From the NCBI GenBank assembly GCA_017822615.1, contig GCA_017822615.1_4530.1: DNA of 64,000 nucleotides. The stretch is one strand, 5' to 3'. How positions within the stretch are numbered: the first letter of the stretch is position 1; each line of letters begins with the position of its first letter. Position numbers and translations under genes: made by a program. Source of the stretch: a phage. A model generated the notes under the pieces. The model did no database searches. It saw nothing but the letters and a program-made list of their open reading frames with translations, and was not told the origin of the DNA. Positions 1 to 64,000 of the stretch are shown here, one piece after another.

Positions 1-177
1 GCAACACTTAATGGGAATGTTACTGTGGAGACTAAAACCATCTTCAAAGCACCAGAAGATTGCTATAACTCCTTGGTAACTTGGCCTCGTGATGATGATG
101 ATAAGGCAGAGTATCAGTGTTTTTACATTGAGGGTAATCCTGTAGAATTTGAGGTTAAAGTGAAGGAGGAAAAATGA
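1..177 (+). CDS. 3' end of an upstream gene (partial), hypothetical protein
   Basis: Open frame from window edge to TGA at 175-177; stop overlaps next start (ATGA). Confidence 0.4.
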   Translation, partial: ATLNGNVTVETKTIFKAPEDCYNSLVTWPRDDDDKAEYQCFYIEGNPVEFEVKVKEEK

Positions 178-644
178 GAATTAAAGTAACTAAAGCTTAC
201 GATGATAACCCGAAGTTTATCTCTTTGAATAAGAGTTATGGTGTCGAAAACGGCGATGAGTTCGAGGTTATCGATCTTTTTGAGGACCACGGTTATATTG
301 TCAAAGCCCCAATCACAGAGCAGGCTATTATCATCTTACGCACAGAGGCTGTTGAGGTAGGTTCTGATGAGCCTCAATATGACAGCCCATACATGACAGA
401 GTGGATCGTAGCTGTGGATGTTGGAGGTATGGTTTCTGTACTGAAGGCTCCTAATCTCCATCCTAGTTTTACAGAGAACGGTAAGACAGCTTTGGATTAT
501 GGGTTGCCAGAAGATGTTGAGAATACACCGCCAGGTATGTACCGTTGGATTTGCTCTTTCCATGAAGAGAAGGATTGGGAATCAGGGCTTGTTGATGATT
601 GGCATTTTGAAGTGGAAAGTTCTTTTTTAATCATGCCAGCTTAA
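174..644 (+). CDS. hypothetical protein
   Basis: ORF track; RBS aaggagg upstream of ATG 174. Confidence 0.6.
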   Translation: MRIKVTKAYDDNPKFISLNKSYGVENGDEFEVIDLFEDHGYIVKAPITEQAIIILRTEAVEVGSDEPQYDSPYMTEWIVAVDVGGMVSVLKAPNLHPSFTENGKTALDYGLPEDVENTPPGMYRWICSFHEEKDWESGLVDDWHFEVESSFLIMPA

Positions 645-654
645 AGGAGGTTAT

Positions 655-999
655 ATGAAAGTTTGGATAGATGATATGCGGAACCCAGCCGACTATGGAC
701 AGGAGGATGCAATTTGGTTTAAAACGTCACAAGAAGCTATGGCCTTTCTCAACGATCCTGCTAAACTGTATCGAAGAGTAACCGAGTGGTCTTTTGACAA
801 TGATTTAGGTATGGAGTCAGACCAAGATGGGTATGATGTTTTCCTGTACCTGGAAGAACTTCTGGCGTTTGGTAAACCTTGCTTTGGTTCACCCACCATT
901 TTCGTGCATACTTCTAATCCCGCCGCTGGGGATAAATTCATGCTTGCAAAAGAATCCATGCTGCGTTATGGTATTAAAATGATTCGTGTGCACTACTAA
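655..999 (+). CDS. hypothetical protein, possible cyclic-phosphate-processing receiver-like domain
   Basis: N-terminal MKVWIDDMRNP pattern recalled from receiver-like domains found beside RNA-repair genes; RBS aaaggagg; sits next to the RNA-repair cassette. Confidence 0.45.
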   Translation: MKVWIDDMRNPADYGQEDAIWFKTSQEAMAFLNDPAKLYRRVTEWSFDNDLGMESDQDGYDVFLYLEELLAFGKPCFGSPTIFVHTSNPAAGDKFMLAKESMLRYGIKMIRVHY

Positions 1000-1008
1000 G
1001 GAGAGAAC

Positions 1009-1152
1009 ATGCATCATTCGGTTTGGTCGGAACAAGAAGAGGACGAAGGTTACTTTATCTACCGAGAAGAAGAGGATTGGCCCGACACAAGTAATGATCT
1101 TTTACTTCCAGACGCTAGTTTTTTCGAGGATAACTTAAGAGAGGAGGATTAG
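1009..1152 (+). CDS. small acidic protein (47 aa)
   Basis: ATG with RBS aaggagag; not in track (<60 aa); fills intergenic gap. Confidence 0.35.
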   Translation: MHHSVWSEQEEDEGYFIYREEEDWPDTSNDLLLPDASFFEDNLREED

Positions 1153-1158
1153 GAAACA

Positions 1159-1515
1159 ATGAGTGGTATTGAAAACAATATTTGTTACCAACCTCTTACC
1201 TGGATGGGTGAGGGTCATTATGCGCAACGTGTTATCGTCTGTGCTGCAAATAAGTATATTTTGAATAATGGTGAAGAGTTAATTATTCCTTGTGTTCGAC
1301 ATGCAAATCCTGTACTATATGCACAGTTAAACGTGTTGAAAGAAGCAGGTGTAATCAACAAAACTTTGTGCACACCAGATAATCAAGGCTTTATCGATCA
1401 GTATTACAATTGGTGGAGTCGTGCGGATGCTTACATCATCGCGGAAAATGCTGACCAGATCGACCATGAGCGTAATGGTCACGACCATGAATTATTTAGC
1501 GAGGGATTATACTAA
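1159..1515 (+). CDS. hypothetical protein
   Basis: ORF track; RBS agaggagg. Confidence 0.6.
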   Translation: MSGIENNICYQPLTWMGEGHYAQRVIVCAANKYILNNGEELIIPCVRHANPVLYAQLNVLKEAGVINKTLCTPDNQGFIDQYYNWWSRADAYIIAENADQIDHERNGHDHELFSEGLY

Positions 1516-2066
1516 TGTTTATTACAAGTGATTTGCATTTTATGCACAAACGTATACGAGAGTTTGCTCCTGAATATCGACCGTGGGAAGATATGGACCA
1601 CATGACAGAAGCACTGATCGAAGCATGGAATAAATGTGCTACTACTCCTGGTGTTAAGATGTGGCATTTGGGCGACTTCTGTTTCGGAACTGAAGAAGAT
1701 ACCCGTAAAATTGCTTCTCGTCTCCAAGGAGATATCACCTACTGTGTTGGGAACCATGACTACAGCAAACACCGAGAAGTGCTTGCAGAGTATGGTGAAG
1801 TGGTGTATTATGACGAAGTGAAATATCAGAAGCTGTTCTTCGTCTTAAGTCATTACCCTATGGCCTCCTGGAATAAACAAGGTCGTGGATCAATCATGCT
1901 ACACGGGCATTCCCACGGATCTTTCCCTGATGAAGCTTATGGTAAAATGTTAGATGTGGGTTGGGATGCACATGGAAAAATCTTGCATTTTGATGAGATA
2001 ATTTCTATGATGAGTAAACGAGATATCGTGACTGTAGACCATCACAAAATAATCAAAGGAGAGTAA
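1515..2066 (+). CDS. calcineurin-like metallophosphoesterase (candidate RNA 3'-phosphatase / 2',3'-cyclic phosphodiesterase)
   Basis: Motifs SDLHF, GDFCFG, GNHDY, HGHSH typical of metallophosphoesterases; adjacent to RNA ligase and kinase. Confidence 0.7.
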   Translation: MFITSDLHFMHKRIREFAPEYRPWEDMDHMTEALIEAWNKCATTPGVKMWHLGDFCFGTEEDTRKIASRLQGDITYCVGNHDYSKHREVLAEYGEVVYYDEVKYQKLFFVLSHYPMASWNKQGRGSIMLHGHSHGSFPDEAYGKMLDVGWDAHGKILHFDEIISMMSKRDIVTVDHHKIIKGE

Positions 2067-2067
2067 T

Positions 2068-3000
2068 GTGGCTAAATTTAACTGCGACGATTTGGTTGAA
2101 AAAGGTTTAGTTCATAAGAAAACATATAAAGAAGGAGAGTATTCTGGTCTATCTGTTCTTAAGTATAAGAACAAAGTTTTCTGGGATAACTTATGGGGCA
2201 TTGATTCTCGTCTTCTGGAATGTCGCGGAATCGTTGTTGACGCTGATGACAATGTTGTTATTTGGCCTTTCACTAAGATTTTTAATCATTTTGAGAATGG
2301 CACAGATCTACCAGCGGATGAACTTGTAGATGTGGTTCGTAAAGTAAATGGTTTTATGGCCTCTGTGGGTGTATATAAAGGTCAACTTATTGTATCGACA
2401 ACAGGAAGCCTTGAATCAGATTTTGCAAGTATTGCAAAGAATCATATTGTTTCAGAGTGTGATGACATAGAACATTTCATCAAATGGACAGAGAGTGCAA
2501 AAGCAACTTTCCTTTTTGAAATCTGTGATCCTTCTGATCCGCATATTGTCGAAGAAGAACCAGGTGCATACTTAATTGGTGCCAGAATTCAAAACCCTGA
2601 TGGGACAAGTTTTATGTTACCTGAAGGTGCTCTTGATGGAATTGCTTCTGTCACCAAATTTAAGCGTCCTGAAGTTTATCCAATGGTTAAGTTTTCAGAT
2701 GTTGTTGAAATGTCTAAACATTGTAAACACGAAGGGTTTGTAGTTCGTGAAACAAACTATCCGTTCAACTTACTTTTAAAAATTAAATCACCACACTATC
2801 TTACTAAGAAGTTTCTTATGCGCGGTGGAGATAAAAAGTGGGATCTGATTTGGGATAATCCGAAAAATGCCAAACAAATTGTTGACGAAGAATATTACGC
2901 TTTGTTAGAATGGATTCGAAATAATTTTACGAAGACTCAATGGGCTGCTTTAAATCAGCAAGAGCGACGTGAAAAAATCGAAAACTTCTTTGGAGGATAA
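2068..3000 (+). CDS. rnlA: RNA ligase 1 (T4 RnlA-like)
   Basis: LLECRGIVVDADDN matches T4 RnlA ALECRGIMFEMDGE; nucleotidyltransferase motifs IV EGFVVR and V LLLKIKSP; motif I appears as KVNG. Confidence 0.65.
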   Translation: MAKFNCDDLVEKGLVHKKTYKEGEYSGLSVLKYKNKVFWDNLWGIDSRLLECRGIVVDADDNVVIWPFTKIFNHFENGTDLPADELVDVVRKVNGFMASVGVYKGQLIVSTTGSLESDFASIAKNHIVSECDDIEHFIKWTESAKATFLFEICDPSDPHIVEEEPGAYLIGARIQNPDGTSFMLPEGALDGIASVTKFKRPEVYPMVKFSDVVEMSKHCKHEGFVVRETNYPFNLLLKIKSPHYLTKKFLMRGGDKKWDLIWDNPKNAKQIVDEEYYALLEWIRNNFTKTQWAALNQQERREKIENFFGG

Positions 3001-3405
3001 ATGAAACAACTTATCATTTTACGTGGCGTTTCAGGTGCTGGTAAATCTACGGTAGCAGAAATTATTTCTGAAGGTTATTGGCCTATCTGTGAGGCAGATC
3101 AATATCATTACACAGAGAGTGGTGTTTACGATTGGAAGCCAGAAAATGTAGGTAAAGCACACGCATGGTGTCAGGGTATTGTTCGTGATGCTATGGCATC
3201 TAATCTTAACAAGATTATTGTTTCTAATACTTCAACCACAGAGAAAGAACTTAAACCTTATCTAGCTCTTGCTGAAGAGTTTGGTTATCAAGTTATCTCT
3301 TTAATTGTTGAAAATAGGCACGGTAATGATTCAATTCACGAGGTTCCACAATATATCCGTGATCAGCAAGAGAAACGTCTTCGTGGTTCACTTAAACTTC
3401 AATAA
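3001..3405 (+). CDS. P-loop polynucleotide/nucleotide kinase (Pnk kinase-domain-like)
   Basis: Walker A GVSGAGKST; 134 aa kinase-only protein following the RNA ligase. Confidence 0.6.
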   Translation: MKQLIILRGVSGAGKSTVAEIISEGYWPICEADQYHYTESGVYDWKPENVGKAHAWCQGIVRDAMASNLNKIIVSNTSTTEKELKPYLALAEEFGYQVISLIVENRHGNDSIHEVPQYIRDQQEKRLRGSLKLQ

Positions 3406-3414
3406 GGAGAAATA

Positions 3415-3741
3415 ATGCAGATTTATACAGATGATCGTAAATATGAGACAATTTTAGATGAAGATACTGGACGAATTACCGTTCTCCGTCACGGTGAAGA
3501 GTGGCGTGATGAAACGGGAGACAATTATATCTTGTCTCTGATTCATCTTATTGAACAAATGCGTGATGATTACGCTGAACTGCATTATGAAAATGAGGCT
3601 AATAAAGTAAAATTTGAAAATGAATTAGAAGAGAAAGAATCCGAAATGGTATATCTAAAAGAAGAGATCTCCCGTTTGGAGGAAGAGATTGATGCTCTTC
3701 AAGAAGAGATTTACGAACTCAACAACGAACTGAACGCTTAA
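3415..3741 (+). CDS. hypothetical acidic coiled-coil protein
   Basis: ORF track; RBS aaggag; heptad-like EEISRLEEEIDALQEEIYEL. Confidence 0.6.
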   Translation: MQIYTDDRKYETILDEDTGRITVLRHGEEWRDETGDNYILSLIHLIEQMRDDYAELHYENEANKVKFENELEEKESEMVYLKEEISRLEEEIDALQEEIYELNNELNA

Positions 3742-3750
3742 GGAGGGATT

Positions 3751-3939
3751 ATGAAAAAAGATATCGTTGTTGGTTGGCTGACTTGCCCTTGTGGTAGTAA
3801 TGACATAACTGTAAACACAGAGGGTGATAAAAATTATTTATTCTACGGGGATAAAATCACTTGCAATACCTGCGGACGTGTTGGTATTATAGAAACCGAT
3901 GATTGTTGTGCTTTTGAATCTTGGGATGAAGAAGAATGA
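3751..3939 (+). CDS. small zinc-ribbon protein
   Basis: CPCG...CNTCG cysteine pairs; RBS aaggaggg. Confidence 0.55.
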   Translation: MKKDIVVGWLTCPCGSNDITVNTEGDKNYLFYGDKITCNTCGRVGIIETDDCCAFESWDEEE

Positions 3940-4157
3940 GTACTGCATTTTATGTTCGTAGCGGAGACGAGGATTTTCTAGCTACTTTTGATGACGGTGA
4001 TCTTGAAGATATGTATGAAGATATGCTTGACTATGCCAAAGGGCAAGGTTTCACAAGCATTGATTATATGTTGGCAACATCTACAACGTTACTCGACGCA
4101 GATTTGGATGAAGTGTGTAACAGATTGAAAATTTCAGTTTTTAAATGGGAGGACTAA
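3936..4157 (+). CDS. hypothetical protein
   Basis: ORF track; overlapping start/stop with neighbours. Confidence 0.5.
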   Translation: MSTAFYVRSGDEDFLATFDDGDLEDMYEDMLDYAKGQGFTSIDYMLATSTTLLDADLDEVCNRLKISVFKWED

Positions 4158-5272
4158 TGCAACAAACAAATCAAACGCTGTATGGTAAAGATTCAAAAGG
4201 AAAACTTAAACAGTGGACAGTATATACAGATGGTGCAGTTGTTACTGTAGCTCATGGAAGAGTAGGTGGAAAGATCACAGAAAAATCTTATACAGCAGAA
4301 GCAAAAAACATTGGTCGTTCCAATGAAACAACACCGGAAGAACAAGCTGAACTTGAAGCTTTTGCCAAATGGACAAAACAGTTAAAGAATGGCTATTATA
4401 AAACAAAAGAAGAAGCTGAAAACCATGTTCCTTCCACACCAATGAAATGCCAGGATTATAAAGATTATCCTGAAAGGGTTGTGTTCCCTGGTTATGCACA
4501 ATACAAACTGAACGGGTTACGTTCTATGATTAACATGAAAGGGGAGTGTTTATCAAAAGCTGGGGAAGTGTATAACCTGCCACCTCATTGGAAAGGTATT
4601 CCAAACTTTATTAGTGAAGTTGTTGGTCATCCTCTTGATGGTGAAGTGTTTGCTGGGTTAGGTGTCCTTAGTCTGCAACAAATTAACAGTGCTTGGAAGA
4701 AGCATAATGCAAATACACCTTTGCTGAATTATTACGTATACGATATTCCAGTTCCAGGTCTACCGTTTGAAAAACGTGTTGATGCTCTTGCTGCTCTTAA
4801 GGCAGTAGTTGAAGATTATGGTCTTGACGAGCTTATTTGTGTAGTTCATACAGAGTATATTGAAAACCAAGAGCGGTTTGACGCTTTCTATGAAAAAGCT
4901 TTACTTGAGAAAGCTGAAGGTGTAGTATATCGTAATGCTCACGGAGTTTACGAATTTGATAAACGTTCTTATGACGTTATTAAACGTAAGCCTCGCCACA
5001 CCCTTGAAGTTAAAGTAACAAATTCAAAAAGCGATAAAAATGGCGATGGAGTGTTGACAGGTGAGATGGAAAATGGTAAAGTAGTCGAATTCTTAATGCG
5101 TAAAGATGCTCATGAGACTATCAATTATCGTAAAGCAGAGAATGCTTCTACCTTGATTAATCAGTTCGTTGAAATAGAGTATGAAGAATTTTCAGATGAA
5201 GGTATTCCAACAAAACCTGTTGGTGTTCGTATTCGAGAAATGATCCCAGGCACTTGGGAACCAGCAGAGTAA
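4145..5272 (+). CDS. ATP-dependent DNA ligase (T4 gp30-like)
   Basis: PGYAQYKLNGLR resembles T4 PAFAQLKADGAR (motif I); motif III LDGEVF, IV EGVVYR, V DVIKRK. Alternative start ATG 4157. Confidence 0.75.
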   Translation: MGGLMQQTNQTLYGKDSKGKLKQWTVYTDGAVVTVAHGRVGGKITEKSYTAEAKNIGRSNETTPEEQAELEAFAKWTKQLKNGYYKTKEEAENHVPSTPMKCQDYKDYPERVVFPGYAQYKLNGLRSMINMKGECLSKAGEVYNLPPHWKGIPNFISEVVGHPLDGEVFAGLGVLSLQQINSAWKKHNANTPLLNYYVYDIPVPGLPFEKRVDALAALKAVVEDYGLDELICVVHTEYIENQERFDAFYEKALLEKAEGVVYRNAHGVYEFDKRSYDVIKRKPRHTLEVKVTNSKSDKNGDGVLTGEMENGKVVEFLMRKDAHETINYRKAENASTLINQFVEIEYEEFSDEGIPTKPVGVRIREMIPGTWEPAE

Positions 5273-5281
5273 GGAGGAAAA

Positions 5282-5476
5282 ATGTTCTTAGCCATTTTAA
5301 TCGTTTTCAGTGTACTTTCTTTTTATTGTATGAATGCTTCGGAAAACTTTCCTAAGAATTCAAAGAAAAGAACCGTATGTGTTGTGATTGATTCATGTAT
5401 GTCTGGAGTTGGGTATGCGGTAGTTTCTTGTTTCTTAGCTTATCATTGTTCAAAATACCTGGAGGCATTTTTATGA
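5282..5476 (+). CDS. small hydrophobic protein
   Basis: RBS aaggagga; hydrophobic N-terminus. Confidence 0.45.
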   Translation: MFLAILIVFSVLSFYCMNASENFPKNSKKRTVCVVIDSCMSGVGYAVVSCFLAYHCSKYLEAFL

Positions 5477-5655
5477 TAATTTTAGCAACAATTCTTATGA
5501 TGCTGATAGCAATTGCTATTGTAATTCTGGCATCTTTTCCAGCGGATAAATGGTATTTCAATATTCCACGTATGCTTGTTTTCGGTTTCGCAGGAATTTA
5601 CATGGGTGAGACTGTAGTAAATATTAGCAACTTTCTAGAAAGCTATTTTAAATAA
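5473..5655 (+). CDS. small membrane protein (60 aa)
   Basis: ATG 5473 after ctggagg; two hydrophobic helices; track ORF 5395..5655 read as over-extended. Confidence 0.5.
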   Translation: MIILATILMMLIAIAIVILASFPADKWYFNIPRMLVFGFAGIYMGETVVNISNFLESYFK

Positions 5656-5664
5656 GGAGTTATA

Positions 5665-6390
5665 ATGATCGAGAATTTTTTTAAAGATATTAAGTTCGAT
5701 ACTGAATTTTTCAAAAATGCAGCGAAGCACGTGATTGATTGGAATGCTAAAGCACGAGGTGGTGAACAACCTGAATTCACTCAAGAGCTATTTATGTCCC
5801 AAATCGGATTCGTTCGTGAAGAGCTTAAAGAGTATGAAACAGCCGCGAAAGTAAACGATCATGTAGAACTCTTGGATGCAGCAGCGGATATTTTTGTAGT
5901 ATCCAGTTATCTGACCTACATGTTCTTTGGTGAAGAACATACGATGAATTTCTTGGACTATGCTGTAGGCGATGTTTTTACTCCAACTGTGTATACTGAT
6001 TTTGATGCTTTGGAACAAACATTTACAGAGCCAGTTCAAATGGCACTAATGGCTGCTGGTATTATGCGTATGTCTCGTGACACTCTAATCCGTTCAAAAT
6101 ATCCAGAAAAGAAAGTTATTAAAGAGGTATTGAAAAGTAATGATTCCAAGTATCCAACTAAACAACAGTTGCTGAAAACTTGGAAAACTTCGGATATCGA
6201 TTCAGCCATTGCACAAGAATGCGCTGCAATTGAAGAACGAAATGCCAATCGTCCAGAAGGGGCATACACTGGTGTTCATGCTGTTTATAATGAAAAACAG
6301 AAAGTGTATGTGTTCTTTGATGATAAAGGTAAGATCATGAAACCATCGACCTTTGTCAAACCTAATATTGCAGGTATTATTAATAAGTAA
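5665..6390 (+). CDS. hypothetical protein, possible MazG-like nucleotide pyrophosphohydrolase
   Basis: EELKEYETAA...ELLDAAADIF resembles all-alpha NTP-PPase motif; RBS aaggag. Confidence 0.45.
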   Translation: MIENFFKDIKFDTEFFKNAAKHVIDWNAKARGGEQPEFTQELFMSQIGFVREELKEYETAAKVNDHVELLDAAADIFVVSSYLTYMFFGEEHTMNFLDYAVGDVFTPTVYTDFDALEQTFTEPVQMALMAAGIMRMSRDTLIRSKYPEKKVIKEVLKSNDSKYPTKQQLLKTWKTSDIDSAIAQECAAIEERNANRPEGAYTGVHAVYNEKQKVYVFFDDKGKIMKPSTFVKPNIAGIINK

Positions 6391-6446
6391 TGTTGTAAGC
6401 CGCCCTTTATGGGCGGTAATGTGAGATGTATTAAATAGGAGGAAAC

Positions 6447-7325
6447 ATGTTTGTAAAATCTTTTAAATCCGCTCTGCCTATGGTTGTTGGTGACAATGCT
6501 TCTGTAGCATCCCTTAACAGCATTACAGATATTCCTCTGGAATTTGTAACAGCAGAAGGCTCCCAGTCACACACTATCGGTCTTGTTCGTTTCGAAGATG
6601 ACTCTAAATTTGTAAAAGAGTTTTCAGATCTTGAACTGCTTAATGTAGGTCAATCTGTGAAGAAGGTAGATAAAAAGAAAGTTAAACGTATTCTGAATGA
6701 ACGTCTAGAAGAAATGCGTCAGGACATGGAGAGCGAAGGTAAAGAGTTTTATGTCGATAAAGAAGTAGTCAAAGCAATGAAAGAAGATATTGAATTTGCA
6801 CTATTGCCTGAAACAGAACCTGAAGATTTCTTTAACTATGTTGTCTTGGATAAAACTACGAATCTTCTTTATGTTCTTAATGGAAGTAAAAAGGTTGCAG
6901 AAGAGATTACTTCTTTCCTCCGTTCCGTCCTGGGGACTTTCCCTTCGGTAGGTTTTAGTGTGCACGAAGAAGCTATTGTAAAAGGTTTTGGTGAATTGCT
7001 GGAGAATCACGAAGCAGATCGTATTACTCTCGGAAATTATATCAAAATGGAGGATAGCGAGGGCGTTGTTGTTTGGAGTAAAGAATCTCTATACGAGTCT
7101 AAAGCTGTCGAACTAAAAGAAGATGGTAAAGATGTTGTTGCAATCGGTCTTGAATATGACGGTGTTGTAGATTTTGTAGTGGATAAAGAGTTTAAACTTT
7201 CTAAACTACGTTTTCCGAAATATTTTGCAGACGAAGAAGGTAGTATTGAAGCTTCAGTCCTTCTGTGCTTCAATGAGATTCGAGGTCTGATGGAAGATTT
7301 AACCAAAGCAACAATCCTTAAATAA
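6447..7325 (+). CDS. recombination-associated protein RdgC-like
   Basis: LLYVLNGSKKVAEEITSFLRSVLGTFPSVGFS resembles E. coli RdgC [32 protein letters not shown]; about 290 aa. Confidence 0.65.
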   Translation: MFVKSFKSALPMVVGDNASVASLNSITDIPLEFVTAEGSQSHTIGLVRFEDDSKFVKEFSDLELLNVGQSVKKVDKKKVKRILNERLEEMRQDMESEGKEFYVDKEVVKAMKEDIEFALLPETEPEDFFNYVVLDKTTNLLYVLNGSKKVAEEITSFLRSVLGTFPSVGFSVHEEAIVKGFGELLENHEADRITLGNYIKMEDSEGVVVWSKESLYESKAVELKEDGKDVVAIGLEYDGVVDFVVDKEFKLSKLRFPKYFADEEGSIEASVLLCFNEIRGLMEDLTKATILK

Positions 7326-7329
7326 GTTC

Positions 7330-7382
7330 TTGACTTGCGGGATTAGTTATGATATTATGCCTACCTACTTAATGAGGTAGGC
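7330..7382 (+). promoter_or_regulatory. sigma70-type promoter with 5'-UTR hairpin
   Basis: TTGACT 7330-7335, 17-nt spacer, TATTAT 7353-7358; hairpin gcctacc...ggtaggc 7359-7382, then RBS aggagg. Confidence 0.6.
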
Positions 7383-7397
7383 TTTTTAGGAGGCGTT

Positions 7398-7607
7398 ATG
7401 AAAAAGATTCTGACAGTCGTTCTTTTAGCTTTTAGTTTCACAGTAGCAGCAGGTCAAATTACTTTAATCTTGTCTGATTCTGAAGTTAATGGCAACACAA
7501 AATATTGCTACTATTCTAACGCTAACCAAGATGAAGTTATAGCAATCCCGAAAAGTCGTCAATGTCCGTATACTAAAACATTCTCAACAGAGGATGACGA
7601 TGAATAA
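7398..7607 (+). CDS. small secreted protein (signal peptide)
   Basis: MKKILTVVLLAFSFTVAAGQ signal-peptide-like N-terminus; RBS aggagg. Confidence 0.6.
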   Translation: MKKILTVVLLAFSFTVAAGQITLILSDSEVNGNTKYCYYSNANQDEVIAIPKSRQCPYTKTFSTEDDDE

Positions 7608-7619
7608 TTAGGGGGAAAT

Positions 7620-8738
7620 ATTAGCGGTTATATTTTAATTAAACCTGAAGATCTTCATTTATATGTCAACGAAGAAACAATAGCTGCAATTGATTATGAT
7701 CAGATCGCTTTCCAAGCAGCGTCTGCATTAGAGAAAAGAACAATCATTGCGAAGCACATCCCTTCAGGTGCTCAAAAGGAATTTAAAAATAAGACAGAGT
7801 TTTGGGGTAAAAGCAAGACTAAAATTGGAGGTTGGCTAGGAGATACAAATGCAGAAAGAGCCTCCAAAAACAAACGTCCCTTCACAAAGGAAGAGTTCGA
7901 AATCATTGATAAGCAATATCCGCCAGAAGATATCGGACACACCTTCCAAGCAGCTAAAACAAAAGTCTTAGGTATTCTAAAACATCTACGTTTAGAAAAA
8001 TATTGCGGAGTTATTGGCGTAGGAAAAACTTTCAGACACGCCTTCAAAATGCCTGTAGAATATAAATCTGAACGATTAGATATCAAACCACTCCAGCTTT
8101 CAGAAACCAAAGATTATCTTGTGGAGTTCCACAATGGTGATGTTGTTACTGTAATAGAAGCTGATGATGAGTTAGAGAAGTATGGTTTCCAAGGTTATAA
8201 AGATTATAAAAGGACGGGTAAATTTTCTTATATCGTTGTATCTATAGATAAAGATAGTTTACATACTCCTAGTATCCTTTTTAATTTCTACAAAGAGGAT
8301 GGAGTATTTAAAAATCCAGATATAATTCTTATTGACGAGTCTATTGGCGACATATGGATCGTAGATAAAGGTAAAAAGAAAGAAGTTAAAGGTTGGGGCA
8401 GTTACTGGTTAGCATATCAGATGCTAATGGGAGATAAAACAGATAGTATCCGACCTTATCAAGATTTTGATATTAAGTTCGGAGATATTACTTGTTTTAA
8501 TCTTCTTTCAGCTTGTAAAACTCAAGCAGAACTTTTCCAAACAGTTAAAGATACTTACTACTCATGGTTCCCAGATGGTGTTAATTTTACTTCTTGGGAT
8601 GGAGAAGAAGTCCATATGACAACAGATGAATGGATAGAAACAATTTTCCAGTTGGTATACATGAAACGCTGGGATAATGACGATACAACATTTGAGAGTA
8701 TGCTTCAGTCATACATCTCGCAACAGGAGGCAGAGTGA
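7620..8738 (+). CDS. rnh: RNase H / 5'-3' flap endonuclease (T4 rnh-like); start codon non-canonical or missing
   Basis: IAAIDYDQIAF resembles T4 ICLIDFSQIA; IEADDE and MGDKTDSI resemble FEN motifs. Frame is open from 7608 but holds no ATG/GTG/TTG before 8049. Confidence 0.65.
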   Translation: MSGYILIKPEDLHLYVNEETIAAIDYDQIAFQAASALEKRTIIAKHIPSGAQKEFKNKTEFWGKSKTKIGGWLGDTNAERASKNKRPFTKEEFEIIDKQYPPEDIGHTFQAAKTKVLGILKHLRLEKYCGVIGVGKTFRHAFKMPVEYKSERLDIKPLQLSETKDYLVEFHNGDVVTVIEADDELEKYGFQGYKDYKRTGKFSYIVVSIDKDSLHTPSILFNFYKEDGVFKNPDIILIDESIGDIWIVDKGKKKEVKGWGSYWLAYQMLMGDKTDSIRPYQDFDIKFGDITCFNLLSACKTQAELFQTVKDTYYSWFPDGVNFTSWDGEEVHMTTDEWIETIFQLVYMKRWDNDDTTFESMLQSYISQQEAE

Positions 8739-9694
8739 GCAGATTAACAGAAGAGCAGAAAGCAGATATCCTTAGTATGAGTGCAGAGGGTATGTCTTCT
8801 CGCAATATTGCAGCAATTGTTTTAGGTAGTCCAACAAGAAAAAGCACAGTGAACGATTTCCTTGCACGATTCGGAGCAAGTAAACAAGAGCCAGTTAAAA
8901 AGAAACAACCAGTTATTAAAATTATTGATGTTGAAACTGCACCAGAGATTGCATATACTTTCCGTCGATTCAAAGCCTTCATTTCTCCAGATCAAGTAAT
9001 TCGTAGGGGTTATTTGTTATCTTACTCTTCTGCCGACCTGTATACTGGTGAAGTGGAAGGTAAGAACTTGTCTTCTTATCCTCTTTTTGATATTGATCAT
9101 ACAGATGATTGGGAGCTTTGCCAAGATCTTTGGAACCTTCTGAATGAGGCAGATGTAGTTGTGGCACACAACGGATATAAGTTTGACCGTGCATACATTA
9201 ACCAACGATTTGCATATCACGATATGGCTCCTCCTTCTAATTATGTAGTTGTTGATACATTGAAGGCAGCTAAGAAACAATTTGCACTTCCTTCCAACTC
9301 CCTTAAAGAAATGGGAGCATATTTCGAAACAGAAAGTGAAAAACTGGATAACGAGGGGTTCCCTTTATGGAAAGCATGTTGTGAAGGTGATCGTGATGCT
9401 TTTGAACGTATGCAGATTTACAATGATGGTGATGTTGTTTCGCTCCGTGATTTGTATATGAAAATCCTTCCGTGGATTCCACAGCATCCTAACTTATCCG
9501 CTTATTACACAGATGAGAAGGTCCGTTGTTCTCGTTGTGGCAGTGATCACGTTCACGTTGTTACTGGTAAACAATACCACACTGCGGTAAGTTCTTTCGA
9601 TATCATTCGTTGTGAATCTTGTGGAGGTTTGTCACGTAGTAGAGCAAACACCAGATCCAAAGATAAACGAGCAGCAACTATTATTGGAATCTAA
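8735..9694 (+). CDS. DnaQ-like 3'-5' exonuclease with N-terminal HTH and C-terminal Zn-ribbon
   Basis: Exo motifs IIDVETAP, AHNGYKFD, LRDLY; C-terminal CSRCG...CESCG. Confidence 0.6.
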   Translation: MSRLTEEQKADILSMSAEGMSSRNIAAIVLGSPTRKSTVNDFLARFGASKQEPVKKKQPVIKIIDVETAPEIAYTFRRFKAFISPDQVIRRGYLLSYSSADLYTGEVEGKNLSSYPLFDIDHTDDWELCQDLWNLLNEADVVVAHNGYKFDRAYINQRFAYHDMAPPSNYVVVDTLKAAKKQFALPSNSLKEMGAYFETESEKLDNEGFPLWKACCEGDRDAFERMQIYNDGDVVSLRDLYMKILPWIPQHPNLSAYYTDEKVRCSRCGSDHVHVVTGKQYHTAVSSFDIIRCESCGGLSRSRANTRSKDKRAATIIGI

Positions 9695-9700
9695 TAATCA

Positions 9701-9723
9701 GGGAGCTTATTGCTCCCTTTTTT
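9701..9723 (+). terminator. rho-independent terminator
   Basis: Hairpin gggagc-ttatt-gctccc followed by T6. Confidence 0.7.
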
Positions 9724-9724
9724 A

Positions 9725-9753
9725 TTGACAAAAATTTGATATTAGTGTATACT
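9725..9753 (+). promoter_or_regulatory. consensus sigma70 promoter
   Basis: TTGACA 9725-9730, 17-nt spacer, TATACT 9748-9753. Confidence 0.65.
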
Positions 9754-9780
9754 CTGCTAACCACAATAAAAGGAGGAAAT

Positions 9781-10008
9781 ATGAGCATTACATTAACAGG
9801 TAACGAAATTTTCGAACTGTTTGAAATGTTAGGTTTAAACTACACCATCGAGAAAGACCCAGATTTACTTGACGTTAAAATAACAATTCAAGAAGATACA
9901 GCAATCTACAATGATGATGGTGATGTTATCTATCAAGGTAGGGTAGCTTATTATACAGATTACCCAGAAGAAGGCGCAGTAGGAATTCAGGAGGAAAATT
10001 ATGTCTAA
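9781..10008 (+). CDS. hypothetical protein
   Basis: ATG 9781 after aaaggagg; track ORF 9736 overlaps the promoter, so the shorter start is preferred. Confidence 0.6.
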   Translation: MSITLTGNEIFELFEMLGLNYTIEKDPDLLDVKITIQEDTAIYNDDGDVIYQGRVAYYTDYPEEGAVGIQEENYV

Positions 10009-10402
10009 TGCTTTTGATAATCAGGTTGACGGTGATCACTACACAAAAATGGCAATGCAACCTATCGAACTAACTTATTTGGTTGGTGGCACACCTTGTT
10101 TTTGCAAATTGGCAAAATACGCAACACGTATTAAAGGTGAACGTCAGATTAACCTAGATAAAGCTATTCATTGTATCGAACTAGAAAGAACCCTTATGCA
10201 AAATAACACGTATATGGTTCGTGAAAATTATCCATCTATGACAAATGCAGCTAAACATGATCAAGCTATGCTTCTTATTGATTTCTTCACAAAAGATCCT
10301 TTAATCCGAGTGGCACTGAAACACATGTATAACTCTTCTTATGTAGATGCAGTTGAAGCTATTAAACAACTTAAGGAACGTATTAGTGGCGAGCAATACT
10401 AA
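10001..10402 (+). CDS. DUF3310-like protein
   Basis: GDHYTKMAMQPIE matches the G-x-HY...QPIE signature recalled for DUF3310. Confidence 0.55.
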   Translation: MSNAFDNQVDGDHYTKMAMQPIELTYLVGGTPCFCKLAKYATRIKGERQINLDKAIHCIELERTLMQNNTYMVRENYPSMTNAAKHDQAMLLIDFFTKDPLIRVALKHMYNSSYVDAVEAIKQLKERISGEQY

Positions 10403-10491
10403 ACAATATGGAGCAGGAGAAGTTTATAAAATATTCAACCGAAAAGGTGATAAACTTTTACTAACTTTGACTATTCCAGAAACAATGTGCA

Positions 10492-10520
10492 AGGCGGGGT
10501 TAGACCGCCTTTTGTTTTTT
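10492..10520 (+). terminator. rho-independent terminator
   Basis: Hairpin aggcgg...ccgcct followed by tttgtttttt. Confidence 0.65.
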
Positions 10521-10569
10521 AAACACAATATCCCACCAGGGGAATATACAGCTAAAAAGGTGAGCAATA

Positions 10570-11145
10570 TTGGCAGGTGAACCAAAAATAATGTGGGGTG
10601 AAGGAACACCCTGGAAAACACAAGCGGAATTTTATACTTATCTTAGAGGATGTTTTAGAAAAGCATGGATGAGACACCCTAATAAAATTAAGGTTATCAA
10701 TGCAAGGCGTTTTAAAGTTGATCGCGTAGATAAAGACGGCAATGTGATGATAGACAAGAAAACTGGAAAACCAAAACAAGTTTGGAATTGTGAGTGCGAA
10801 ATATGTGGACATAGAGGAGGAATGAAAGACTTCCAAGTGGATCATATTCACGCAGCAAAACAACTTCAATGTTTTGATGATATTCCTCTTTTTGTTTTCC
10901 GTTTAATCTATGTGAAAGAAGAAGATTTGCGAATGGTTTGTAAATTGTGCAACTCTATTCTTGCTTATGCAGACAAGCAAGGCATATCTTTTGAAGAAGC
11001 GAAAGCTGAAAAAGAAGCAATAGCTTTGTGTAGAGCTAAGAAAGATAAAGCTTGGTTGAAGAAGCGTAAAATAGAACCTGAAAGCACAGTAGCGAAACGC
11101 CGCAAACAAATAGTCAAAATCCTATTGCAGGAAATTGAAAGTTAG
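10570..11145 (+). CDS. HNH homing-type endonuclease
   Basis: CECEICGH...QVDHIHAA (Cys pair plus His-x-His); TTG start after aaggtga. Confidence 0.6.
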   Translation: MAGEPKIMWGEGTPWKTQAEFYTYLRGCFRKAWMRHPNKIKVINARRFKVDRVDKDGNVMIDKKTGKPKQVWNCECEICGHRGGMKDFQVDHIHAAKQLQCFDDIPLFVFRLIYVKEEDLRMVCKLCNSILAYADKQGISFEEAKAEKEAIALCRAKKDKAWLKKRKIEPESTVAKRRKQIVKILLQEIES

Positions 11146-11181
11146 TATAAGATAACTATACTAAAAGAGAGAGGAGGTTTT

Positions 11182-11791
11182 ATGCAGATAGTATGTGATT
11201 GGGATTTAGTTGTGGCTCCATTAGATGTTGCTTGGTTAGAATGGTTGAATAAGATTAGTGGACTTGGTGTTAAGATAGACACATTCACAAAAAAATGCAG
11301 ACTATGATCTTACCAACTACTTTCCTGGGTTCAGGGAGGAGTTCAATATAGATCCTTACGGATTTCTGGATAATCCTCATCTCTATGATACAATGGGTTT
11401 TGTTCCAGGTATGCCAGATTTCTTAAAGTATGTTTCAAGGAAAGGTAGCAATCTTTTGATCGCAAGTGTGACAAAAGGTGGTCACTTAAGTTCTAAACAT
11501 AAGCATGTTTTAAGAACGTTAGATACGATTGATTTTAGCAAAGGATCTGGTAACGGCTTTTTTGCTACGAAAGAAAAATACTTATTGCCTTGTGATATAG
11601 CAATAGATGACAGGGCTGATAACCTACTATATTTTCCAGATGAAGTGGTTAAAATATATTTTAATACGCCTTATAAAGATAACCATCTAGAAGAACTAAA
11701 GAAAAAACCAAATGTTGTGATCACAGGTTTAGAAGATCAGTGGCTAACATGTTTGGATGTTTTTAACACTTTGAACAATTTTAAAAACTAA
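11182..11791 (+). pseudogene. HAD-family 5'(3')-deoxyribonucleotidase interrupted by a +1 frameshift at an A7 run
   Basis: N-terminal ORF 11182-11307 carries DWDLV (HAD motif I); C-terminal frame (open from 11279, track ORF 11393..11791) carries IASVTKG and IDD. Frames differ by +1 at A7 11289-11295. Confidence 0.55.
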
Positions 11792-11800
11792 GGAGAAAAA

Positions 11801-12799
11801 ATGACAAAACAGATTTCGGCTAGTATTATTGCGCATTCCATCACTGAAGACGGAAAAGAGATTGTAACTTTTGAACTAGAGTATCCACGTATTATTCATT
11901 CAGAATTGATGACTCACCGCCTGTTCAGTCGTAATGCTGCTTCTAGCCGTGCTATACCTGTTAAAACACTGATTGAAATGGTGCGAAGTCAACCTGCTCG
12001 TCCTTATCGTTTTGGGGCTAACCAACCTGGTATGCAGGATAAAGGTGTTGACCATGATGCTCTTATTGATGCAGGTTATACTGCTCAAGAGTGGTGGGAT
12101 CTTGCCGCGCTTAGTGCAGCACGTTTTGCAGAAGAATTCTCTTTGGCAGGGTACCACAAACAAGTTGCAAACCGTCTTCTGGAACCTTTCCAACGAATTA
12201 AAACAGTTCTGACAGCAACAGAATATGAAAATTTCTGGTGGCTACGTGATGACAAAGAAGCCGATCCTACTATCGAGGCTTTGGCTAAAGAGATGCACAA
12301 AGAGTATGAAGAATCTACACCAGAAGTGCTGAAACCAGGGCAATGGCACACACCTTATGTAGACCATTTCTATGATAGTATTGGCACAGAAGGTGACGAT
12401 CATTTTGTTTTTGGTGGATACTATGTTCAAGATGAATCTGGAGAAGTTGTTGTGCTTACTTTGGAAGAAGCCAAAGCTATTTCAGCTTCGTGTTGTGCAC
12501 AGGTTAGCTATCGTCGTTTGAATGCAACTAAAGATAAAGCTTTAGATATCTATGGTCGTTTGCTAACTGGGCGCAAGGTTCATGCTTCTCCGTTTGAACA
12601 TCAAGCCACCCCAATGCAAGAAACATGCGAACAATACGGAGAGAACTGTTTTGAAGATTTGTTTATCAATGCTCCTTGGGATTTTAACTCTTGGGAACCA
12701 GGTATTACCCATGTAGATCGTAATGGTAAGTTTTGGTCTGGCAATTTCAAAGGCTGGATTCAACATCGTCAACTTTTAACAAATCATACTAAATGGTGA
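11801..12799 (+). CDS. thyX: flavin-dependent thymidylate synthase ThyX
   Basis: RHRLFSRNAASSRAIP matches the ThyX RHRxxSxxxxSxR signature; RBS aaggag. Confidence 0.9.
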   Translation: MTKQISASIIAHSITEDGKEIVTFELEYPRIIHSELMTHRLFSRNAASSRAIPVKTLIEMVRSQPARPYRFGANQPGMQDKGVDHDALIDAGYTAQEWWDLAALSAARFAEEFSLAGYHKQVANRLLEPFQRIKTVLTATEYENFWWLRDDKEADPTIEALAKEMHKEYEESTPEVLKPGQWHTPYVDHFYDSIGTEGDDHFVFGGYYVQDESGEVVVLTLEEAKAISASCCAQVSYRRLNATKDKALDIYGRLLTGRKVHASPFEHQATPMQETCEQYGENCFEDLFINAPWDFNSWEPGITHVDRNGKFWSGNFKGWIQHRQLLTNHTKW

Positions 12800-12815
12800 T
12801 CTGTTTAAATAGTTA

Positions 12816-12876
12816 TTGACTTTAGTATTAGTTTTAGTATAATATAGCACAATACTGGGAGGAGGTGAGTCCTCCC
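12816..12876 (+). promoter_or_regulatory. sigma70-type promoter with 5'-UTR hairpin
   Basis: TTGACT 12816-12821, 16-nt spacer, TATAAT 12838-12843; hairpin gggagga...tcctccc 12857-12876. Confidence 0.6.
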
Positions 12877-12897
12877 ATTCAAAATGAAGGAGAAAAT

Positions 12898-13308
12898 ATG
12901 TCATTAGTAAATACTACAACTTGGGCTACCGTAAGCATGTCTACTGTAATGTCTACCCCTATCTGGAAACTAGAATCAAATAAACACAATGGTAATATCC
13001 CACACGAGAAACAAAATGCTGTTATTAGAGCGTCGCTTGTAATGCTGGGTATGGCTGAAGATTCACACTATTCTGTTGAGCGTAATGTGAATATCCGAAG
13101 CAATAACGATAAGCGAGTAGTGTTTGCAAATACAACGCTTTTCACTTTCCCTGTTTCACCTAATTGTGGTTTTAAACGAATCTATCAAGAAAATGATATT
13201 TTTCATTTTGGTGATGAAGAATTTACAGGTTGGGGTGCGTCACATATTAAGATGGATGATTTCGGTAACTCTTATGATCCTGCGAAAGCAGATGATACTA
13301 ATCAATGA
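12898..13308 (+). CDS. hypothetical protein
   Basis: ATG 12898 after aaggag; track ORF 12865 overlaps the UTR hairpin. Confidence 0.6.
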   Translation: MSLVNTTTWATVSMSTVMSTPIWKLESNKHNGNIPHEKQNAVIRASLVMLGMAEDSHYSVERNVNIRSNNDKRVVFANTTLFTFPVSPNCGFKRIYQENDIFHFGDEEFTGWGASHIKMDDFGNSYDPAKADDTNQ

Positions 13309-13559
13309 GAGGGACAATGACTGATAATAAATATGAAGGCTGTGAAATCGAAGTCTATTTTGATGAAACTGTTGGTTGTAATGTAACTGTAATTCTAGAC
13401 ACTTCAAAACGTTTATCTCCTAAAAGACAAGAAGCAGACCGTCGAGCAAAAGCAAAAGGGTTTGATGACATAACTCATTTTGAAGGTTTTCTATATGCTA
13501 ATGGACTTTTTAATGAAATGAAGTTCGGTTATGATGTAGATGTTTTGAATATGCATTAA
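13305..13559 (+). CDS. hypothetical protein
   Basis: ORF track; ATGA start/stop overlap; alternative ATG 13317. Confidence 0.5.
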   Translation: MRGTMTDNKYEGCEIEVYFDETVGCNVTVILDTSKRLSPKRQEADRRAKAKGFDDITHFEGFLYANGLFNEMKFGYDVDVLNMH

Positions 13560-13575
13560 TAATAGGGAGGAGAAG

Positions 13576-15822
13576 TTGATTCGTTTTGTAACTAAATCTA
13601 ACGGTAAGACAGAGGAGTTTAATCCAGAAAAACTTCGCAAGTGGTCTGAATTTGCAGCAGGTAAACTAAACTGGTCTGAAATTGAATTAGAAGCTGTGAA
13701 GCGGTGTTATGACGGTGTGTCTACACGTGATCTGCATAAAGCAATGATTGCAGCGTGTATTGACAAGAAAACACAAGCTTACAGTGATATGGCAGGAAGA
13801 CTTCTTCTGGGTATGATTTACAAACAGGCTCATGGGGGATACCACAGTATCCCTTCACTGAATACCTTTTATCATGATATGGTAGAACGTGGACATTGGG
13901 CTAAAATGGATTATACTGATGAAGAGATCAAAGAAATCGGTAAGATTGTAAAGCATAATAAAAATCTAACTTATGGTTATTCTGTTTTACGTCAGATGGT
14001 AGATAAATATCTTATTCGAGATGCAGTAAACGATGTGGTGCATGAGTCTCCACAGTTTCTTTTCATTGGTATCGCAATGAAGGTTATGGAGATCCAACCA
14101 AAAGAACGCCGTATAGAAGATATTAAAAAACTTTATACTTATGTTAGCGATCTTAAGATTAATCTGCCATCGCCGTATCTGACAACTCTACGAACTCCAA
14201 TCAAAGGAAGTGCGTCTTGTTGTTTGTTCCGTGCAGACGATACGGCAGAGTCTTTAGCCATTGCTAATTACTTAGCTCATGAGTATACGTTGAATAACGC
14301 AGGTATTGGTGTTAATCTTCAAACTCGTGCCACAGGTCAAGGTGTTAAGAATAATCGTATTATTCATGGTGGTCTTCTTCCATATCTGAAATGGATGGAA
14401 GATAGTGTTGGAGCTTCGAAGCAAGCAAGCCGTGGAGGTAGTGCTACAGTTACCTTTACCATACTTGAACCAGACTTCGACGATCTGATTCGACTGAAGA
14501 ATCCAACAACACCTATAGATAAACGAGTGGATAAACTAGATTATTCTATTGTTGTTAACCGTTCGTTCTTGCGTAGAGCAGCAAAAAACGAAGACTGGAT
14601 GTTAGTTAGTTGTGATGATGCTCCTGAACTTTATGAAGCCTTGTATAAAAGTGAAGAAGAGTTTGATGCAGTTTATGACAAAGTAAGCCGTCGTCGCATT
14701 AAGAAAAAATTTGTTAAGGCTCGTGATCTTCTGACAGAGATTATTGTTCAACGTGCAGAAACAGGACGTATTTACATGTTCTTTGCTGACAACGTTAACA
14801 ACCATACACCTTTCCTGGATACGGTGTATCAATCAAACCTGTGTCAAGAGATCTTCTTACCAACTAAAGCTTTCCACAGTATGCCGGATCTCTTTACTGG
14901 TGAGAATACAGAAGATCAAGAATTGGCTTTATGCTTCTTATCTTCTATTGTCGCTGGTCGTGTCTTACCTGAAGAATATGAGGATGTTGCATACTACACT
15001 GTATTGACAATTGACAACGTTATTGAAACAATGGATTATCCATTTAAACATAACGAAATAACTGCTAAAGCACGTAGATCTATTGGTGTAGGTATTACAA
15101 ACTTAGCGCATTATTTGGCAAGTAATTTTGTAAATTATTCAGATGCTTATGCTAAAAAATTAATGCATGAACTTGCAGAACGTCATTACTTTTGGTTGGC
15201 AAAAGCCTCTCTGCGTCTGGCTAAGGAAAAAGGTAATGCAGAATGGATCGATAAGACCAAATGGCCTCAAGGTTGGCTACCAATTGACACTTATGCTAAA
15301 ACAGTAGATAGTATCGGTAATTTTGATCTTAAAATGGACTGGGAAGGCTTACGTGCTGAAATCATTGAACAAGGTGGTATCCGTAACAGTGTCTTGGCTG
15401 CTATTGCACCTAATGAGTCCAGCAGTTTGGTAAGCAATACTACTAACTCTCTGTACCCTGTTCGTGATACTATTATGTATAAACAAAGTCAGAAAGGTAG
15501 CGTATTATTTATTGTTCCAGATTATGAAAAACTGAAAATGTTCTACCAGTCTGCCTGGGACACTCCGGCTAAAGATCTTGCAGAAATGTATGGTATCTTT
15601 ACCAAGTTTACGGACCAAGGAATTTCTTGTGATTCTTGGCTAGATTATTCTAAATTGGTAGGTGGACGTTTATCAGTGAAAGCTGAGATGCAGTTTATTC
15701 TGAATTTTGCTAGACTGGGTGGCAAGTCATTGTATTACCTTAACAGTAGAACAAAATCAGCAGACTCTTTAGCACAAGAAGATAACTTAAAAGAATCTGG
15801 TTGTGAAGGCTGCTCTATGTGA
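13576..15822 (+). CDS. nrdA: ribonucleotide reductase class Ia alpha subunit
   Basis: 748 aa; ATP-cone-like N-terminus; NLCQEIFL active-site motif; TTG start after gggaggag. Confidence 0.9.
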   Translation: MIRFVTKSNGKTEEFNPEKLRKWSEFAAGKLNWSEIELEAVKRCYDGVSTRDLHKAMIAACIDKKTQAYSDMAGRLLLGMIYKQAHGGYHSIPSLNTFYHDMVERGHWAKMDYTDEEIKEIGKIVKHNKNLTYGYSVLRQMVDKYLIRDAVNDVVHESPQFLFIGIAMKVMEIQPKERRIEDIKKLYTYVSDLKINLPSPYLTTLRTPIKGSASCCLFRADDTAESLAIANYLAHEYTLNNAGIGVNLQTRATGQGVKNNRIIHGGLLPYLKWMEDSVGASKQASRGGSATVTFTILEPDFDDLIRLKNPTTPIDKRVDKLDYSIVVNRSFLRRAAKNEDWMLVSCDDAPELYEALYKSEEEFDAVYDKVSRRRIKKKFVKARDLLTEIIVQRAETGRIYMFFADNVNNHTPFLDTVYQSNLCQEIFLPTKAFHSMPDLFTGENTEDQELALCFLSSIVAGRVLPEEYEDVAYYTVLTIDNVIETMDYPFKHNEITAKARRSIGVGITNLAHYLASNFVNYSDAYAKKLMHELAERHYFWLAKASLRLAKEKGNAEWIDKTKWPQGWLPIDTYAKTVDSIGNFDLKMDWEGLRAEIIEQGGIRNSVLAAIAPNESSSLVSNTTNSLYPVRDTIMYKQSQKGSVLFIVPDYEKLKMFYQSAWDTPAKDLAEMYGIFTKFTDQGISCDSWLDYSKLVGGRLSVKAEMQFILNFARLGGKSLYYLNSRTKSADSLAQEDNLKESGCEGCSM

Positions 15823-15828
15823 TATCAA

Positions 15829-15850
15829 GGGGCTTCGGCCCCTTTATTTT
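15829..15850 (+). terminator. rho-independent terminator (UUCG tetraloop)
   Basis: ggggcttcggcccc followed by tttatttt. Confidence 0.7.
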
Positions 15851-15863
15851 CTAAGGAGAAAAT

Positions 15864-16202
15864 ATGGAAACATTAATAGTGTTACCAGGCGCATCACCTA
15901 TACATAAACGTGATGGAACCGTTATCTTGGTAGATTCCAAAGATTTTACTTTACATTGGTGTTGCAATTATATTGCTGCCTACCAACTTAGGGATATACA
16001 AATATGGGCTTCTGATGATCCTAGTGCAACGGCTTTTGCATTAGGTAGAGCAAGATCAGAAAATAACATAACAATAATCTTAACTAAAAGTGTATGGGAT
16101 GGTCTAGAAGGTGTTTATAAGATAGACGGAGCAAGCGAAGAAGATATTGCAGAACTTAAAAGCATGTGTTATATAGTGGAGGACTTAAATGGCAGCAATT
16201 AA
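15864..16202 (+). CDS. hypothetical protein between nrdA and nrdB
   Basis: ORF track; RBS aaggag. Confidence 0.6.
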   Translation: METLIVLPGASPIHKRDGTVILVDSKDFTLHWCCNYIAAYQLRDIQIWASDDPSATAFALGRARSENNITIILTKSVWDGLEGVYKIDGASEEDIAELKSMCYIVEDLNGSN

Positions 16203-17277
16203 TTTACACAATGAAGTTTACAAAACAGGAAAATATCCAGTATTTTTGGGGGAGCAATTAGGGATCTTTGATTCTGTTAACGTAACTTATCCAGAAATGC
16301 ACAAACTCTACAAACTTCAAAAAGCACAAGATTGGGATGAGAATGAAGTCAATCTGGATCAGACACGTAAAGATTTCGTAGCTTGTTCTAAAAACAACTA
16401 TGATGTTATGATTAAAAACTTATCGTTCCAATGGGAAAATGATTCTCTTGCAAAATCAATCATCACTTTGTTCTCTCCATTTTTGAGTAACAATGAAGCC
16501 TGTGCTATGATGATGAAGCAGAGTGAAATGGAAGTTCTCCATGCGTTAACGTATTCTGAAATAATCCGTCAATGTACTCCAGATCCAATTGAAGTCATCA
16601 ATCAGATTATGATTAATGATAAAATTTTCAATCGTATGGGTATCATTGCTGATATCATGGGTCAGTTGGAAGAAGCTGGTCATAAGTATGCTCTAGGATT
16701 GATTGAAGCTAACGATGAACTTCGACTGCTGATTCTTAAAGGGATGGTAGCCCTGATTGGATTAGAAGGTATTCAGTTTATATCTTCCTTCTCTGCTACT
16801 TTTGCTATGGCAGAACAACAACTGTTTGTTGGGGCTTGTAAACTGATCCAGAAAATTATGCTAGATGAAATCTTGCATGTTAAGATGGATTATGCTGTAA
16901 TTGATGCATTGATGCATGACCCAATTTGGCGTAAAATTTACGAAGACAATATTGAAGAGTTGACTTTGATCCTCGACACTGTTGTTGAACAAGAGGAACA
17001 GTGGTGTGACTACCTGTTTAGTGAAGGTCGTTTTATTGTAGGTCTTAACGCCGAATTGTCTAAACAGTGGGTTTATTTCAATGCTGCTCCTATTTATCGT
17101 CGATTGAAAATGAAAGCCAAGTTTAAAGCACCTAAACATAGCCCTTTAGCTTGGATGGAAAAATGGTTGAATCCTGATTTGATTCAGTCAGCAGCCCAAG
17201 AGATTCAGTTAACTAACTACAAATTGAATTCAGCTAACAAAGATCTCTCTGATGATGAGGAGCTTGACTTCGAATGA
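16189..17277 (+). CDS. nrdB: ribonucleotide reductase class Ia beta subunit
   Basis: 362 aa; E-x-x-H motifs (MEVLHALTYSEII); follows nrdA. Confidence 0.85.
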   Translation: MAAINLHNEVYKTGKYPVFLGEQLGIFDSVNVTYPEMHKLYKLQKAQDWDENEVNLDQTRKDFVACSKNNYDVMIKNLSFQWENDSLAKSIITLFSPFLSNNEACAMMMKQSEMEVLHALTYSEIIRQCTPDPIEVINQIMINDKIFNRMGIIADIMGQLEEAGHKYALGLIEANDELRLLILKGMVALIGLEGIQFISSFSATFAMAEQQLFVGACKLIQKIMLDEILHVKMDYAVIDALMHDPIWRKIYEDNIEELTLILDTVVEQEEQWCDYLFSEGRFIVGLNAELSKQWVYFNAAPIYRRLKMKAKFKAPKHSPLAWMEKWLNPDLIQSAAQEIQLTNYKLNSANKDLSDDEELDFE

Positions 17278-17483
17278 TTTTGAAATGTGTTGGTATAATC
17301 GACACATTCAAAGACGTTTTTGATAAAGGGGCTTCTTATGAAGCCTCTGAAATGAAGAATGGTTTTTGTGATGTATTCGGTAAACGCCTGAAGAAAAACG
17401 GCGATCCTTGGCTAGGAGTTATGTCTTGTGGTCATATTATTGTAAATGGTGTTGCCAAATTTGAAATAATTAAGGAGGAATAG
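17274..17483 (+). CDS. hypothetical protein
   Basis: ORF track; overlapping stop/start. Confidence 0.5.
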   Translation: MILKCVGIIDTFKDVFDKGASYEASEMKNGFCDVFGKRLKKNGDPWLGVMSCGHIIVNGVAKFEIIKEE

Positions 17484-17635
17484 TGGCTGAAAAACTTATT
17501 TTTTGTCCTGTGTGCGGTGGGACGGGACAGATGGAAGTGGAAATTATGGTAACATTTCCTTGCCTGAATTGTCATGGTGAGGGACGAGTAGTAGTCTTTG
17601 AAAAAGAAGGGTTGGAGGTAGAAGATGGAGAGTGA
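17483..17635 (+). CDS. small zinc-ribbon protein (50 aa)
   Basis: GTG after ttaaggagg; CPVCGG...CLNCHG; not in track. Confidence 0.4.
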   Translation: MAEKLIFCPVCGGTGQMEVEIMVTFPCLNCHGEGRVVVFEKEGLEVEDGE

Positions 17636-17789
17636 AAAAGAGTATGTTCGCATTCCACGAGAATTAACAGATCACATTGCAGAAGCAATAGCTTTCGAAG
17701 CTAGATGTTGTGGAGGCATTGCTTACAATATTTATGAAGCAATTATTAAAGCTGCTCAAGAAGAGGAGGAGATGAAAAATGGGTATTGA
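17625..17789 (+). CDS. small hypothetical protein (54 aa)
   Basis: ATG after ggaggtagaag; not in track. Confidence 0.3.
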   Translation: MESEKEYVRIPRELTDHIAEAIAFEARCCGGIAYNIYEAIIKAAQEEEEMKNGY

Positions 17790-18105
17790 TATCGAATGGC
17801 GTATGTTACAGGGTGCACCTTTAAATAAGTGGGAAGAGGCTGTAGGAGAAGATCCTAGAATTGAAGAAGAATTTGACGGAGATTTTAACTGGTTCTTACA
17901 AGAAGGTCTTGACTTAAGCCGCATCTCTCCTTTCTACGATGCGGATGAGTCTTATTGCATATATGGCCTTGATTTAGAAGGCGGAGAAGGAAGCATAGCT
18001 GTAGATCTTGAGCAATTGAATGAGAATGCAAAAGAAGCCTATGCAAAGCTACTTGAAAAATATAACATTAAAACGGAAACTATTATTTCTCAACATGTCT
18101 GGTAA
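17779..18105 (+). CDS. hypothetical acidic protein
   Basis: ORF track. Confidence 0.55.
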   Translation: MGIDIEWRMLQGAPLNKWEEAVGEDPRIEEEFDGDFNWFLQEGLDLSRISPFYDADESYCIYGLDLEGGEGSIAVDLEQLNENAKEAYAKLLEKYNIKTETIISQHVW

Positions 18106-18114
18106 GGAGAACTG

Positions 18115-19107
18115 ATGCGCTATCTGGTAACAGGTGGTCTTGGTTTTATTGGGAGTGCCGTGGTGCGCTCTCTTTGTCAAGATCCCAATAACGAAGTTTT
18201 TGTCGTTGATAAGATGGGCTATGCAGCAGATATTGAGAATGTAGGCGATATCACTCACGTTAAACTGAGCATAACAGATTTGGCAAACGAAACCCAGGTC
18301 AAAAGTTTAGTAGTAGAGTGCAATCCCGATTTCATCATTCACTTAGCGGCAGAGAGTCATGTGGATAATTCTATCAAGAATCCACGAGTTTTCATCGACT
18401 CCAATATTATTGGTACATACAATTTATTGGAAGCTGCAAGGCTCCTCCCAAAAAATAAACTTAAGATGTTCGTACATGTCTCCACAGACGAAGTGTACGG
18501 CGATATGGCAGACTCTGGCGTTCCCTTTACCGAAGAGACAGCTTATGCCCCTTCAAGCCCGTACAGTGCGTCTAAGGCAGCATCTGACCATCTTGTGAAA
18601 GCTTGGTACCGTACCTACGGTTTACCTGTTGTGATAACCAACTGCTCCAATAACTTTGGACCTTATCAACATCCAGAAAAGCTGATCCCAAAAATCATCA
18701 CAAGTATCTTGACGAATAAAGAGATTCCGGTGTATGGTAAAGGCGATCAGGTGCGAGACTGGCTTTTTGTTGAGGATCATGCGCGAGCTATTCTTCAAGT
18801 GGCAACAGGTGGAGAACCAGGTCAAACGTATAATGTTGGAACACGTAATCCCAAAACCAATATGGAGATCATCTATATGGTTTGTGACTACATGGATGCT
18901 GTACATCCAGAAGCAGGAACCTACCCTTCTTCCAACTTGATAACTTTTGTTGAAGATCGTAAAGGACATGACTTGCGTTATGAAATCAATCCTTCTAAAA
19001 TAGAGTCTGAACTGGGTTGGAGTGCAAACTCTACATTTGAACAAGATCTCTACTCAACGATTGAATGGTACTTAAACAACCCTCAATGGTGGAGTGAGAA
19101 GATTTAA
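18115..19107 (+). CDS. rmlB: dTDP-glucose 4,6-dehydratase
   Basis: [15 protein letters not shown]-binding motif; YSASKAASD (YxxxK). Confidence 0.9.
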
Positions 19108-19115
19108 GGAGGGTT

Positions 19116-19994
19116 ATGAAAGGTATTATTTTGGCGGGAGGAAGTGGAACCCGCCTTCATCCGGTAACACGCAGTGTGAGCAAGCAATTGCTCCCTGTGT
19201 ATGACAAACCCATGATCTACTACCCTTTATCGGTATTGATGTTGGCTGACATTAAGGATATCTTAATCATCACCACACCAGGCGATCAGGAAGACTTTGA
19301 GTATCTTCTTGGAGATGGGTCTATGTTTGGGATAAAACTCACTTACGCAATCCAATCCAAGCCACGAGGTCTTGCGGACGCTTTCATCATCGGTAAAGAT
19401 TTTATCGGAGAAGACTCTGTTGCTCTTATTTTAGGTGACAACCTATTCTTCGGACAAAGCTTTGGTAAACTACTGATTGACGCTAGTGAGATGGTAGATG
19501 TTTGGGGCGGAGCTTGTATCTTCGGGTGTTTGGTGAAAGATCCTGAACGATTCGGTGTGGTTGAATTTGGGAGTAATCGTCAAGTTATTTCTATTGAAGA
19601 GAAACCTGAAAATCCTAAATCAGATTATGCTGTCACAGGTTTGTATTTCTATGATAACTCTGTTATTCAACGTGCATTAGAAGTAACCCCTTCCGCGCGT
19701 GGAGAACTGGAGATCACTGATATCAATCGCAGCTACCTCGAAGACAGGAAGTTACAAGTGGAAGTTCTCGGACGAGGATTTACTTGGCTTGACACAGGAA
19801 CACACGCCAGTCTGATGGAAGCTGGTCAATTCGTGCAGACTATTGAGAACTGTCAAGGATTGAAGATTGCGTGCCTGGAAGAAATTGCTTTCAAAAAAGG
19901 GTGGATTTCTTTAGAGACTTTGGTCTACCATGGAAACTCACTGAAGAAAACAGAGTACGGGCAATACCTACTCAAATTAGCGGAGGGAAAATGA
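19116..19994 (+). CDS. rmlA: glucose-1-phosphate thymidylyltransferase
   Basis: [18 protein letters not shown] nucleotidyltransferase signature. Confidence 0.9.
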
Positions 19995-20557
19995 AAGTAG
20001 AAAAAACAAAAATTGAAGGTGCGGTAATTATCAAACCAGACGTTTATAAAGACGACCGTGGTTTCTTTTTAGAAACATATAATGAACAAAAATACGAAGA
20101 TATCATTGGTAGACAAACTTTCGTTCAAGATAACATGTCTAAATCAAACTTCGGTGTTTTGCGAGGAATGCACTTTCAAACAAATAATCCGCAAGGTAAG
20201 CTTGTTCGTTGTGTAAGTGGTGAAGTATTGGATTTCGCTGTAGACTTACGTAAAGATAGTCCTACTTACGGTGCTTGGGACGGTGTTGTTCTTCGTGCAC
20301 GACACCATACGCAGTTTTGGCTTCCACCTGGTTTGGCACATGGTTTTATAGTTTTGAGTATGGATGCTATCTTTGAATACAAATGCACAACTCCATACGA
20401 CCCTTCTAGTGAAGAAAGTTTACGTTGGGATGATCCTGATATAGGGATCGATTGGGGCTTCGATATGATTTTTGATGAAGGTTTTAAACCTATCCTATCA
20501 ACAAAAGATGCAATGGCTAAATCTTTTCAACAGTTACGTAGCGAGGGTGTATGCTAA
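19991..20557 (+). CDS. rmlC: dTDP-4-dehydrorhamnose 3,5-epimerase
   Basis: [10 protein letters not shown] and GVLRGMHFQ cupin motifs; ATG 19991 after ggaggg. Confidence 0.85.
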
Positions 20558-21393
20558 CATATCTGGTATTGGGTGGTAATGGACAACTGGGACAAGCTTT
20601 ACGTAAAGTTGCCCCTGCAAATGTATCTTTAATTTATCCTAAAGAACGTGTAGATATTACAAATTTTGAAGCTGTGCGAAACGCTATTGTTGAAGATTAT
20701 GTAGATGGTGTTATTAATTGCGCCGCTTATACGGCTGTAGATAAAGCCGAACAAGATTTTGCTACTGCTTTGGCTGTTAATGCTTATGGCCCTGCAAATA
20801 TTGCGGCAGTGTGCAGCAAACTTAAAATTGATTTTGTGCATATTTCCACAGACTATATTTTTAATTATTCTCATCCTATTTTTGAAGACACTACACCTAA
20901 CCCAATAAACAATTATGGGTATACGAAAGAACTTGGTGAAAAAATGGTGCGAGGAGTTAACCCAAATGCATATATTATTCGAACAGCCTCGGTATATAGC
21001 GAATTTGGAAATAACTTTCTAAAAACTATGTTGTCTCGCTATAATGATGGACAACGTGATTTTATTATTGTTGCTGATCAGTTCTCTTGTCCAACATATG
21101 CTCCAGATTTAGCAGAAGCTATTTTTGAAGTATTAAAAACAGGTTGGTCAAGGTCTGTTAAGACTTACCATTTTGCAGGAAGCCATCTTATTTCTTGGGC
21201 GGAGTTTGCGGAAAAGATCTTGACACAGATGCCAGAACCTGTTAAGATATCGGCGGTATCAGCTTCAACCTATAATGCTCCAGCAGCACGTCCGGTGAAG
21301 TCACAACTAGTAACCAGTCACTATCTTACAAAATCAGATTTAAATAAAGGTATTGAACAGTCTTTAGCAGTATTACTTAATAAGGAGAGGTAA
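20551..21393 (+). CDS. rmlD: dTDP-4-dehydrorhamnose reductase
   Basis: LVLGGNGQLGQAL Rossmann start; completes the rml gene set. Confidence 0.8.
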   Translation: MLTYLVLGGNGQLGQALRKVAPANVSLIYPKERVDITNFEAVRNAIVEDYVDGVINCAAYTAVDKAEQDFATALAVNAYGPANIAAVCSKLKIDFVHISTDYIFNYSHPIFEDTTPNPINNYGYTKELGEKMVRGVNPNAYIIRTASVYSEFGNNFLKTMLSRYNDGQRDFIIVADQFSCPTYAPDLAEAIFEVLKTGWSRSVKTYHFAGSHLISWAEFAEKILTQMPEPVKISAVSASTYNAPAARPVKSQLVTSHYLTKSDLNKGIEQSLAVLLNKER

Positions 21394-21653
21394 TGGAATT
21401 TGTAATTTTTGGTAAACCTAACTGTCAATTTTGTGAAATGTCAAAACAACTATTGACTATGCGCAATAAACAGTTTGAATATTTAAGTCTTGACCAAGAC
21501 TATGATTTAGAATCAATGACTAAAACAGTTGTTGATCTTACCGGAGTTCCTCCACGCACATTTCCACAAATTCTGTCTGAAGTGAACGGGGAGGTAACAT
21601 ACGTAGGCGGTTTTACCGAACTGCGTGATCTCATGGCTCAAATTGCGGAGTAA
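21393..21653 (+). CDS. glutaredoxin/NrdH-like redoxin
   Basis: 86 aa; CQFC active-site motif near N-terminus. Confidence 0.7.
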   Translation: MEFVIFGKPNCQFCEMSKQLLTMRNKQFEYLSLDQDYDLESMTKTVVDLTGVPPRTFPQILSEVNGEVTYVGGFTELRDLMAQIAE

Positions 21654-21658
21654 CAATT

Positions 21659-21808
21659 ATGAAAAGTAAACAGAAACGTAAGATCTTTTCTCGTGCTTTG
21701 GCAAATGAGCTGAAGTCCAACATAAAGAAAACGAAACCAAAACGTGAAACTTCTCCAGAACATCTGTTGTTTAATGAGTTGGATCACGGAGTAGGAGACG
21801 ACGAATAG
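21659..21808 (+). CDS. small basic protein (49 aa)
   Basis: ATG after gcggag; not in track. Confidence 0.3.
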   Translation: MKSKQKRKIFSRALANELKSNIKKTKPKRETSPEHLLFNELDHGVGDDE

Positions 21809-21815
21809 GAAGTAA

Positions 21816-22316
21816 ATGGCTAAAGTAGTAGATGAGTTTGATATGCTACGAGTCGATGAAGGACTGAAGCTTACTGTTTACCAAGATCATCTTGGTTATT
21901 GGACAGTTGGCATAGGACACCTTCTGACTAAAATAAAAGATAAAGCAAAGGCTATTCAAATCTTAGATAATCTCCTTGGTCGTAAGACCAATGGAGTTAT
22001 CACAGAAAAAGAAGCCCGTCAAATCTTTGCTGACGATGTTGCAAAAGTGAAGAGAGACATAAAAAACAGTGCTATCTTATCACCAATCTATGATAAGGTG
22101 AGTGATACTCGTAAATTGGGAATAATCAACATGGTTTTCCAGTTGGGGTTAAAAGGTGCTGAAGGGTTTAAAAATAGCTTGACTTTAATCAGCAATGCAT
22201 ATTATACTCAAGCAGGTAAAAACATGCGTAAAAGCCGATGGTATAGCCAAACGCCAAACCGTGCTGAACGAGTAATTAAAGTTCTGACTTCTGGAACTTT
22301 AGATGCTTACAACTAA
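21816..22316 (+). CDS. e: T4 e-type lysozyme (GH24 endolysin)
   Basis: LRVDEGLKLTVYQDHLGYWTVGIGHLL and SRWYSQTPNRAERVIKVLTSGTLDAY closely resemble T4 lysozyme. Confidence 0.9.
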   Translation: MAKVVDEFDMLRVDEGLKLTVYQDHLGYWTVGIGHLLTKIKDKAKAIQILDNLLGRKTNGVITEKEARQIFADDVAKVKRDIKNSAILSPIYDKVSDTRKLGIINMVFQLGLKGAEGFKNSLTLISNAYYTQAGKNMRKSRWYSQTPNRAERVIKVLTSGTLDAYN

Positions 22317-22353
22317 TAAAGGGGCTTCGGCCCCTTCTAAAAGGAGTGCTACT

Positions 22354-23112
22354 ATGGGAAATAAAACCGCAGCTAAAACACAACGGCAGAAACTGGCTAA
22401 TTCAGCAAAGATTGAAAGCCGTTATGCAGCAAAAGCGGTAGGTAATGACGATTACCGTTTAGATGAATTTATGCCTGAAGGGGACCAAAATAAGATTGTT
22501 CAAAGCATGATTTGGAATGATCTGACTGTTGTAAATGCTCCGGCAGGGACTGGTAAAACCTCTGTTGCTTTATGGAAAGCTTTGCAGATGCTTCGTTCAG
22601 GAGACTTCCGTAAACTACTTTTTATCAAGAACCCTACTGAAGTCGGAGATGATCAGATTGGTTTCTTGTCTGGAGATAAAACAGATAAACTAGCAGCACA
22701 CTATGAATCTACAAAACGTATTTTCCAGCAATTCATGACAGCCAACAAATTGGAAAACGATATTGGATCAGGTAAGATCGAATTGAATATTCCTAACTAT
22801 TTGTTGGGGGCCACCTTGGATAATACAATCGTCATTATTGACGAAGCACAACTTATGTCAACAGAAACACTTAAACTTCTTATTGAACGTGCAGGTATTA
22901 ATACGCATGTTATTGTATTAGGCGATGTTCGCCAGACATATGCAATTAAAAAACGTAGCAATGGTCTGCATCAAATTTTGGAACTTTTATATCCAGAAAA
23001 TGAAGAAGGTGTTCGTGAGCCAATTGTAGATTTTATTGGATACGTTGAACTGACAACGGACGATAATAAACGTGGACGTTTGTCTAAACTGATTACTGAA
23101 GTGTTTGTTTAA
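22354..23112 (+). CDS. phoH: PhoH-like ATPase
   Basis: Walker A NAPAGTGKT; ATG 22354 after aaaaggag. Confidence 0.85.
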   Translation: MGNKTAAKTQRQKLANSAKIESRYAAKAVGNDDYRLDEFMPEGDQNKIVQSMIWNDLTVVNAPAGTGKTSVALWKALQMLRSGDFRKLLFIKNPTEVGDDQIGFLSGDKTDKLAAHYESTKRIFQQFMTANKLENDIGSGKIELNIPNYLLGATLDNTIVIIDEAQLMSTETLKLLIERAGINTHVIVLGDVRQTYAIKKRSNGLHQILELLYPENEEGVREPIVDFIGYVELTTDDNKRGRLSKLITEVFV

Positions 23113-23147
23113 TAATGTGGCAGGGAAGCCATTTATAAGGAGGATTG

Positions 23148-23648
23148 ATGGGTGTAGCAACAATAGCTATCGGAAGAAGCGGTATAGATGAGTGCTATCA
23201 AACGGGACTCGTAAAACCTAACGAATTTCGTCAAATTTGTGTAAACCATATTGAAAAAGAGATTGCTCTTACTTTAGAGAATATGACCCTCCGAGATAAA
23301 CTGGAAATGTTTAAATGTTGGTGTCTAGGAGAAGATTGGCTTTTAAACCATTTTCAAGAACTTTCTGATAGTAAAGAAAGCTTGTTTGATTGTATAATAG
23401 GAATAGCTGGCTCCGATCCTAGCCTTCTGCACATAACAGAAGAAGAGGCGAAGTTACTGTTCTTAAGTAATTTGTTTAATAAGAAAGCACTGCTTGTTCG
23501 TGATTGTAGTGATCTTCTTAATAACCCGCTCGCAACGTCTGATCAAATTTTTGTTGACAAAGAGACACTACGTGCGATAGAATACATCTGCAAATATGTG
23601 AATGGCGGGAAAGCGGTTCTTAAAACATTAACAGAGGAGGAAGAATAG
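23148..23648 (+). CDS. hypothetical protein
   Basis: ORF track; RBS aggagg. Confidence 0.55.
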   Translation: MGVATIAIGRSGIDECYQTGLVKPNEFRQICVNHIEKEIALTLENMTLRDKLEMFKCWCLGEDWLLNHFQELSDSKESLFDCIIGIAGSDPSLLHITEEEAKLLFLSNLFNKKALLVRDCSDLLNNPLATSDQIFVDKETLRAIEYICKYVNGGKAVLKTLTEEEE

Positions 23649-24340
23649 TGACGACAATTATTGCAACCAAAAATAAGATTTTGAGTGACGGTAAGGTAAC
23701 TTTTGGTGGACGTGTAGATTCTATTAATTTCAAAAAGGTCCGAAAAATTGGAGATTACCTTGTAGGTGGTGCTGGTCGTCTGACCTCCGTGCTTTCTTTC
23801 TTTCAATGGTTTGAACAAAATCTACAGTGCGAAGCAGCACGTGATGCTGTCCCTGGTTTGATGATTCACTCTGATCCAGACAAAGAAGATGAAGAGTTTA
23901 TTGCACTTGTTGTTCATCCAGACGGACGTATTTTCCTGCATGAAGGTAACAACCCAACACGTGCATATCCGATTGATGAAGAATATTATGCAGTAGGAAG
24001 TGGGTCAGATTTTGCTTTAGCTGCTCTTGACGCAGGGGCAACACCAGAACAAGCTATGGAAGTAGCTAAAAAGCGAGATGCTTTTTCTGGTGGTGAAACA
24101 TTTGTTGAAGAACAAGATGAGATTATTGAATTAACAGACGATGATTTAGAAAACTTCTCCAAAGAAGAATTAATCAATCTTTTGAAATTCGGTAATCCCT
24201 ACGGTGAAGAAGAACCTCGTAACGTGGCAGGTAACGAGGCGGATACTGAAGAAAAATCTGTTGCAGAAAACAACTTGACTTCTAAATCTGAAAATATTAA
24301 TCTCGTAAATGTGGCGGATTTCGAAGGAACCGCTATTTAA
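23648..24340 (+). CDS. HslV-like N-terminal-nucleophile peptidase with acidic C-terminal extension
   Basis: MTTIIAT...KKVRKIGDYLVGGAG...AVGSGSDFALAALDAG aligns with E. coli HslV (MTTIVSV...KKVRRL...AGFAGG...AIGSGGPYAQAAA); Thr at position 2. Confidence 0.7.
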   Translation: MTTIIATKNKILSDGKVTFGGRVDSINFKKVRKIGDYLVGGAGRLTSVLSFFQWFEQNLQCEAARDAVPGLMIHSDPDKEDEEFIALVVHPDGRIFLHEGNNPTRAYPIDEEYYAVGSGSDFALAALDAGATPEQAMEVAKKRDAFSGGETFVEEQDEIIELTDDDLENFSKEELINLLKFGNPYGEEEPRNVAGNEADTEEKSVAENNLTSKSENINLVNVADFEGTAI

Positions 24341-24346
24341 CAAACT

Positions 24347-24366
24347 GCCCCTTCGGGGGCATTTCT
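24347..24366 (+). terminator. terminator-like hairpin (UUCG tetraloop)
   Basis: gccccttcgggggc followed by atttctt. Confidence 0.55.
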
Positions 24367-24385
24367 TAAACATAGGAGATTAATA

Positions 24386-24820
24386 ATGTTACAAGTTCCT
24401 GCTAAGTTTGTTGAAGGCGCTATCCACTCTTACCGTCAAACATGTAAGAGGGCAAGAAACTGTTTAGATGGTCTGGTGGCAAAAACCTATACTGTTGAAA
24501 AGAAGAAACGTTGGTTTGGCAAAGATGTTTACGAAGTTAATATTTTTGGTGAACATAAACTAAACCACGATACTCCTGAAAACATGTTAGAAATATTTCT
24601 AAGAGATGACAAAATATCTCCTATGGATTACCAACTTTTAAAATTTTATGATTCTTCTTTGGCTATTGATAAGTTTGTTGAAGATATTCTGTCTAGAAAA
24701 ACAGATAAAAACACTTATCCTCTAGAGGCTGATCAAATAGGATTATTAAACGAGATTTCATCCTTTAAAGAGTTGGATAATATTACAAAAGAGGAGATTT
24801 TAGATGGCATTAGATTATGA
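24386..24820 (+). CDS. hypothetical protein
   Basis: ORF track; RBS aggag. Confidence 0.6.
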   Translation: MLQVPAKFVEGAIHSYRQTCKRARNCLDGLVAKTYTVEKKKRWFGKDVYEVNIFGEHKLNHDTPENMLEIFLRDDKISPMDYQLLKFYDSSLAIDKFVEDILSRKTDKNTYPLEADQIGLLNEISSFKELDNITKEEILDGIRL

Positions 24821-25313
24821 TCGCCCAACAAGCGATTATTATCCGACACCGCAAAAAGCAATCAATAGTTTGTTTAGTGTTATAGATTTCAAAAATCTAA
24901 AGGAAGAAGGTTGGGTTTTTGCAGAACCTTGCAGAGGTGAAGCTGAAGCGATTTATCGCCATTTTCCTGAAGGTTCAGAATATTGCGAACTTGAAGAAGG
25001 TAAAGATTATTTTAGTCACGAATGGGAAAATCGTCCCGACATTATAATCACAAATCCTCCATTTAAGTTAGCAATGGAGTTCTTGGAAAAGAGCTTAAAA
25101 GAGGCGGATGTTTGTATTTATCTTCTTCGGTTGGGCTTCTTGGAGTCAAAGAAACGACGAGAGTTCCATCAAAAGAATCCACCAACAAACCTTATAGTCC
25201 TTTCAGAACGGCCTTCGTTTGTTGCAGGTGGAACAGATAAGACAGCATACGCTTGGTATGTATACGACCCAAAGAATCGTTTGGGCCTCTCTCAACCATT
25301 TTATTTTGTTTAA
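24804..25313 (+). CDS. phage Dam-like DNA N6-adenine methyltransferase (small)
   Basis: IIITNPPF (motif IV NPPF); N-terminal YYPTP and EPC resemble small phage Dam-family proteins. Confidence 0.55.
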   Translation: MALDYDRPTSDYYPTPQKAINSLFSVIDFKNLKEEGWVFAEPCRGEAEAIYRHFPEGSEYCELEEGKDYFSHEWENRPDIIITNPPFKLAMEFLEKSLKEADVCIYLLRLGFLESKKRREFHQKNPPTNLIVLSERPSFVAGGTDKTAYAWYVYDPKNRLGLSQPFYFV

Positions 25314-25325
25314 GGAGTGTGAACT

Positions 25326-25562
25326 ATGGGTAAACTAATTATGACAGTGGCTATTGATTTTGATGAAGTAGATGAAAGCCTCAACCTTTCACTTTCTACT
25401 GACGTAGATGGTGAAATGGATAATATTGAAGCAGCTACTGCTCTTTTCTTCAAAAAAGCCATTGAAGTTTATGCCGAACATGCTGCAAATCAGGCAGTAG
25501 ATTACGGTGGTATCGTGCGAGCTTTAGTTCACTCTACCGAGGGCAATGACTGGGAAGACTAA
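25326..25562 (+). CDS. hypothetical protein
   Basis: ORF track. Confidence 0.55.
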   Translation: MGKLIMTVAIDFDEVDESLNLSLSTDVDGEMDNIEAATALFFKKAIEVYAEHAANQAVDYGGIVRALVHSTEGNDWED

Positions 25563-25834
25563 TGGCTTACAATTATTACTGCATTTATGCACATGAAAAG
25601 AAAAAAGGTGACACTGGGACTAACGTTTATGCGGAGTCCGAATCTCATGCAAAAGAGATTGGTGCTATCCTTTTATCACGCTGGACTGGAAATAATTACA
25701 GTGCAGAAGATATGTTTGCAGAAGTGGATTCTAGAATCCAAGAAGACAACATAACAACTACGGATATACTTATACTCCCTTTTCGGAGGGAGTATTTTAA
25801 GGAGGGATTATGCAGAGCGGAGAAGAACTTTTAG
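25562..25834 (+). CDS. hypothetical protein
   Basis: ORF track. Confidence 0.55.
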   Translation: MAYNYYCIYAHEKKKGDTGTNVYAESESHAKEIGAILLSRWTGNNYSAEDMFAEVDSRIQEDNITTTDILILPFRREYFKEGLCRAEKNF

Positions 25835-26004
25835 AGAAACAATTCTCAACGCGTCAACAAGCTTTAAGTTATATGGTTTTTCTAAGCAATCTTGATGTGA
25901 ATGAGATACTTTTACGGCGCGAAGGTAATTTCTGGAGCGTTAAATATCATGCAACAAGGTCTGTAATCTACCTGGAAGAGGCGGAATTCTCTTTGGTAGA
26001 ATGA
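25810..26004 (+). CDS. hypothetical protein
   Basis: ORF track. Confidence 0.5.
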   Translation: MQSGEELLEKQFSTRQQALSYMVFLSNLDVNEILLRREGNFWSVKYHATRSVIYLEEAEFSLVE

Positions 26005-26018
26005 TCCGAGGAGTAGTT

Positions 26019-26591
26019 ATGCGTTCAACTTTCACTGGCAAAATAAATGCTGGTTTGATTTTTACAGCAGTAAGCATTCTTAGCAAAAAGTTTAAAGTTG
26101 TTAACTTACCTGTGTGTGTCGATTTCGATCATGTTTTTGATCCTTCGAACCCCACTCGTTGCATAGTAAGGAGTAATGTTGAAAACCCAACAGAAAATCT
26201 TTTTTATGTAACAAAACCATCTCAAAGCATACTTAACCAGGTTGAGGCGAAATTGATACCTAACGGTAAATATTACTCCTTTTTACCTTGTAAGTCGGTT
26301 GAAGTAGAGAATAGCAATACTTTCGCTAATAACTTGTCTGTATTCGTTTTCTTTGTTTCACAGGAAGACGAAACAGATGAAATGGTAGCAACAGTGAGAT
26401 CACTTTATGACTCTTTAGGGGTTGTTTATAGTCAACAAGTGTGCGAAAATAATAAAGCCTGTGTAGATTTCATTATCAACGGTATTTGTGTTTGTAGAGT
26501 AGAATCTTTTTGGCTGCACGATACATATGTGACTGTAGCAGAGGTTATATCTGAACCAAGATTTAGTCATGCGGTTTCGTTAATAATTTGA
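26019..26591 (+). CDS. hypothetical protein
   Basis: ATG 26019 after gaggag (track start 26001). Confidence 0.55.
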   Translation: MRSTFTGKINAGLIFTAVSILSKKFKVVNLPVCVDFDHVFDPSNPTRCIVRSNVENPTENLFYVTKPSQSILNQVEAKLIPNGKYYSFLPCKSVEVENSNTFANNLSVFVFFVSQEDETDEMVATVRSLYDSLGVVYSQQVCENNKACVDFIINGICVCRVESFWLHDTYVTVAEVISEPRFSHAVSLII

Positions 26592-26601
26592 GGAGGAAGG
26601 A

Positions 26602-26931
26602 ATGGAAATTACTACAGAACAAGCCCTTATCGACGAGGGTCGTAAAATCTTAGAAAAGTATTTAGGGGAGATTCATAAAACCCCTGGCTATTTGGGTTGG
26701 AGAATTGTTGAAGCTGTAGATTTCCTTCCTCGTAACAGTAAAAACGTCGAAATGCGATCTCTTTTCTTATTAGTAAAGGTGGATGGGGATACGCCTTTTA
26801 AAGATGCCGCAGAACATATTGAAAAAGTTGAAGAGAAAGCTTATGCAGAATTTGCCGATCTTGTTTTAGAACAAGAGATTGAAGGAAAGGTGAATATTTT
26901 TATTTTCTTAGATTTTGAGGAGGATAAGTGA
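26602..26931 (+). CDS. hypothetical protein
   Basis: ORF track; RBS gaggagg. Confidence 0.55.
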   Translation: MEITTEQALIDEGRKILEKYLGEIHKTPGYLGWRIVEAVDFLPRNSKNVEMRSLFLLVKVDGDTPFKDAAEHIEKVEEKAYAEFADLVLEQEIEGKVNIFIFLDFEEDK

Positions 26932-27671
26932 TCATACACAGAGAAATTACTGTTAAAAGCGATCAAGATCTTTTTATAATTGGAGATCTACACGGTTGTT
27001 ATAATTTGTATGAAAAAGGAAAGGCAAAGTTAGGTATCCGAGATACAGATGTGGTTGTATCTCTAGGAGATCTTACTGACCGTGGAAAGCAAAACTTTCG
27101 TTGTGTTTTAGAATTTACTCGTAAACACAATCGCTACGCTATTCGTGGCAATCATGAAGACATGATGATTAAAGGTATGCTGGAAGGAGATCGTAGCTAC
27201 TACGAGTGTTGGTATCAAAATGGAGGATATACGGTCTTTGAAGAATGTGGTGAAGAAGGAGCTACAGCCTTAGCAATGATGACAGAAGATTTACCTGTTG
27301 TTCTCATTGTTAACTACAGAGGCATGAAACTTGCGTTTATTCATGGTGGGTATCCATCTTCTTTGGAATATCTCCCTGTAACAGATATTCCAGAATACAT
27401 TTCGAAGATGACAAAAACACAGGAAAACCGTTTTGCTGAAGCACTTATGTGGGACAGAGATATGGTAGACTGTGCTAAAGAGGGAATGAAACTTCCTGTT
27501 GTGATGGGTGTGGATTATGTGTTTCATGGACACTCTTATGTAAAAACACCTATTATCAATGCGAATCGTGTTTATATGGATACTGGATCTGTGTTCAATA
27601 ATAACTTAACATTTGCTTATTTCGATATGGACGGTGGTCTTCAATTTTATTCAACTCTTGAGGAGGATTAA
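26928..27671 (+). CDS. Ser/Thr protein phosphatase (lambda-PPase-like metallophosphatase)
   Basis: GDLHG, GDLTDRG, GNHE motifs. Confidence 0.8.
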   Translation: MIIHREITVKSDQDLFIIGDLHGCYNLYEKGKAKLGIRDTDVVVSLGDLTDRGKQNFRCVLEFTRKHNRYAIRGNHEDMMIKGMLEGDRSYYECWYQNGGYTVFEECGEEGATALAMMTEDLPVVLIVNYRGMKLAFIHGGYPSSLEYLPVTDIPEYISKMTKTQENRFAEALMWDRDMVDCAKEGMKLPVVMGVDYVFHGHSYVKTPIINANRVYMDTGSVFNNNLTFAYFDMDGGLQFYSTLEED

Positions 27672-27979
27672 TGTATAAGATTACAATTATTCAAAGTGTA
27701 GGTAATATCCGTAAAGAAGTTATCTTAGAAACAGAAGATGTTAATCTTGTTCGTGAGATTGTTCTTAAGGAAGATAACCTGCAAGCTGTAGAATCAGATG
27801 CACCGAATCTTATGGTGGATCAAGAATATTCTGAACTTCGTCGTATTTTTGAAGAGATTCAGAAGAAAGAAACACAACCGACCATAAAACCTTTTGGTCC
27901 TTATGATCCGAGCAATCCTAGCAGTCCTTGGATCATGAGAAATACGGAACCGTATACACCTTTTGAAATTACTTGTTGA
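27671..27979 (+). CDS. hypothetical protein
   Basis: ORF track. Confidence 0.55.
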   Translation: MYKITIIQSVGNIRKEVILETEDVNLVREIVLKEDNLQAVESDAPNLMVDQEYSELRRIFEEIQKKETQPTIKPFGPYDPSNPSSPWIMRNTEPYTPFEITC

Positions 27980-27986
27980 GGTGATT

Positions 27987-28568
27987 ATGGCAGAACTGTT
28001 CTATACGGGAGTTGGAAGTAGAGACATATCCGAAGAAGAGTGGGCTTTGATGGTAGGCATAGGGAAATGGCTTTCAAACCTTGGGTTTAAATTAAGGTCT
28101 GGGAAGGCAGAGGGTAGTGATTCTGCTTTTGAAACAGGTGTCCAAGAGTCTGAAAATCCTACTAACAAGGAGATTTATGTTCCTTGGGAAAATTTCAAAG
28201 GTAATCAGATTCCAGGGGATGTTATTGTTCTTGCAAAACCAGATACAATGAACTATGCTATCTCTGTGCAATGGATCAAAGATGTTCACCCAGCTTATGA
28301 AAAGCTTAAGCAGGGTGCTAGAAAATTGCACCAACGTAATGTGCATCAAGTGTTAGGTAGAGATTTGGAAAATCCTGCTCCATCCTGTTTCTTGTTGGCT
28401 TGTGCTAATACTGATAAACATGGAGATGCAAAAGGTGGAACAGCTACGGCTTGGAAGATAGCTAAAGCCAATAATGTTCCTTGTTTAAACATTCGTGGGA
28501 AAACAAAACAAGAGATTTACGATTTTCTACGACCTTTGGTAATGAGGGCAATAACAAGTGATTCCTAA
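27987..28568 (+). CDS. SLOG-superfamily (DprA/Smf- or LOG-like) Rossmann protein
   Basis: GVGSRDIS...IGKWLSNLGFKLRSGKAEGSDSAFETGV follows the GSR...SG-A-G-D-A pattern of DprA/SLOG domains. Confidence 0.45.
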   Translation: MAELFYTGVGSRDISEEEWALMVGIGKWLSNLGFKLRSGKAEGSDSAFETGVQESENPTNKEIYVPWENFKGNQIPGDVIVLAKPDTMNYAISVQWIKDVHPAYEKLKQGARKLHQRNVHQVLGRDLENPAPSCFLLACANTDKHGDAKGGTATAWKIAKANNVPCLNIRGKTKQEIYDFLRPLVMRAITSDS

Positions 28569-29070
28569 ACGTAAACGTGGTGAACAAAGAACAAACTTGG
28601 CAGAAATCTTAGATTACAACATGGTTAATGATGTGACAAAAGAAATTCTCCCTGTTGTAGAAGATATTCTTCATAGAGGGTTACGATTCTGCTCTGATCG
28701 GGTGCATTTCATGTGGACACATAAAAGTGACTCCGCTTTGAATTTCTATCCTTTGGACTATACTCTGAACAATACGGAGATGAAAGATATCAACAAATAC
28801 TTAATGGGATATAAAGATATAACAGAAACTGTTCTTGGAGAATTGGCAGAAATCTTGGCTAACGATATCCTTAGAAATATTAATAAGGCTCTTGACAGAA
28901 GCCCAGCAGGAGTAGTAGTATCTTTTGCTGTGCCAGATATGGTTAAATATGAGTCTACAATACCTAATAAAGCTTATGCCTTTCTTCGGAGAGACGTTCG
29001 TGGAAATGTGTTGGAGATGGAGTCAAACTACAAGATTGAGGAGGTTTTATGGCAGAGTTCGGATCAGTAA
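28558..29070 (+). CDS. hypothetical protein
   Basis: ORF track. Confidence 0.55.
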   Translation: MIPKRKRGEQRTNLAEILDYNMVNDVTKEILPVVEDILHRGLRFCSDRVHFMWTHKSDSALNFYPLDYTLNNTEMKDINKYLMGYKDITETVLGELAEILANDILRNINKALDRSPAGVVVSFAVPDMVKYESTIPNKAYAFLRRDVRGNVLEMESNYKIEEVLWQSSDQ

Positions 29071-29339
29071 CAAGTTTTGAAAGTAACTTCGTTACCGCTT
29101 GGGAAGCTTGGGATGAAATGGGTGTTGGGGAACTTTATTTTTACAATGTAACACTACGTCCAGAGTATGCTTACCTGGTACCAGAAGGAACAGTTCAAAT
29201 TGGCATGTATTTGTCTTCTCAAGACGGTGTTGTTCAATTTGAGTTTTATTCTAACACAACGGACAACGAATTTACATACCGCGCATTTCATGTCAACATG
29301 TCTTTAGGAGAGGAGAAATTTTATGACGACCAAGTTTAA
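29049..29339 (+). CDS. hypothetical protein
   Basis: ORF track. Confidence 0.5.
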   Translation: MAEFGSVTSFESNFVTAWEAWDEMGVGELYFYNVTLRPEYAYLVPEGTVQIGMYLSSQDGVVQFEFYSNTTDNEFTYRAFHVNMSLGEEKFYDDQV

Positions 29340-29520
29340 AACAGTAGAAGAAGCCGTAAAAGCAGCTTATGAGGCTTTAGCGGAAGCAGAGCAGTTAGCA
29401 GATGAGACTGGTAAAGGTTTCCGTTTCTCCCCTGAGTATGGGATGGGTGGTTATTATGATCCAGAAGACGAAAATGAGAACACTGGAACAAATTGGCATC
29501 CATCTTCTTTAAGTTGTTAA
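29323..29520 (+). CDS. small acidic protein, W-x-SSS-C C-terminal family member 1
   Basis: C-terminus ...TNWHPSSLSC. Confidence 0.5.
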   Translation: MTTKFKTVEEAVKAAYEALAEAEQLADETGKGFRFSPEYGMGGYYDPEDENENTGTNWHPSSLSC

Positions 29521-29531
29521 TAGGAGGTAAA

Positions 29532-29801
29532 GTGGGAATCGAAGATATCAAAGGTTATAAACCGCATACCGATGACAAAATTGGTAAAGTGAATGCTATT
29601 AAAGATGCTGAAGTTCGATTAGGATTAATCTTTGATGCTCTAATGTCTGAATTGTGGGCTGAACTGGATGATTGTGAAGATTTGGAAGAGTCTACCAATA
29701 TATCCACCCGCCTTGACCAAATTTCAATAGCAAAGACTAAGTTGAAAGAAGCTTCTATGTGGGCCTGTCGTTCCGTTTTCCAACCAGAGGAGAAATACTA
29801 A
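29532..29801 (+). CDS. hypothetical protein
   Basis: GTG 29532 after taggagg (track start 29493). Confidence 0.5.
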   Translation: MGIEDIKGYKPHTDDKIGKVNAIKDAEVRLGLIFDALMSELWAELDDCEDLEESTNISTRLDQISIAKTKLKEASMWACRSVFQPEEKY

Positions 29802-30019
29802 TGAGTGATCGTAATGTTGAAGAATTAACTGAAAAAGCCCAAGCTATTATGGCTTTAGTGGACGAACTTACAAAAGAAGCTGAAGATGCTGGTTTTGGTC
29901 TTAGTTTAGAAAATGACGCAATCTGTTTTGAAGATTGGCAATCCTCTTCTTGTTATGGTGAAGGTGATGATGGTTTCGTCGTTAATTCTCAAGGCGTTTG
30001 GCACAGTAGTAGCTGTTAA
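29801..30019 (+). CDS. small acidic protein, W-x-SSS-C C-terminal family member 2
   Basis: C-terminus ...GVWHSSSC; internal DWQSSSC; ATG 29801 after agaggag. Confidence 0.55.
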   Translation: MSDRNVEELTEKAQAIMALVDELTKEAEDAGFGLSLENDAICFEDWQSSSCYGEGDDGFVVNSQGVWHSSSC

Positions 30020-30028
30020 GGAGAGATT

Positions 30029-30301
30029 GTGGAGTCTGAAGGCGAACTGCTGATAAAAAAGAAAGTTAAAGAGATGGAACAAGCACAAAGAAAGTTTCGT
30101 AAGGAGATTGAAGAACTTTGTGAACAGTTTCAGGAACAAGCTTGGATAGGTGACTACGGTAACGGAGAAACTTATTACCCTACAGGAACGCCAGCCGCAG
30201 ATCACTATATTGATTTCATTTGTGAAGATTATGGTGTAGAGTTGGATGAAAATGGTTTAACCACAAGAGGTGTTTGGATCTCTTCTTCCTCAATGTGTTA
30301 G
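30029..30301 (+). CDS. small acidic protein, W-x-SSS-C C-terminal family member 3
   Basis: C-terminus ...GVWISSSSMC; GTG start after aaggagag. Confidence 0.55.
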   Translation: MESEGELLIKKKVKEMEQAQRKFRKEIEELCEQFQEQAWIGDYGNGETYYPTGTPAADHYIDFICEDYGVELDENGLTTRGVWISSSSMC

Positions 30302-30311
30302 TAAATAATAA

Positions 30312-30331
30312 CCCGCTTCGGCGGGTTTTTT
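30312..30331 (+). terminator. rho-independent terminator (UUCG tetraloop)
   Basis: cccgcttcggcggg followed by T6. Confidence 0.7.
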
Positions 30332-30332
30332 A

Positions 30333-30361
30333 TTGACAGGAATCTGGAAGCTTGATAAACT
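30333..30361 (+). promoter_or_regulatory. sigma70-type promoter
   Basis: TTGACA 30333-30338, 17-nt spacer, TAAACT 30356-30361. Confidence 0.6.
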
Positions 30362-30391
30362 TAACCTATCAACCAATAGAGGAGAAATATT

Positions 30392-31333
30392 ATGGTGTTA
30401 ATTGGTAGCCGTGCATTGCAAATTCATGCTATGGACATGGGAAAAGACTTGTATCGCCCTTGTGTAGATTTAGATTACCTGTGTACAGAACAAGAGTGGG
30501 AAGAATTATCAAAAATGTTCTCTCAAGAGGAGTTTGTTGAACTTGTAGAACGTAAAGGAAACAAAGGCCATGTCAAAATGATAGCTGGTGCACATTTGGA
30601 ATACGATATTGCTTCTCAAGGAGATAGCACAGAAGCTTTGATTAGTTATTGTGAAGATTCTGATGATGTTCGTCGAACTTACGCTGGACATGTTGTTGCT
30701 CCTTTAGATGTGCTCTACCTTCTTAAAATGAGTCATCGTTTTAAAAAGGATAGTCCTCACTTCTTTAAAACTATGAAAGATATTCATTTCATGCGGTCAC
30801 TGGGCGCAAAGATCCCAGAAAATCTTAAGAGTATTTATGAGTTGCGTGAGAAAGAAACATACACTTACTCTCATCCGAACTTAAACGTAAAAAGTAAAGA
30901 CTTTTTTAAAGGTGATGAGGTTCCGTATGTTTATGATCATGATTCTATCCATGAAGCAATCGCGGTAATGGATGCTCCGGCATATAAATCTTATATGAAA
31001 GATGGAAGTGAAGTTATGACCAGCAAAGAAAAGTTTTTTGCTCAACCAAAACATGTGCGCCTGTTAGGTGTTTATGAAGAAGCGTGTGTTTTGGCTTTGG
31101 AACGTTCACAAATTCCTTTCGGTGGAGAGATCGGAGGTCCAACCCCTAAGCAAAGTTTTATAATGGCTTTATCTAAAGTCTGCACATCCATCACTAGTGG
31201 TTGGTTTAGGGAATATGCTTGGGAAAACTTTTATGTTGTTATTAAGCTATATGAAAACATGGGCGAAAACGACTATGTTGAACGTTTTAAAGCTAATCAA
31301 CATGTAGTAAAGCCTTTTGAAGGAGGTTATTAA
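30392..31333 (+). CDS. hypothetical protein, possible Pol-beta-type nucleotidyltransferase fold
   Basis: N-terminal LIGSRALQ...VDLDYL loosely fits the GS...DxD nucleotidyltransferase signature (spacing atypical). Confidence 0.4.
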   Translation: MVLIGSRALQIHAMDMGKDLYRPCVDLDYLCTEQEWEELSKMFSQEEFVELVERKGNKGHVKMIAGAHLEYDIASQGDSTEALISYCEDSDDVRRTYAGHVVAPLDVLYLLKMSHRFKKDSPHFFKTMKDIHFMRSLGAKIPENLKSIYELREKETYTYSHPNLNVKSKDFFKGDEVPYVYDHDSIHEAIAVMDAPAYKSYMKDGSEVMTSKEKFFAQPKHVRLLGVYEEACVLALERSQIPFGGEIGGPTPKQSFIMALSKVCTSITSGWFREYAWENFYVVIKLYENMGENDYVERFKANQHVVKPFEGGY

Positions 31334-31334
31334 T

Positions 31335-31730
31335 ATGTGTGGATATCTTTCAGAAAGTTATTTCAAAGTGACGCATGAGGATTTAGAAAAAGCACGATTG
31401 AAACTGACAGCTATTATTGAATACTCTAATACTGTTGATCACAGATTAAAGACTACTAAAGTATCTGTTCCTTGTTGGTTAGGTTTACGGCATAAAATAA
31501 TGTCTCAACATGACCATGTTGTTCGAGAGATGCATGGTTGGTGTTGGTTTCACGATGTGGCTCTGCATTTTGGTTATATTACAGAAGAAGAGCATAGATT
31601 CTGTGAACTAACATATCGTATTCCAACCCTTCACGATTTAGATTTGTGGAAGAAAGCAAACGAGATTTTTCTTACAGAAAGTGATTGGCGTAAAGTTATG
31701 GCTTGTCTTGAATGGAGGGGTAATGAGTAA
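31335..31730 (+). CDS. hypothetical protein
   Basis: ATG 31335 after aggagg (track start 31317). Confidence 0.55.
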   Translation: MCGYLSESYFKVTHEDLEKARLKLTAIIEYSNTVDHRLKTTKVSVPCWLGLRHKIMSQHDHVVREMHGWCWFHDVALHFGYITEEEHRFCELTYRIPTLHDLDLWKKANEIFLTESDWRKVMACLEWRGNE

Positions 31731-32406
31731 AACAGTTTTGTCTATGTTTGACGGATCTGGGATCATGGTGTTACGTTATGCCGAAGCAGGTCACAAGTGT
31801 TTTTGTGTAAACGCTGATGAAGGGGATCACGGTAAATACGAGGTTAGGATGGAGCACCCAAACATAACCTATGTGAATGCCTGGATAGATTCTACATTCA
31901 ACCCTGAAGATCATGGGATACCTAAACCCGATATTATTTTTGGATTTCCACCTTGCACTATGTTAGCAGGTAGTGGTAGCAAACACGAACGCAGCACAGA
32001 GGAATTGGATGAAGCTTTAGCTAATATTCGTGTAGTGGAAGCTTTGGGTAACAAATATAATGTTCCTTGGATGATTGAGAACCCAGTAGGTAAACTTTCA
32101 ACCTTATGGCGTAAACCCGATTTTTACTTTGATCCTTATGAGTATGGTGGGTATTTGTTTGAAGAGGAAGGAAGCTTTCATCCTAAAATGCCTACCCGTG
32201 ATGGGTATACAAAGAAAACTTGTATTTGGCACGGCAATGGTTTTGTTCAACCAGTGAAGAAACCAGTAGATCATATAGGCTGCTTCTGGGGTTGGAAAAG
32301 CTTAGGTGGAGCTAGTGCAAAAACAAAACAACTTAGATCACTAACCGCACGTGGTTTTGCTCGTGCAGTGTTTTTGTCTAACAATCTTCTAGATAAGGAG
32401 AAATAA
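31723..32406 (+). CDS. small C5-cytosine methyltransferase-like protein (227 aa)
   Basis: Motif I LSMFDGSG, motif IV GFPPCT (Pro-Cys), motif VI ENPVG; no obvious target-recognition domain. Confidence 0.5.
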   Translation: MSKTVLSMFDGSGIMVLRYAEAGHKCFCVNADEGDHGKYEVRMEHPNITYVNAWIDSTFNPEDHGIPKPDIIFGFPPCTMLAGSGSKHERSTEELDEALANIRVVEALGNKYNVPWMIENPVGKLSTLWRKPDFYFDPYEYGGYLFEEEGSFHPKMPTRDGYTKKTCIWHGNGFVQPVKKPVDHIGCFWGWKSLGGASAKTKQLRSLTARGFARAVFLSNNLLDKEK

Positions 32407-33059
32407 TGTCAAATTCAAAACCAGTGGTTGCTTATCAAGTAGATCGTAATGATGGTGAAGGAAGTGTTGTTATTTTCAGTACACACGGTCTTGAGGCTCG
32501 TCGGAAAGGTGCATATCGTTTAGAATGTGAGTTTGAAGACTGCACAAGCCACCGTGTCAAACAATTCGATCAATATGCTGATAAAGGCTTCGTCCCTATC
32601 AAAGCGTTACTGGAAGATGGTTGGTGGGTATATTCTGCTTTTGATTACTCAAAACTGGAGGAGTCAGCTTCGTGCGCCTCCGAGATCGAATATGATGATT
32701 ACTATGACACTCTCTACCTTCCAGAATGGCTTGTCTTTTCCCCTGATGAGAGAAGCGTCTGGAAAACTTGGGAAGAAATGGAGAGACATGCGTATAGCAT
32801 CAATGAAGCCTTAGATCGTAAAGCTTGGTTTATTGAGGCAGTAAAGGCGGCATACCCTCAATTTTCATTCTGTGATTTCACTGGTGGCCCAGGGTACATT
32901 ACACATACAGCCTCTTTTGAGTTCCCTGGCTCACGTTATAAAGGTAATGTTTATTGGGATTGGGATGAAAATAAACAACCTTCGGCTCAAGACTTCCGTT
33001 GCTATGTTTGTCAAGGTGATCAAGAAGCCCTTGACAAATACCTTCAAAGTCTGGTATAG
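32406..33059 (+). CDS. hypothetical protein
   Basis: ORF track. Confidence 0.6.
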   Translation: MSNSKPVVAYQVDRNDGEGSVVIFSTHGLEARRKGAYRLECEFEDCTSHRVKQFDQYADKGFVPIKALLEDGWWVYSAFDYSKLEESASCASEIEYDDYYDTLYLPEWLVFSPDERSVWKTWEEMERHAYSINEALDRKAWFIEAVKAAYPQFSFCDFTGGPGYITHTASFEFPGSRYKGNVYWDWDENKQPSAQDFRCYVCQGDQEALDKYLQSLV

Positions 33060-33076
33060 TGCCGATATCTGAACAA

Positions 33077-33105
33077 AGCCTCCTGTTTCAGGGGGCTTTT
33101 CTTTT
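33077..33105 (+). terminator. rho-independent terminator
   Basis: Hairpin agcctcc...gggggct followed by tttcttttat. Confidence 0.6.
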
Positions 33106-33117
33106 ATAGGAGGGAAT

Positions 33118-33591
33118 ATGTTTCAAGTAAATGTCAATGTGCATAATAGTTACTCTGATTGTGAAACGTGTGGCTATAATTCATCTAATGTTGTTCGTAT
33201 TAGTGGCGATTTAGGAGAAGCTTCTTTTGGAGAAGAAGCAAGTTGCTTTAGTGGTATGGATGCAGAATGGAATGATATTGCACATTGGTTGGTGAGCAAA
33301 CTAAAAGAAAAAGAGAAACCATTTCCTACCCTGCTTGATCGTTCTCTTGTGGAAGATGCAGGTAAAGCATATGCAGACTATGCGTATGCAGACGGGAAAT
33401 ATTTGGAAGATGATAAGGCTAACCATTTGCTTTATGTTTACTATGAAGCTGAATCTGCCTACGATAATTATTATAGCATGTCTAACATCCTCCGTCTATT
33501 TGCAGAGTTTGATATTTATTTCGAAGTAGAATTTTCAGAAGATGATACTTACGAATATGATTCTTATGATCCATTTGAGGAGGATGAATAA
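33118..33591 (+). CDS. hypothetical acidic protein
   Basis: ORF track; RBS aggaggg. Confidence 0.6.
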   Translation: MFQVNVNVHNSYSDCETCGYNSSNVVRISGDLGEASFGEEASCFSGMDAEWNDIAHWLVSKLKEKEKPFPTLLDRSLVEDAGKAYADYAYADGKYLEDDKANHLLYVYYEAESAYDNYYSMSNILRLFAEFDIYFEVEFSEDDTYEYDSYDPFEEDE

Positions 33592-34391
33592 TGCCAAGAC
33601 GTGTATATTTTATTAGTGGTGCGGGACTAAGTGCTGACAGCGGAATCCAAACATTTCGCACAGAAACAGATTCTGGAAAGGCATTATGGGATGAATATGA
33701 TTTAACAGAAGTCTGTGACATTTTCAACTTCCGTGACGGTTATCAGCAAGAACAGGGTATTCCTGATGCTATGGGTGGCTTAGATGTGGAAGGATATAAC
33801 CTCTACCGTAAAACTCACGACTTCTACAATAAACGTCGCGTGGAATTAGAGAAAGTTGACCCGAATCCAGCACATCTTCAGATTGGAGAATGGTTCGAAA
33901 AATACGGTGCAGAAAGGATTATTAACATCACTACTAACGTTGACGATCTATTAGAACGCGCTGGAATCGATAGAGAAGAAATATTGCACGTTCATGGTTT
34001 CTTGCCAGAAGTTGTTGTTGATAACAAAATTATCAAAGATGTGGGTTACGCAGCTATTGATGTAGACGATTACAAATATGTGAAGCCTAATGTGGTGTTT
34101 TTTGGTGAGAATGCACCACTCTACACAGACATGTATCACAAACTGGATCAACTAACATCACAAGATATGGTTATCGTTGTAGGCTGCTCTAACCAAGTAA
34201 TCAACTTCAACTGGGAACTCTTCCCTGCCCTGAATATTGGGGTTAAGATGGTTGTAGTTAACCCAGGTTTGAATTTTGTAGAACAAACTCTCTACGAAGA
34301 ACGTGGAGTGCTTGTCTACCGAGAGAAAGCAGGAACAGTCTTCAGTGATGAAGGCTTTATCAAAATGGTTGAAGACCATTTAAACAAATAA
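33591..34391 (+). CDS. Sir2-family (sirtuin-like) protein lacking the zinc-ribbon cysteines
   Basis: ISGAGLSADSGIQTFR, ITTNVDDLLERAG, HVHG, VVFFGE, IVVGCSN match sirtuin motifs; no CxxC pairs between HG and VVFFGE. Confidence 0.75.
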   Translation: MPRRVYFISGAGLSADSGIQTFRTETDSGKALWDEYDLTEVCDIFNFRDGYQQEQGIPDAMGGLDVEGYNLYRKTHDFYNKRRVELEKVDPNPAHLQIGEWFEKYGAERIINITTNVDDLLERAGIDREEILHVHGFLPEVVVDNKIIKDVGYAAIDVDDYKYVKPNVVFFGENAPLYTDMYHKLDQLTSQDMVIVVGCSNQVINFNWELFPALNIGVKMVVVNPGLNFVEQTLYEERGVLVYREKAGTVFSDEGFIKMVEDHLNK

Positions 34392-34400
34392 ACCACTCAA

Positions 34401-34420
34401 GGGGCTTCGGCCCCTTTCTT
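34401..34420 (+). terminator. rho-independent terminator (UUCG tetraloop)
   Basis: ggggcttcggcccc followed by tttctt. Confidence 0.65.
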
Positions 34421-34434
34421 ATTAGGAGAACAAA

Positions 34435-34707
34435 ATGACTGAAGAAATCCGTGATTACTACCTTGCACATTACGTTTACTACTTTGCTAATGCTACACAA
34501 AAAGGGGAAGGTAATCTTTACTTGGCAACAGGGCATGGAACAGGTGTTAGGAAATCAAATATTGATAATGCCTTGGCTCAAGTGGCTGCTGGGCTAGAAG
34601 ATAAACTTCAAACACCTGTAGTTGTAGTGATGCAAAACATAAGTTACCTAGCAAGTTGTACTGAAACCGAATTTAACGCGTCTGAAACGCAATCTAACGA
34701 AGAATAA
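34435..34707 (+). CDS. hypothetical protein
   Basis: ORF track; RBS aggag. Confidence 0.55.
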   Translation: MTEEIRDYYLAHYVYYFANATQKGEGNLYLATGHGTGVRKSNIDNALAQVAAGLEDKLQTPVVVVMQNISYLASCTETEFNASETQSNEE

Positions 34708-34711
34708 AATA

Positions 34712-34745
34712 AAGGCACCCACTTGGGTGCCTTTTCTATTTTAGA
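34712..34745. terminator. bidirectional terminator at the convergent junction
   Basis: Hairpin aaggcaccc-actt-gggtgcctt with T-runs on both sides; plus genes end at 34707, minus genes at 34777. Confidence 0.65.
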
Positions 34746-34776
34746 GCGTCTCTGTTCGATTTAGGTGGGTTCTAGC

Positions 34777-35007
34777 TTACTTGTGTAGTGCTCTCTCGTA
34801 TAACTCAATGATCAATTCATCCTCTACTGTAATACGCGCCATTTGATCCGTCTTAAGTATTGTTGGTTGGTAGTGGTGCATTTCACTATTGATACTACAA
34901 TCCCATTCGTCATAACCTAAATACTCTCCTACATGGACCTTAACCATAAAGGGAAACGGGTTATCTACCAAAAATGCCATACAACCTTCTTCGATTTTAT
35001 TTAACAC
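34777..35007 (-). CDS. hypothetical protein
   Basis: ORF track. Confidence 0.55.
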   Translation of the reverse strand: MLNKIEEGCMAFLVDNPFPFMVKVHVGEYLGYDEWDCSINSEMHHYQPTILKTDQMARITVEDELIIELYERALHK

Positions 35008-35032
35008 ACGACCTCCTATTGCTATAGATATG

Positions 35033-35052
35033 AAAAAACCCGCCGAAGCGGG
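35033..35052 (-). terminator. rho-independent terminator (UUCG tetraloop)
   Basis: Reverse strand reads cccgcttcggcggg followed by T6. Confidence 0.6.
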
Positions 35053-35098
35053 TTCTATTGCTACGATAGGATCACTATCCTATAGTATTGTTTCTGTG

Positions 35099-35380
35099 TC
35101 AAGCCTTAGCGTAGAAAAACTTCTCATATTCAGATTTTGTTACGATTGTGGGGCAACCTTTTGTTCCATCCTCGATAACAGGGGCTTCTACCATTCTGGT
35201 GTTGAATAAGCAATAAGTTCCACGCATGTAAATACCCAGTTTTGTTTCTACGATGTGCTCTTTACTTACGCTTGAAAACTTAATCTCACCATCGGAGTCT
35301 CTTATAGCAATAAGTGCATGTTCGGGCCAATCTTTTCCTTTTGCTCCTAAAGCATTATACAATTCTTGAACGAGTTCCAT
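35099..35380 (-). CDS. hypothetical protein
   Basis: ORF track. Confidence 0.55.
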   Translation of the reverse strand: MELVQELYNALGAKGKDWPEHALIAIRDSDGEIKFSSVSKEHIVETKLGIYMRGTYCLFNTRMVEAPVIEDGTKGCPTIVTKSEYEKFFYAKA

Positions 35381-35392
35381 ATGACCTCCTTA

Positions 35393-35593
35393 TTAAATAA
35401 CAAATTTTTCTTCTTCTGGCTTATCGTAATCTGGAGAATAAACATGTGCGGGATTAAAACCTTTAAAATTTCCGCGACCTTTACGTGGACAGTTGAATGT
35501 GCGAGCTTGATGATCCCCAAAAGATTTCCCACAATGCATACATTTAAAATCAGTGCGTTTAGTCATGCCATATCTCCTTTTAAAAGGCTGCAC
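35393..35593 (-). CDS. small zinc-finger protein
   Basis: CMHCG...NCPRKG cysteine pairs. Confidence 0.5.
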   Translation of the reverse strand: MQPFKRRYGMTKRTDFKCMHCGKSFGDHQARTFNCPRKGRGNFKGFNPAHVYSPDYDKPEEEKFVI

Positions 35594-35729
35594 CTATTGA
35601 AGATGCAGCTTTGATAGATTATTTAGATGAGTCTAAAATGTCTTTTACTTTTGCCGTGATAACGTCTTGATATTTGTTAATAAGATAGCCTACAACTACA
35701 CCTACGATAAATGAAACCATTATTTCTCC

Positions 35730-36338
35730 TTATTTAAGTGGTGAGAGAACAATCTCTCGGTTTTTTAAGAACCAAAGCATGTCATCTTGATCATAGTCTG
35801 ATCCCTCTGTAGTAGAATTTTTGATAGAATCAAAAAACCAACGAGGTATACCAAAACAACTTCCAGATGACTGTATGTCTTTCTGCGACATTTTAAATGT
35901 GATTGGAAAATCACAATTATCAATCTCTCGGATATCTGCTGAAGATAAGATTGTAACTTCAACCAGTTCGTCGTTAGATGTAGTATCGTTGTCTTCCTGA
36001 ATAATGTCAAATGCTTTTTGCACATCTTTTGCATCTAATGTTAAACCTGTGGCTTTCTGAAAAGCCGAAACAAAAATTAGAGCTTCTTCAGAGCAAGGGG
36101 CTTCCAGCAAATGAGCCATAATAGGTGACAAGCAAATGTTAAGATCTTTGTCATACCAACGAACAATCCATACAGGCGTTGCTCCGTTTTGTTTGTCACG
36201 AGCCAAAATTGTAACGTGCTGACCTTCTTCTGGTATATGATACAAACCAGAAAAACCAGGGCCTGTAGTAGATTTTTTGACACGTGCTACGTGTCCAACT
36301 TCTAAAGGATCTTTACCATCCCAAATCTTCTCTTCCAT
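35730..36338 (-). CDS. hypothetical protein
   Basis: ORF track. Confidence 0.6.
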   Translation of the reverse strand: MEEKIWDGKDPLEVGHVARVKKSTTGPGFSGLYHIPEEGQHVTILARDKQNGATPVWIVRWYDKDLNICLSPIMAHLLEAPCSEEALIFVSAFQKATGLTLDAKDVQKAFDIIQEDNDTTSNDELVEVTILSSADIREIDNCDFPITFKMSQKDIQSSGSCFGIPRWFFDSIKNSTTEGSDYDQDDMLWFLKNREIVLSPLK

Positions 36339-36346
36339 ATAACCTC

Positions 36347-36610
36347 CTAAATAACATCTTTGAAATAGTGAATCACTTCAATATTATGGTACAAAGTGCT
36401 TCGCTCTTTTGTGTACTCTGTTTTAGTAACAAACACTTTTGCAATACCGTACTTATGTGCTGGTAGGTTTGGATTGGTTTGCATAATTTCTTTCACTACA
36501 CTTATAGTTTCGTGCTCGGATTCCCAATAAGTGAAGTAACCCTCACTATCAACGATTAAAGACTCGTTTTCAAGATCTACAAAACAGAAAAATATTGACG
36601 GATGGCTCAT
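36347..36610 (-). CDS. hypothetical protein
   Basis: ORF track. Confidence 0.55.
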   Translation of the reverse strand: MSHPSIFFCFVDLENESLIVDSEGYFTYWESEHETISVVKEIMQTNPNLPAHKYGIAKVFVTKTEYTKERSTLYHNIEVIHYFKDVI

Positions 36611-36774
36611 TCTTTTTCTTCAACCTTCCTCAAAGCTTTTTGATCGAATATGGCGTGTTGCAATTCCCCGTTTTCATCGAACCAAGTTACTTTACAAGAT
36701 TCACCATAACTTTCTATTACTGTCATTTGTTTGTTTGCACCTTTAAGGCAAACCACATCACCTACTTGCATCAT
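36607..36774 (-). CDS. small hypothetical protein (55 aa)
   Basis: Reverse-strand ATG with ATGA overlaps to both neighbours; not in track. Confidence 0.4.
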   Translation of the reverse strand: MMQVGDVVCLKGANKQMTVIESYGESCKVTWFDENGELQHAIFDQKALRKVEEKE

Positions 36775-37220
36775 GATTGAGTTCCTTTTTGTTTTTCAAT
36801 AGCTGCACGAATTTCTGCTAAAGGTTCTGCTACCAAGTCTTCAACTTCTTGGATTTGTTCATTCATCACATCACGAACCATTTGAATCCGCTCTTCAAGG
36901 GAAACAGCAAGTTCATCTGCATAAGCCATATTAAGAACGTGGTAGAAATTTTCTTGTGCACTTAAAGCACCAGATAACAAATAATCCTGATCTTCCTCTG
37001 GTAAAAGCATGTGTTGCTCATATTCGGCAAAAGTGTTTTTGTTAATCTCAAGTAAAGCACCCATCATAACATCATACTGATAATCTTTATGATCAGGATT
37101 GTTTAAAATAACATCTTCAAAGATATTAAGAAGAATCTTAGTAACAAAAGCATTGTTTTCGGCACCTTCCATCTGACGGATTACCGTGATTACTTCTTTT
37201 TCTTTAGCGTTTTGGCTCAT
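36771..37220 (-). CDS. hypothetical protein
   Basis: ORF track. Confidence 0.6.
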   Translation of the reverse strand: MSQNAKEKEVITVIRQMEGAENNAFVTKILLNIFEDVILNNPDHKDYQYDVMMGALLEINKNTFAEYEQHMLLPEEDQDYLLSGALSAQENFYHVLNMAYADELAVSLEERIQMVRDVMNEQIQEVEDLVAEPLAEIRAAIEKQKGTQS

Positions 37221-37410
37221 AGTATTTCTCCTCTGACTCTGCTTGGATATAACCCGTGGTTTTGCACGGATTACACTCGTAGATTTGACCTACATCCGCC
37301 ATAACATACCCTGCACCACCACAATAGGGGCAAGACATAGGAGGACAAGGTATGGACGTAGTAATTGTTACAACATCATCAATTGCTAACATTTTCGCCA
37401 TTATTACCAC
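37204..37410 (-). CDS. small zinc-binding protein
   Basis: CPYCGGAGY...CNPCKTTGY, DnaJ-type CxxCxGxG repeats. Confidence 0.55.
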   Translation of the reverse strand: MVIMAKMLAIDDVVTITTSIPCPPMSCPYCGGAGYVMADVGQIYECNPCKTTGYIQAESEEKYYEPKR

Positions 37411-37652
37411 TCCGCTATTAATGTCAGACCAAGTGCATCGTTAAAACGTTCAACATTTGAATATAGGTATGGAGGGGTTATTTGCTCTAAAATTTGTGCT
37501 GCTTCCACTTGGTGCTCTATGTTTTGAGAAGTTCGGGCATAAACTAAGACACCCATTTTATTCAAAATAAAAACAGAATCAGACCCATCCAGCTTATCAA
37601 CGGCTGCATACATTTTAGTCATATTTTCTCCTGGATTACCATTCAGCAACAA
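37404..37652 (-). CDS. hypothetical protein
   Basis: ORF track. Confidence 0.55.
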   Translation of the reverse strand: MLLNGNPGENMTKMYAAVDKLDGSDSVFILNKMGVLVYARTSQNIEHQVEAAQILEQITPPYLYSNVERFNDALGLTLIAEW

Positions 37653-37851
37653 GACTAGGATTCATAGCAAAAGCTTTGAAAGTTGTTATGTCATGACTAA
37701 CATTAAAACTAACACCTTTTACTTTCTCTAGTATTTGAACTTTCGTCTCTCCGTCCCACGGTAGGATGATAACACCATCTTCTGTGATCAACCACCAATG
37801 GTTCTCTCCATCTCGTGAATCTTTTGCTTTGTATAGAAAATTGGAACTCAT
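37636..37851 (-). CDS. hypothetical protein
   Basis: ORF track; RBS aggaggaag on reverse strand. Confidence 0.55.
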   Translation of the reverse strand: MSSNFLYKAKDSRDGENHWWLITEDGVIILPWDGETKVQILEKVKGVSFNVSHDITTFKAFAMNPSLVAEW

Positions 37852-38212
37852 TCTTCCTCCTGTTCGGTATTATTCACCTGTGAGACACAATGTAACACAA
37901 GCTTTGTGAGTTTGTCAAGGATCTAATTACATTCTACACAAGAAGAGGGGTTAATAACTATAGGAATAGTCTTACTATAGGTGCAATACAAGTTAAGAGT
38001 TAGATTGATAGGTAAGACTTATCTTAAACACATAATTGATAGGTGAACCAGCATTGACTTTTTCAAAAAAATATGGTACCCTAAACATATGTTTACGAGC
38101 GATAGCGAGTAGTAGATTTCTATATAATAATGTTTCATGTTACTCACGATAGTGAGGTATGAAACGTAAGTGAAGGTAGATAAACTATGATCATCTATCT
38201 ACCATCTATTAA

Positions 38213-38422
38213 TCAATATAGATCTAATGTTAGACTAACAGTTATCCAACAAACAATAGCAGTCCATATAACAAGTAATGATCTACAAACTACATTCCAT
38301 TCAAATACATTGTATGTTAACCATTCTCCCATCACAACACAAGAACCTAACCAACATCCGACAATAACTATAATCCAATAAAAGAATCCTACAGTAGAGT
38401 ATACAGCAAAAGCTTTTAACAT
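38213..38422 (-). CDS. small membrane protein
   Basis: Two hydrophobic segments; RBS ggaggaaag on reverse strand. Confidence 0.5.
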   Translation of the reverse strand: MLKAFAVYSTVGFFYWIIVIVGCWLGSCVVMGEWLTYNVFEWNVVCRSLLVIWTAIVCWITVSLTLDLY

Positions 38423-38835
38423 CTTTCCTCCAGAAGTTGTTCAACAGTTTGACGAGTATGATTGTCCCAGTAAACCTTAGTGAAGTCAAGAGTTCCTTGT
38501 TCGTTTCTCTTAGTTTCGAAGAAGTATCCGCCTTCTCTTTCTACTCTGTCTCTAATGTGCTCTATGAGGTGCTTTTTACAAGATGCTGATAAACAATAGT
38601 CATACTCCCCACGAAGCAATACTATAGCTGCAAGTCTGTTATCACCAACTTGGGATATTGTCCAAGAAAGCATACTACCTTTTATACCTAAAGGTGTTTG
38701 TCGAATGGAATATCCACCATGCCGACTGATAGAAATTATGGCAAGCTGTTCTCCTGTTAGAGATCTTCCTAATGCACCTTCTGTTGGACTTCCTTCAATA
38801 ATACTTTTGAAAAAAGCTTTGATCTTACCTAACAT
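38416..38835 (-). CDS. hypothetical protein
   Basis: ORF track. Confidence 0.55.
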   Translation of the reverse strand: MLGKIKAFFKSIIEGSPTEGALGRSLTGEQLAIISISRHGGYSIRQTPLGIKGSMLSWTISQVGDNRLAAIVLLRGEYDYCLSASCKKHLIEHIRDRVEREGGYFFETKRNEQGTLDFTKVYWDNHTRQTVEQLLEERC

Positions 38836-38853
38836 AAGTCCCCCCTTAAAAAT

Positions 38854-38988
38854 TTACTTGTTTAAAGTATCTCTTACTTGTTCTGCTTGACGTTTAGTAA
38901 TAAAAGTCCCAACCGAAACGTTAAACTCATTGACTACAGAGAACGATCCATCACGGTTCTCACGAATATTAAACAATTTCTTACTCAT
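38854..38988 (-). CDS. small hypothetical protein (44 aa)
   Basis: Reverse-strand ATG after gaaggaggtaga; not in track. Confidence 0.4.
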   Translation of the reverse strand: MSKKLFNIRENRDGSFSVVNEFNVSVGTFITKRQAEQVRDTLNK

Positions 38989-39184
38989 TTCTACCTCCTT
39001 CAATGCTTTGTGCCGTACCATCCCAAGCCATTAGAATGTTTTCCAATAGTTCACGAGGCTCTTTAAACCAAACTTCCATTTCATCAAGAATCTCGTCCGT
39101 GTCGTAAGTATAGCCTGGAACACCAAGTTCACATTTCTTAATATAACTTTCTAACCAACGATGATAAGTCTTAGCCCCATTCAT
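38981..39184 (-). CDS. hypothetical protein
   Basis: ORF track. Confidence 0.5.
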   Translation of the reverse strand: MNGAKTYHRWLESYIKKCELGVPGYTYDTDEILDEMEVWFKEPRELLENILMAWDGTAQSIEGGRNE

Positions 39185-39461
39185 ACTGTGCTACCTTTTC
39201 TTTTACCCAATCTACGCGATCTTTGTCATAATGTTGAGTGCCAAGAAAAAGACCATTGTGGAAGCTTTCAGCACCGAAAGGATAAATCGGATCTAAACCA
39301 TCTTCTTCAAATAACATTTTTAGTCTCTTTGATGTAGATTTCTTAGTCTCTGAATTGTAGCTTGTGGTTATAAGCCAGTCTTCCAAACAACGACACAAAC
39401 CTTGACGAGAGTCCCAAGGAAAAACACAATCTCCAACAGGAGCTTTTTCCGCCCATTCCAA
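39171..39461 (-). CDS. GLC/WVK paralog family member (N-terminal region in another frame)
   Basis: Carries GLCRCL, PFG and RVDWVKEK; the family N-terminal helix is encoded in the -1 frame upstream (ORF 39368..39508). Confidence 0.5.
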   Translation of the reverse strand: MEWAEKAPVGDCVFPWDSRQGLCRCLEDWLITTSYNSETKKSTSKRLKMLFEEDGLDPIYPFGAESFHNGLFLGTQHYDKDRVDWVKEKVAQYEWG

Positions 39462-39508
39462 CCAGCCTTTAAAAAGTTATACAATATGTAGTCTTCAGTG
39501 TAATACAT
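39368..39508 (-). CDS. small ORF with strong RBS; candidate frameshift partner of 39171..39461
   Basis: Reverse-strand AAGGAGG 5 nt before ATG at 39508; encodes MYYTEDYILYNFLKAGW...; track lists it from an upstream start. Confidence 0.4.
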   Translation of the reverse strand: MYYTEDYILYNFLKAGWNGRKKLLLEIVFFLGTLVKVCVVVWKTGL

Positions 39509-39559
39509 TAGCGCCTCCTTTACGTATACAATAACACCCCGCAGAACGGGGTGCAACTA

Positions 39560-40171
39560 TTATTTAATCTGTTTAAAAATTTCGTTTGGAACGGTACCGT
39601 TTAAAATACCTTCTACGATCTCTTGTGCAGATGTGTAAGAGAGTCCAAAAGAAGCTACGCCTAAAATTGCCTCCTTCAAAGGATCTGGCAGGGGTTCAAA
39701 ATTACCTGCAACAAAGCCACCTGCACAAGCAGCGCCTTCATCATCCCAGAAAACAACTGCTACATCGTTACCATGCGAAGTTGTGCGATGTGCAATAACT
39801 TCAACTTCGGTGCCTTCTTTAGGAACAGAATAAGAACTGTCCCAAGAATATCTTTCCAAATCAGGAACAAAGATAACCTTTTCACCTACTGGCGGCAGTT
39901 CACAACGATAATACCAAGAATTTTTTTCGTTCATTGCTTTATTTTCCTCCACGTCTTCAAAAGTAACGATCCAATCGTAGCCGTAAGAAAACGGATATTT
40001 TAGATCTAAAGAATAAGTTTGACCTAAATCGTCCTCAACAAGAACCATCCTGTCAAAGTTTGCGATGTTAGGATTATGTTTAATGACAGGGTATGTTTCC
40101 CCTACAGTAAATTGTCCTAAATGGTAAAGTTCATCTCTCCAAGTAATTTGGATATGAGTGCATTGAATCAT
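39560..40171 (-). CDS. hypothetical protein
   Basis: ORF track. Confidence 0.6.
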   Translation of the reverse strand: MIQCTHIQITWRDELYHLGQFTVGETYPVIKHNPNIANFDRMVLVEDDLGQTYSLDLKYPFSYGYDWIVTFEDVEENKAMNEKNSWYYRCELPPVGEKVIFVPDLERYSWDSSYSVPKEGTEVEVIAHRTTSHGNDVAVVFWDDEGAACAGGFVAGNFEPLPDPLKEAILGVASFGLSYTSAQEIVEGILNGTVPNEIFKQIK

Positions 40172-40175
40172 AAAA

Positions 40176-40448
40176 TCACCCCCAAGAAATATTTATATAT
40201 CTTACAATGTTTGCACTGTCTAAAGCCATGTTTGCACCACACCCACGCTCGCGCCAATAACTAACAATACCTTCACAGATACTCTCTTGTATCTTCTTAT
40301 CACTTGGCATTTCTAGTATAAGACTTGGGTTGTGGATGTTTATGTTATAATATCCTTCCTCTGCGGCTTGAGCTACCAATTTACTTACTTTTTCAAAGTA
40401 CGGGGAATTAGTGGCATCTGCCATTGTTTTTAAGGTTTGTCTATCCAT
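40176..40448 (-). CDS. hypothetical protein
   Basis: ORF track. Confidence 0.55.
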   Translation of the reverse strand: MDRQTLKTMADATNSPYFEKVSKLVAQAAEEGYYNINIHNPSLILEMPSDKKIQESICEGIVSYWRERGCGANMALDSANIVRYINISWG

Positions 40449-40846
40449 TATTCTGCCTCATCATAGAAGAAATCCAACTCTTGTTCCAGTTGTTTAACTC
40501 GCTCCTTAACCCACTGTACACGTTTTTCATTAAACATGCAACGTTTTTCCTTACACTCTTGCTCAAAAGATTTTGCTGTGTTAAACGGGAAAGTTGTATC
40601 TAAACCAGCATTTTCAAAACTGGCTAATTGCATACCATAAACAGAATATGCTAAAGAATGATCGGCTCGAAATTCATCACTTATATACATACGTAGACCT
40701 CGACATAAGCCAACATCAGCGTAACCACTTTCTCGTGGAAAGAGACGGAGGTGTTCTAACCAATTATTATAGAAATCTAAAAGAATCCTCTTACACTTCA
40801 AATCAATTGTCATAAAAAGTTTCTCCTTCATCGAACAAGTTGGCAA
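40448..40846 (-). CDS. GLC/WVK paralog family member
   Basis: LLDFYNNWL...GLCRGL...FPFN...RVQWVKERV. Confidence 0.6.
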   Translation of the reverse strand: MPTCSMKEKLFMTIDLKCKRILLDFYNNWLEHLRLFPRESGYADVGLCRGLRMYISDEFRADHSLAYSVYGMQLASFENAGLDTTFPFNTAKSFEQECKEKRCMFNEKRVQWVKERVKQLEQELDFFYDEAE

Positions 40847-41213
40847 GATTGTTCACCGCAATTTGGGTGGAAAGAAGACAACTGTTTGCAGACACATAAG
40901 CACGGGCTATTTTGTAAACATAAGCTTTCGTATTGCAATCTTCTAAAATCGGAAGACTTTCATCGATAGCATCTATAACACTAAACATCACATCTAAAAC
41001 TTTAATTGTAAGTATTGTATCTATATCTTCGTAACCTTTTTCAATCCGACCTGAATAGAAAGTATAGTCCTCAACAGTTCGTCGTTTAAATTGGCGCATA
41101 AAATCAGAACCATCTGTAGCAGAATTGAACAAATTTTCAAAAAATACCTCCCATCCGGCAAAAAGGGCTGACAGCATGATTAAGTGATCTACAGATTCAT
41201 TTTCTTGTTTCAT
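40803..41213 (-). CDS. hypothetical protein
   Basis: ORF track. Confidence 0.55.
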   Translation of the reverse strand: MKQENESVDHLIMLSALFAGWEVFFENLFNSATDGSDFMRQFKRRTVEDYTFYSGRIEKGYEDIDTILTIKVLDVMFSVIDAIDESLPILEDCNTKAYVYKIARAYVSANSCLLSTQIAVNNLANLFDEGETFYDN

Positions 41214-41221
41214 ATCCTCTC

Positions 41222-41899
41222 CTATTTAATGTTCAATCTAGCACACAAGCGAGAAACAGTTTTAGCATCCCACTTACCACCACGTGCTGTTGCGATTTTC
41301 TTACTATTGAATTTTTCAGCAATAGTTTTGTAAGGTGTATTTAAATCTCTAAGGATCTCCAAGCGTTCACGGAATGTCTCTGCAAAAGCGTCTGCTTTAA
41401 CAGAATTGTATTCCATTTTTCCTTTTCTACGTGCAGCGGCAGTTTTAGGATTAGCACTGCCTAATAAAACACCTTTGCTTTTTGCTACAGCAAGACCCTT
41501 TTTAATACGATCAGCAATACCTCTGACTTCTTGTTCAGCCAGAACAGACAGAAGCTGTATAACCATTTTATCTGCATCTGGCATGATGGCTATCTTAACA
41601 TCGATCATTTCTAGAAGAGTTGCTACGGAGGCGTTGTTACGACCCAAGCGGTCAACTTTAGCTACCAATAAAGTTGCTCCGGTAGCTTTACACATTTCAA
41701 CCGCTTTGACCAGTTCCTTACGTTGCTTCCAATCGCCCTTACCCGAATAGTATTCAGAAAATTGACCAATAACTTCAGCATCAGGCACAGAGTCTAAGAA
41801 GTAACGGATATCGTTCTCTTGGCTCTCCATACCATATTGTGCCTCACCTTTTTTCTGTTTAGAAAGACGACTGTAAACAACAAACTTTTTCATAACCAC
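41222..41899 (-). CDS. serine recombinase (resolvase/invertase family)
   Basis: YSRLS catalytic region, YYSGKG, LLVAKVDRLGRN, EQEVRGIADRIKKG; C-terminal HTH; reverse-strand TTGACA-17-TAAAGT upstream. Confidence 0.8.
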   Translation of the reverse strand: MVMKKFVVYSRLSKQKKGEAQYGMESQENDIRYFLDSVPDAEVIGQFSEYYSGKGDWKQRKELVKAVEMCKATGATLLVAKVDRLGRNNASVATLLEMIDVKIAIMPDADKMVIQLLSVLAEQEVRGIADRIKKGLAVAKSKGVLLGSANPKTAAARRKGKMEYNSVKADAFAETFRERLEILRDLNTPYKTIAEKFNSKKIATARGGKWDAKTVSRLCARLNIK

Positions 41900-41963
41900 T
41901 CCTAAACCATTGCTGTATTCTCACTTTACAAAACGAATAAACACTTGTCAAGGTATTTATTAT

Positions 41964-42176
41964 TTACAGCCATTCTACTTTTAAGCAGTATTCTTCGACA
42001 TGTTGTTTACGCTTGTTTTTGTCTATGTAAGTGTATTCAACAAATGTCCCAAGATAATCCTTGTCCACATTGTGTTGGCTATTAATTGGACATTTAGTAC
42101 GACAAACCCGTTGCCACTGACGAAGAATTACGGCTTTGTTTTTAGGATCAAAGGGATGAGGGTAATGTGCCTTCAT
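41964..42176 (-). CDS. hypothetical protein
   Basis: ORF track. Confidence 0.5.
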   Translation of the reverse strand: MKAHYPHPFDPKNKAVILRQWQRVCRTKCPINSQHNVDKDYLGTFVEYTYIDKNKRKQHVEEYCLKVEWL

Positions 42177-42500
42177 TCACGCCTCCTGTTTTAGTCGAAA
42201 AATATTTTGAATAACGAGAGATGTATAGTTATCACTTAGTCCCATAAGTTCTACTTCCAAGTTTCGAATATCTTCCACCGTAGGAGGATATGTTGGTAAA
42301 AATGCTTGAGCATTACCAGATCCAACCTCATTGCTGTAAGCAGTTGTAAAATTGTAAGATACAAAACATGAAACACCTTTTTGTCGGTACCCGATTAATC
42401 GACGAATACACCAGATAAGAGCCAAACCTATGAGAACACCTCCTAAACCAGCTAACAAGAAAGATAAGTTCATAATAGCTTCGTTAACAACTGCTTGCAT
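42177..42500 (-). CDS. membrane protein
   Basis: Hydrophobic LSFLLAGLGGVLIGLALIWCI. Confidence 0.55.
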   Translation of the reverse strand: MQAVVNEAIMNLSFLLAGLGGVLIGLALIWCIRRLIGYRQKGVSCFVSYNFTTAYSNEVGSGNAQAFLPTYPPTVEDIRNLEVELMGLSDNYTSLVIQNIFRLKQEA

Positions 42501-42510
42501 TCTTTTCTCC

Positions 42511-42858
42511 TTAGTTATGTAAACCCAAATGTGCTACAACTTCTCTACGATAAGATAACTGCATAGCGATTTTATAGCCAGGATGAAAACCATTTACATC
42601 AATGTCATCAAACCAAACCTCAAATGAACCGTGTTTAAGAGTCATTAAGTTAATATACCATTCAATAGTATAATGATCGTTAGCAATACCTTCGATGTAA
42701 AATTCTCGACAACAGTGAGATAAATCTTCACTTGTTTCACGTTTCCAGTCTTTGATAGCACCCTTCTCTTTGGCTTTATTCAGAATGTGGATCAGGTCTT
42801 CAACTTGCATATTCTCTCCTTTAGTTCCAACTAATAATGATGTGTTTGATAATCCCAA
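42511..42858 (-). CDS. hypothetical protein
   Basis: ORF track. Confidence 0.55.
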   Translation of the reverse strand: MGLSNTSLLVGTKGENMQVEDLIHILNKAKEKGAIKDWKRETSEDLSHCCREFYIEGIANDHYTIEWYINLMTLKHGSFEVWFDDIDVNGFHPGYKIAMQLSYRREVVAHLGLHN

Positions 42859-43375
42859 AAATACTGTGCTCTGCGGTTGCCAATGTTACATCCAAACCTT
42901 TTGCACGTAGTATTGTAGCTACAACATTTGCCCCTCTTTTCTGTTCACTTATCTGTTCATAAGAAGAAGGGTTATTGCACAAACCAAAACTGGAAGGTTC
43001 AAAGTATTTTTCAAACTTCCCTTGTTCCGCACAATCTTCAATCTCTAATAGAACGGCGTCTACCATTTCAGTAAAATGGGAATTTGCTTGCAGTGCTTTA
43101 TTACGCAGTTTATCACGTAAACTTCCCGTAGATTCTTCCTGCTCTTCTGTCTGTCCATCTTCACAGAAAGGATGAAGTTCAGCCCAGTCCCAAGCATCTC
43201 CTTCTAAAGCAAATGGAGTGTTGTAATTGAAGAAAGTGCAGCGCGGATATTCCCCGTTGAAAGAATCTTTCAGCAGGATATATTTCTTACCGTTTGCATG
43301 GAAGAGTTCTCCTTTGATAACCTTACCTACAAGGATATCACTGTTAGTGGAACGGGTGCAAATAAACTTTTTCAT
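42821..43375 (-). CDS. hypothetical protein
   Basis: ORF track. Confidence 0.6.
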   Translation of the reverse strand: MKKFICTRSTNSDILVGKVIKGELFHANGKKYILLKDSFNGEYPRCTFFNYNTPFALEGDAWDWAELHPFCEDGQTEEQEESTGSLRDKLRNKALQANSHFTEMVDAVLLEIEDCAEQGKFEKYFEPSSFGLCNNPSSYEQISEQKRGANVVATILRAKGLDVTLATAEHSIFGIIKHIIISWN

Positions 43376-43429
43376 GATTTTCTCCTCTCTGTTTCGATGA
43401 GATGATTATGACAAAGACAGATCCTTCTG

Positions 43430-43756
43430 TCAACCAATTATTTCTTCTGCTACACGTTCTTTTACCCAGTTCACACGATCCATATTCAAATGACAGCGGC
43501 TTTTTTCCGCTTCTAAGGTGTACTTTCCAAAATTACTGTTGAAAGGCAACACCATAACCAAATCTTTGCGGTAGAACTGCTCATGCATTTCATCCAGTAC
43601 AGGTTCGTATCGTTCGCTTTCCCCCATATCGTAAAAATCATAGAGGTTAGAGCACAAACCTGTGCAACGGGTGAACGGTTCACCTTCAGGAGCACCAGCT
43701 TCCAACCATGCCAAATACGTGCGGTAAAATGTTAATAGTTCTTCGCTCATTTCCAC
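43430..43756 (-). CDS. GLC/WVK paralog family member
   Basis: LTFYRTYLAWLEAGAPEG...GLCSNL...LPFN...RVNWVKERV. Confidence 0.65.
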   Translation of the reverse strand: MEMSEELLTFYRTYLAWLEAGAPEGEPFTRCTGLCSNLYDFYDMGESERYEPVLDEMHEQFYRKDLVMVLPFNSNFGKYTLEAEKSRCHLNMDRVNWVKERVAEEIIG

Positions 43757-43962
43757 TCTCCTTCATGTTTTTTAATATCATAGGAGTAGTATTCAAACAT
43801 ACTCATGCTCACCACACCTGCCATCTCTAAACAAAGAGGTTTGTCATTATAGAAGGCACTTACTGCTCTTCCTGCTTTGTGTGCTGCTTCTTCGGAATCG
43901 CAACCACAAACATTATGCACCCAAGAACCTGGACCATCATATTTAAGACGGACAATCCACAT
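43747..43962 (-). CDS. hypothetical protein
   Basis: ORF track. Confidence 0.55.
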   Translation of the reverse strand: MWIVRLKYDGPGSWVHNVCGCDSEEAAHKAGRAVSAFYNDKPLCLEMAGVVSMSMFEYYSYDIKKHEGEWK

Positions 43963-43964
43963 GG

Positions 43965-44192
43965 TTATTCCTCCATCTCAAACCATTCAGGGAACACTTT
44001 GCGGAAGACCCGCGTGTTTTCTAAGAGAAATGCCAACTCTTTTTCCAAATCTGCGTTCCAACCGTTTATTTTAACACGGATTGCCAATGCACTTGCACGG
44101 CGACTTAATTCTTGACAGATTGGATCACGCAGAACTATTGAATCATAAAACTGACAAACAGCTTCAAGTTCATACCAGTTATAATCCGACAT
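43965..44192 (-). CDS. hypothetical protein
   Basis: ORF track. Confidence 0.55.
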   Translation of the reverse strand: MSDYNWYELEAVCQFYDSIVLRDPICQELSRRASALAIRVKINGWNADLEKELAFLLENTRVFRKVFPEWFEMEE

Positions 44193-44518
44193 TATTCATC
44201 CTCCTCTGCAATACGATTTCTTACCCAATTAATTCTGTCCACGTTCAGGTGACAGGCATCTGCATCTGACTCTAAGACATATGCATCGTAGTTCTCATTG
44301 AAAGGGAGTTCTTGATTCAACCCTTTATGGTAAAACTGTGCGTGCATTTCATCTGACAAGGTTGTTATAATGGGGTTGTAATTACCTCTGTGCACATAAT
44401 CGAACAAGTTGGCACACAAACCACAATCCCGCCGAAAAGGTTTACCATCAGGAGCACCAACATCAATCCATGCTAGATAAATTTTATAAAACTCCATCAA
44501 CCTTGCGCTTGTTTTCAT
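44192..44518 (-). CDS. GLC/WVK paralog family member
   Basis: MEFYKIYLAWIDVGAPDG...GLCANL...LPFN...RINWVRNRI. Confidence 0.65.
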   Translation of the reverse strand: MKTSARLMEFYKIYLAWIDVGAPDGKPFRRDCGLCANLFDYVHRGNYNPIITTLSDEMHAQFYHKGLNQELPFNENYDAYVLESDADACHLNVDRINWVRNRIAEEDE

Positions 44519-44756
44519 TTAGCCACCTCGTTAGTTTTTCTTGCTCTTTGTTTGCGCGTTCTAAGCTTCTGAACTTTAAACAGAGGGAACGAGAATCCCT
44601 ACCCATGCACAAGCTTTCATCTAAGCTGTGCTCCCCAACCAACCAAAGAGAGTATGTTTGAACATCTAACCCATAGTTTCTGTCTTTCCATAATCTCACC
44701 CCAAGAACATCAAAAGGAGCTTCCGCGACTAAAGAAAGAAACCGATCTTTATTCAT
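44484..44756 (-). CDS. hypothetical protein
   Basis: ORF track. Confidence 0.5.
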   Translation of the reverse strand: MNKDRFLSLVAEAPFDVLGVRLWKDRNYGLDVQTYSLWLVGEHSLDESLCMGRDSRSLCLKFRSLERANKEQEKLTRWLNENKRKVDGVL

Positions 44757-44818
44757 ATTACACCACCTTGCTCACGTTGATAATGTATGTATACCATACA
44801 TAAAATAAATGTCAAGGC

Positions 44819-45019
44819 TTATCGACACAGATAGTTGTAACGATCTGCTTTATCCTCGGCTTCAGCAAAGTCAGCAATCAAGGAAGTTTTGAGTTCTTCC
44901 AACTCTTTCACCCAAGAGTCGTAATCGTTCTGTGTTTCTCCAATAGTTTGGAGAAAACAATCGTCGTAGCCAATAGACATGGCTAACTCGATAATACGTT
45001 CCAGTTTTTCTTCCATCAC
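44819..45019 (-). CDS. hypothetical protein
   Basis: ORF track. Confidence 0.5.
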   Translation of the reverse strand: MMEEKLERIIELAMSIGYDDCFLQTIGETQNDYDSWVKELEELKTSLIADFAEAEDKADRYNYLCR

Positions 45020-45498
45020 TTCTCTCCTTCTACAGACTTCTGTTTAACATAAAAGTAAGCACCACGAGCAAGATACAAATCATGTTCAATATCGCTCACA
45101 GGAAAACCATCTGGATTTTTAAAACCATCTTCTACAGCCAAAATGAGAGATCGTAAACTGATAGCTAACAACTCCATTTGATCTTGTAGTTTTCTATTTT
45201 CTGCGTAAAGGTTTTTGCATTTTTGTTCTGCATTTTTCCATTGTTCTAATGCATGATCATAGCGGTGCATAAGAATAGCTTTTTCTTGTTCACGCTTAAA
45301 AGTTTCTTCGCAAATGAAACCTGTGCCTAAACCAGTTTCTTCGTCTTTGACAAACACTTCAACAAAATCTTTAGACATATTATCTCCTATTTGCTTTCGG
45401 ATACTCCCAACCCTCTGGGAGATCTTCTTTACACATCCACTCAAAAGGCCAGCGACAATAACTGTGCCACTTTCCATTGAGATACAAACAATCTTCAT
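45016..45498 (-). CDS. hypothetical coiled-coil protein
   Basis: ORF track. Confidence 0.6.
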   Translation of the reverse strand: MKIVCISMESGTVIVAGLLSGCVKKISQRVGSIRKQIGDNMSKDFVEVFVKDEETGLGTGFICEETFKREQEKAILMHRYDHALEQWKNAEQKCKNLYAENRKLQDQMELLAISLRSLILAVEDGFKNPDGFPVSDIEHDLYLARGAYFYVKQKSVEGEK

Positions 45499-45643
45499 CT
45501 ACTGGTCCACAAGGGTTGATAACTACAACACACCCTTTTGCTCGCCAATATTGAACTATTTCAGGGTAAAAACAAGAAACGTCGGTCCACTCCCAAATAC
45601 GCTCATCATTCAAACGATATGCTGCTGGTAATGTTTCTTCCAT
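45380..45643 (-). CDS. hypothetical protein
   Basis: ATG at 45643 chosen so it does not overlap 45648..46103; track start 45670. Confidence 0.5.
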   Translation of the reverse strand: MEETLPAAYRLNDERIWEWTDVSCFYPEIVQYWRAKGCVVVINPCGPVDEDCLYLNGKWHSYCRWPFEWMCKEDLPEGWEYPKANRR

Positions 45644-45647
45644 ATTG

Positions 45648-46103
45648 TTAAACCTGAACCAAGGAGTCACGCCAATTAAGGTTGTTTCCTTCTCCTAAAT
45701 ACCAGCAATCTGCAACATTAAAAACTTCATAAGGAATACGCCACGCATAAGCGAAATCTGGAATCTCCGGTTTATGAGTGTAACCATAACGCTCGCCACT
45801 CGAATCTGTTGCAATATAATTAACAAATTCAGGAACATCTAAAGTTTCACCTTGATACTCTACACGCTTGAAGCCATCTTCCACTTCTTTCTCACCTTCA
45901 ACCAGACAAGCAAGAAGTTTGATGTGAGGGCAAGTGAAATCTTGTCCTGGATAACGTGAACGGATATCAGTTAACAATGCGATCACAGCATCCGATAACT
46001 CTTTATAATCCTCATATTTTACAAATGTGCCTTCTGTCGGATCATCAGGACACAAACGCCAAACATCGTTGCAGTTTACAGCATAATGTCTTATTTTAGT
46101 CAT
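45648..46103 (-). CDS. hypothetical protein
   Basis: ORF track. Confidence 0.6.
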   Translation of the reverse strand: MTKIRHYAVNCNDVWRLCPDDPTEGTFVKYEDYKELSDAVIALLTDIRSRYPGQDFTCPHIKLLACLVEGEKEVEDGFKRVEYQGETLDVPEFVNYIATDSSGERYGYTHKPEIPDFAYAWRIPYEVFNVADCWYLGEGNNLNWRDSLVQV

Positions 46104-46175
46104 AAATACCTCTATTCATATATTAAGAAACCCAAAATAATAACCAGAACAACGAAAATGATAGTCTCTATCATA

Positions 46176-46424
46176 TTACCAAGCTGCCACTACCCCAGTG
46201 CGTAGGGTTTCTTCATACCCCCAAATATCTGCACTAAGAGCAACAGCGGTCCATTCTGGGGACCAAGTAAAACCCAACAGGTCTGTCATCTTTTCAGCAT
46301 CTTTTTTAATGCTTTCTTCATCAGAGAAAACACGGTAAAGATCTTCCAACTCTTTTGTAATCTCTACACGTTCTTCTTCGGTAATCGGTGTTCCTACACG
46401 ATCAGTAGTAAAAACATTCAGCAT
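46176..46424 (-). CDS. hypothetical protein
   Basis: ORF track. Confidence 0.55.
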   Translation of the reverse strand: MLNVFTTDRVGTPITEEERVEITKELEDLYRVFSDEESIKKDAEKMTDLLGFTWSPEWTAVALSADIWGYEETLRTGVVAAW

Positions 46425-46433
46425 AATATCCCC

Positions 46434-46832
46434 TTATCGTTGCGTACAATCAGCTTCTAGAGTAAGAACATTCGTTATTGTTTTATCATTTTTTAGAAAT
46501 GCAAACCAAGCCAAAGTGTCTCGATACTCTGTGCGCATCATCACAACTTCAGTAGTGCCAATAAACTGCTGTGAACCGTACATAGAACTTCCATCTTTAC
46601 TCTTTCCTCCTGTGTTTTGAAGAATACCGCTCATCAAAGCACCACCCGAATTTTTAAGGATAAAAGAGTTATCTTTATTAATGACAACAGAAGCCATTTT
46701 CTTAGGACCAGAAATCACTTCACCTTTCAGATTTTTAACAACTACATCTGATACACACTCATAAACTTGAGACGCACTTGCTGTTCCAAGTGATGCAATG
46801 AGTAACAAGAAACCTACGATGATCTTTTTCAT
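46434..46832 (-). CDS. secreted protein with signal peptide
   Basis: Internal start MKKIIVGFLLLIASLGTASASQ is signal-peptide-like; track start 46907. Confidence 0.55.
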   Translation of the reverse strand: MKKIIVGFLLLIASLGTASASQVYECVSDVVVKNLKGEVISGPKKMASVVINKDNSFILKNSGGALMSGILQNTGGKSKDGSSMYGSQQFIGTTEVVMMRTEYRDTLAWFAFLKNDKTITNVLTLEADCTQR

Positions 46833-46927
46833 ATAAACTCTCCTCTTTATTTGCCCGACGCGCCCCTGTTGGGCGGAAAGGGTTGTACGCAAAATTTTTA
46901 GCTCCAATCGTCGGGTGTCCCGACTCC

Positions 46928-47134
46928 TTACGCTTTTAATGTTTTAACAGAATGACAAGCTTTGCAAACAATAACCGGAACAAGTTCATCTCCATTATCC
47001 GCATAAATCACTGTTTTCTTCATTCTGCCACCGCATGAACAATACTCTGTATGATCCGCAGGAATATTAAATATTCCGTAATCACTTTCATACTGTTTCT
47101 TACATATGGACACTGCTTTCGTAAAACAAGACAT
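46928..47134 (-). CDS. small zinc-ribbon protein
   Basis: CSCGG...CKAC cysteine pairs. Confidence 0.5.
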   Translation of the reverse strand: MSCFTKAVSICKKQYESDYGIFNIPADHTEYCSCGGRMKKTVIYADNGDELVPVIVCKACHSVKTLKA

Positions 47135-47136
47135 GC

Positions 47137-47358
47137 CTACTCCGCAAGAACCTTCACTTCGTCAGAGAAGAATACGTAATCACAACCTTCCCAAACATCT
47201 TCTTCAAACCACTCCCATCCCTCGACTTTGGACATTTCTTCTATCGTAACAAAGAATGTTGTCATATCATCGCTAACAAGATGTGCTTCAACAACAAAAG
47301 GAATCTGAACATTCTCAAAACCAACATAACCCAATACATCACAAACTCTAATTTTCAT
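47137..47358 (-). CDS. hypothetical protein (MKIRV/DYVFF pair, member 1)
   Basis: Shares MKIR..., EGWEWFEED..., DYVFF with 50650..50880. Confidence 0.55.
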   Translation of the reverse strand: MKIRVCDVLGYVGFENVQIPFVVEAHLVSDDMTTFFVTIEEMSKVEGWEWFEEDVWEGCDYVFFSDEVKVLAE

Positions 47359-47359
47359 A

Positions 47360-47560
47360 TTATGCTCCTTTGTAGATTATGTTGGTGCGTTCACACTCTG
47401 CCACCAGCAAGCGATTAGCAATGTTGTCCATAGGAACATCAATCTCTACGCTCCAAGCGTTGATATACACTTCTTCAATCTTTGCTCCAAGCATTTGTGC
47501 GATCAGAGCAACAGCGCCAGCATACTCAAGTTTAATCTCAATTACCATTTTGCACCTCAA
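47360..47560 (-). CDS. hypothetical protein
   Basis: ORF track. Confidence 0.5.
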   Translation of the reverse strand: MRCKMVIEIKLEYAGAVALIAQMLGAKIEEVYINAWSVEIDVPMDNIANRLLVAECERTNIIYKGA

Positions 47561-47562
47561 GG

Positions 47563-47799
47563 TTATTTGTCTTGCTTGTATCTTACAAGGCGATCACACT
47601 CCAGGTCAAGAAATTTCTCCGCATTTCGTTCATGTTTGAGCACAATACATTGTTCTTTCCAGTCTGTAGCTCTTTGCTGCGCTGCTCCTGGGTCAAAATC
47701 CCAAAGCCATGCCGCGAAAAGAACAACCATAACAATTACCAAGAAACTAAACACTATTGGCATTGCACATCCTCCTGTGTAGCATGATCTTTTACCCAT
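47563..47799 (-). CDS. hypothetical membrane-anchored protein
   Basis: Hydrophobic IVFSFLVIVMVVLFAAWL. Confidence 0.5.
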   Translation of the reverse strand: MGKRSCYTGGCAMPIVFSFLVIVMVVLFAAWLWDFDPGAAQQRATDWKEQCIVLKHERNAEKFLDLECDRLVRYKQDK

Positions 47800-48068
47800 T
47801 TTATACGGGCAGCATTCAAATGCAATAGCCCGTTTCTTTGTGCAAAATCATATTTAAACCAATCTCCGTCATCAAACGGGTATTCTTCAGACAACCCTGC
47901 TTCGTGGAATTGCATTTGCATTTCATAATTTAGATCATCATAGCCACCAGACCAAAGATAGAGGCAACTGCACAAACCTTTATCATGCCAGAAAGGATTA
48001 TTATCTGGAGCACCAGCTAACAGCCAATTATGATAGGTTTGATAAAATTCTTTAAGTTCCTCTGACAT
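47754..48068 (-). CDS. GLC/WVK paralog family member
   Basis: KEFYQTYHNWLLAGAPDN...GLCSCL...YPFD...RIKWVKDH. Confidence 0.65.
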   Translation of the reverse strand: MSEELKEFYQTYHNWLLAGAPDNNPFWHDKGLCSCLYLWSGGYDDLNYEMQMQFHEAGLSEEYPFDDGDWFKYDFAQRNGLLHLNAARIKWVKDHATQEDVQCQ

Positions 48069-48266
48069 TTAGCCTCCCGTATGCAGTGTTGAAAGATACA
48101 CAGCAAAAGCATTCTCGGCTGTTTTAACCTCCTCTTCAAGATCTTCACGCTCTGCTGGCGTTAGCGCATTTCGCACAGCAGCGTCTGCTTCTCGGATTTT
48201 TCTTACTAAACGTGAAACATCTTTCAATTGTTGAAAAGTAGCCATAATCTTCCTCCTTTTAGTCAA
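48069..48266 (-). CDS. hypothetical protein
   Basis: ORF track. Confidence 0.5.
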   Translation of the reverse strand: MTKRRKIMATFQQLKDVSRLVRKIREADAAVRNALTPAEREDLEEEVKTAENAFAVYLSTLHTGG

Positions 48267-48558
48267 ACCAGTTGTATTCAGAAGGGTAACGAGCGTAGTT
48301 TGGCTTATACCCCAGCCTTTTCATCTTAACAGACATACGAGTGAAGCCAAAGGTTGTTTTGCCCTTAGACATAAACTTCTTCCCGCTCTTCATTGGCTTC
48401 TTAGGGTTTTTGATCGTCTGGTGTAACGCTCGCGCAAGCCACAAAGTGTATGCGCTCGGCACTTGATTAACTTTCATCTTGTTACCTTTCATCGAAACCT
48501 CCTCAGTGAACTTCGTGCCAAGTGCCAAACTCTTCTGCTGATACTTTAGGAACGGCAT
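48259..48558 (-). CDS. hypothetical basic protein
   Basis: ORF track. Confidence 0.5.
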   Translation of the reverse strand: MPFLKYQQKSLALGTKFTEEVSMKGNKMKVNQVPSAYTLWLARALHQTIKNPKKPMKSGKKFMSKGKTTFGFTRMSVKMKRLGYKPNYARYPSEYNWFD

Positions 48559-48730
48559 GAGTTTCTCGGTATTTGTTTAAAGCTTTCTCAATGGCTGTAG
48601 CAAAAACATCTTGTGATTTATAAGGCATATAATAAGAGCGTCCCATGTATGCCACTGCATCACGTAATTCTTCTGCTTGCTCTTGTGTAACTGTCAATGT
48701 GATAGTAACCATTATTTCACCTCCGACCAA
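48503..48730 (-). CDS. hypothetical protein
   Basis: ORF track. Confidence 0.5.
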   Translation of the reverse strand: MVGGEIMVTITLTVTQEQAEELRDAVAYMGRSYYMPYKSQDVFATAIEKALNKYRETHAVPKVSAEEFGTWHEVH

Positions 48731-49011
48731 TCAATAGTGATCCACTCGTATGCCCCGTTCAGATCCATTTCTTTATAAACAATAAGCCCACGCTCACGAA
48801 GAATTGCTACTGCTTCATCCATCCACTTCACCTGATTGTAGATCTCCCCTGGGTGGGTAGGGGAATTATCCAGACCAAAATCAGATGGCGTGAAATTTCT
48901 TGAAGAGTTTCCCGCTCGTGCTTCAGCAAAACATGTCTCGATCACTTCTTCAACAGGGAAGTTGAAGGAAGCTTCTTTTGCAATACGGCGTAACTGTTCG
49001 GTCAGATTCAT
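48712..49011 (-). CDS. hypothetical protein
   Basis: ORF track. Confidence 0.55.
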   Translation of the reverse strand: MNLTEQLRRIAKEASFNFPVEEVIETCFAEARAGNSSRNFTPSDFGLDNSPTHPGEIYNQVKWMDEAVAILRERGLIVYKEMDLNGAYEWITIDWSEVK

Positions 49012-49038
49012 TTTATTCTCCTTTCGTTGTGCGAAACA

Positions 49039-49476
49039 TTACAGCAGATCTAATGCTTTCAACTCTTCTTTCAATGATTCAGGCAGGTCACATTCAATGT
49101 CAATCAGAGATAACAAGTGACCAACAATGCCTTCCAGATGTTGATACTCACTATAACTTATAAATTCAGAATTGTAAACAGAAACATCCTTAGTTTCTTT
49201 CACAACTTCCCCCGCAGACACGCACATAAAAAAGTTACGCTCTCCGCGAGCTAACAATATCTCCCAACTTCTGAACGGATACTGTCCAGCTTCAATAATA
49301 TCTCCGCTGTCCAATAAAGTCAATGAGCAAACAGACCCTGATTCACTAACATCTTCGACGCGGAAACAAGACCCTTCAATCAAAGCTGCCATTTTGAAAT
49401 TTTCATCAGAGATCATAGAGAAAGCTTCACATGCAGCTTTGCTTTTGAAACAGTAAACAGCATTAATTTTAAACAT
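49039..49476 (-). CDS. hypothetical protein
   Basis: ORF track. Confidence 0.6.
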   Translation of the reverse strand: MFKINAVYCFKSKAACEAFSMISDENFKMAALIEGSCFRVEDVSESGSVCSLTLLDSGDIIEAGQYPFRSWEILLARGERNFFMCVSAGEVVKETKDVSVYNSEFISYSEYQHLEGIVGHLLSLIDIECDLPESLKEELKALDLL

Positions 49477-49488
49477 AACATTCTCCTT

Positions 49489-49947
49489 TTAAACAAAAGA
49501 TACGCCGATGGTAGCAACAACCAAACGTTTATAAACTTCAACCTCTTCTGTAGGATTAGCCATTTTATGCTCCGCTGCTTCTTTCAAAGCTTCTTCATAA
49601 TTTTGAGATCCAGAAATACAGGTGTCACCAGTCATTACAACATACCACTCTTCTTTTGTTGTATCAACAGGTTCTTCTTGGGGTTTTCCACGACCACCAC
49701 GAACACCACCGTCAACAAAATAATCTATATGAGCAGAATTGATTATGTAACGATCCCCATCACCAGCAGTGATAATACCATCTCTCATACCTATTACAAC
49801 CATTGACAAGATATTACCATTTGCATCAGTGCTCAACACCTCGAAAAAATTCTCTCCAATGATAGCCGCAATACTGTTATCAAAGGTAGAATATAGTCGC
49901 ATATAATCCTCATCCTGGAAACGGTAGACATGACCTTCTTTAAACAT
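49489..49947 (-). CDS. hypothetical protein
   Basis: ORF track. Confidence 0.6.
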   Translation of the reverse strand: MFKEGHVYRFQDEDYMRLYSTFDNSIAAIIGENFFEVLSTDANGNILSMVVIGMRDGIITAGDGDRYIINSAHIDYFVDGGVRGGRGKPQEEPVDTTKEEWYVVMTGDTCISGSQNYEEALKEAAEHKMANPTEEVEVYKRLVVATIGVSFV

Positions 49948-50401
49948 TGCTCTCTCCTCCTAGTTCATCATACCATTTCAAAGCGTCTTTTGGAAGCATA
50001 CCAAAATCTTCTTTCAATTCTTTTTCAATCTCTTCTTGCATTTCCATCAGCATTTTCAGTTGGCGTATTTTCTTCCGTAACAAAGCTTCCCGTTCACTGT
50101 TGCTTGGTGTTACTTCGTTTGCTGTTACCATTACATATCCTGTCGGAGAGCAAGGAAGATAATCATCAATATTTTCTAAAGCATAACGATAATTGGAGTC
50201 CAGGAAGTTTACATGCACTCGATCACATCCAAACAACGTGGCACGAAATACTTCATAACGAGTTTCAGATAAGATATGTTGCACACAGACAATGCCTACA
50301 TCATTTTGCACTGCACAGGTTACATTTAATAAACTTGAGTGTTCTTTGACATAATCTACAACACATTGCACATGCGCTTCCAGTATAGATGGTTGTCTCA
50401 T
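49940..50401 (-). CDS. hypothetical protein
   Basis: ORF track. Confidence 0.6.
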   Translation of the reverse strand: MRQPSILEAHVQCVVDYVKEHSSLLNVTCAVQNDVGIVCVQHILSETRYEVFRATLFGCDRVHVNFLDSNYRYALENIDDYLPCSPTGYVMVTANEVTPSNSEREALLRKKIRQLKMLMEMQEEIEKELKEDFGMLPKDALKWYDELGGESNV

Positions 50402-50646
50402 TTTCTACCTCCCCATAATGCTAACATTTTATTGAAAATGGAAACGCGTCGTGCGCGAGATGCCATATCATAATTCATTCTTTCCGTCTCTGCAAGAAAT
50501 TGATCTACTGTAATCAACGCTTCTGTCTTCTCTTTCAGAGTTTGCATATTCATCCATTCACATTCAGAGTACCAATTATCGAAATACAAACTATCGAGAA
50601 GATCCATTGCTGCTTCATTCTGTTGTGGTGTGATCATTGCACACAA
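50398..50646 (-). CDS. hypothetical protein
   Basis: ORF track. Confidence 0.55.
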   Translation of the reverse strand: MCAMITPQQNEAAMDLLDSLYFDNWYSECEWMNMQTLKEKTEALITVDQFLAETERMNYDMASRARRVSIFNKMLALWGGRK

Positions 50647-50649
50647 CCT

Positions 50650-50880
50650 TTAATAGACAATTTCATATTCGTGAGGAAAGAAAACATAATCTTCCCCTTC
50701 TCGTGCATCTATCTCGTCCCAAAACCATTCCTGCACTTCCATCATCTTCGAGAATCGCACATGAGCAAGCCCACTGTATTCCACTGTAGCTTCCAACACA
50801 AGTGGAAATTTTGCATGTGCCAATCCTTTATAACCACCATCATTCTCAATACGAATTTTCATGCGTTTCATGTTATGCAT
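50650..50880 (-). CDS. hypothetical protein (MKIRV/DYVFF pair, member 2)
   Basis: MKIRIENDGG...WFWDEIDAREGEDYVFF parallels 47137..47358. Confidence 0.55.
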   Translation of the reverse strand: MHNMKRMKIRIENDGGYKGLAHAKFPLVLEATVEYSGLAHVRFSKMMEVQEWFWDEIDAREGEDYVFFPHEYEIVY

Positions 50881-51082
50881 CCTTCAGACCCTTAATAAAG
50901 TAACGACCAACCGGATTCCCTCGGAAGTATTCGTTAATGAAATCGATAACACACGTTTCACTGCCTGTCACAACGGACGGCTTAAAGTTTTGGAATTCTA
51001 CAACTACACGGCTGGCTTTAGCCAGTGCTTGCACACGTGTAGGATCAGTCAAGAACATTGTGACAGTTTTCAAATTCTTCAT
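50873..51082 (-). CDS. hypothetical protein
   Basis: ORF track. Confidence 0.5.
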   Translation of the reverse strand: MKNLKTVTMFLTDPTRVQALAKASRVVVEFQNFKPSVVTGSETCVIDFINEYFRGNPVGRYFIKGLKDA

Positions 51083-51131
51083 TTCATCTCCTCATTGGCT
51101 ATCTGTTATGTCATCCATTATACAAACATCT

Positions 51132-51515
51132 TTATTCAATGCAAGCATTATTTGCATCTTCAATCCGATCTTTCACCCACTGAAGACGTAACGTGTTGGT
51201 ATGACACGCCAAGTTTATACACTCTGAAAGGTAATCCATGCAATCCACATTGAACGGAAGATTGTAGTCCAGCCCTGCACATGTAAATTGTTTCCTCATT
51301 TCATATTTCAAACGGTCCAACAAATGATCACGCCATTTTCTATCTTCTTCTCTAGGTGTATCACCAACAAAATCATCTACATAATCTACCAGACAACCAC
51401 ATAAGCCACTCGTTGTGCGATTCATTGCAGGATAGTTGGCAATCCATGCTTTATAGAAGCGAAGCAATGTTGCACTGCTCAATGGAATACTATTTGTCAT
51501 CTTTCTCTCCTTCAT
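51132..51515 (-). CDS. GLC/WVK paralog family member
   Basis: LLRFYKAWIA...SGLCGCL...LPFN...RLQWVKDRI. Confidence 0.65.
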   Translation of the reverse strand: MKERKMTNSIPLSSATLLRFYKAWIANYPAMNRTTSGLCGCLVDYVDDFVGDTPREEDRKWRDHLLDRLKYEMRKQFTCAGLDYNLPFNVDCMDYLSECINLACHTNTLRLQWVKDRIEDANNACIE

Positions 51516-51834
51516 AATCTTGAATTCTATCTAGCACCCATTGTATACGATGTTTGTTTTTATGGCAAATATGTTTTTTATGTTCAAAGGTGTATTCCTC
51601 ATAACCACCTTCATTAAACGGGAAATTGTAATCCAATCCTGCACCAATAAACTGTGATTTCATCTCTTGTTGTAGACGAGGTAACAGTTCATCAGGGTAT
51701 GTTCCCTCTACATACTTAATCAAACATATGCACAAACCACTCGTTGTGTGACCTTCTACCTCACCAGCAAGCCAAGCTTTGTAAAACTTCATTAGACGTA
51801 AACTACTTAACGGAACATTTTTACTCTCTTGCAT
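51490..51834 (-). CDS. GLC/WVK paralog family member
   Basis: LMKFYKAWLA...SGLCICL...FPFN...RIQWVLDRI; RBS gagaggag on reverse strand. Confidence 0.65.
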   Translation of the reverse strand: MQESKNVPLSSLRLMKFYKAWLAGEVEGHTTSGLCICLIKYVEGTYPDELLPRLQQEMKSQFIGAGLDYNFPFNEGGYEEYTFEHKKHICHKNKHRIQWVLDRIQDYEGEKDDK

Positions 51835-52173
51835 GACAATCTCCTCTCATCGTTAGCCATCTTTCATGGCAATCATCAATCACCAACATCATACGATCAA
51901 TCTTAAGGAATTACAATCGATTTATCATAGGGGATTCCTATCAATTATCCCATATATACCGATTATTTTTGACACCCCGCTCTTGTATAAAAAGTAACCC
52001 AAAATATCTACGGGGAGAGATTATTTCGGGACACCCTGTTTCATGGCAATCATGGCAAGAATATCTAATAGAATCAATATCATATGGCAAAAATCATGGC
52101 GCATACGTAAGAAGTGCTTAACGCGAATTTTCGGGCCGTCAGGTCCACGCAGCGACAATTCCCAAATATCATG

Positions 52174-52196
52174 CGAATGAGAATAATTATCATTCG
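52174..52196. promoter_or_regulatory. 23-bp near-perfect palindrome, Fur-box-like operator
   Basis: cgaatgagaataattatcattcg; resembles the GATAATGATAATCATTATC-type AT-rich dyad. Confidence 0.4.
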
Positions 52197-52353
52197 TATT
52201 CAATGACTTATGCAAGGCTCATGCCAACATAGCGACAAGGTGGGCCACCTGATTATAAATCACACAAACACTTATTTATCAATGGCTTGGCAACTTCATC
52301 ATATGACGGAACAATGTCAACTAATCCCGCTCATGACAGACGGACTATTATTT

Positions 52354-52374
52354 ATATGAGAATGATTATTATTT
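52354..52374. promoter_or_regulatory. iteron-like site (ATGAGAATGATT motif)
   Basis: atatgagaatgattattattt shares the ATGAGAATGATT core with the iterons at 63829-63944. Confidence 0.35.
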
Positions 52375-53089
52375 AAACGTTTATTAACATATAAACTAAA
52401 ATAAATCAAGAATTTTCTGATTTTATTTACGTTTAAGAGAACTTGCTCAACATATCGCTACGCGATAGTATTCGCCCCCAAAAGATTAGCCTTTATTTTC
52501 TTGTATGTTTATACACTATGTGCACACTATGCAACCTGTCGCTATTCGCTCATGTTGCTACGTGCAATTATTCATCTTGCTAATGATCTCATCTTGTAAT
52601 TACCACAATGATTATTGTTATTGCGCTAATGTTATGATCTTGGTAATTACATATAATGCTAATAATAAGCCAGCGCAATAAGTGTAAGCGTCATTACGCT
52701 TGCAATTATTGCAAGCTACGCAGTAACAAGAAATAACCGTCACCGATGGTTATGATTGTTGGGGTGTAGTTGGCTTATTATTAGCTCGCTATGTGTCCGG
52801 CATAGCGTGCTAATGATGACTCTGTGAATGATTCGTTTTGTAATGATTTCATTCATGCACTATTTTGCTAATAGTTATTATTTTAATGGTTTCGTTTGTT
52901 ATTGTTCGTTAGTTGGTTGTTTTGTCGTGTTATCGTTATCTTGCTTAGTATTCATCATGGTTTGATTGTTTGTCGTTATCAATCATCTTGCTATTATTCC
53001 TTTGATTATGATTAGTTTGCTTATTGTTTTAGGTTGTTGGTTAGTTAGTTGTTGCGAACTATTATCAACATTATAATTATGCGCTTATA

Positions 53090-53130
53090 TTGCATAGATA
53101 ATCATGGGTAGATGATAATGGTTATCATTG
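53090..53130 (+). promoter_or_regulatory. promoter-like element overlapped by a Fur-box-like site
   Basis: TTGCAT 53090-53095, about 17 nt, GATAAT; gatgataatggttatcattg 53111-53130 matches about 14/19 of the Fur consensus. Confidence 0.35.
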
Positions 53131-53151
53131 CACTAGAAAGGAGGTAAAAGG

Positions 53152-53250
53152 GTGTTTTTGATGGTTTGTTGTTGGTTGTTGATCGATTTTAACCGCTATA
53201 AATGGCTCTCTAACAGCCTGTTACCCTGGGAGGTATGGTTATTCGTTTAA
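53152..53250 (+). CDS. candidate small hydrophobic Trp/Cys-rich peptide (32 aa)
   Basis: AAGGAGG 53138-53144 placed 7 nt before GTG 53152; peptide MFLMVCCWLLIDFNRYKWLSNSLLPWEVWLFV; not in track. Confidence 0.25.
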   Translation: MFLMVCCWLLIDFNRYKWLSNSLLPWEVWLFV

Positions 53251-53333
53251 TGGTTGATTAGCTCGATACCGCGATTTATTCAATTTTGTTCTGTGTCGGT
53301 TTTTCATAGGCGAAAGCTATCAACATTGTTCGG

Positions 53334-53364
53334 GCAAAAAGAAAGGGCGCTTGGTGCGCCCCTT
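53334..53364 (-). terminator. rho-independent terminator (aagggcgc hairpin family)
   Basis: Hairpin aagggcgc-ttggt-gcgcccctt; reverse strand followed by ctttcttttt; ends the early block. Confidence 0.65.
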
Positions 53365-53377
53365 GTTTTGTTGTCAA

Positions 53378-53797
53378 TTATAACGCTTCATAGATTGAGT
53401 AGATCCGGTTTGCCAGGTCATTACGAAAGCGGAATTTTTCATCACGTTTGATCATCAGATCCTTAAAACCGCATTCTTTCAGTGCTTCATTAACTTTATG
53501 GCGGCAAACGTTCATATTATCCTGCGCGTCACCAATAAACTTATTACTGTGATGCATTGCTTTGATCTCTTCCTCTAATACCAGGGCAACTACACGGATC
53601 GGATCAAGCTGATATGCGGTAACATCCATGCGGCATTGTAAACGGCTTTTAACATCGTTTACCGGATACACTGCAACCTCTTCCCCGTCAACGTTCACGA
53701 TAACCAATTTACCATCGATTTCGAAGCCTTTGGCGGCGCTACCGTGACAAAAAGCGTTATCGAAGGAGTAAGCTGGATTATTTGATTTAATGTTCAT
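53378..53797 (-). CDS. hypothetical early protein
   Basis: ORF track; RBS aaggataa on reverse strand. Confidence 0.6.
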   Translation of the reverse strand: MNIKSNNPAYSFDNAFCHGSAAKGFEIDGKLVIVNVDGEEVAVYPVNDVKSRLQCRMDVTAYQLDPIRVVALVLEEEIKAMHHSNKFIGDAQDNMNVCRHKVNEALKECGFKDLMIKRDEKFRFRNDLANRIYSIYEAL

Positions 53798-53842
53798 AGT
53801 GTTATCCTTTGTTTCGTTTCGTTGTTTGCTGCCAGTGAGTTA

Positions 53843-53877
53843 AATATAATATAACGCCGATCCCCTGTCAATAGGGG
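53843..53877 (-). promoter_or_regulatory. sigma70-type promoter with palindrome around -35
   Basis: Reverse strand TTGACA (53866-53871), 17 nt, TATATT (53843-53848); palindrome cccctgtcaatagggg 53862-53877. Confidence 0.55.
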
Positions 53878-53907
53878 ATAGCGCATTATTTACATTTCTT
53901 TACGTTA

Positions 53908-53929
53908 AAGGGCGCTTAGTGCGCCCCTT
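53908..53929 (-). terminator. terminator-like hairpin (aagggcgc family)
   Basis: aagggcgc-ttagt-gcgcccctt just downstream of 53938..54306; weak T-run. Confidence 0.4.
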
Positions 53930-53937
53930 GTATAATC

Positions 53938-54306
53938 TTACTTTGTGCGGTTGTGAACGTTATCGCGTTCAACCATCAGGGCAAGGCGGATCAGTTGATC
54001 AGTTGTATCGCGTAAATTGTCGGGCCATGTTTTACTGTTCCAGCTATCTAAATTTGATTGAATATAGGTTTCAATGGCTTGATCCATATTATCAAACAAG
54101 TTTTCCTCCAGGCTCTCGGCTGTTTCACACTGGAAAGCATTAGCGACACTATTAATCAATAAGCAAGCCAGTAAATCAGCATTACGCCAATTTTTACGGA
54201 TAGTTTCATCTGTCAGATAACCAACGAGATTAACCTTTGCGCCAGTAGTTGACGTTGCGATCACTTCTTGTGCTTTTTCAAGTGCTTTAATTGCTGATTT
54301 GCTCAT
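53938..54306 (-). CDS. hypothetical early protein
   Basis: ORF track. Confidence 0.6.
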   Translation of the reverse strand: MSKSAIKALEKAQEVIATSTTGAKVNLVGYLTDETIRKNWRNADLLACLLINSVANAFQCETAESLEENLFDNMDQAIETYIQSNLDSWNSKTWPDNLRDTTDQLIRLALMVERDNVHNRTK

Positions 54307-54323
54307 TTTATTTTCCTCTTTGT

Positions 54324-54383
54324 GGGCTTGCTGTATTGCTCGCCCTACGCAATAACTATAAGTTAACAGGAGCTATAAAGCAA
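54324..54383 (-). promoter_or_regulatory. early promoter + 5' GC-hairpin cassette (degenerate hairpin)
   Basis: Reverse strand TTGCTT (54378-54383), 17 nt, TATAGT (54355-54360), then TAGGGCG and weak hairpin 54324-54345. Confidence 0.55.
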
Positions 54384-54384
54384 G

Positions 54385-54618
54385 TTATTTTTTATAAAAT
54401 TTTTCTGCTGTGATATTCTTCCCAGTAGGCTTAACCACTTGCAAGATCTTATCATGTGCCGAACGTCCAAAAGAGTAAGATCCGTACACGGTAAACCAAT
54501 AATCCCCGTTAGGTTGAACGGTTACGGCGGCGTACGGTGTACCTCTTTCATTATCCCCGATAAAGTGAGAAACATTACCGTTAACATTTGGTGTAGTGCT
54601 TTTAATTTGTTCGATCAT
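54385..54618 (-). CDS. hypothetical early protein
   Basis: ORF track. Confidence 0.6.
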   Translation of the reverse strand: MIEQIKSTTPNVNGNVSHFIGDNERGTPYAAVTVQPNGDYWFTVYGSYSFGRSAHDKILQVVKPTGKNITAEKFYKK

Positions 54619-54639
54619 GATATGACTCCTAAATCAGAT

Positions 54640-54695
54640 GGGAAACATTCCCGCCCTACGTGATAAATAATAATGTAAGCGTGATCCGGTGTCAA
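54640..54695 (-). promoter_or_regulatory. early promoter + 5' GC-hairpin cassette
   Basis: Reverse strand TTGACA (54690-54695), 17 nt, TATTAT (54667-54672), TAGGGCGG, hairpin gggaa-aca-ttccc 54640-54652. Confidence 0.6.
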
Positions 54696-55007
54696 TAGGT
54701 GGGATTGTAAAGATTTGATAGTTTATCTCTTTGATGTTTTGTTGTTTGATAGGTGTTAGCTATCAATATATAGCGGGGTCTTCCGGTGATTATCTTCCCC
54801 TGCTCCCAGGTGCCGCCCGTTCAATAAGTATAACAAAAAACAGGACTATTGCAAGCCCTGTTTATTTATCTTAAAACCAGTTGCCAACCGTTTCTAATAG
54901 GTCGCTGACTACCAGGACAACATTGATCAGCACATGTTCAACCATGAAGGGAATAAGCGCCAGCGTTGCTACTACGATCCCCATTGTGATGATTACCTTT
55001 CTCATGG

Positions 55008-55292
55008 TTAGCGGCTTACGTAAGCTTTACCGTTTACGGTCATCGGTATGGCCTCAAGGTCTGGATCTTCCTTAAGGTCGCGTGCAAGCTCACCGCACCG
55101 GATACCCTCGAATCCGTAGTACTCTGTTGTGCCATCCTGGAAAGTTTTAGCGGCAAGGCATAGGCGATAATTAACACCGATCCGGTTCACTGCGTTGATA
55201 TCGGTTAACGTGATGGATTCAGGCAACTCATTAGCCAGTACAGGCGCGTTAATACCAACAACCAGGGCAACTACTGCGATCATCTTTTTCAT
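55008..55292 (-). CDS. secreted early protein (signal peptide)
   Basis: MKKMIAVVALVVGINAPVLA signal-peptide-like N-terminus. Confidence 0.6.
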   Translation of the reverse strand: MKKMIAVVALVVGINAPVLANELPESITLTDINAVNRIGVNYRLCLAAKTFQDGTTEYYGFEGIRCGELARDLKEDPDLEAIPMTVNGKAYVSR

Positions 55293-55322
55293 GCTTTCTA
55301 GCCTCTTCCTATTGCGTTTAAT

Positions 55323-55338
55323 GGGGCGTTACCGCCCC
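55323..55338 (-). promoter_or_regulatory. intercistronic GC hairpin (no promoter)
   Basis: ggggcg-ttac-cgcccc between the stop at 55348 and the next RBS. Confidence 0.5.
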
Positions 55339-55347
55339 GCTTATGGT

Positions 55348-55584
55348 TTATTGATTGATGTTATAATGAAAGTTATTTTCTTCAATAGCTTTTAAAATAA
55401 AAGCTGTGATCGCTTTCGTGTCTACTTGTTCGAACGTATCAGAATAGCACCAATAATGATCATCCCCTACTTTCGGCGGGTAAACCTGGACAAGGAGATC
55501 GCCACCTGGTTGATCTATAAGCTCAACATGCAAGCCGGATGATTCAGCGGTTTTAACGGCGTTTAATACTGTTGCAATACTCAT
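55348..55584 (-). CDS. hypothetical early protein
   Basis: ORF track. Confidence 0.6.
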   Translation of the reverse strand: MSIATVLNAVKTAESSGLHVELIDQPGGDLLVQVYPPKVGDDHYWCYSDTFEQVDTKAITAFILKAIEENNFHYNINQ

Positions 55585-55604
55585 AATCTTTTCCTTTCTG
55601 ATGT

Positions 55605-55620
55605 GGGGCGTTGCCGCCCC
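55605..55620 (-). promoter_or_regulatory. intercistronic GC hairpin (no promoter)
   Basis: ggggcg-ttgc-cgcccc, 8 nt after the upstream stop and about 20 nt before the next RBS. Confidence 0.5.
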
Positions 55621-55628
55621 TTTGTTGA

Positions 55629-55928
55629 TTAGATCGCTGTTTCCAGTAGTTCGGCTAACGTCTTACCGCCTGATAGTTGGTCTAACGTTTGCTCTTCTGG
55701 CAAGAAATTAGCTGATATTAAACCGACTTGATTCCCTTTGTGCCAGTTAGCCTGGCGGATGATTCCATCCTTTAAAGATTTTACCGCCATTGTGCAACCG
55801 TCGCCAAATGATTCATTTTTATGATCCATTACTTCATAAGCGCCCAGCTTGCTGCTGTTAGGCACCATTAACGCGAATACATCACCAACAACCAGTTTTT
55901 CTACGGTAACAATAGCGATAGTTTCCAT
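55629..55928 (-). CDS. hypothetical early protein
   Basis: ORF track. Confidence 0.6.
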   Translation of the reverse strand: METIAIVTVEKLVVGDVFALMVPNSSKLGAYEVMDHKNESFGDGCTMAVKSLKDGIIRQANWHKGNQVGLISANFLPEEQTLDQLSGGKTLAELLETAI

Positions 55929-55947
55929 TTTACTTTCCTCATTATCG

Positions 55948-56003
55948 GCGGCACCATTGCCGCCCTACGTGGTAAATATTAGCACACTGGCGATCTGTGT
56001 CAA
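55948..56003 (-). promoter_or_regulatory. early promoter + 5' GC-hairpin cassette
   Basis: Reverse strand TTGACA (55998-56003); hairpin gcggca-ccat-tgccgc 55948-55963; 35-nt segment identical to 61609-61642. Confidence 0.6.
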
Positions 56004-56009
56004 TACTTT

Positions 56010-56396
56010 TTATTCAATATAAATCAAATTATCTTCACCAATGTAAGCCGACACGTCCGGCATGAATTTAGCGGCATTTGTTAGGCGGTTCGCCGTGTTA
56101 GTGGTGTATATTTCAGGGCGATCCCAAAAGCCTACGCCGTGACTGTTACGGGTAAAATGTAAATCATTCCCGATCTGGTTGGCTGTTGCGCCGTCGCTCA
56201 TTGCCTCAGAGATAGCGGCAAGATTAGCATTAATAAAGGCTGTTACATCCTGGGCGATCCGTTGATCCGCGCTAGGAGAAAAATCATAATCGTCTAAGTT
56301 ATCAATAAAATTACCTTCATGATCCCTTGCTGATTCAGCAAAAATAAAGGCTTCTTTATAGCCGTTGATGATTTCGTTAATGATTTCTGTTTTCAT
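56010..56396 (-). CDS. hypothetical early protein
   Basis: ORF track. Confidence 0.6.
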   Translation of the reverse strand: MKTEIINEIINGYKEAFIFAESARDHEGNFIDNLDDYDFSPSADQRIAQDVTAFINANLAAISEAMSDGATANQIGNDLHFTRNSHGVGFWDRPEIYTTNTANRLTNAAKFMPDVSAYIGEDNLIYIE

Positions 56397-56608
56397 GCTG
56401 TACGCTCGACAATAATAATAGTTTGCGGGATCTCGTTTTCTACTACTAACAAGGCTTTTTTCTGTGTGATAGATATTTTAACACGTTGTAAAGTAGCGGT
56501 GAAATCTTTCATTTCATTATGCGCGGACTTCGTGCAATGCCAGATCTCAGGCTTACCAACTTGTAAGCCGCGTAAAAATTCCGTTTTGCCTGTTTTGTTC
56601 GTGATCAT
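56393..56608 (-). CDS. hypothetical early protein
   Basis: ATG at 56608 after aaggtga; track GTG start 56617. Confidence 0.55.
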   Translation of the reverse strand: MITNKTGKTEFLRGLQVGKPEIWHCTKSAHNEMKDFTATLQRVKISITQKKALLVVENEIPQTIIIVERTA

Positions 56609-56618
56609 TTGTTTCACC

Positions 56619-56723
56619 TTAACCGATACCGTGGGAAGATAGGATCATGTTAGCCATAGTTGCAACCACTCCAACCGATAACGCCAGGCCCACTATTACA
56701 ACCGTGAAAATTTTCTCTAACAT
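56619..56723 (-). CDS. small membrane peptide (34 aa)
   Basis: Reverse-strand ATG after gagggtag; hydrophobic MLEKIFTVVIVGLALSVGVVA; not in track. Confidence 0.4.
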   Translation of the reverse strand: MLEKIFTVVIVGLALSVGVVATMANMILSSHGIG

Positions 56724-56741
56724 GATTCTACCCTCATTAAT

Positions 56742-56803
56742 GGGCGTTGCACCATTGCCCCGCCCTACGAAATACATTCTATCAGATAACAAATTATCGT
56801 CAA
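56742..56803 (-). promoter_or_regulatory. early promoter + 5' GC-hairpin cassette
   Basis: Reverse strand TTGACG (56798-56803), 16 nt, TAGAAT (56776-56781), TAGGGCGG, hairpin region 56742-56765. Confidence 0.55.
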
Positions 56804-56946
56804 GATTTATTTTTTACTTCCCAAACGGAAAATTCACTGCCTATCGGGATCATTCTTTTAATCTTGTTTGCTGCTGCTACCAGATCCACGGCTTGCACTG
56901 TAATAATATAACCAATTGTCGGGGCTGTTGCGTTGAAAGTTTTCAT
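56800..56946 (-). CDS. small hypothetical protein (48 aa)
   Basis: Reverse-strand ATG after aaggataat; stop overlaps the next -35; not in track. Confidence 0.4.
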   Translation of the reverse strand: MKTFNATAPTIGYIITVQAVDLVAAANKIKRMIPIGSEFSVWEVKNKS

Positions 56947-56990
56947 TATATTATCCTTTAATACAGGCGGGATTAATCCCGCCTTATTAA

Positions 56991-57161
56991 TTACTCTTCA
57001 TCGTCGCCGTTATAGTATTCAATGCCGTTTTCATCGGTTACAGTGATGTTAACGCCACCGATAGCGACACGATCACGGGCAAACGTCATAGCTTCATTTA
57101 AATCTTCGGACCAAAAAATATTGTGACCTTTGCGCGATACATAAAACATAGTCGGGGTCAT
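56991..57161 (-). CDS. hypothetical early protein
   Basis: ATG at 57161 (MTPTMFYV...); track TTG start 57245 lies inside the promoter. Confidence 0.55.
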   Translation of the reverse strand: MTPTMFYVSRKGHNIFWSEDLNEAMTFARDRVAIGGVNITVTDENGIEYYNGDDEE

Positions 57162-57184
57162 GATTTGTTTCTCTTCTGTTTTGA

Positions 57185-57245
57185 GCGGTGGACCATTCCG
57201 CCGCCCTATGTGATAAACTTTACTACGTTGTTTGCCTACTGTCAA
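57185..57245 (-). promoter_or_regulatory. early promoter + 5' GC-hairpin cassette
   Basis: Reverse strand TTGACA (57240-57245), 17 nt, TAAAGT (57217-57222), TAGGGCGG, hairpin 57185-57204 with one mismatch. Confidence 0.6.
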
Positions 57246-57246
57246 A

Positions 57247-57531
57247 TTATTTTTTAATGTTTTGCCCTACAAAATTGATCACTTCCTTAAGCTGTTTCTC
57301 TGTCATGATCGTACCTGGTAATTCCTCTTTAATTTCTTCCGGTAAATAAATATTACCGCGCCAGGTTAACAAACAACCGTTTTGATCTTCGCAGATAGAA
57401 TAAGAGAAGATCCACTCATTATCATTTTCAAGCTCCCAAAAACACAAAAAGTCTTCTTTCCCTAAGTTTTCAACGGTTAAGCATAATCCGCGACGTGCTG
57501 CATAATTAGTTAGGCTTTTTGTGATTTTCAT
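57247..57531 (-). CDS. hypothetical early protein
   Basis: ORF track. Confidence 0.6.
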   Translation of the reverse strand: MKITKSLTNYAARRGLCLTVENLGKEDFLCFWELENDNEWIFSYSICEDQNGCLLTWRGNIYLPEEIKEELPGTIMTEKQLKEVINFVGQNIKK

Positions 57532-57552
57532 GATTTTTCTCTCTTCTTGTGA

Positions 57553-57607
57553 GCGGCATCATTGCCGCCCTACGCAATAACTATAACACAATATAAAACC
57601 GGATCAA
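57553..57607 (-). promoter_or_regulatory. early promoter + 5' GC-hairpin cassette
   Basis: Reverse strand TTGATC (57602-57607), 16 nt, TATAGT (57580-57585), hairpin gcggca-tcat-tgccgc 57553-57568. Confidence 0.6.
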
Positions 57608-57816
57608 CCTTTATTTTTCCACGGTGTCAGCTTGTTAATCATTGGTGATAAATAACGTTTACCAACGTAAAACAGTACGCCAACTGATGCAACGGCGGCG
57701 ATCTCATGTAAGGAGGAAGGCCGCGCGGTGTCATAATAGGTACCAATAATAGCAATAGCGGCGACGGCGGTGATGTCAATAATGATTTTTTCTTGTTTTG
57801 CTGTGATAGTGGTCAT
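57604..57816 (-). CDS. small membrane protein
   Basis: Hydrophobic ITAVAAIAIIGTYY and AAVASVGVLFYV. Confidence 0.55.
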   Translation of the reverse strand: MTTITAKQEKIIIDITAVAAIAIIGTYYDTARPSSLHEIAAVASVGVLFYVGKRYLSPMINKLTPWKNKG

Positions 57817-57838
57817 AATGTTTTCTCTTCTGTGTGGT

Positions 57839-57894
57839 CGGGAACTATTCCCGCCCTATGTGATACATCTTAGTAAATCTGGTTATAATGTCAA
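57839..57894 (-). promoter_or_regulatory. early promoter + 5' GC-hairpin cassette
   Basis: Reverse strand TTGACA (57889-57894), 16 nt, TAAGAT (57867-57872), hairpin cgggaa-cta-ttcccg 57839-57853. Confidence 0.65.
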
Positions 57895-57900
57895 CCATTT

Positions 57901-58086
57901 TTAAAGATATTTTATACTGATAACATTTTCAGGTTTTACCTTATTATGCTGTGCATCTATATAGATTAAACCATCCTCAGAAAAGCCCAGGATCACGCCC
58001 TGCGCAATAAAACCGTATTGGTCACGGTAACGCACGGCTATTTTTAATGTTGCATTGTAGGCTGTTTTAAGCTCATTTAAAGTCAT
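57901..58086 (-). CDS. hypothetical early protein
   Basis: ORF track; RBS gaggataaa on reverse strand. Confidence 0.55.
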   Translation of the reverse strand: MTLNELKTAYNATLKIAVRYRDQYGFIAQGVILGFSEDGLIYIDAQHNKVKPENVISIKYL

Positions 58087-58105
58087 TTGTGTTTATCCTC
58101 TAGAT

Positions 58106-58136
58106 ATAAAAAGAAAGGGCGCTTGATGCGCCCTTG
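58106..58136 (-). terminator. rho-independent terminator (aagggcgc family)
   Basis: aagggcgc-ttgat-gcgccctt; reverse strand followed by tttcttttta. Confidence 0.65.
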
Positions 58137-58141
58137 TTATG

Positions 58142-58287
58142 TTAATCCTCTAAATCCATCCAATTATATTTATCACTCTTCCCGCGCTTTGTTTTATTGC
58201 GTTTATCACCTTTGCGGATCACTTCTTCATTCCATGCCTTGCGGATCTTGGAAGATTGAATTTTTTCTGCGCGATTAGATGTATTCA
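58142..58287 (-). CDS. small basic early protein
   Basis: ATG at 58287 (MNTSNRAEK...) after aagaggaaac; track start 58327 lies inside the hairpin element. Confidence 0.5.
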
Positions 58288-58308
58288 TTTTGTTTCCTCT
58301 TTGTATGA

Positions 58309-58361
58309 GCGGCATCATTGCCGCCATGTGGTTAATCTAAACTATTTTGTAAAATTGTCAA
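58309..58361 (-). promoter_or_regulatory. early promoter + 5' GC-hairpin cassette
   Basis: Reverse strand TTGACA (58356-58361), 16 nt, TAGATT (58334-58339), hairpin gcggca-tcat-tgccgc 58309-58324. Confidence 0.6.
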
Positions 58362-58367
58362 GGTTTA

Positions 58368-58721
58368 TCATTCATAAGAGCAAGCAAGGATCACGCCTGC
58401 AATATAAAGCCAATAATTTTCCCTTTCTCGTTGGATTTTATCATCGTTGCTATTCTCTTTAATGTATCCCCAGGATGTTAACAAGCGATCAATTTCCCAA
58501 TATTCGAAAGCGATATTGATATCTGATGGCAAACCTTGTAACCATGATGCAAGTGCTTTAACAATACTATAATTAAAACGTGATTGGTTATCAGGGTACC
58601 AGTACTCGGAATTAAAACGGCGCATCAATTCCGCGATCTTCTCTTTTTCGGTTGTAATACCGTAATCATTAAAATCGATAGCGGCAAGTATGTACTCTTT
58701 AATTGCATTTTGTGCTTTCAT
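58368..58721 (-). CDS. hypothetical early protein
   Basis: ORF track. Confidence 0.6.
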   Translation of the reverse strand: MKAQNAIKEYILAAIDFNDYGITTEKEKIAELMRRFNSEYWYPDNQSRFNYSIVKALASWLQGLPSDINIAFEYWEIDRLLTSWGYIKENSNDDKIQRERENYWLYIAGVILACSYE

Positions 58722-58740
58722 GGTCTTTCTCTCTTTTTGA

Positions 58741-58797
58741 GCGGGAACTATTCCCGCCCTACGTGTAACAGTTTACTAAAAATTAAATCGGTGTCAA
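58741..58797 (-). promoter_or_regulatory. early promoter + 5' GC-hairpin cassette
   Basis: Reverse strand TTGACA (58792-58797), 16 nt, TAAACT (58770-58775), hairpin gcgggaa-cta-ttcccgc 58741-58757. Confidence 0.65.
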
Positions 58798-58800
58798 GCT

Positions 58801-59022
58801 TTATTTTGTTACTACCATTTGGTACCCTGTTTCAATGTTAGTAAATACTGTTATTCCGTCCTGGCGTTCACTCATTAGCATACAAGGCGCTAACATCCTT
58901 TCTACTGCCTTGCACTCATTGTAAACGGCGGTTATGTCTCCTGCGGCCTTGTCTTCTGTGGTGAATGTATCGTTTATGTAAACCTGACCAGCGACAACGG
59001 CGACAATAGCGAAAGTGATCAT
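58801..59022 (-). CDS. hypothetical early protein (MITFA N-terminus)
   Basis: ORF track; first 15 nt of the CDS identical to 59097..59264. Confidence 0.55.
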   Translation of the reverse strand: MITFAIVAVVAGQVYINDTFTTEDKAAGDITAVYNECKAVERMLAPCMLMSERQDGITVFTNIETGYQMVVTK

Positions 59023-59055
59023 GATGTTTCCTTGTTAGTAGTGGTTTCTCTTCTC

Positions 59056-59093
59056 TATAGCGCCCATTATAAGGCGCTATAACGAAAAGTCAA
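59056..59093 (-). promoter_or_regulatory. promoter with palindrome spanning the -10
   Basis: Reverse strand TTGACT (59088-59093), 16 nt, TATAAT (59066-59071) inside inverted repeat tatagcgcc...ggcgctata 59056-59081. Confidence 0.5.
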
Positions 59094-59096
59094 CGA

Positions 59097-59264
59097 TTAT
59101 TTTTTAAGGCTTAAAGTACCTAACTTGTCAGCATGACGCAGACCAGGGAAGATCCATTTTCCTGATTCATCTTTTACAGGGGCTTTAAGCGTAGCGCCCA
59201 GGTTGGCGGCGTTAACTTTACGGGCAACGTTGCGAGCGGCTTCACGGGTAGCGAAAGTGATCAT
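59097..59264 (-). CDS. small early protein (55 aa, MITFA N-terminus)
   Basis: Reverse-strand ATG with the same initiation region as 58801..59022; not in track. Confidence 0.45.
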   Translation of the reverse strand: MITFATREAARNVARKVNAANLGATLKAPVKDESGKWIFPGLRHADKLGTLSLKK

Positions 59265-59288
59265 GATGTTTTCCTCTTCTCTTTGTTA

Positions 59289-59350
59289 GGCGGTGGACCA
59301 TTCCGCCGCCTTGATGTAATACAGTTTACTTTATTTTATTAAGATTGCAA
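59289..59350 (-). promoter_or_regulatory. early promoter + 5' GC-hairpin cassette
   Basis: Reverse strand TTGCAA (59345-59350), 16 nt, TAAACT (59323-59328), hairpin ggcggtgga-cca-ttccgccgcc 59289-59310. Confidence 0.55.
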
Positions 59351-59356
59351 GCGGTT

Positions 59357-59572
59357 TTATGAAATAATTGTCAAAGTAAAATCATAAGACTGATTTAATT
59401 TATATTGTACTTTATTGCCGTAGTAGTCACCTTTACGTAAAGATCCTCGAATACCTATTACATCCTTAACGTCTTTTAAATTTTTCACGCCTGTAATGTC
59501 TTTATTGAAATACTCGTCATCTGAAAATAAAACTTGACTTGCATTTTTTAACAGTGTGCGGATATTAGCCAT
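59357..59572 (-). CDS. hypothetical early protein
   Basis: ATG at 59572 (MANIRTLL...); track start 59620 lies inside the hairpin element. Confidence 0.5.
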   Translation of the reverse strand: MANIRTLLKNASQVLFSDDEYFNKDITGVKNLKDVKDVIGIRGSLRKGDYYGNKVQYKLNQSYDFTLTIIS

Positions 59573-59595
59573 TTTGATAATCCCTCTTACTATGA

Positions 59596-59651
59596 GCGGC
59601 ACTATTGCCGCCCTATGCATTACATTTTACTGATTTTAGTTATCTTGTCAA
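59596..59651 (-). promoter_or_regulatory. early promoter + 5' GC-hairpin cassette
   Basis: Reverse strand TTGACA (59646-59651), 16 nt, TAAAAT (59624-59629), hairpin gcggca-ctat-tgccgc 59596-59611. Confidence 0.65.
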
Positions 59652-59658
59652 TATTATT

Positions 59659-59886
59659 TTAGTTTAATTCATCCAGGCATAACAGGCGATCAACGTTGAG
59701 ATCGGTTAGGCTGATGGTCGGCACCTGGTAGGATTCGATGTACTCGACGCTTGCATATTCTCCAAAATTAGCAATAGCCCACTTATTCAAGATCTCACAT
59801 ACATCATTAATCTTTTTGTTTGTTACAACTGCTACAACCTGGGAATAGCCAACGGTGCCGGATACGCGAACAATATTGATAGCCAT
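59659..59886 (-). CDS. hypothetical early protein
   Basis: ORF track. Confidence 0.6.
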   Translation of the reverse strand: MAINIVRVSGTVGYSQVVAVVTNKKINDVCEILNKWAIANFGEYASVEYIESYQVPTISLTDLNVDRLLCLDELN

Positions 59887-59909
59887 AATCTTTAATCTCT
59901 CTGTTGTGA

Positions 59910-59968
59910 GCGGGAAACCATTTCCCGCCCTATGTGATACATCTTACACTAATTTTAAACGTTGTCAA
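59910..59968 (-). promoter_or_regulatory. early promoter + 5' GC-hairpin cassette
   Basis: Reverse strand TTGACA (59963-59968), 16 nt, TAAGAT (59941-59946), hairpin gcgggaaa-cca-tttcccgc 59910-59928. Confidence 0.65.
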
Positions 59969-59977
59969 CTGTTTTTA

Positions 59978-60217
59978 TTACATTCCAACCATCGCGGCAC
60001 GGATTGCAGTTTTACTATACTTGAAACCGTCTGGAGTTTTATCTTGTCCAGTTTGTTCCAGGAATAACATCATATCACGGGCAGCATCATTACGATTAGT
60101 ATTAGCGGCGATAAATTCTTTCGCCAACCGATATAATGATTCGTCGTTATTAATCCAAAGGCTTACATTCCAATGAGTTTTATTTTTGTGACCTAAGAAC
60201 ATTTTTGATTTAGCCAT
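59978..60217 (-). CDS. hypothetical early protein
   Basis: ORF track. Confidence 0.6.
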   Translation of the reverse strand: MAKSKMFLGHKNKTHWNVSLWINNDESLYRLAKEFIAANTNRNDAARDMMLFLEQTGQDKTPDGFKYSKTAIRAAMVGM

Positions 60218-60241
60218 GATGTTAATCTCTTTTTCAGTGAG

Positions 60242-60300
60242 GCGGGAAGTGTTCCCGCTCTCTATGTAATACAGTTTACTCTTTTTATTCGTGCTGTCAA
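60242..60300 (-). promoter_or_regulatory. early promoter + 5' GC-hairpin cassette
   Basis: Reverse strand TTGACA (60295-60300), 16 nt, TAAACT (60273-60278), hairpin gcgggaa-gtg-ttcccgc 60242-60258. Confidence 0.65.
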
Positions 60301-60306
60301 TGCTTT

Positions 60307-60672
60307 TTATAAATCTTTTTTACGTTTAACATCGCTTGCATGACTGTATACAGTGATCCCATTGTCACGGCAAAAACGGGAAAGATACGCGCCGCGTGAA
60401 AACTCTTTACCTTCCATATTAATAACCTTGCTAAATTCTTCCAGGGCGACGGTATCAAAATGATCACCATAACCATATTGAAACGGAACGTTAACCACCT
60501 CGATCAGTTTACCGCCGATCTCAACGTCAACCATTAAAGAAAAATATGTGTTACCGTAGGACTGTTGAAACCAACGACGGGCGCTAATATGCACCGCCTC
60601 AATGCTGGATAATTCAATTTTAGCCGTGTCAGCCAGGGTAGCATAAGAGGAAACATTGATATTAATAGCCAT
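60307..60672 (-). CDS. hypothetical early protein
   Basis: ORF track. Confidence 0.6.
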   Translation of the reverse strand: MAININVSSYATLADTAKIELSSIEAVHISARRWFQQSYGNTYFSLMVDVEIGGKLIEVVNVPFQYGYGDHFDTVALEEFSKVINMEGKEFSRGAYLSRFCRDNGITVYSHASDVKRKKDL

Positions 60673-60698
60673 GATATTACTCTCTTTTTTTGGTTAGT

Positions 60699-60750
60699 GG
60701 GAAGTATTCCCGATAAAAGTTATTATGCTTATACTATCACTCATTGTCAA
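60699..60750 (-). promoter_or_regulatory. early promoter + 5' GC-hairpin cassette (short hairpin)
   Basis: Reverse strand TTGACA (60745-60750); hairpin gggaa-gta-ttccc 60699-60711. Confidence 0.55.
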
Positions 60751-60769
60751 TAGTATAAGATTAAAACTT

Positions 60770-60949
60770 TTAACGATAATCGTTATAGGCTTTATTGACC
60801 TGGCGAATGTAACATTCGAAAGCAAGATCAATGTATTCGTATTCACGCACATAATCACCATAGGTCACTACATACATTTTTAAAGTTTCCTCATAAGCCA
60901 GGAGGATCGAATCTAAACCTATAATCTCAGTTTTTGCAATGATAGTCAT
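60770..60949 (-). CDS. small early protein (59 aa)
   Basis: Reverse-strand ATG; fills the gap between cassettes; not in track. Confidence 0.45.
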   Translation of the reverse strand: MTIIAKTEIIGLDSILLAYEETLKMYVVTYGDYVREYEYIDLAFECYIRQVNKAYNDYR

Positions 60950-60970
60950 GATGTTAACCTTTTATTGTTG

Positions 60971-61026
60971 GCGGCACCATTGCCGCCCTACGTGATAAAC
61001 TACACCAGAATTTTAAACAGTGTCAA
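60971..61026 (-). promoter_or_regulatory. early promoter + 5' GC-hairpin cassette
   Basis: Reverse strand TTGACA (61021-61026); hairpin gcggca-ccat-tgccgc 60971-60986, then TAGGGCGG. Confidence 0.6.
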
Positions 61027-61031
61027 CCGTT

Positions 61032-61394
61032 TTATTCGTAAATTTTACCGCTTTCGGCCCATACCATAACGCGGCGCATACTATCCCAAGTGTTCTGATC
61101 CAGGTTTAAGCCGTGCAACTCTTCGGTACTTCCCAGACCAGGTACCGCCTTGTTGTAAGTAGCATATAAGCGCCCTTGATACTCATACGCCAGGATGAGA
61201 TCCGTTTGAATCATCTTTTTAAGCATAGCATTAAGCATCATGTTAGCGGCATGTTGATCACGTTTTAGCGGTAACATGTCAATAAGGGCGCGATAAGCTG
61301 AAACATGAATATCAACCGTTTCACGTGGTAAATTTTTCATATCATCGCGGAAGGATACCAGGTTTAACATGATAGTATTGATTTGCTTGCTCAT
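61032..61394 (-). CDS. hypothetical early protein
   Basis: ORF track. Confidence 0.6.
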   Translation of the reverse strand: MSKQINTIMLNLVSFRDDMKNLPRETVDIHVSAYRALIDMLPLKRDQHAANMMLNAMLKKMIQTDLILAYEYQGRLYATYNKAVPGLGSTEELHGLNLDQNTWDSMRRVMVWAESGKIYE

Positions 61395-61416
61395 TGTGTT
61401 ACCCTTTTTTGTTTTG

Positions 61417-61476
61417 GCGGGGAAGTATTCCGCCGCCCTATGTGATACATCTTATCAGATTAAAAAACGTTGTCAA
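61417..61476 (-). promoter_or_regulatory. early promoter + 5' GC-hairpin cassette
   Basis: Reverse strand TTGACA (61471-61476), 16 nt, TAAGAT (61449-61454); imperfect hairpin 61417-61436. Confidence 0.6.
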
Positions 61477-61484
61477 GAATATTT

Positions 61485-61580
61485 TTAGAAAATAATAGCC
61501 GCTACTACAATCCAAAATGGAACGGCTAGAATGATAGCGTTAATCGTTCCAACCGTCAAGCTATTTTCTTTATTAATCAT
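61485..61580 (-). CDS. small membrane peptide (31 aa)
   Basis: Reverse-strand ATG; hydrophobic GTINAIILAVPFWIVVAAIIF; not in track. Confidence 0.35.
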   Translation of the reverse strand: MINKENSLTVGTINAIILAVPFWIVVAAIIF

Positions 61581-61609
61581 TGTAAGCCTCTTGCATAATT
61601 TCACTATGA

Positions 61610-61666
61610 GCGGCACCATTGCCGCCCTACGTGGTAAATATTATGCCAGTGGCGGCGATATGTCAA
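61610..61666 (-). promoter_or_regulatory. early promoter + 5' GC-hairpin cassette
   Basis: Reverse strand TTGACA (61661-61666), 17 nt, TAATAT (61638-61643), hairpin gcggca-ccat-tgccgc 61610-61625. Confidence 0.65.
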
Positions 61667-62220
61667 AGACTATTTTCAAAGTTTTCTAGTGCGATCCTTT
61701 TTTCTTCCTCTGTCGGCTGATAATCAGGAAAAGCATCAACACACAACAACGGCGGGATCTCTTCGTACTCTTCCTCTTCCGTTGTCTCCTCGTCTTCCTC
61801 CTGGGCTATGGCTGCAATTTTGGCTAATTTTCTTTCAGCTTGAATCAATTTACCATCAAGTACGTTTTTTGCCATGTTGTAAGCGGTCCAGGTGATGCGC
61901 TTACTTTCCAGGGCCTGATCGAGCGCCGCTATCTTGCTGGGGTATTCATCCAGGACACGAAAAGCCGGATCAACTTTGTACAAAGGATTATCTTTCGCGC
62001 CGTCGCTCGCATCTTCCGCACTGGATAAATCAGCGTTACCATTTGCCAGCCAGCCAGGGCGCACATAACGCGCTTTTACGTTGCCGTTACTACGTGCTAA
62101 TCTGTTACCTATTTGCTCACCGCTATATCCCGTGGATTCATCGATAAGATGATCGGGAATGATGCGCGGATCATCTGCTTCATGTTTTACCCAAGACTGG
62201 ATCACATATTCGCGGCCCAT
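61663..62220 (-). CDS. hypothetical early protein with acidic C-terminus
   Basis: ATG at 62220 (MGREYV...); track GTG start 62229 overlaps the upstream gene. Confidence 0.6.
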   Translation of the reverse strand: MGREYVIQSWVKHEADDPRIIPDHLIDESTGYSGEQIGNRLARSNGNVKARYVRPGWLANGNADLSSAEDASDGAKDNPLYKVDPAFRVLDEYPSKIAALDQALESKRITWTAYNMAKNVLDGKLIQAERKLAKIAAIAQEEDEETTEEEEYEEIPPLLCVDAFPDYQPTEEEKRIALENFENSL

Positions 62221-62221
62221 A

Positions 62222-62479
62222 TTAACCACCTTTTTTCAACAATTGGCATACTTTAAAAAGACTTGCTGAATCCTTGCAAGGGTAGAAAGATGTACGATAA
62301 TCACGTACGCCAACCTTGCGGATCTCGATGTTCTCGCATGTTGTTTGATCAAAGATATTTATTTCATCACGCCCCCTTATATAAACATAGTGGGGATGTA
62401 TTAACGCATATTTTGCTAATCTGTAAAAAGCGTTATCTTTGAACGCGATCACGTGACCTTTTAATTTGATGTAAAACAT
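62222..62479 (-). CDS. hypothetical early protein
   Basis: ORF track. Confidence 0.6.
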   Translation of the reverse strand: MFYIKLKGHVIAFKDNAFYRLAKYALIHPHYVYIRGRDEINIFDQTTCENIEIRKVGVRDYRTSFYPCKDSASLFKVCQLLKKGG

Positions 62480-62497
62480 TCTACCACCTTACAAATA

Positions 62498-62552
62498 GCG
62501 GGAACTATTCCCGCTTTATGTAACATATTAACAAATTATTCGTTAATGTCAA
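62498..62552 (-). promoter_or_regulatory. early promoter + 5' GC-hairpin cassette
   Basis: Reverse strand TTGACA (62547-62552), 16 nt, TAATAT (62525-62530), hairpin gcgggaa-cta-ttcccgc 62498-62514. Confidence 0.65.
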
Positions 62553-62555
62553 GCC

Positions 62556-62828
62556 TTAAAGCAAAAACGCTACATCTTGCGCTTTTAGTGTAGTATCAAC
62601 CATTTTCGGGCTTTTATAATCAACAAAGCGCGCGGTTTTTTCAATAGCGAAACCGAGATAATCTTGCTTGTTGAAATTACATTCTTTCTTAAATGTTTCC
62701 CGTGCAATAGCGATCGCTGCGTCCAGGGATAAACGCCCGTCAATATTGATATTAGCGAAAGATCCGCCACCGCTCATAGGTTTACCAGTTGTGCCAGCTA
62801 CGATCATTGTTGCGCTATATGATGCCAT
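62556..62828 (-). CDS. hypothetical early protein
   Basis: ORF track. Confidence 0.6.
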   Translation of the reverse strand: MASYSATMIVAGTTGKPMSGGGSFANINIDGRLSLDAAIAIARETFKKECNFNKQDYLGFAIEKTARFVDYKSPKMVDTTLKAQDVAFLL

Positions 62829-62853
62829 GATGATAATCTCTCTTCTGTTACGA

Positions 62854-62912
62854 GCGGGAAACCACTTCCCGCCCTATGTGATACATCTTATCAGGTTGTT
62901 GTTTGTTGTCAA
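62854..62912 (-). promoter_or_regulatory. early promoter + 5' GC-hairpin cassette
   Basis: Reverse strand TTGACA (62907-62912), 16 nt, TAAGAT (62885-62890), hairpin gcgggaa-accac-ttcccgc 62854-62872. Confidence 0.65.
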
Positions 62913-62918
62913 TAGTTT

Positions 62919-63117
62919 TTATTCTATTCCTGCGATTTGATTAACGCGCTTGCATTTTGTAGCGTGCTGGTCTTCTGTAATGACTCCCATTTCTAACAGG
63001 GAATCAATGAAAGATAAAACCGTTTCATGATCATCCTGGGGGTGACTGAACTCAGTAAAACCGTTTACCACTACGTTGATTTGTCCAGCTTTCGCCACAA
63101 TGTGCAATGTTGCCATG
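62919..63117 (-). CDS. hypothetical early protein
   Basis: ATG at 63117 (MATLHIV...); track TTG start 63194 lies inside the promoter -35. Confidence 0.55.
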
Positions 63118-63137
63118 ATCTTAACTCCAAATAGTGA

Positions 63138-63194
63138 GCGGCACCATTGCCGCCCTACAAGATGAATACTACGCCGCCGCCTGGTTAACGTCAA
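63138..63194 (-). promoter_or_regulatory. early promoter + 5' GC-hairpin cassette
   Basis: Reverse strand TTGACG (63189-63194), 17 nt, TAGTAT (63166-63171), hairpin gcggca-ccat-tgccgc 63138-63153. Confidence 0.6.
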
Positions 63195-63302
63195 CCATTT
63201 TTCAATCTTTTTTATTTTCTTTTTGCTTGCTATATATAAAGAAAAGGGCTATTATCTTTCTACCGCGCCAACCAGGGCGCACAACAAAGAAAGGGCGATA
63301 TC

Positions 63303-63569
63303 ATGACAAATACTACATTACACCTTATGCACTCATTGGGCTGGCAAGGCGGCACGGTGCACCAGGTAGCAAGCGCAACGGGCTTAAAGGTTGAAACCGT
63401 TCTCAACCTGGGCGATCATAAGGTGGAAGAGATAGATCATTTTGATACGTTCGCAAATGGTTATCTATGGGCTTGCAGTGGCGGCGGGGAAAGCAAGATA
63501 CCACCAGGGGCGCGGGGCGATATGTATTTTTGGTTAGGTGTCCTATCCTGGCAAGAAAACAAAAAATAA
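63303..63569 (+). CDS. hypothetical protein
   Basis: ORF track; RBS aagggcg; only plus-strand gene in this segment. Confidence 0.5.
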   Translation: MTNTTLHLMHSLGWQGGTVHQVASATGLKVETVLNLGDHKVEEIDHFDTFANGYLWACSGGGESKIPPGARGDMYFWLGVLSWQENKK

Positions 63570-63571
63570 TC

Positions 63572-63600
63572 TTGACAAGCCCAGGGATCGGGCTTATACT
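63572..63600 (+). promoter_or_regulatory. sigma70-type promoter with palindromic spacer
   Basis: TTGACA 63572-63577, 17-nt spacer agcccagggatcgggct (dyad agccc/gggct), TATACT 63595-63600. Confidence 0.5.
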
Positions 63601-63828
63601 GTTTTACATACAGAAGAGGAAGCGCCACCCCACGGCGTAAAGGCGGGGCTAACATACCAGGGGGCACTGGTTGGAAGGTTGATCGCCGGTAGGCTGGGTG
63701 CTATATATTTGTAAAGAAATGCAAAGATAAAATAATCGCTTGCTTTCCTGGCTGGATCTGTTATTCTTATTACATGGCGAGGGGACACGGGAGCGCGAGA
63801 CAAACACCGCCCCTGCGCGTCATTCTCT

Positions 63829-63944
63829 AAATGAGAATGATTGTCATTTACCTTATTAAATAAGAATCAATCTCATTTATAAACTTAAATGCGAATCATT
63901 ATCATTTGCATTTCCATATGAGAACTCTTCTCATTTTCACCTGC
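63829..63944. repeat. four tandem 29-bp iterons, each an imperfect dyad (ATGAGAA...TTCTCAT)
   Basis: Repeat units start at 63829, 63858, 63887, 63916 with consensus aAtgaGAAtcatTcTCATTT; followed by AT-rich tract 63945-64000. Confidence 0.6.
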
Positions 63945-64000
63945 ATAAAAATTTTTGTAAACTTTAAATTTTGCTTTTGTACTTTCATTTTTGTAAAAGC

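What the first reader, a model, noticed from the sequence alone, without database searches (positions are those of the whole stretch)
39368..39508. Paralog family member 39171-39461 needs a -1 shift at a U-rich slippery site to gain the family N-terminus
The ORF with the strongest RBS here (AAGGAGG before ATG at 39508, reverse strand) encodes MYYTEDYILYNF..., matching the family N-terminal helix. The rest of the family sequence (GLCRCL...WVKEK) is in the -1 frame, which opens just upstream of the minus-strand sequence CTTTTTAAAG (plus 39467-39476). A -1 slip on UUU-UUA would join the two parts. Alternatively the gene is a pseudogene, or a truncated member starting at TTG 39461.
Basis: partly seen in the sequence, partly recalled or inferred. 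Interest (0 to 1): 0.45.

Follow-up and report, generated by a model that had tools for sequence, protein, structure and literature searches.

The report
One-base deletion splits a phage gene
The apparent ribosomal frameshift site is a single missing T in a run of six, found only in this phage strain, which breaks a small gene that all inspected relatives encode in one continuous frame, so it is an ordinary frameshift mutation or base-calling slip and not a programmed recoding signal.

Summary
On the minus strand, ATG 39508 (RBS AAGGAGG) opens a 46-codon frame carrying the family N-terminus. The rest of the family sequence lies in the -1 frame. The two frames meet at T_TTA_AAG (39473-39467), a canonical slippery heptamer. 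The programmed-frameshift reading fails. The window is a Phapecoctavirus (phAPEC8-like coliphage). Every relative inspected has TTTTTT where the window has TTTTT and encodes one continuous 112-aa protein (phAPEC8_0054 orthologue): 14 loci read directly, 41/41 and 60/60 listed GenBank phage records by span length, and 10/10 independent assemblies. The truncated 96-aa product occurs on one public contig, which is 100% identical to the window; intact forms occur on hundreds. No downstream stem, upstream SD-like element or Rfam match was found. Deleting one T from TTTTTTAAAG necessarily creates the heptamer, so its presence is not evidence of design. Most likely this is a recent strain-specific frameshift mutation in one of seven paralogs of an uncharacterised, widespread phage family. 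It may be slightly leaky, since published unstimulated slippage on this heptamer is about 0.1% to a few percent. A homopolymer miscall is the main rival. Low interest.

The parts
39514..39520 (-). Shine-Dalgarno AAGGAGG, 5 nt upstream of ATG 39508
   Evidence: Read directly. Conserved in relatives, except for a 1-nt loss in Schickermooser.
39368..39508 (-). Frame-0 ORF, 46 aa plus stop. The first 12-14 residues (MYYTEDYILYNF..) are the authentic N-terminus. The remainder (AGWNGRKKLLLEIVFFLGTLVKVCVVVWKTGL) is out-of-frame sequence.
   Evidence: The N-terminus is identical to the 112-aa orthologues up to residue 12.
39471..39475 (-). T5 run (A5 on the plus strand), the site of the one-base deletion. 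Relatives have T6.
   Evidence: Alignment with PQ438048 places the gap at window 39471. 14 loci read directly have T6. 41/41 and 60/60 listed records are one base longer over this span.
39467..39473 (-). T_TTA_AAG, a canonical -1 slippery heptamer in frame 0, created by the deletion
   Evidence: U_UU.A_AA.G gives more than 0.10% frameshifting without stimulators in E. coli (PMC4066793).
39477..39479 (-). TAA that closes the -1 frame upstream, so a rescuing shift must occur after this point
39171..39476 (-). Open -1 frame that encodes residues 12-112 of the family protein. It is 100% identical at the DNA level to PQ438048 apart from the missing T. The longest formal ORF starts at TTG 39461 (96 aa).
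39534..39554 (-). Terminator-like GC-rich hairpin of the upstream gene, immediately before the RBS
   Evidence: Annotated as a terminator in phage Schickermooser.

Best explanation
The gene is the orthologue of phAPEC8_0054. It is a 112-aa, five-helix protein of an uncharacterised phage family (phrog_2510). In this strain it has lost one T from a T6 run in codons 12-13 (AAC TTT TTT AAA to AAC TTT TTA AAG). This is an ordinary, recent, strain-specific homopolymer frameshift mutation in one of seven paralogs, not a programmed recoding site. Shown: the deletion relative to all inspected relatives, its uniqueness to this strain, the absence of stimulators, and the position of the break in the middle of conserved helix 1. 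Inferred: ribosomes starting at ATG 39508 mostly terminate after 46 codons and give a non-functional peptide. Because the deletion necessarily creates U_UUA_AAG at the lesion, a small fraction of ribosomes (roughly 0.1% to a few percent by published E. coli measurements) probably slip -1 there. That would make a near-wild-type protein with a single F13L change. This is incidental leakiness rather than a designed mechanism.
For: All five relatives first fetched have AACTTTTTTAAAGG and one continuous 112-aa ORF, annotated as a CDS in four of them. By span length, 41/41 and 60/60 listed of 65 phage records are one base longer, and none is 100% identical. 14 loci read directly have T6; only the window and one identical contig have T5. 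10/10 independent Logan, ENA and NCBI assemblies that share the identical upstream neighbour call a full-length next gene (112 aa in nine, 119 aa in AV125). In IMG/VR the T5 pattern has 0 hits and the T6 pattern 1 hit. By exact protein look-up, intact 112-aa variants lie on 41, 177, 83, 30, 11, 7, 7 and 6 contigs, and the 96-aa truncated product lies on 1. The Logan contig SRR12605489_129 is 100% identical to window 37866-41831 including T5, so a separate assembly of reads reproduces the deletion. The window is otherwise clean. There are only 7 gaps against PQ438048 in 23.5 kb, and the one other frame-breaking indel in the 64 kb is shared with different strains. This argues against an error-prone assembly. 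No stimulator was found: fold z-score +0.94, no SD-like sequence within 25 nt upstream, only weak unspaced hairpins downstream, and no Rfam match. Downstream of the break the gene is identical to PQ438048, so the lesion is recent. Leakiness estimate: PMC4066793 and PMC10861913.
Against: I could not examine reads, so a platform-specific homopolymer undercall cannot be excluded. The Logan contig may come from the same read set as the window and would then not be independent. Five of the 65 phage records were not listed, so their run length was not checked individually. The leak estimate is transferred from reporter constructs in other sequence contexts and was not measured here.
Confidence: 0.65

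Rival explanations
1. Sequencing or base-calling artefact. The phage really has T6 and an intact gene, and the missing T is a homopolymer undercall carried into the consensus.
For: The change is a -1 length error in a 6-base homopolymer, the classic error type of flow-based and nanopore platforms. It is unique to this genome. Apart from this base the gene is identical to its closest relative. Other deposited relatives carry their own private homopolymer changes in the same gene: G3 in ECML-183-2 and G5 in AV125 against G4 elsewhere. So such one-off differences are common in these records.
Against: A Logan assembly of run SRR12605489 gives the same T5 with 100% identity over 3,966 nt. The window shows no excess of frame-breaking homopolymer indels. 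The only other one, A7 at 11283-11289, is shared with two other runs on a different strain background (99.66% identity) and is therefore real.
Confidence: 0.25
2. Programmed -1 ribosomal frameshifting. The gene is normally expressed as a transframe fusion through a tandem slip on U_UUA_AAG.
For: There is a canonical X_XXY_YYZ heptamer in the correct phase, placed so that a slip restores the family sequence with one substitution. A_AAG-type heptamers are the most slip-prone in E. coli (PMC4066793).
Against: It is not conserved. All inspected relatives have a single ORF, and their T6 sequence in that phase does not form a canonical heptamer. There is no downstream structure at 5-9 nt, no upstream SD-like element and no Rfam hit. 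None of the six paralogs is split. The heptamer follows automatically from deleting one T in TTTTTTAAAG. The 0-frame product has no homologue beyond its first 12-14 residues.
Confidence: 0.03
3. A functional N-terminally truncated family member translated from TTG 39461 (96 aa).
For: It is the longest formal ORF in the -1 frame, and a gene caller called it on the Logan contig. A weak AAGG lies 4 nt upstream of the TTG.
Against: It would lack invariant residues L9 and F12 and about two thirds of helix 1 (residues 5-22) of a confidently modelled five-helix protein. In all 150 best family hits the domain starts at profile positions 1-10. The TTG lies inside the translated frame-0 ORF behind a much stronger RBS and ATG. 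This product occurs on only one contig.
Confidence: 0.05

Closest known systems
phAPEC8_0054 (AFU62629.1) and its Phapecoctavirus orthologues (e.g. XKC20789.1, WVW37435.1, QBQ80192.1); PHROG phrog_2510
   Same: Same locus and synteny: after the 203-aa gene and its terminator hairpin, and overlapping the start of the 67-aa gene. Same RBS and start codon. 95-100% protein identity outside the lesion.
   Different: The orthologues have T6 and one continuous 112-aa ORF. The window has T5 and is split into a 46-aa frame-0 ORF and a 96-aa -1 ORF.
Bona fide bacterial and phage -1 PRF sites (E. coli dnaX A_AAA_AAG, IS911/IS3, lambda G/GT G_GGA_AAG)
   Same: X_XXY_YYZ heptamer ending in A_AAG, decoded by the slip-prone E. 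coli tRNA-Lys (PMC4066793; PMC5009743).
   Different: Those sites are conserved across relatives, have SD-like and/or stem-loop or pseudoknot stimulators, and yield two useful products in a set ratio. Here there is no conservation, no stimulator and no plausible function for the 0-frame product.
Leaky or compensated frameshift mutations: non-programmed -1 suppression of single-base deletions in E. coli (PMC10861913), the pDEST17 AAA-AAA site (PMC1851650), and herpesvirus TK G-run 'savior' indels (PMC5009743)
   Same: A single-base indel in or next to a homopolymer, where slippage at the same run can restore the frame at low level.
   Different: In those cases restoration was measured, and for TK a selective benefit is known. 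Here restoration is only inferred from the sequence and no benefit is indicated.

Membership tests
Programmed -1 ribosomal frameshift signal | Slippery heptamer X_XXY_YYZ in the 0 frame inside the ORF overlap | tested here: met
   T_TTA_AAG at 39473-39467 is the only canonical heptamer in the overlap.
Programmed -1 ribosomal frameshift signal | Stimulatory element: a downstream stem-loop or pseudoknot about 5-9 nt away, and/or an upstream SD-like sequence | tested here: not met
   Fold z-score +0.94 against shuffles. No SD-like motif in the 25 nt upstream. Only weak hairpins, starting 0 and 24 nt downstream. The 6-bp hairpin at 39419-39400 is about 48 nt away. No Rfam match.
Programmed -1 ribosomal frameshift signal | Two-frame arrangement and heptamer conserved in related genomes | tested here: not met
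   T6 and a single ORF in 14 loci read directly, in 41/41 and 60/60 listed records, and in 10/10 assemblies.
Programmed -1 ribosomal frameshift signal | Transframe product demonstrated at a defined efficiency | not testable with these tools
   Needs a reporter assay or mass spectrometry.
Homopolymer frameshift mutation (recent pseudogene) | A +/-1 indel within a mononucleotide run relative to intact orthologues | tested here: met
   T5 against T6; the gap maps to window 39471.
Homopolymer frameshift mutation (recent pseudogene) | Restricted to one strain or lineage | tested here: met
   Found only in the window and the identical contig SRR12605489_129.
Homopolymer frameshift mutation (recent pseudogene) | Lesion present in the underlying reads, not a consensus error | tested here: inconclusive
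   A separate Logan assembly reproduces it, but the reads and the sequencing platform could not be examined.
Homopolymer frameshift mutation (recent pseudogene) | Secondary decay downstream (further stops or indels) | tested here: not met
   The downstream frame is intact and identical to PQ438048. This fits a very recent event or an artefact.
phrog_2510 / phAPEC8_0054 protein family | Significant profile match over the whole ~105-residue domain | tested here: met
   The intact orthologue matches phrog_2510 at E = 1.4e-26 over residues 4-110. The window's -1 frame scores 1.3e-37 against the paralog profile.
phrog_2510 / phAPEC8_0054 protein family | Complete domain, including helix 1, encoded in one reading frame | tested here: not met
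   The break falls at residue 13 inside helix 1 (residues 5-22).

The most novel reading that the evidence does not exclude
The deletion is a real and tolerated, or even selected, dosage-reducing indel. Losing one T in TTTTTTAAAG silences most expression of one of seven paralogs and at the same time creates U_UUA_AAG at the lesion. A constant small fraction of ribosomes would then restore a near-wild-type (F13L) protein. This would be a self-suppressing frameshift mutation, comparable to the herpesvirus TK G-run 'savior' indels.
Probability: 0.04. Interest if true: 0.35.

Novelty: not a real feature. Interest (0 to 1): 0.07.

Why it matters
It matters mainly as a caution. A split gene with a textbook slippery heptamer at the junction looks like programmed frameshifting. 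But a one-base deletion at the junction of two homopolymer runs (T6A3) produces such a heptamer automatically, so the motif alone carries no evidential weight. Comparison with relatives settles the question quickly. For annotation, the locus should be recorded as a frameshifted (disrupted) orthologue of phAPEC8_0054, not as two genes or a recoded gene. The protein family is a confidently folded five-helix domain with about 2,000 representative clusters in phages, multiple paralogs per genome and no known function or solved structure. That family is more interesting than the frameshift.

Tried and rejected
1. Programmed -1 PRF: rejected on lack of conservation and lack of stimulators.
2. Error-riddled assembly: I listed every indel against PQ438048. 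Two further candidate frame-breaking homopolymer indels appeared. The one at 63660 lies in a mostly unannotated region where run length varies among relatives, so it is not an anomaly. The one at 11289 is unique among listed GenBank phage records but is shared with two other runs on a different strain background, so it is a real variant. The "many random homopolymer errors" idea is therefore not supported.
3. Finding the window's own record among complete E. coli genomes or PLSDB plasmids, to see how it was annotated: no match.
4. Function of the family: no Pfam family; PHROG of unknown function; no PDB fold match, best E = 2.6; BFVD matches are all uncharacterised; the afdb50 library was unavailable.
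5. The word-indexed protein search returned only one 90% cluster. The breadth of the family came from the profile search instead.
6. Transcriptional slippage on T5/A3: considered and set aside from general knowledge, because productive slippage needs longer runs. Not tested.

Full report
**Observation**

The region was read on the minus strand. AAGGAGG (39520-39514) precedes ATG 39508. Frame 0 encodes MYYTEDYILYNFLKAGWNGRKKLLLEIVFFLGTLVKVCVVVWKTGL and stops at 39370-39368. The -1 frame opens after TAA 39479-39477 and encodes LFKGWLEWAEKAPVGDCVFPWDSRQGLCRCLEDWL...VDWVKEKVAQYEWG, with its stop at 39173-39171. The junction in frame 0 reads AAC TTT TTA AAG. It contains T_TTA_AAG (39473-39467), a canonical X_XXY_YYZ heptamer and the only one in the 36-codon overlap. 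A tandem -1 slip there would give MYYTEDYILYNFLKGWLEW....

The paralog claim is also correct. Six further members lie on the minus strand at 40451-40852, 43433-43762, 44195-44518, 47757-48068, 51135-51530 and 51493-51846. The break falls inside the conserved N-terminal motif. Family-invariant residues L9 and F12 are encoded before the break.

**What the genome is and what relatives show**

The window is a Phapecoctavirus, a phAPEC8-like E. coli myovirus of the Stephanstirmvirinae. 65 GenBank phage records match window 38900-39900 at 95% identity or more. Most of them span 1002 bases against the 1001-base query.

- Five relatives were fetched first. Four annotate a single 339-nt CDS here (phAPEC8_0054 and its equivalents).
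- The alignment shows that all five read AACTTTTTTAAAGG (T6) where the window reads AACTTTTTAAAGG (T5). Four translate to one continuous 112-aa protein, MYYTEDYILYNFFKGWLEW...; the fifth, ECML-183-2, is continuous through this site but reads past the usual stop because of a separate change at the 3' end.
- With a 120-nt query across the site, 41/41 records (megablast) and 60/60 listed of 65 (blastn) are one base longer than the window. None is 100% identical. Schickermooser has equal length only because it lost a separate base in the RBS region; it has T6.
- Of all loci whose sequence I read directly, 14 have T6. T5 occurs only in the window and one contig identical to it.
- Ten of ten independent assemblies (Logan, ENA, NCBI) that carry the identical 203-aa upstream neighbour call the next gene at full length: 112 aa in nine, and 119 aa in AV125, which has a private G-run change at the 3' end.
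- In IMG/VR the T5 pattern has no match and the T6 pattern has one.
- By exact-sequence look-up, intact 112-aa variants lie on 41, 177, 83, 30, 11, 7, 7 and 6 contigs. The 96-aa truncated product lies on one, and the 46-aa product is not in the collection.

**Is the deletion real?**

The one contig with the truncated product is Logan SRR12605489_129. It is 100% identical to window 37866-41831 and carries T5. A separate assembly of reads therefore reproduces the deletion. It may be the same sample as the window, so it is not independent biological evidence.

To test for a generally error-prone assembly, I aligned the whole window to its closest relative, PQ438048. The window is a distinct strain: 99.3% identity over 19975-43444, with 155 mismatches and 7 gaps. 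Few single-base indels are present. Two others looked frame-breaking.

- The one at 63660 lies in a mostly unannotated, widely conserved region where run length varies among relatives. It is not an anomaly.
- The one at 11283-11289 (A7 against A6) splits a conserved 202-aa 5'-3' deoxyribonucleotidase-like gene. It is absent from 60/60 listed phage records. The same A7 is present in two other runs, SRR25429215 and SRR22287330. The SRR25429215 contig is 99.66% identical to the window, so it is a different strain. A7 is therefore a real heritable variant.

So the window does not look like a homopolymer-error-ridden assembly. This favours a real T5 mutation (about 0.65) over a miscall (about 0.25). 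Only the reads can settle it.

**Why it is not programmed frameshifting**

1. The two-frame arrangement is not conserved in any inspected relative, and no paralog is split.
2. No stimulator is present. The 101 nt at and after the site fold less stably than shuffled controls (z = +0.94). There is no SD-like sequence in the 25 nt upstream. Downstream there are only weak hairpins at the wrong spacing. Rfam gives nothing.
3. The heptamer is not independent evidence. Deleting any one T from TTTTTTAAAG necessarily yields T_TTA_AAG in the original phase.
4. Beyond residue 14 the frame-0 product has no homologue.

**Likely consequence**

Most ribosomes should terminate after 46 codons. Sharma et al. 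2014 (PMC4066793) list U_UU.A_AA.G among heptamers with more than 0.10% -1 frameshifting in E. coli without stimulators. They report about 0.3% for the best V_VV.A_AA.G motifs and at most about 3.7% in an optimal 3' context. Springstein et al. 2024 (PMC10861913) found that non-programmed -1 slippage suppresses single-base deletions at aggregate frequencies of 1-10%. Atkins et al. 2016 (PMC5009743) describe the class of corrective or 'savior' indels. A low level of near-wild-type (F13L) protein is therefore plausible. This would be incidental leakiness, and it is inferred rather than shown.

A functional truncated protein from TTG 39461 is unlikely. The AlphaFold2 model of the intact protein is confident (pLDDT 92.5, pTM 0.86) and shows five helices, with helix 1 at residues 5-22. 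The truncated form would lose most of that helix along with invariant L9 and F12. In all 150 best hits of a family profile search, the domain starts at profile positions 1-10.

**The family**

There is no Pfam match. The protein matches PHROG phrog_2510, of unknown function. No PDB fold match was found (best E = 2.6). Structural matches at TM 0.7-0.83 are to uncharacterised proteins of many phages, including Delftia, Pectobacterium, Klebsiella, Rhizobium and Burkholderia phages. The profile search found 1,945 representative clusters at E <= 0.001, including tandem two- and three-domain proteins. The function remains unknown. With seven copies per genome, loss of one copy is likely to be tolerated; that is an inference.

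**Verdict**

The locus is a strain-specific one-base deletion in a T6 run within the phAPEC8_0054 orthologue. It is ordinary and of low interest.

Noticed in passing
window 11182-11791 (+), A-run at 11283-11289: A conserved 202-aa gene, annotated as 5'-3' deoxyribonucleotidase in some relatives, is split by A7 where 60/60 listed phage records have A6. The window ORFs are 11182-11307 (41 aa) and 11393-11791 (132 aa), and the rest of the gene is intact in the next frame. The same A7 occurs in Logan runs SRR25429215 (99.66% identical, so a different strain) and SRR22287330. It is therefore a real, heritable frameshift variant in a sub-lineage. Restoring the frame would need a +1 shift or loss of one A in the transcript.
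   Followed up: partly
window 63580-63739: This 160-nt stretch is conserved in 227 phage records from several genera (Escherichia, Klebsiella, Salmonella, Cronobacter, Pectobacterium and other phages), yet most records annotate nothing there. The length of its G-run (around 63660) varies among relatives. It may be a conserved non-coding element or an unannotated small gene.
   Followed up: no
window 40451-40852, 43433-43762, 44195-44518, 47757-48068, 51135-51530, 51493-51846 (all -): Six intact paralogs of the same ~105-residue domain (invariant GLC..L, PF and R..WV motifs). The family has about 1,945 representative clusters, includes tandem 2-3-domain proteins, gives a confident five-helix AlphaFold model, and has no PDB match and no known function. 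It is a large uncharacterised phage family kept in many copies per genome.
   Followed up: partly
L004 (OL631481, ECML-183-2) and L022 (OR352955, AV125), 3' end of the orthologous gene; equivalent to window ~39174-39180: Two deposited relatives each have a private change in the G4 run just before the stop codon, where the gene overlaps the start of the next gene. ECML-183-2 has G3, with read-through and no CDS annotated. AV125 has G5, with a 119-aa product and the downstream 67-aa gene not called. One-off homopolymer indels recur in this gene across records.
   Followed up: partly
window 39368-39445 (-): The out-of-frame tail of the 46-aa product (LLLEIVFFLGTLVKVCVVVW) is strongly hydrophobic and resembles a transmembrane segment. 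If the deletion is real, the main translation product is a small hydrophobic peptide of unknown effect.
   Followed up: no
protein cluster of P0001: The 90%-identity cluster of the 112-aa protein also contains 67-aa proteins, which are the product of the overlapping downstream gene (window 38981-39184). Read-through fusion variants probably bridge the two. This is a clustering artefact to bear in mind when counting members.
   Followed up: no
window 41222-41899 (-): A serine recombinase (PF00239 Resolvase) gene lies three genes upstream in this otherwise accessory-gene region of a lytic myovirus.
   Followed up: no

What the first reader, a model, noticed from the sequence alone, without database searches (positions are those of the whole stretch)
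41222..41899. Small serine recombinase inside the small-gene block
A resolvase/invertase-type serine recombinase with its own promoter sits among unknown small genes rather than next to tail-fibre or integration functions. It could drive inversion of a nearby segment (phase-variable expression), resolve replication intermediates, or mark a mobile insertion. I could not find flanking inverted repeats by eye.
Basis: partly seen in the sequence, partly recalled or inferred. Interest (0 to 1): 0.5.

Follow-up and report, generated by a model that had tools for sequence, protein, structure and literature searches.

The report
Conserved small serine recombinase, lytic coliphage
The gene is a real and apparently active site-specific DNA recombinase that every phAPEC8/phi92-type lytic E. 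coli phage carries; it is already annotated in public genomes, shows no sign of flipping a DNA segment or of being a recent mobile insertion, and its DNA target is still unknown.

Summary
Window 41222-41893 (-) encodes a 223-aa serine recombinase. All catalytic residues are intact, and a sigma-70-type promoter sits in the 64-bp gap upstream.

The window is a Phapecoctavirus, a phAPEC8-like lytic myovirus of about 150 kb. The protein is at least 99% identical in 63 public genomes, several of which already annotate it as resolvase, invertase or serine recombinase. It is 52-75% identical across the rest of the subfamily Stephanstirmvirinae. Against phAPEC8 it shows 13 synonymous and 0 non-synonymous codon changes.

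- No inverted repeat exceeds chance within 5 kb either side, or anywhere in a complete genome.
- The surrounding 25 kb is collinear, on one strand, in the 56 most complete of the 60 records listed.
- The context is fixed within the genus, so this is not a recent insertion.

The gene with its promoter did move once between genera. The family is very large. Its full-length relatives are the only recombinase annotated on three 5.8-6.5-kb plasmids that I read in full.

My best guess, at moderate confidence, is a resolvase-type housekeeping role on circular or multimeric phage DNA. No target site was found. This is ordinary and already known.

The parts
41222..41893 (-). Coding sequence of the serine recombinase (223 aa plus stop). 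The ORF finder's GTG at 41899 lies two codons upstream of the likely ATG start.
   Evidence: Same CDS as annotated 'resolvase' in MH160766. At least 99% identical protein in 63 phage records.
41579..41893 (-). Catalytic domain (aa 1-105). The nucleophile Ser11 is encoded at 41861-41863. Y7, R9, S11, Q25, R58, D81, R82 and R85 are invariant in the family.
   Evidence: Alignments A1 and A2. Alignment to Tn3 and gamma-delta resolvase places D81/R82/R85 on D67/R68/R71. AlphaFold2 model, mean pLDDT 88.8. Foldseek matches to Sin, gamma-delta and TP901-1 catalytic domains.
41477..41569 (-). Long E-helix (aa 109-139), the dimer/tetramer interface helix of serine recombinases.
   Evidence: Model secondary structure H109-139. 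The motif AEQEVRGIADR aligns with Tn3 AQAERRRILER.
41237..41449 (-). C-terminal four-helix domain (aa 149-219), presumed to bind DNA. It carries the motif IA..LN....ATARGGKW....V.RL, which resembles the start of the 'recombinase domain' of large serine recombinases.
   Evidence: Weak PF07508 hit at residues 187-216. Some family members pass PF07508. The family profile aligns to Bxb1 integrase up to residue 214. Bxb1 is the top Foldseek match, with 259 aligned columns.
41923..41951 (-). Sigma-70-type promoter TTGACA-17 nt-TAAAGT in the 64-bp gap upstream of the gene.
   Evidence: An equivalent -35/-10 pair lies upstream of the orthologues in phi92, FKP3, Tr1 and phiWec179, and of the distant homologues in Shewanella 1/4 and ICP1.
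41899..41903 (-). Ribosome-binding site AGGAG, 5 nt before the ATG.
   Evidence: Read directly from the sequence.
25763..26018 (+). The empty syntenic site. In Justusliebigvirus (phi92, FKP3) the recombinase with its promoter lies between the gp054 and gp052/gp051 homologues. Here the window has 256 bp and no recombinase.
   Evidence: tblastn of phi92 gp058-gp047 against the window places the gp054 homologue at 25562-25762 and the gp051 homologue at 26019-26582. phi92 and FKP3 contexts are.

Best explanation
This is a catalytically competent small serine recombinase and a core gene of the phAPEC8/phi92 group of lytic myoviruses. It is probably transcribed early by host RNA polymerase from its own sigma-70 promoter.

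Most likely mechanism (inferred): the protein binds as dimers to a short site on phage DNA. It then carries out conservative cut-rotate-rejoin recombination between two directly repeated copies of that site. This would be a resolvase-type housekeeping reaction that keeps the replicating genome as unit circles, either by resolving multimers or by cyclising the genome from its 329-bp terminal repeats. It is not an inversion switch and not a transposition or integration step.

Shown here: gene, fold, intact active site, strong purifying selection, subfamily-wide conservation, promoter motif, absence of inverted repeats and of inversion polymorphism, and absence of a prophage form.

Inferred: enzymatic activity, early timing, the phage genome as substrate, and a deletion/resolution outcome. 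The site itself was not found.
For: - Domain and active site: PF00239 at E=5e-18. Y7, R9, S11, Q25, R58, D81, R82 and R85 are invariant in 63 diverse homologues. The confident model shows a catalytic domain, an E-helix and a helical C-terminal domain.
- Selection: 13 synonymous and 0 non-synonymous codon differences against phAPEC8, whereas several neighbouring genes show many non-synonymous changes, e.g. 13:9 and 14:17. At least 99% identity in 63 records. 52-75% identity in phiWec179, Tr1, phi92 and the Klebsiella phages.
- Link to DNA metabolism: in phi92/FKP3 and in the distant Shewanella phage 1/4 the gene lies in one co-oriented block with PhoH, lysozyme and a DprA-like gene.
- Family context: 3,738 50%-identity clusters at E<=1e-30; most of the 150 best listed are about 215-240 aa and match the profile over its full length. 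tblastn found homologues in 110 plasmid records, 92 of them non-mobilizable. In the three small plasmids read in full (5.8-6.5 kb), which otherwise carry replication and partition-type genes, this is the only recombinase annotated. On plasmids such a gene with a cis site is a multimer-resolution module (PMC6312765). The Synechococcus plasmid has a perfect 16-nt dyad just upstream of the gene.
- Substrate geometry: virion DNA has 329-bp direct terminal repeats, mapped to window 52119-52447. Any site inside them is therefore present twice in direct orientation.
Against: - No recombination site was identified. Nothing is conserved upstream of the gene across lineages except the promoter. There is no res-like cluster of repeated 8-mers. 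No sequence similar to the upstream region recurs convincingly.
- There is room for only 64 bp upstream, whereas classical res sites are about 100-120 bp and adjacent to the gene.
- Phages that package from concatemers have no obvious need for multimer resolution.
- The sister subfamily Vequintavirinae also has short terminal repeats (514 bp in KPP-1), yet no homologue turned up in it. A terminal-repeat genome therefore does not require this enzyme.
- The plasmid argument is guilt by association at 35-40% identity, and no member of this subfamily that I could find has been tested.
Confidence: 0.4

Rival explanations
1. The recombinase acts on DNA other than the phage genome: host chromosome, resident prophages, satellites or plasmids. 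It would be an early takeover or counter-defence function, for example excising or inverting a host element.
For: No target site could be found in the phage genome. The gene is apparently expressed early from a host-type promoter. In ICP1 the distant homologue lies in a stretch of genes that carry no earlier 'GP' names, and only a minority of the phage records matched are Vibrio phages. This suggests an accessory gene of the arms-race type there.
Against: No candidate host site is known. PADLOC gives no link to defence systems. The gene is conserved across phages of E. coli, Klebsiella and Citrobacter, and across marine Vibrio and Shewanella phages, so the target would have to be very widespread. 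Co-orientation with phage DNA-metabolism genes in phi92 and Shewanella 1/4 points to the phage's own DNA.
Confidence: 0.2
2. It is a selfish or vestigial cassette: a promoter plus a recombinase that moves or once moved, or the remnant of a compact integrase. It would have no role in lytic growth.
For: The gene with its promoter occupies different loci and strands in Phapecoctavirus and Justusliebigvirus. Immediate neighbours differ between the lineages compared, apart from phi92 and FKP3, which share theirs. Distant relatives sit at prophage ends or beside a large serine integrase. The Schickermooser copy is disrupted by many small indels.
Against: 13 synonymous and 0 non-synonymous changes, with every catalytic residue kept. 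The gene is present in essentially all Stephanstirmvirinae records matched. There are no flanking repeats. The locus is syntenic in the phiWec179 group and, on one flanking gene, in Tr1. The region has no copy in 5,426 complete E. coli genomes. The Schickermooser indel cluster looks like a local assembly fault.
Confidence: 0.12
3. It is a DNA-binding regulator or architectural protein that no longer recombines.
For: No pair of sites was found. Resolvases commonly repress their own promoters. Some orthologues (FKP3, Tr1) have small dyads within the promoter.
Against: The nucleophilic serine and the Arg/Asp residues of the active site are invariant across 63 homologues down to about 30% identity. 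That is not expected if catalysis were dispensable.
Confidence: 0.08
4. It is a DNA invertase driving a phase-variable segment, as the first reader suggested (Gin/Cin/Hin-like).
For: The catalytic domain's best sequence match in the PDB is Gin invertase (66.8 bits with the family profile). PHROG 125 is named 'DNA invertase'.
Against: No inverted repeat exceeds chance within 5 kb either side. The complete Ro121lw genome has no separated inverted-repeat pair at E<0.01. 25 kb is collinear in the 56 most complete of the 60 records listed. The gene is not near tail-fibre genes. No HTH_7-type DNA-binding domain was detected. No promoter-bracketing inverted repeat is conserved in orthologues.
Confidence: 0.04

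Closest known systems
Tn3 / gamma-delta resolvase and plasmid multimer-resolution serine recombinases (Sin, beta, RP4 ParA)
   Same: The catalytic domain has the same active-site residues (Y6/R8/S10/R45/D67/R68/R71 correspond to Y7/R9/S11/R58/D81/R82/R85) and a long E-helix. It is a small protein with one C-terminal DNA-binding domain. Family members occur as the only annotated recombinase on three tiny plasmids read in full, which is the niche of multimer-resolution modules.
   Different: The C-terminal domain has four helices and is about 75 aa, with a G-x-W motif like that of large serine recombinases. It is not the 45-aa HTH of resolvases. No adjacent multi-subsite res was found and there is no transposase. 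The host replicon is a strictly lytic phage with terminal repeats. No NCBIfam model reaches its cut-off (best: YneB, 32.5 bits against 175).
Phage DNA invertases Gin (Mu), Cin (P1), Hin, Pin
   Same: Phage-borne small serine recombinases. Gin is the best PDB sequence match to the family profile. Public records often call the gene 'DNA invertase'.
   Different: No inverted crossover sites, no invertible segment and no tail-fibre neighbourhood. The C-terminal domain is different.
Large serine recombinases (Bxb1, phiC31, TP901-1 integrases; XisF, CcrB)
   Same: The region after the E-helix aligns with the start of their recombinase domain (PF07508 weak hit; Bxb1 alignment to residue 214; top Foldseek match). 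XisF and CcrB appear among the weak NCBIfam hits.
   Different: 223 aa instead of 450-600. The rest of the recombinase domain, the zinc-ribbon domain and the coiled coil are absent. There is no lysogeny and no prophage copy in E. coli genomes.
Cre/loxP of phage P1 (functional analogy only)
   Same: A phage-encoded site-specific recombinase whose known roles are cyclising terminally redundant DNA and resolving dimers. That is the role proposed here. (Established knowledge; not tested here.)
   Different: Cre is a tyrosine recombinase of a temperate plasmid-prophage, and loxP is known. Here the chemistry is serine-type, the phage is lytic, and no site is known.

Membership tests
Serine recombinase superfamily (resolvase/invertase catalytic domain, PF00239) | Significant match to the catalytic-domain model | tested here: met
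   PF00239 at E=5.2e-18, 66 bits against a 23.3-bit cut-off, residues 5-142. Matches to Tn3, gamma-delta, Sin and Gin structures.
Serine recombinase superfamily (resolvase/invertase catalytic domain, PF00239) | Nucleophilic serine and the conserved Arg/Asp cluster (Tn3 numbering R8, S10, D67, R68, R71) | tested here: met
   R9, S11, D81, R82 and R85 are invariant in 63 homologues. Correspondence established by the pairwise alignments.
Serine recombinase superfamily (resolvase/invertase catalytic domain, PF00239) | Recombination activity on a defined pair of sites | not testable with these tools
   Needs biochemistry or genetics. No site was identified in silico.
DNA invertases (Gin/Hin/Cin/Pin) | Two crossover sites in inverted orientation flanking an invertible segment, one next to the gene | tested here: not met
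   Best inverted repeat within 5 kb either side equals chance. No separated inverted pair in the complete genome at E<0.01.
DNA invertases (Gin/Hin/Cin/Pin) | Both orientations of the segment seen among isolates or reads | tested here: not met
   25 kb around the gene is collinear on one strand in the 56 most complete of the 60 records listed. Reads were not available, and regions outside the window were compared only by self-similarity of one genome.
DNA invertases (Gin/Hin/Cin/Pin) | Hin-type C-terminal HTH (HTH_7) and a Fis-dependent enhancer | tested here: inconclusive
   No HTH_7 match in Pfam at E<=0.1, and the C-terminal domain is a different four-helix domain. The enhancer was not tested.
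Tn3-family cointegrate resolvases | A res site with several resolvase-binding subsites adjacent to the gene, and an associated transposase | tested here: not met
   Only 64 bp of intergenic DNA lies upstream and it holds the promoter. No repeated half-sites were found. Neighbouring genes are small and unknown, with no transposase.
Large serine recombinases (phage integrases) | Full recombinase domain, zinc-ribbon domain and coiled coil; 400 aa or more | tested here: not met
   223 aa. Only a weak partial PF07508 match, at profile positions 19-48 of 102. The model ends after four helices.
Large serine recombinases (phage integrases) | An integrated (prophage) form of the element | tested here: not met
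   No match of window 40500-43500 in 5,426 complete E. coli genomes.
Uncharacterised subfamily of ~220-aa serine recombinases with a mini 'recombinase-domain' C-terminus (plasmids and phages) | Full-length similarity including the C-terminal domain, and length about 215-240 aa | tested here: met
   Most of the 150 best representatives are about 215-240 aa and match profile positions 1-219; 3,738 clusters reach E<=1e-30. Plasmid homologues cover 95-99% of the protein.
Plasmid/phage multimer-resolution module | A cis-acting resolution site on the same replicon, recombined only in direct repeat | not testable with these tools
   No site was found. The role is inferred from the contexts of relatives.

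The most novel reading that the evidence does not exclude
A strictly lytic phage with terminal repeats uses a serine recombinase in the way P1 uses Cre. In one version it cyclises the incoming linear genome at a site in or near the 329-bp terminal repeat; the conserved, unique dyad at 52403-52423 is one candidate. In another version it keeps a circular episome monomeric during a so far unrecognised carrier or plasmid-like state of phages regarded as purely virulent.
Probability: 0.12. Interest if true: 0.6.

Novelty: already known. Interest (0 to 1): 0.25.

Why it matters
These phages (phAPEC8, ESCO5/13, phi92 relatives) are used and proposed for therapy. Site-specific recombinase genes are routinely screened for as a warning sign of lysogeny. 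Published genome notes disagree on this gene: one reports no recombinase-coding gene, others call it a resolvase.

The evidence here shows a conserved, selected core enzyme. It has no prophage form in 5,426 E. coli genomes and no invertible segment. This argues that it is not a lysogeny or phase-variation marker.

The open question is why lytic phages keep such an enzyme. It is real, but of modest scope, and it needs experiments rather than more sequence analysis.

Tried and rejected
- Inverted repeats near the gene and genome-wide: none above chance. The only hit is a 47-bp AT-rich palindrome in an origin-like region outside the window.
- The 38-nt, 74% inverted pair 40193/42329 and the 20-nt pair 41863/42001 that bracket the gene or its promoter. 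Both arms lie in coding DNA, the scores are at chance level, and no equivalent exists in phi92, FKP3, Tr1 or phiWec179. Rejected.
- Recurrence of the upstream region elsewhere: only two exact 13-mers (13579 and 52831), each at E=0.07, with no similarity beyond them. Rejected.
- res-like clusters of repeated 8-mers: none of note.
- The AT-rich repeats in the terminal repeat looked like possible recombinase sites. They match the Fur-box consensus instead (consensus from memory), and the GAATGA motif is absent from the recombinase promoter. Not linked to the recombinase.
- The odd multi-place matches of phages WPEC1/2/4/6: WPEC1 is rearranged at the genome terminus and looks like an assembly artefact. 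Not followed further.
- Context of the P. aeruginosa homologue, to decide between integrase and invertase: uninformative.
- Literature: no experimental work on this gene or on close relatives.
- Rfam, tRNA scan and PADLOC: nothing.

Full report
**What is there.** The minus-strand ORF at 41222..41899 is real. The ORF finder starts it at a GTG. The likely start is the ATG at 41893, five bases after AGGAG. That gives 223 aa and matches the CDS annotated 'resolvase' in Escherichia phage vB_EcoM-Ro121lw.

- Pfam places the resolvase catalytic domain on residues 5-142 (E=5e-18, 66 bits against a 23.3-bit cut-off). It also gives a weak, sub-threshold match of residues 187-216 to the 'Recombinase' domain of large serine recombinases.
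- PHROGs files the protein under phrog_125, 'DNA invertase'.
- A 63-sequence family alignment keeps Y7, R9, S11, Q25, R58, D81, R82 and R85 invariant.
- In pairwise alignments these residues fall on the Tn3/gamma-delta active-site residues R8, S10, R45, D67, R68 and R71.
- An AlphaFold2 model (mean pLDDT 88.8) shows the catalytic domain, a long E-helix (109-139) and a four-helix C-terminal domain (149-219).
- Foldseek returns the Sin, gamma-delta and TP901-1 catalytic domains. Its top match is the large serine recombinase Bxb1, over 259 columns.
- The family profile aligns to Bxb1 as far as residue 214, and its best-scoring PDB sequence is Gin invertase.

The protein is therefore a small serine recombinase with an intact active site. 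Its DNA-binding end looks like a cut-down version of the large-serine-recombinase 'recombinase domain'.

**Where it sits.** The window is a Phapecoctavirus, a phAPEC8-like lytic myovirus of about 150 kb in the subfamily Stephanstirmvirinae. It is 99.9% identical to Ro121lw over the 3.5 kb around the gene.

- The physical ends of the virion DNA are known for Schickermooser (328-bp terminal repeat; PMC6563267) and for phi92 (343-bp repeat annotated).
- The Schickermooser ends map to window 52119-52447. The window therefore spans the joined genome ends.
- The recombinase is about the 34th gene of the leftward block of small genes that starts at the left end.
- Ten neighbouring genes have no informative Pfam or PHROG assignment. 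The upstream one is DUF7202.
- The 64-bp gap upstream holds TTGACA-17-TAAAGT.
- A -35/-10 pair lies at the same place before the orthologues in phi92, FKP3, Tr1 and phiWec179, although their flanking genes differ. The same holds for the distant homologues in Shewanella 1/4 and ICP1.

**Conservation.**
- The protein is at least 99% identical in 63 phage records.
- It is about 74% identical in the phiWec179 group, 67% in Citrobacter phage Tr1, 57% in phi92-like phages and 52-55% in the Klebsiella relatives.
- It is 30-38% identical in Vibrio and Shewanella myoviruses of about 130-150 kb, and in some ICP1 isolates.
- Against phAPEC8 the gene has 13 synonymous and 0 non-synonymous codon changes. 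Several neighbours show many non-synonymous changes, e.g. 13:9 and 14:17.
- Only one genome carries a disrupted copy. Schickermooser has 11 small indels packed into 370 bp over the promoter and the 5' half of the gene, against 0-2 gaps per kb elsewhere. This looks like a local assembly problem, but it cannot be settled without reads.

*Inversion.*
- The best ungapped inverted repeat within 5 kb either side scores 14, against 13.7 +/- 1.1 in simulations.
- A self-comparison of the complete Ro121lw genome finds no separated inverted pair at E<0.01.
- The 25 kb around the gene lies in a single place on a single strand in the 56 most complete of the 60 records listed.
- The gene is far from the tail-fibre genes.

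*Mobile insertion.*
- Within the genus the context is fixed.
- The neighbourhood is syntenic in the phiWec179 group. In Tr1 a single flanking gene is conserved in position.
- The region has no counterpart in 5,426 complete E. coli genomes.
- The gene has nevertheless moved once. In phi92 and FKP3 it lies, with its promoter, between the gp054 and gp052/gp051 homologues, in a co-oriented block that runs from PhoH to a DprA-like gene. The window has that block on the plus strand at 23648-28541, with 256 bp in place of the recombinase.
- The distant Shewanella phage 1/4 has the phi92-type arrangement: PhoH, ligase, recombinase, one small ORF, then the DprA-like gene. That arrangement is probably ancestral.

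**What the wider family says.**
- A profile search of 1.84 billion representative proteins finds 3,738 clusters at E<=1e-30. Most of the 150 best listed are about 215-240 aa and match the profile over its full length. This is an abundant, poorly named subfamily and not a phage oddity.
- No NCBIfam model comes near its cut-off.
- Full-length homologues of 35-40% identity lie on 110 plasmid records, 92 of them non-mobilizable.
- In the three plasmids of 5.8-6.5 kb that I read in full (Marinovum, Synechococcus, Klebsiella), this is the only recombinase annotated. The other annotated genes are replication or partition-type genes and hypothetical proteins.
- On plasmids a recombinase gene with a cis site is a multimer-resolution module (PMC6312765).
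- The Synechococcus plasmid has a perfect 16-nt dyad directly upstream of the gene.
- Other distant relatives lie at prophage ends or beside a large serine integrase.

**Best explanation and its limits.**
- I conclude with high confidence (about 0.85) that this is an active, selected core recombinase of the phage and that it is neither an invertase nor a recent insertion.
- I favour, at about 0.4, a resolvase-type role on the phage's own circular or multimeric DNA.
- The virion's direct terminal repeats would supply any site inside them in direct repeat, so a Cre/loxP-like cyclisation is geometrically possible.
- The weakness is plain: I found no site. Nothing but the promoter is conserved upstream. 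No repeated half-sites were found, and nothing similar to the upstream region recurs.
- Concatemer-packaging phages have no obvious need for resolution.
- The sister subfamily Vequintavirinae has short terminal repeats but no homologue.
- Rivals that remain open: action on host or satellite DNA (0.2), a selfish or vestigial cassette (0.12), a non-recombining regulator (0.08) and an invertase (0.04).

**Comparison with the known, and novelty.**
- The protein works like, and passes the tests for, the serine recombinase superfamily.
- It fails the defining tests for DNA invertases, Tn3-type resolvases and large serine integrases (see the membership table).
- It belongs to a large uncharacterised subfamily.
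- The identical protein is already deposited and variously annotated as 'resolvase', 'DNA invertase', 'serine recombinase' or 'putative ABC transporter ATP-binding protein'.
- Published notes either overlook it or guess that it keeps concatemers as single genomes.
- Nothing here is new in kind. The unanswered question is its substrate.

**Verdict.** The feature is already known, and interest is about 0.25.

Noticed in passing
window 52119-52447 (terminal repeat) within the non-coding stretch 51850-53370: The window spans the joined physical ends of the phage genome. The 329-bp direct terminal repeat of Schickermooser maps here, inside about 1.5 kb of non-coding DNA. Blocks of this DNA are 69-80% identical even in the other genus, Justusliebigvirus.
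   Followed up: partly
window 52356-52373, 52177-52194 and 53112-53129: Direct repeats ATGAGAATRATTATYATT lie in and near the terminal repeat and resemble the E. coli Fur box. The phi92 copy, GTAAATGATAATCATTATC, matches the 19-bp consensus at 17 positions; the window copies match at 14 of 19 (consensus recalled from memory). GAATGA/TCATTC is five-fold enriched in the terminal region. This may tie events at the genome end to host iron status.
   Followed up: partly
window 52403-52423: The dyad AAATCAGAAAATTCTTGATTT lies 24 bp inside the left genome end and is unique in the window (expected 0.01 matches by chance). It is conserved in phi92, muut and phiWec186, and phi92 carries a compensatory change that keeps the symmetry. 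It is a candidate terminase or recombinase site.
   Followed up: partly
window 54641-63171: At least 12 direct copies of an intergenic unit lie in front of the small minus-strand genes of the right-end region. Read on the gene strand, the unit is TTGACA, 16-17 nt, TAAGAT-like -10, then a G+C-rich hairpin such as GGGCGGCAATGGTGCCGCTC. The hairpin stems vary in a compensatory way. The units recall the promoter-early-stem-loop repeats of T4-type phages. Rfam has no match.
   Followed up: partly
window 39171-39509, 40448-40813, 43430-43750, 44192-44518 (and a repeat copy near 47783): A paralogous family of early proteins of roughly 106-121 aa shares a motif ending in ...R..WVKERV. Two members tested match phrog_2510 (unknown function). 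Several more copies occur in phiWec179 and Tr1.
   Followed up: partly
window 41964-42176 (-): The gene just upstream of the recombinase is a DUF7202 protein. Its DNA is about 80% identical to the tk.3 region of T-even phages (RB32, AR1, p000v and others). This indicates exchange of small early genes between unrelated lytic phage groups.
   Followed up: no
L007 (Schickermooser MK373788) 11149-11519, homologous to window about 41660-42050: Eleven small indels are packed into 370 bp covering the end of the DUF7202 gene, the recombinase promoter and the first 240 nt of the recombinase. The rest of the aligned genome has 0-2 gaps per kb. This is either an assembly fault or read heterogeneity at this very locus.
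   Followed up: partly
L022:7170-7300, L023:4840-4995, L002:4870-5005: In the distant homologues of Shewanella phage 1/4, Vibrio phage 277E43-1 and ICP1 2017_DRC_48, the recombinase promoter lies inside an inverted repeat. The 3' arm of the repeat is followed by TTTTTAT(T)ATG and in two cases contains the Shine-Dalgarno sequence. Read-through transcripts would be terminated or would have their ribosome site masked, whereas transcripts from the gene's own promoter would not.
   Followed up: no
L019:29560-29800 (Ro121lw 55010-55250; about 1.6 kb outside the window): A 47-bp AT-rich palindrome is flanked by GTACT-type repeats in opposite orientation, in the divergent intergenic region before the tRNA cluster. 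It is the only self-complementary hit in the genome and looks like a replication origin.
   Followed up: no
L018 (WPEC1 PV659873) and window 17878-26605: The WPEC1/2/4/6 records (155-161 kb) give 9-10 separate matching places. WPEC1 joins the left-end gene block directly to helicase and ribonucleotide-reductase genes without the terminal region. At this position it also lacks 8.7 kb that the window has. Probably assembly artefacts.
   Followed up: partly
Ro121lw 93809-94063 (outside the window): A perfect 128-bp tandem duplication lies between two genes of the tail-fibre region.
   Followed up: no
public records matched: In several GenBank records the product name 'putative (methionine) ABC transporter ATP-binding protein' appears under the match; in at least one (OR062529) it is attached to the recombinase CDS itself. 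Five 'Campylobacter phage' records are phAPEC8- or phi92-like coliphage genomes.
   Followed up: no

What the first reader, a model, noticed from the sequence alone, without database searches (positions are those of the whole stretch)
51835..53377. 1.5-kb gene-free hub with strand-skewed low-complexity DNA and overlapping palindromes
Between two minus-strand gene blocks lies a region with no convincing ORF. From about 52850 to 53060 the plus strand is almost entirely T and G (runs such as gtttcgtttgttattgttcgttagttggttgttttgtcgtgttatcgttatc). Overlapping perfect palindromes at 52686-52701 (aagcgtcattacgctt) and 52698-52716 (gcttgcaattattgcaagc) could form alternative hairpins. The direct repeat tttcatggcaatcat occurs at 51862 and 52040. 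A strongly RBS-linked 32-codon hydrophobic ORF (53152-53250) sits behind a promoter-like TTGCAT...GATAAT overlapped by a Fur-box-like site. The region could hold the promoters for the 34.8-51.8 kb block, a packaging or replication signal, or ncRNAs.
Basis: seen in the sequence. Interest (0 to 1): 0.6.

Follow-up and report, generated by a model that had tools for sequence, protein, structure and literature searches.

The report
Phage chromosome ends with terminal repeat
This gene-free stretch is where the two physical ends of a phAPEC8-like phage chromosome meet: a 329-bp terminal repeat, a feature already known for this phage group, flanked by conserved non-coding signals (a folded DNA/RNA element and host iron-regulator binding sites) that I did not find described.

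Summary
The window is a Phapecoctavirus (98% identical to phAPEC8). 51835-53377 has no credible gene, holds the most T+G-rich 200 nt of the window, and contains the stated hairpins, repeat, small ORF and Fur-like promoter.

The region is the junction of the virion DNA ends. Window 52119-52447 matches (99%) the exact 329-bp repeat at both ends of the Schickermooser record. At least 11 relatives' records start or stop at these boundaries. Both boundaries lie in the same motif, GCT|YAAC, as in phi92's annotated 343-bp repeat.

- **Left of the repeat:** the leader of the first gene.
- **Right of the repeat:** about 930 bp of non-coding "right end", holding three features.
  - A 170-nt multi-hairpin element (52652-52820). 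It has strong compensatory changes and folds specifically on the + strand.
  - A C-poor, AT-rich spacer.
  - A Fur-box promoter unit that ends at a bidirectional terminator.
- **Fur boxes:** three near-consensus boxes, two of them inside the repeat, are conserved across genera.
- **The 32-codon ORF:** it is not conserved.

The terminal repeat is known for this group. The cut motif, folded element and Fur boxes appear undescribed, and their functions are inferred.

The parts
51835..52118 (-). Left-end unique leader, lying between the terminal repeat and the first gene (phAPEC8 gp18, which is Schickermooser gp001). It contains the exact direct repeat TTTCATGGCAATCAT (51862-51876 and 52039-52053) and a conserved palindrome ATAGG-N5-CCTAT (51927-51941).
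   Evidence: Schickermooser record position 1 maps to window 52447, and its gp001 starts at record position 614. The repeats were found, and conservation is shown.
52119..52447 (.). Direct terminal repeat (DTR) of 329 bp. It is present once in this assembled window and at both ends of the virion DNA.
   Evidence: Schickermooser has an exact 329-bp repeat at both record ends, and it maps here. The segment is 99.1% identical to the window, and at least 11 records begin or end exactly at these limits. A terminal repeat of 328 bp is reported in PMC6563267. phi92 annotates a DTR of 343 bp at the homologous place.
52114..52122 (+). End-forming site A, GTGCT|TAAC, with the cut between 52118 and 52119.
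   Evidence: The motif and cut position are the same at phi92's annotated boundary, GGTGCT|TAACGCG. CTTAACGCG is one of the four most conserved blocks of the gap.
52443..52451 (+). End-forming site B, TTGCT|CAAC, with the cut between 52447 and 52448. It has the same motif and orientation as site A.
   Evidence: phi92's boundary is TAGGCT|CAACAAA. BME3's tandem 343-nt unit has the same limits. The metagenome relative L096 carries the same two motifs 401 nt apart.
52176..52194 (.). Fur box 1, AATGAGAATAATTATCATT, with 1 mismatch in 18 to the idealised 9-1-9 Fur consensus. Its centre is 66 bp inside the repeat from site A. In this genus only, it overlaps a minus-strand TTGCAT-N18-GATAAT.
   Evidence: The box is conserved in Justusliebigvirus and KP13-26.
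52355..52373 (.). Fur box 2, TATGAGAATGATTATTATT (3 mismatches of 18). Its centre is about 84 bp inside the repeat from site B. The homologous box is a perfect TGATAATGATTATCA in muut, arall and phi92.
52448..52651 (+). Hypervariable right-end segment with + strand TGCTAAT / GCTAAT(G/A)(A/T)T repeats.
   Evidence: Four of the 11 + strand TGCTAAT in 64 kb lie in the gap, and none lies on the minus strand there. Indels and poor conservation are visible.
52652..52820 (+). Conserved multi-hairpin element. A further hairpin, 52787-52794/52800-52807, follows.
   Evidence: Of 48 pairs, 99.8% of cells are paired. 13 pairs show compensatory changes against 6.3±1.0 in shuffles (0 of 500 reach it), and slid controls give 4 or fewer. 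There are 39 G·T cells and 0 A·C cells on the + strand. The + strand folds at -76.4 kcal/mol (z -8.0) and the minus strand at -56.5. The covariance model scores 149.5 bits in L096, a relative not used for training. No Rfam family matches.
52698..52716 (.). Palindrome GCTTGCAAT-T-ATTGCAAGC, whose arms are invariant across the subfamily. It is a candidate site for a dimeric protein as well as part of the fold.
   Evidence: All 8 pairs never vary in 14 sequences. It is the longest fully conserved block of the gap.
52823..53084 (+). C is 11% here and 5-10% in other clades. The T excess over A is specific to Phapecoctavirus.
53052..53066 (.). Degenerate Fur-like box 4, TGCGAACTATTATCA (3 mismatches of 14). 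The homologous position is a good box in Justusliebigvirus (TAAGAATGATTATCA).
53090..53129 (+). Sigma-70-like promoter TTGCAT-N18-GATAAT, whose -10 element is overlapped by Fur box 3, GATGATAATGGTTATCATT (53111-53129, 2 mismatches of 18).
   Evidence: The TTGCAT and the box are conserved in Stephanstirmvirinae and in Av-05.
53126..53372 (+). Predicted + strand transcript of about 245 nt. The 5' third is variable and contains the non-conserved 32-codon ORF (53152-53250). A sequence block at about 53195-53340 is strongly conserved, including the palindrome ATAG-N7-CTAT at 53305-53319.
   Evidence: Alignment. No covariation was found apart from the terminator. Part of the block recurs in non-coding DNA of Tequintavirus. 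No E. coli homologue was found.
53342..53364 (.). Bidirectional intrinsic terminator, shared by the last gene (gp17, minus strand, stop at 53378) and the + strand unit.
   Evidence: It is annotated as a terminator in phAPEC8 and Schickermooser, and the stem is invariant across clades.

Best explanation
The 1.5-kb gap is the junction between the two physical ends of the phage chromosome, which are adjacent in replicative concatemers and in the assembled sequence.

**Shown here**
- A 329-bp direct terminal repeat lies at 52119-52447.
- Both of its limits sit in the same directly oriented motif, GCT|YAAC.
- The leader of the first gene lies on one side.
- A non-coding right end of about 930 bp lies on the other side.

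**Inferred mechanism**
- The packaging enzyme recognises signals in the right-end DNA. Candidates are the TGCTAAT repeats, the invariant palindrome and the hairpin element.
- It cuts the two strands at the two GCT|YAAC sites.
- The 329 bp between the cuts are copied, so that every virion receives the repeat at both ends, as in T7-type phages.
- The left end, which carries the block of small genes at 34.8-51.8 kb, then enters the cell first.

**Role of the folded element (inferred)**
The 170-nt element folds only on the + strand. It therefore acts as single-stranded nucleic acid. That could be DNA exposed during end duplication or lagging-strand synthesis at the right end, or an RNA read inward from the repeat.

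**Role of the Fur boxes (inferred)**
Near-consensus boxes lie in the repeat and over the -10 element of the convergent + strand promoter. They most likely bind host Fur, making transcription at the chromosome ends respond to iron. Once the phage DNA is amplified, they could instead titrate Fur.
For: **Identity.** The window is 98.2% identical to phAPEC8.

**Terminal repeat**
- Schickermooser has an exact 329-bp repeat at both ends of its linear record. Record start maps to window 52447 and record end to 52119.
- Its paper reports a 328-bp terminal repeat.
- At least 11 linear records start or end exactly at these limits.
- phi92 annotates DTR-L and DTR-R of 343 bp in the homologous position, with gp001 356 nt inside and 1110 nt of non-coding DNA before DTR-R.
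- A recent paper states that Stephanstirmvirinae genomes end in direct terminal repeats.

**Boundary motif**
- It is identical in position in the window, phi92 and BME3's tandem unit, and is present in L096.
- TGCT[TC]AAC occurs only 4 times on the + strand of the window, and two of those are the boundaries.

**Constraint on the gap.** 36% of its columns are invariant across four clades, against 18% and 27% for the two flanking genes. In some clades these are different genes, so the comparison is rough.

**Folded element.** Covariation, strand asymmetry and energy support it. It was recovered in a sequence not used for training. Av-05 has an analogous closing stem with three inner hairpins.

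**Fur boxes**
- The five sites in the window with 3 or fewer mismatches of 18 all lie in two non-coding hubs.
- They are conserved across genera, and one is perfect in Justusliebigvirus.
- A matrix built from the phage sites alone gives 6 hits in the E. coli ent-fep locus. Five fall in its three Fur-regulated intergenic regions, which make up 2.8% of the locus. Shuffles give 0.145 hits.
Against: - **No reads or virion DNA of this isolate were available.** The ends are assigned by homology.
- **Some records may not be independent.** Some of the 11 may have been re-oriented to match Schickermooser rather than determined separately.
- **BME3's own DTR annotation is offset** by about 70 nt from the motif-defined unit.
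- **The enzymology is analogy.** The cutting enzyme, the stagger and the direction of packaging are inferred from T7-type phages (my own knowledge), not shown.
- **No conserved promoter was found** for the first gene or for the folded element.
- **The element could be RNA unrelated to packaging.**
- **Fur binding is untested.** An AT-rich palindrome could equally be the operator of a phage protein. In Justusliebigvirus, Fur box 1 does not overlap a recognisable promoter.
Confidence: 0.85

Rival explanations
1. The main function of the gap is to encode non-coding RNAs: a structured RNA of about 170 nt (52652-52820, + strand) and a Fur-repressed small RNA of about 245 nt (53126-53372, + strand). 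These would act on the host or on phage gene expression. This is compatible with the region also being the chromosome end.
For: - The fold is + strand specific: 39 G·T cells against 0 A·C cells.
- 13 pairs covary.
- The + strand unit has the layout of an sRNA gene: a promoter with an operator over the -10 element, a conserved 3' part, and an intrinsic terminator. This layout is conserved into Vequintavirinae, and part of it into Tequintavirus.
Against: - No Rfam family matches.
- No convincing or conserved promoter lies upstream of the folded element.
- The + strand unit shows no covariation apart from its terminator, and single-sequence folds are weak and inconsistent.
- No transcript data were found for this phage group.
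- G·T tolerance is also expected for single-stranded DNA.
Confidence: 0.3
2. The gap holds the origin of replication. In this reading the AT-rich C-poor spacer is the unwinding element, the TGCTAAT repeats are initiator sites, and the + strand hairpins are a single-strand initiation (priming) signal.
For: - The spacer has 20-30% G+C against 39% for the genome, and is strand-asymmetric in all clades.
- Short oriented motifs are repeated.
- The fold is strand specific, like single-strand origins of plasmids and ssDNA phages (my own knowledge).
Against: - There are no DnaA boxes in the region.
- GC skew keeps the same sign on both sides and follows gene orientation.
- No initiator gene lies next to the region, and no experimental origin is known for the group.
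- The repeats are few and diverge between clades.
Confidence: 0.15
3. The 32-codon ORF at 53152-53250 is a real gene for a small hydrophobic protein expressed from the Fur-box promoter.
For: AGGAGG lies 7 nt upstream of a GTG start, behind a promoter-like site and in front of a terminator.
Against: - The start codon and ribosome-binding site are absent in phiWec181, muut, arall, phi92 and KP13-26.
- The stop codon is replaced by TGC in DE16 and phiWec181, so the frame would run through the terminator.
- Single-base indels between clades fall in the conserved part.
- No PHROG match was found.
- T/G-rich DNA necessarily encodes F, L, V, C, W and G.
Confidence: 0.04
4. The gap is unconstrained spacer DNA, and its palindromes and skews are chance or mutational by-products.
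For: The segment 52448-52651 is hypervariable with many indels.
Against: - The gap has more invariant columns than the flanking genes.
- Compensatory changes are frequent.
- Motifs are conserved across two subfamilies.
- The Fur pattern occurs 7 times against 0.7 expected.
Confidence: 0.01

Closest known systems
Direct terminal repeats of phi92 (343 bp, annotated in FR775895.2) and of vB_EcoM_Schickermooser (328/329 bp; PMC6563267), subfamily Stephanstirmvirinae
   Same: The DNA is homologous: 99% identical to Schickermooser, with islands of about 70% to phi92. The position is the same, between the last and first genes. The boundary motif GCT|YAAC is the same, and so are the flanking non-coding elements.
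   Different: Nothing essential differs. phAPEC8's own record does not mark the repeat. The papers I could read report only the repeat length and presence, not the cut motif, folded element or Fur boxes. The phi92 paper could not be read.
T7/T3 concatemer junction: a 160/230-bp terminal repeat with flanking packaging signals and a right-end inverted repeat. This entry rests on my own knowledge and was not tested here.
   Same: Both have a short exact terminal repeat, early genes next to the left end, non-coding repeat-rich DNA flanking the repeat, and an inverted repeat a few hundred bp inside the right end.
   Different: There is no sequence similarity. The phage is a myovirus with no phage RNA polymerase, so T7's polymerase-dependent steps (the phiOR promoter and the pause site in the junction) cannot apply. 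The hairpin element here is much larger and multi-branched.
E. coli Fur operators (19-bp Fur box; 7-1-7 / 9-1-9 readings), for example fepA-fes, fepD-entS, fepB-entC and ryhB
   Same: The sequence matches. The phage sites have 1-3 mismatches of 18, closer to the ideal than the ent-fep operators, which have 3-5. A matrix built from the phage sites finds those operators. One site overlaps a -10 element, the classical repressor position. Multicopy Fur boxes are known to titrate Fur (the Fur titration assay, cited in PMC2189734).
   Different: The sites sit in a virulent phage, two of them inside the terminal repeat at fixed distances from the cut sites (about 62-66 and 84-85 bp). Binding and regulation are untested. 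I found no report of Fur boxes in such phages.
Strand-specific single-strand initiation signals (plasmid sso, G4/phiX priming sites) and phi29 packaging RNA. These are resemblances recalled from my own knowledge.
   Same: The size is similar (about 150-200 nt), the element is multi-hairpin and active on one strand only, and it lies near a genome end.
   Different: There is no sequence or model match, and Rfam is negative. The phage family and replication mode differ. No evidence shows that the element is transcribed or primes synthesis.

Membership tests
Short direct terminal repeat (DTR) genome ends of Stephanstirmvirinae | The sequence is homologous to a repeat found identically at both ends of a relative's virion DNA record. 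| tested here: met
   Schickermooser's ends share an exact 329-bp repeat. It maps to window 52119-52447 at 99.1% identity.
Short direct terminal repeat (DTR) genome ends of Stephanstirmvirinae | The repeat limits coincide with limits determined independently in other members. | tested here: met
   phi92's annotated limits and BME3's tandem unit fall at the same GCT|YAAC positions. At least 11 records start or end there.
Short direct terminal repeat (DTR) genome ends of Stephanstirmvirinae | The repeat is physically present at both ends of this isolate's virion DNA (double read coverage, fixed read starts). | not testable with these tools
   No reads or virion DNA are available for the window.
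T7-type concatemer junction | Dependence on phage RNA polymerase transcription and pausing in the junction. | not tested
   No T7-like promoter search was run. The group is not known to encode such a polymerase (my own knowledge). The comparison with T7 is one of mechanism, not membership.
T7-type concatemer junction | An inverted repeat and short repeats flank the terminal repeat on the right-end side. | tested here: met
   The hairpin element lies 205-373 bp from site B, and TGCTAAT repeats lie between them.
Fur box (Fur operator) | Match to the 19-bp / 7-1-7 consensus, at a rate above chance. | tested here: met
   7 matches against 0.7 expected. Sites have 1-3 mismatches of 18. The cross-test on the ent-fep locus supports the match.
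Fur box (Fur operator) | The operator overlaps the -35 or -10 element of the regulated promoter. | tested here: inconclusive
   This holds at consensus level for 53090-53129. For box 1 it holds only in Phapecoctavirus, and no promoter was found for box 2. No transcription start data exist.
Fur box (Fur operator) | Fur binds in a metal-dependent way and regulation responds to iron. | not testable with these tools
   This needs a gel-shift or footprint assay, or a fur mutant.
Known structured RNA family (Rfam) | Score at or above a family's gathering threshold. | tested here: not met
   There were no gathering-level hits in the window. Only sub-threshold chance-level hits appeared at E up to 10.
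Structured non-coding RNA (generic) | A secondary structure supported by compensatory changes. | tested here: met
   13 of 48 pairs show changes on both sides, 0 of 500 shuffles reach this, and slid controls give 4 or fewer.
Structured non-coding RNA (generic) | Evidence that the strand is transcribed (promoter, terminator, reads). | tested here: inconclusive
   No conserved promoter lies upstream. The nearest + strand terminator is about 520 nt downstream. No transcriptome was found.
Protein-coding gene (32-aa ORF) | The reading frame, start and stop are conserved in relatives. | tested here: not met
   The start is lost in five clades or sequences, the stop is lost in two, and frame-breaking indels occur.
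Replication origin | DnaA boxes or iterons together with an AT-rich unwinding element and a skew switch. | tested here: inconclusive
   An AT-rich asymmetric spacer is present. There are no DnaA boxes and no sign change of skew.

The most novel reading that the evidence does not exclude
A virulent coliphage places high-affinity binding sites for the host iron regulator Fur inside its terminal repeat and over a conserved end-proximal promoter. Next to the repeat it carries a conserved, strand-specific, 170-nt folded element that acts as RNA or single-stranded DNA. If both are functional, the phage reads or manipulates host iron status (repression in iron-replete cells, or titration of Fur once its DNA is amplified). 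It would also use a previously undescribed structured element in end formation, priming or packaging. Both features are shared across Stephanstirmvirinae, with counterparts in Avunavirus.
Probability: 0.3. Interest if true: 0.7.

Novelty: new member of a known kind. Interest (0 to 1): 0.45.

Why it matters
- **Annotation.** phAPEC8-type records, including phAPEC8 itself, are mostly deposited as arbitrary linearisations with a 1.5-kb blank. Placing the true ends at 52118|52119 and 52447|52448, with a simple motif (GCT|YAAC), lets these therapeutic-candidate phages be oriented and compared correctly. It also tells engineers which DNA must not be disturbed.
- **Biology.** Short-repeat ends are well studied only in T7-like podoviruses. 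This region offers a myovirus counterpart with three concrete, testable cis elements: the cut motif, a covarying single-strand fold, and conserved Fur boxes.
- **Iron.** If the Fur boxes are functional, they would link the host's iron status to infection by a virulent phage. These phages are used against gut and avian pathogenic E. coli, which live under iron limitation, so the link would be relevant there.

Tried and rejected
- **Rfam searches** found nothing, at gathering threshold on the whole window and at E up to 10 on the region and on four related loci.
- **tRNA/tmRNA scan** found none.
- **PHROG and Pfam scans** of all gap ORFs and the two flanking genes gave no hits.
- **Consensus fold of the + strand unit 53126-53374** gave only the terminator, with no covariation. 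Single-sequence folds of its conserved block were weak and inconsistent. I therefore do not claim a structured sRNA there.
- **Metagenome scan** with GCTTGCAATNNTTGCAAGC returned mostly chance hits. Only L026, L043, L096 and L129 were relatives.
- **E. coli genome search** with the + strand unit found no homologue.
- **Promoter scan** found 12 sites against 9.6 expected, so it is not informative. Hand inspection found no promoter for the first gene or the folded element that is conserved between genera.
- **DnaA boxes and a skew switch** as support for an origin were both absent.
- **Literature searches** found nothing on transcriptomes of this group or on Fur boxes in lytic phages. The phi92 genome paper is not held. 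The search for T7 junction papers was unproductive, so the T7 comparison rests on my own knowledge.
- **BME3's annotated DTR-L** was first taken as a third boundary determination, then set aside. That record contains the repeat region three times and the annotation is offset.
Full report
**1. What the window is**

The query region 51700-53500 is 98.2% identical to Escherichia phage phAPEC8 and matches 90 phage records, nearly all Phapecoctavirus. In phAPEC8 the homologous 1.5 kb lies between gp18 and gp17 and carries only a predicted terminator. A gene-free gap of similar size also occurs at the same place in the sister genus Justusliebigvirus (muut and arall; phi92). It occurs in unclassified Klebsiella relatives too, and a 1.9-kb gap is present in Av-05, a member of Vequintavirinae.

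**2. Checking the observation**

- **No gene.** Only ORFs of 65 aa or less occur. None hits PHROGs or Pfam.
- **T/G skew.** 52850-53060 is 72% T+G. The 200-nt window at 52855 is the T+G maximum of the whole 64 kb (0.74 against a mean of 0.506, sd 0.047).
- **Palindromes.** 52686-52701 is a 6-bp stem with a 4-nt loop. 52698-52716 has perfect 9-bp arms.
- **Direct repeat.** The 15-nt repeat is exact at 51862 and 52039.
- **ORF, promoter and Fur-like site.** All are present.
- **Terminator.** A bidirectional terminator sits at 53342-53364.

**3. The region contains the physical ends of the chromosome**

Several linear records of relatives start or stop inside the gap.

- Schickermooser's record carries an exact 329-bp repeat at both ends. 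Its position 1 maps to window 52447, reading downward, and its last base maps to 52119. The paper describing it reports a terminal repeat of 328 bp.
- A search with 52119-52447 alone shows at least 11 records that place this segment exactly at position 1-329 or exactly at their last base. These are Schickermooser, Ro121lw, three SA_NWU phages, BI-EHEC, WPEC1, 2, 4 and 6, and Mt1B1_P17. Several carry a second copy at the other end.
- phi92's record annotates left and right direct terminal repeats of 343 bp. Its first gene starts at 699, and 1110 nt of non-coding DNA lie between the last gene and the right repeat.
- BME3 is reported to have 342-bp repeats by PhageTerm.
- A 2025 paper states that Stephanstirmvirinae genomes end in direct terminal repeats.

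The layout, in the orientation of those records, is therefore as follows.

- **Left end:** the repeat (window 52447 down to 52119), a 284-nt leader (52118 down to 51835), then the first gene and the block of small genes at 34.8-51.8 kb.
- **Right end:** the last gene gp17 (stop at 53378), the terminator, about 930 nt of non-coding DNA (53377 down to 52448), then the repeat.

**4. The two limits share one motif**

- In the window the limits read AGTGCT|TAACGCG and CTTGCT|CAACATA.
- phi92's annotated limits read GGTGCT|TAACGCG and TAGGCT|CAACAAA.
- BME3's record contains the repeat region three times. Its exact 343-nt tandem unit starts and ends at the same positions, whereas its annotated DTR-L is offset.
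- A divergent metagenomic relative (L096) has the two motifs 401 nt apart.
- TGCT[TC]AAC occurs four times on the + strand of the window, and two of those are the limits.
- CTTAACGCG is one of the four best conserved blocks of the gap.

I infer that GCT|YAAC marks the two end-forming cuts. This is inference from position. The enzyme and the chemistry are not shown.

**5. The gap is under constraint**

Across four clades (window, PsgM04F, muut, KP13-26), 36% of gap columns are invariant. The figures for the flanking genes are 18% and 27%; in some clades these are different genes, so the comparison is rough. Conservation comes in islands separated by hypervariable DNA.

**6. A folded element on the + strand (52652-52820)**

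- **The fold.** An alignment of 14 distinct sequences from five or more lineages gives a consensus fold of 48 pairs.
- **Covariation.** 99.8% of cells are paired. 13 pairs show changes on both sides, against 6.3±1.0 in column shuffles (0 of 500 reach it) and at most 4 when partners are slid by 1-3 columns.
- **Strand specificity.** All 39 non-Watson-Crick cells but one are G·T on the + strand. None is A·C, which would be G·T on the other strand. The + strand folds at -76.4 kcal/mol (z = -8.0), and the minus strand at -56.5 (z = -5.7).
- **Independent recovery.** A covariance model finds one copy in the window. It scores 149.5 bits in L096, which was not used to build it and which adds further compensated changes.
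- **Analogue in Av-05.** There is no sequence match, but an analogous 15-bp closing stem around three hairpins sits at the corresponding place.
- **The 19-nt palindrome.** Its arms never vary. This suggests sequence-specific recognition in addition to pairing.
- **Alternative pairing.** In single-sequence folding, the 3' half of the first small hairpin and the first half of the palindrome pair instead with upstream bases, forming a long hairpin (52675-52691 with 52696-52712). This alternative is 80% paired in the alignment, with one compensated pair.
- **What it means.** No Rfam family matches. The strand asymmetry indicates function as single-stranded nucleic acid. I could not decide between RNA and DNA. 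I found no conserved promoter upstream and no transcriptome for the group.

**7. The T/G-rich tract**

The spacer between the folded element and the next conserved block is 236-415 nt long in relatives. C is 5-11% in all clades, against 19% in the window as a whole, and GC skew is positive (+0.26 to +0.55). The excess of T over A is peculiar to Phapecoctavirus.

The conserved property is thus depletion of C on the + strand in AT-rich DNA. On the minus strand, which is the sense direction of the flanking genes, this would give a G-poor, unstructured transcript downstream of the last gene's terminator. That is the composition expected of a Rho loading site. This last point is conjecture from composition only.

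**8. Fur boxes**

- **How close to consensus.** Against the idealised 9-1-9 form AATGATAATNATTATCATT, exactly five sites in 64 kb have 3 or fewer mismatches of 18. They are 52176 (1 mismatch), 52355 (3), 53111 (2), 63830 (2) and 63888 (2). The bona fide operators of the E. coli enterobactin cluster have 3-5 mismatches.
- **Cross-test.** A matrix built only from phage sites was used to scan 26 kb of the E. coli ent-fep locus. It gives six hits, five of them in the fepA-fes, fepD-entS and fepB-entC intergenic regions, which make up 2.8% of the locus. Shuffles give 0.145 hits.
- **Conservation.** The two sites inside the repeat are conserved in all genera, with centres about 62-66 bp from one limit and 84-85 bp from the other. 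The second is a perfect TGATAATGATTATCA in muut, arall and phi92.
- **Position over a promoter.** The third site overlaps the -10 element of TTGCAT-N18-GATAAT (53090-53119, + strand). This arrangement is conserved through Stephanstirmvirinae and in Av-05, with a second box 58-61 nt upstream that is degenerate in the window.

That these sites bind Fur is inference from sequence. I found no report of Fur boxes in such phages.

**9. The + strand unit and the small ORF**

From the Fur-box promoter to the terminator is about 245 nt. Its 3' half (about 53195-53340) is strongly conserved, even in Av-05. About 90 nt of it recur in non-coding DNA of T5-like phages. It has no E. coli homologue, and nothing in it covaries except the terminator.

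The 32-codon ORF lies in the variable 5' part.

- Its GTG start and ribosome-binding site are missing in phiWec181 and in all Justusliebigvirus and Klebsiella relatives.
- Its stop is replaced by TGC in DE16 and phiWec181.
- Single-base indels break any common frame.

I conclude that it is not a gene. Its hydrophobic translation follows from T/G-rich codons.

**10. How it most likely works**

- **Shown:** the position and limits of the terminal repeat by homology, the shared limit motif, conservation, the strand-specific fold, and the Fur-box match.
- **Inferred, by analogy with T7-type phages (my own knowledge):**
  - Concatemers carry one repeat per junction.
  - The packaging enzyme binds signals in the right-end DNA.
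  - It cuts at the two GCT|YAAC sites.
  - The repeat is duplicated by DNA synthesis.
  - The left end, with the small early genes, enters the next host first.
- **The folded element:** it would act when the + strand is single-stranded, during end duplication or lagging-strand synthesis toward the right end, or as an RNA.
- **The Fur boxes:** they would make end-proximal transcription respond to iron, or titrate Fur late in infection. Multicopy Fur boxes are known to do this.

**11. Comparison with what is known, and verdict**

The terminal repeat of this phage group is already documented, so the hub itself is an ordinary member of a known kind.

I did not find the following described in the papers I could read:

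- the cut motif;
- the covarying + strand element;
- the conserved Fur boxes inside and beside the repeat;
- the conserved convergent + strand unit.

These raise the interest moderately, and their functions remain to be tested.

Noticed in passing
window 63527-64000 (continues beyond the window; phAPEC8 142577-143066 = L139 3078-3567): A second non-coding hub. It has four Fur-like palindromes in phase about 29 nt apart (63830, 63859, 63888, 63917) and a near-consensus TTGACA-17-TATACT on the + strand at 63573-63601. It also has GC-rich hairpin-like segments at 63600-63820 and tandem A/T-rich repeats (TTTACAAAA(A/G)TGAAAGT...CAAAATTTAAAGTTTA). The phAPEC8 gene 257 annotation starts within the GC-rich segment (window ~63526; L139 3568).
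   Followed up: partly
L001 9936-9955, 11351-11370, 12201-12220, 12582-12601; L139 4213-4232, 4852-4871 (window about 55.6-58.3 kb and beyond): The 'PHIRE promoters' annotated in phAPEC8 share a conserved GC-rich hairpin, mostly GTAGGGCGGCAATGGTGCCGCC, that in at least one case directly follows an annotated host-type promoter. This looks more like a 5' stem-loop of early transcripts than a promoter. The same GTAGGGCGGCAATG start appears in T5-like loci L143 and L144.
   Followed up: no
window 51925-51943 and 53302-53322: A pair of similar palindromes, TCATAGG-N-CCTATCA and TCATAGG-N-GCTATCA (direct-repeat family D1, 79% identical). One lies on each side of the terminal repeat, and both are conserved between genera. 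They are a possible operator for an unknown protein.
   Followed up: partly
window about 53195-53290; L140 2433-2530; L143 1501-1591; L144 1501-1582: About 90 nt of the conserved + strand block recur at about 75% identity in unannotated non-coding DNA of Tequintavirus (T5-like) phages OSYSP and FGS017, and in Avunavirus Av-05. This is a widely shared non-coding element of unknown function.
   Followed up: partly
L008 + L007 (BME3, PP239276.1, record 146000-147371 and 1-700): The BME3 record contains the terminal-repeat region three times, including an exact tandem 343-nt unit. Its annotated DTR-L is offset from that unit. This is probably an assembly artefact of the repeat.
   Followed up: yes
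L003 (muut) against window 51800-51940: muut, a Justusliebigvirus, carries a leader and first-gene start almost identical to the Phapecoctavirus type, whereas arall and phi92 differ. This points to mosaic exchange at the left end between genera.
   Followed up: no
L140 722-2638 (Av-05): In Av-05 the 1.9-kb gene-free gap has converging flanking genes, a CA-rich stretch (about 1200-1450) and many hairpins. It lacks the GCT|YAAC motifs, so its ends, if they lie here, are formed differently.
   Followed up: partly
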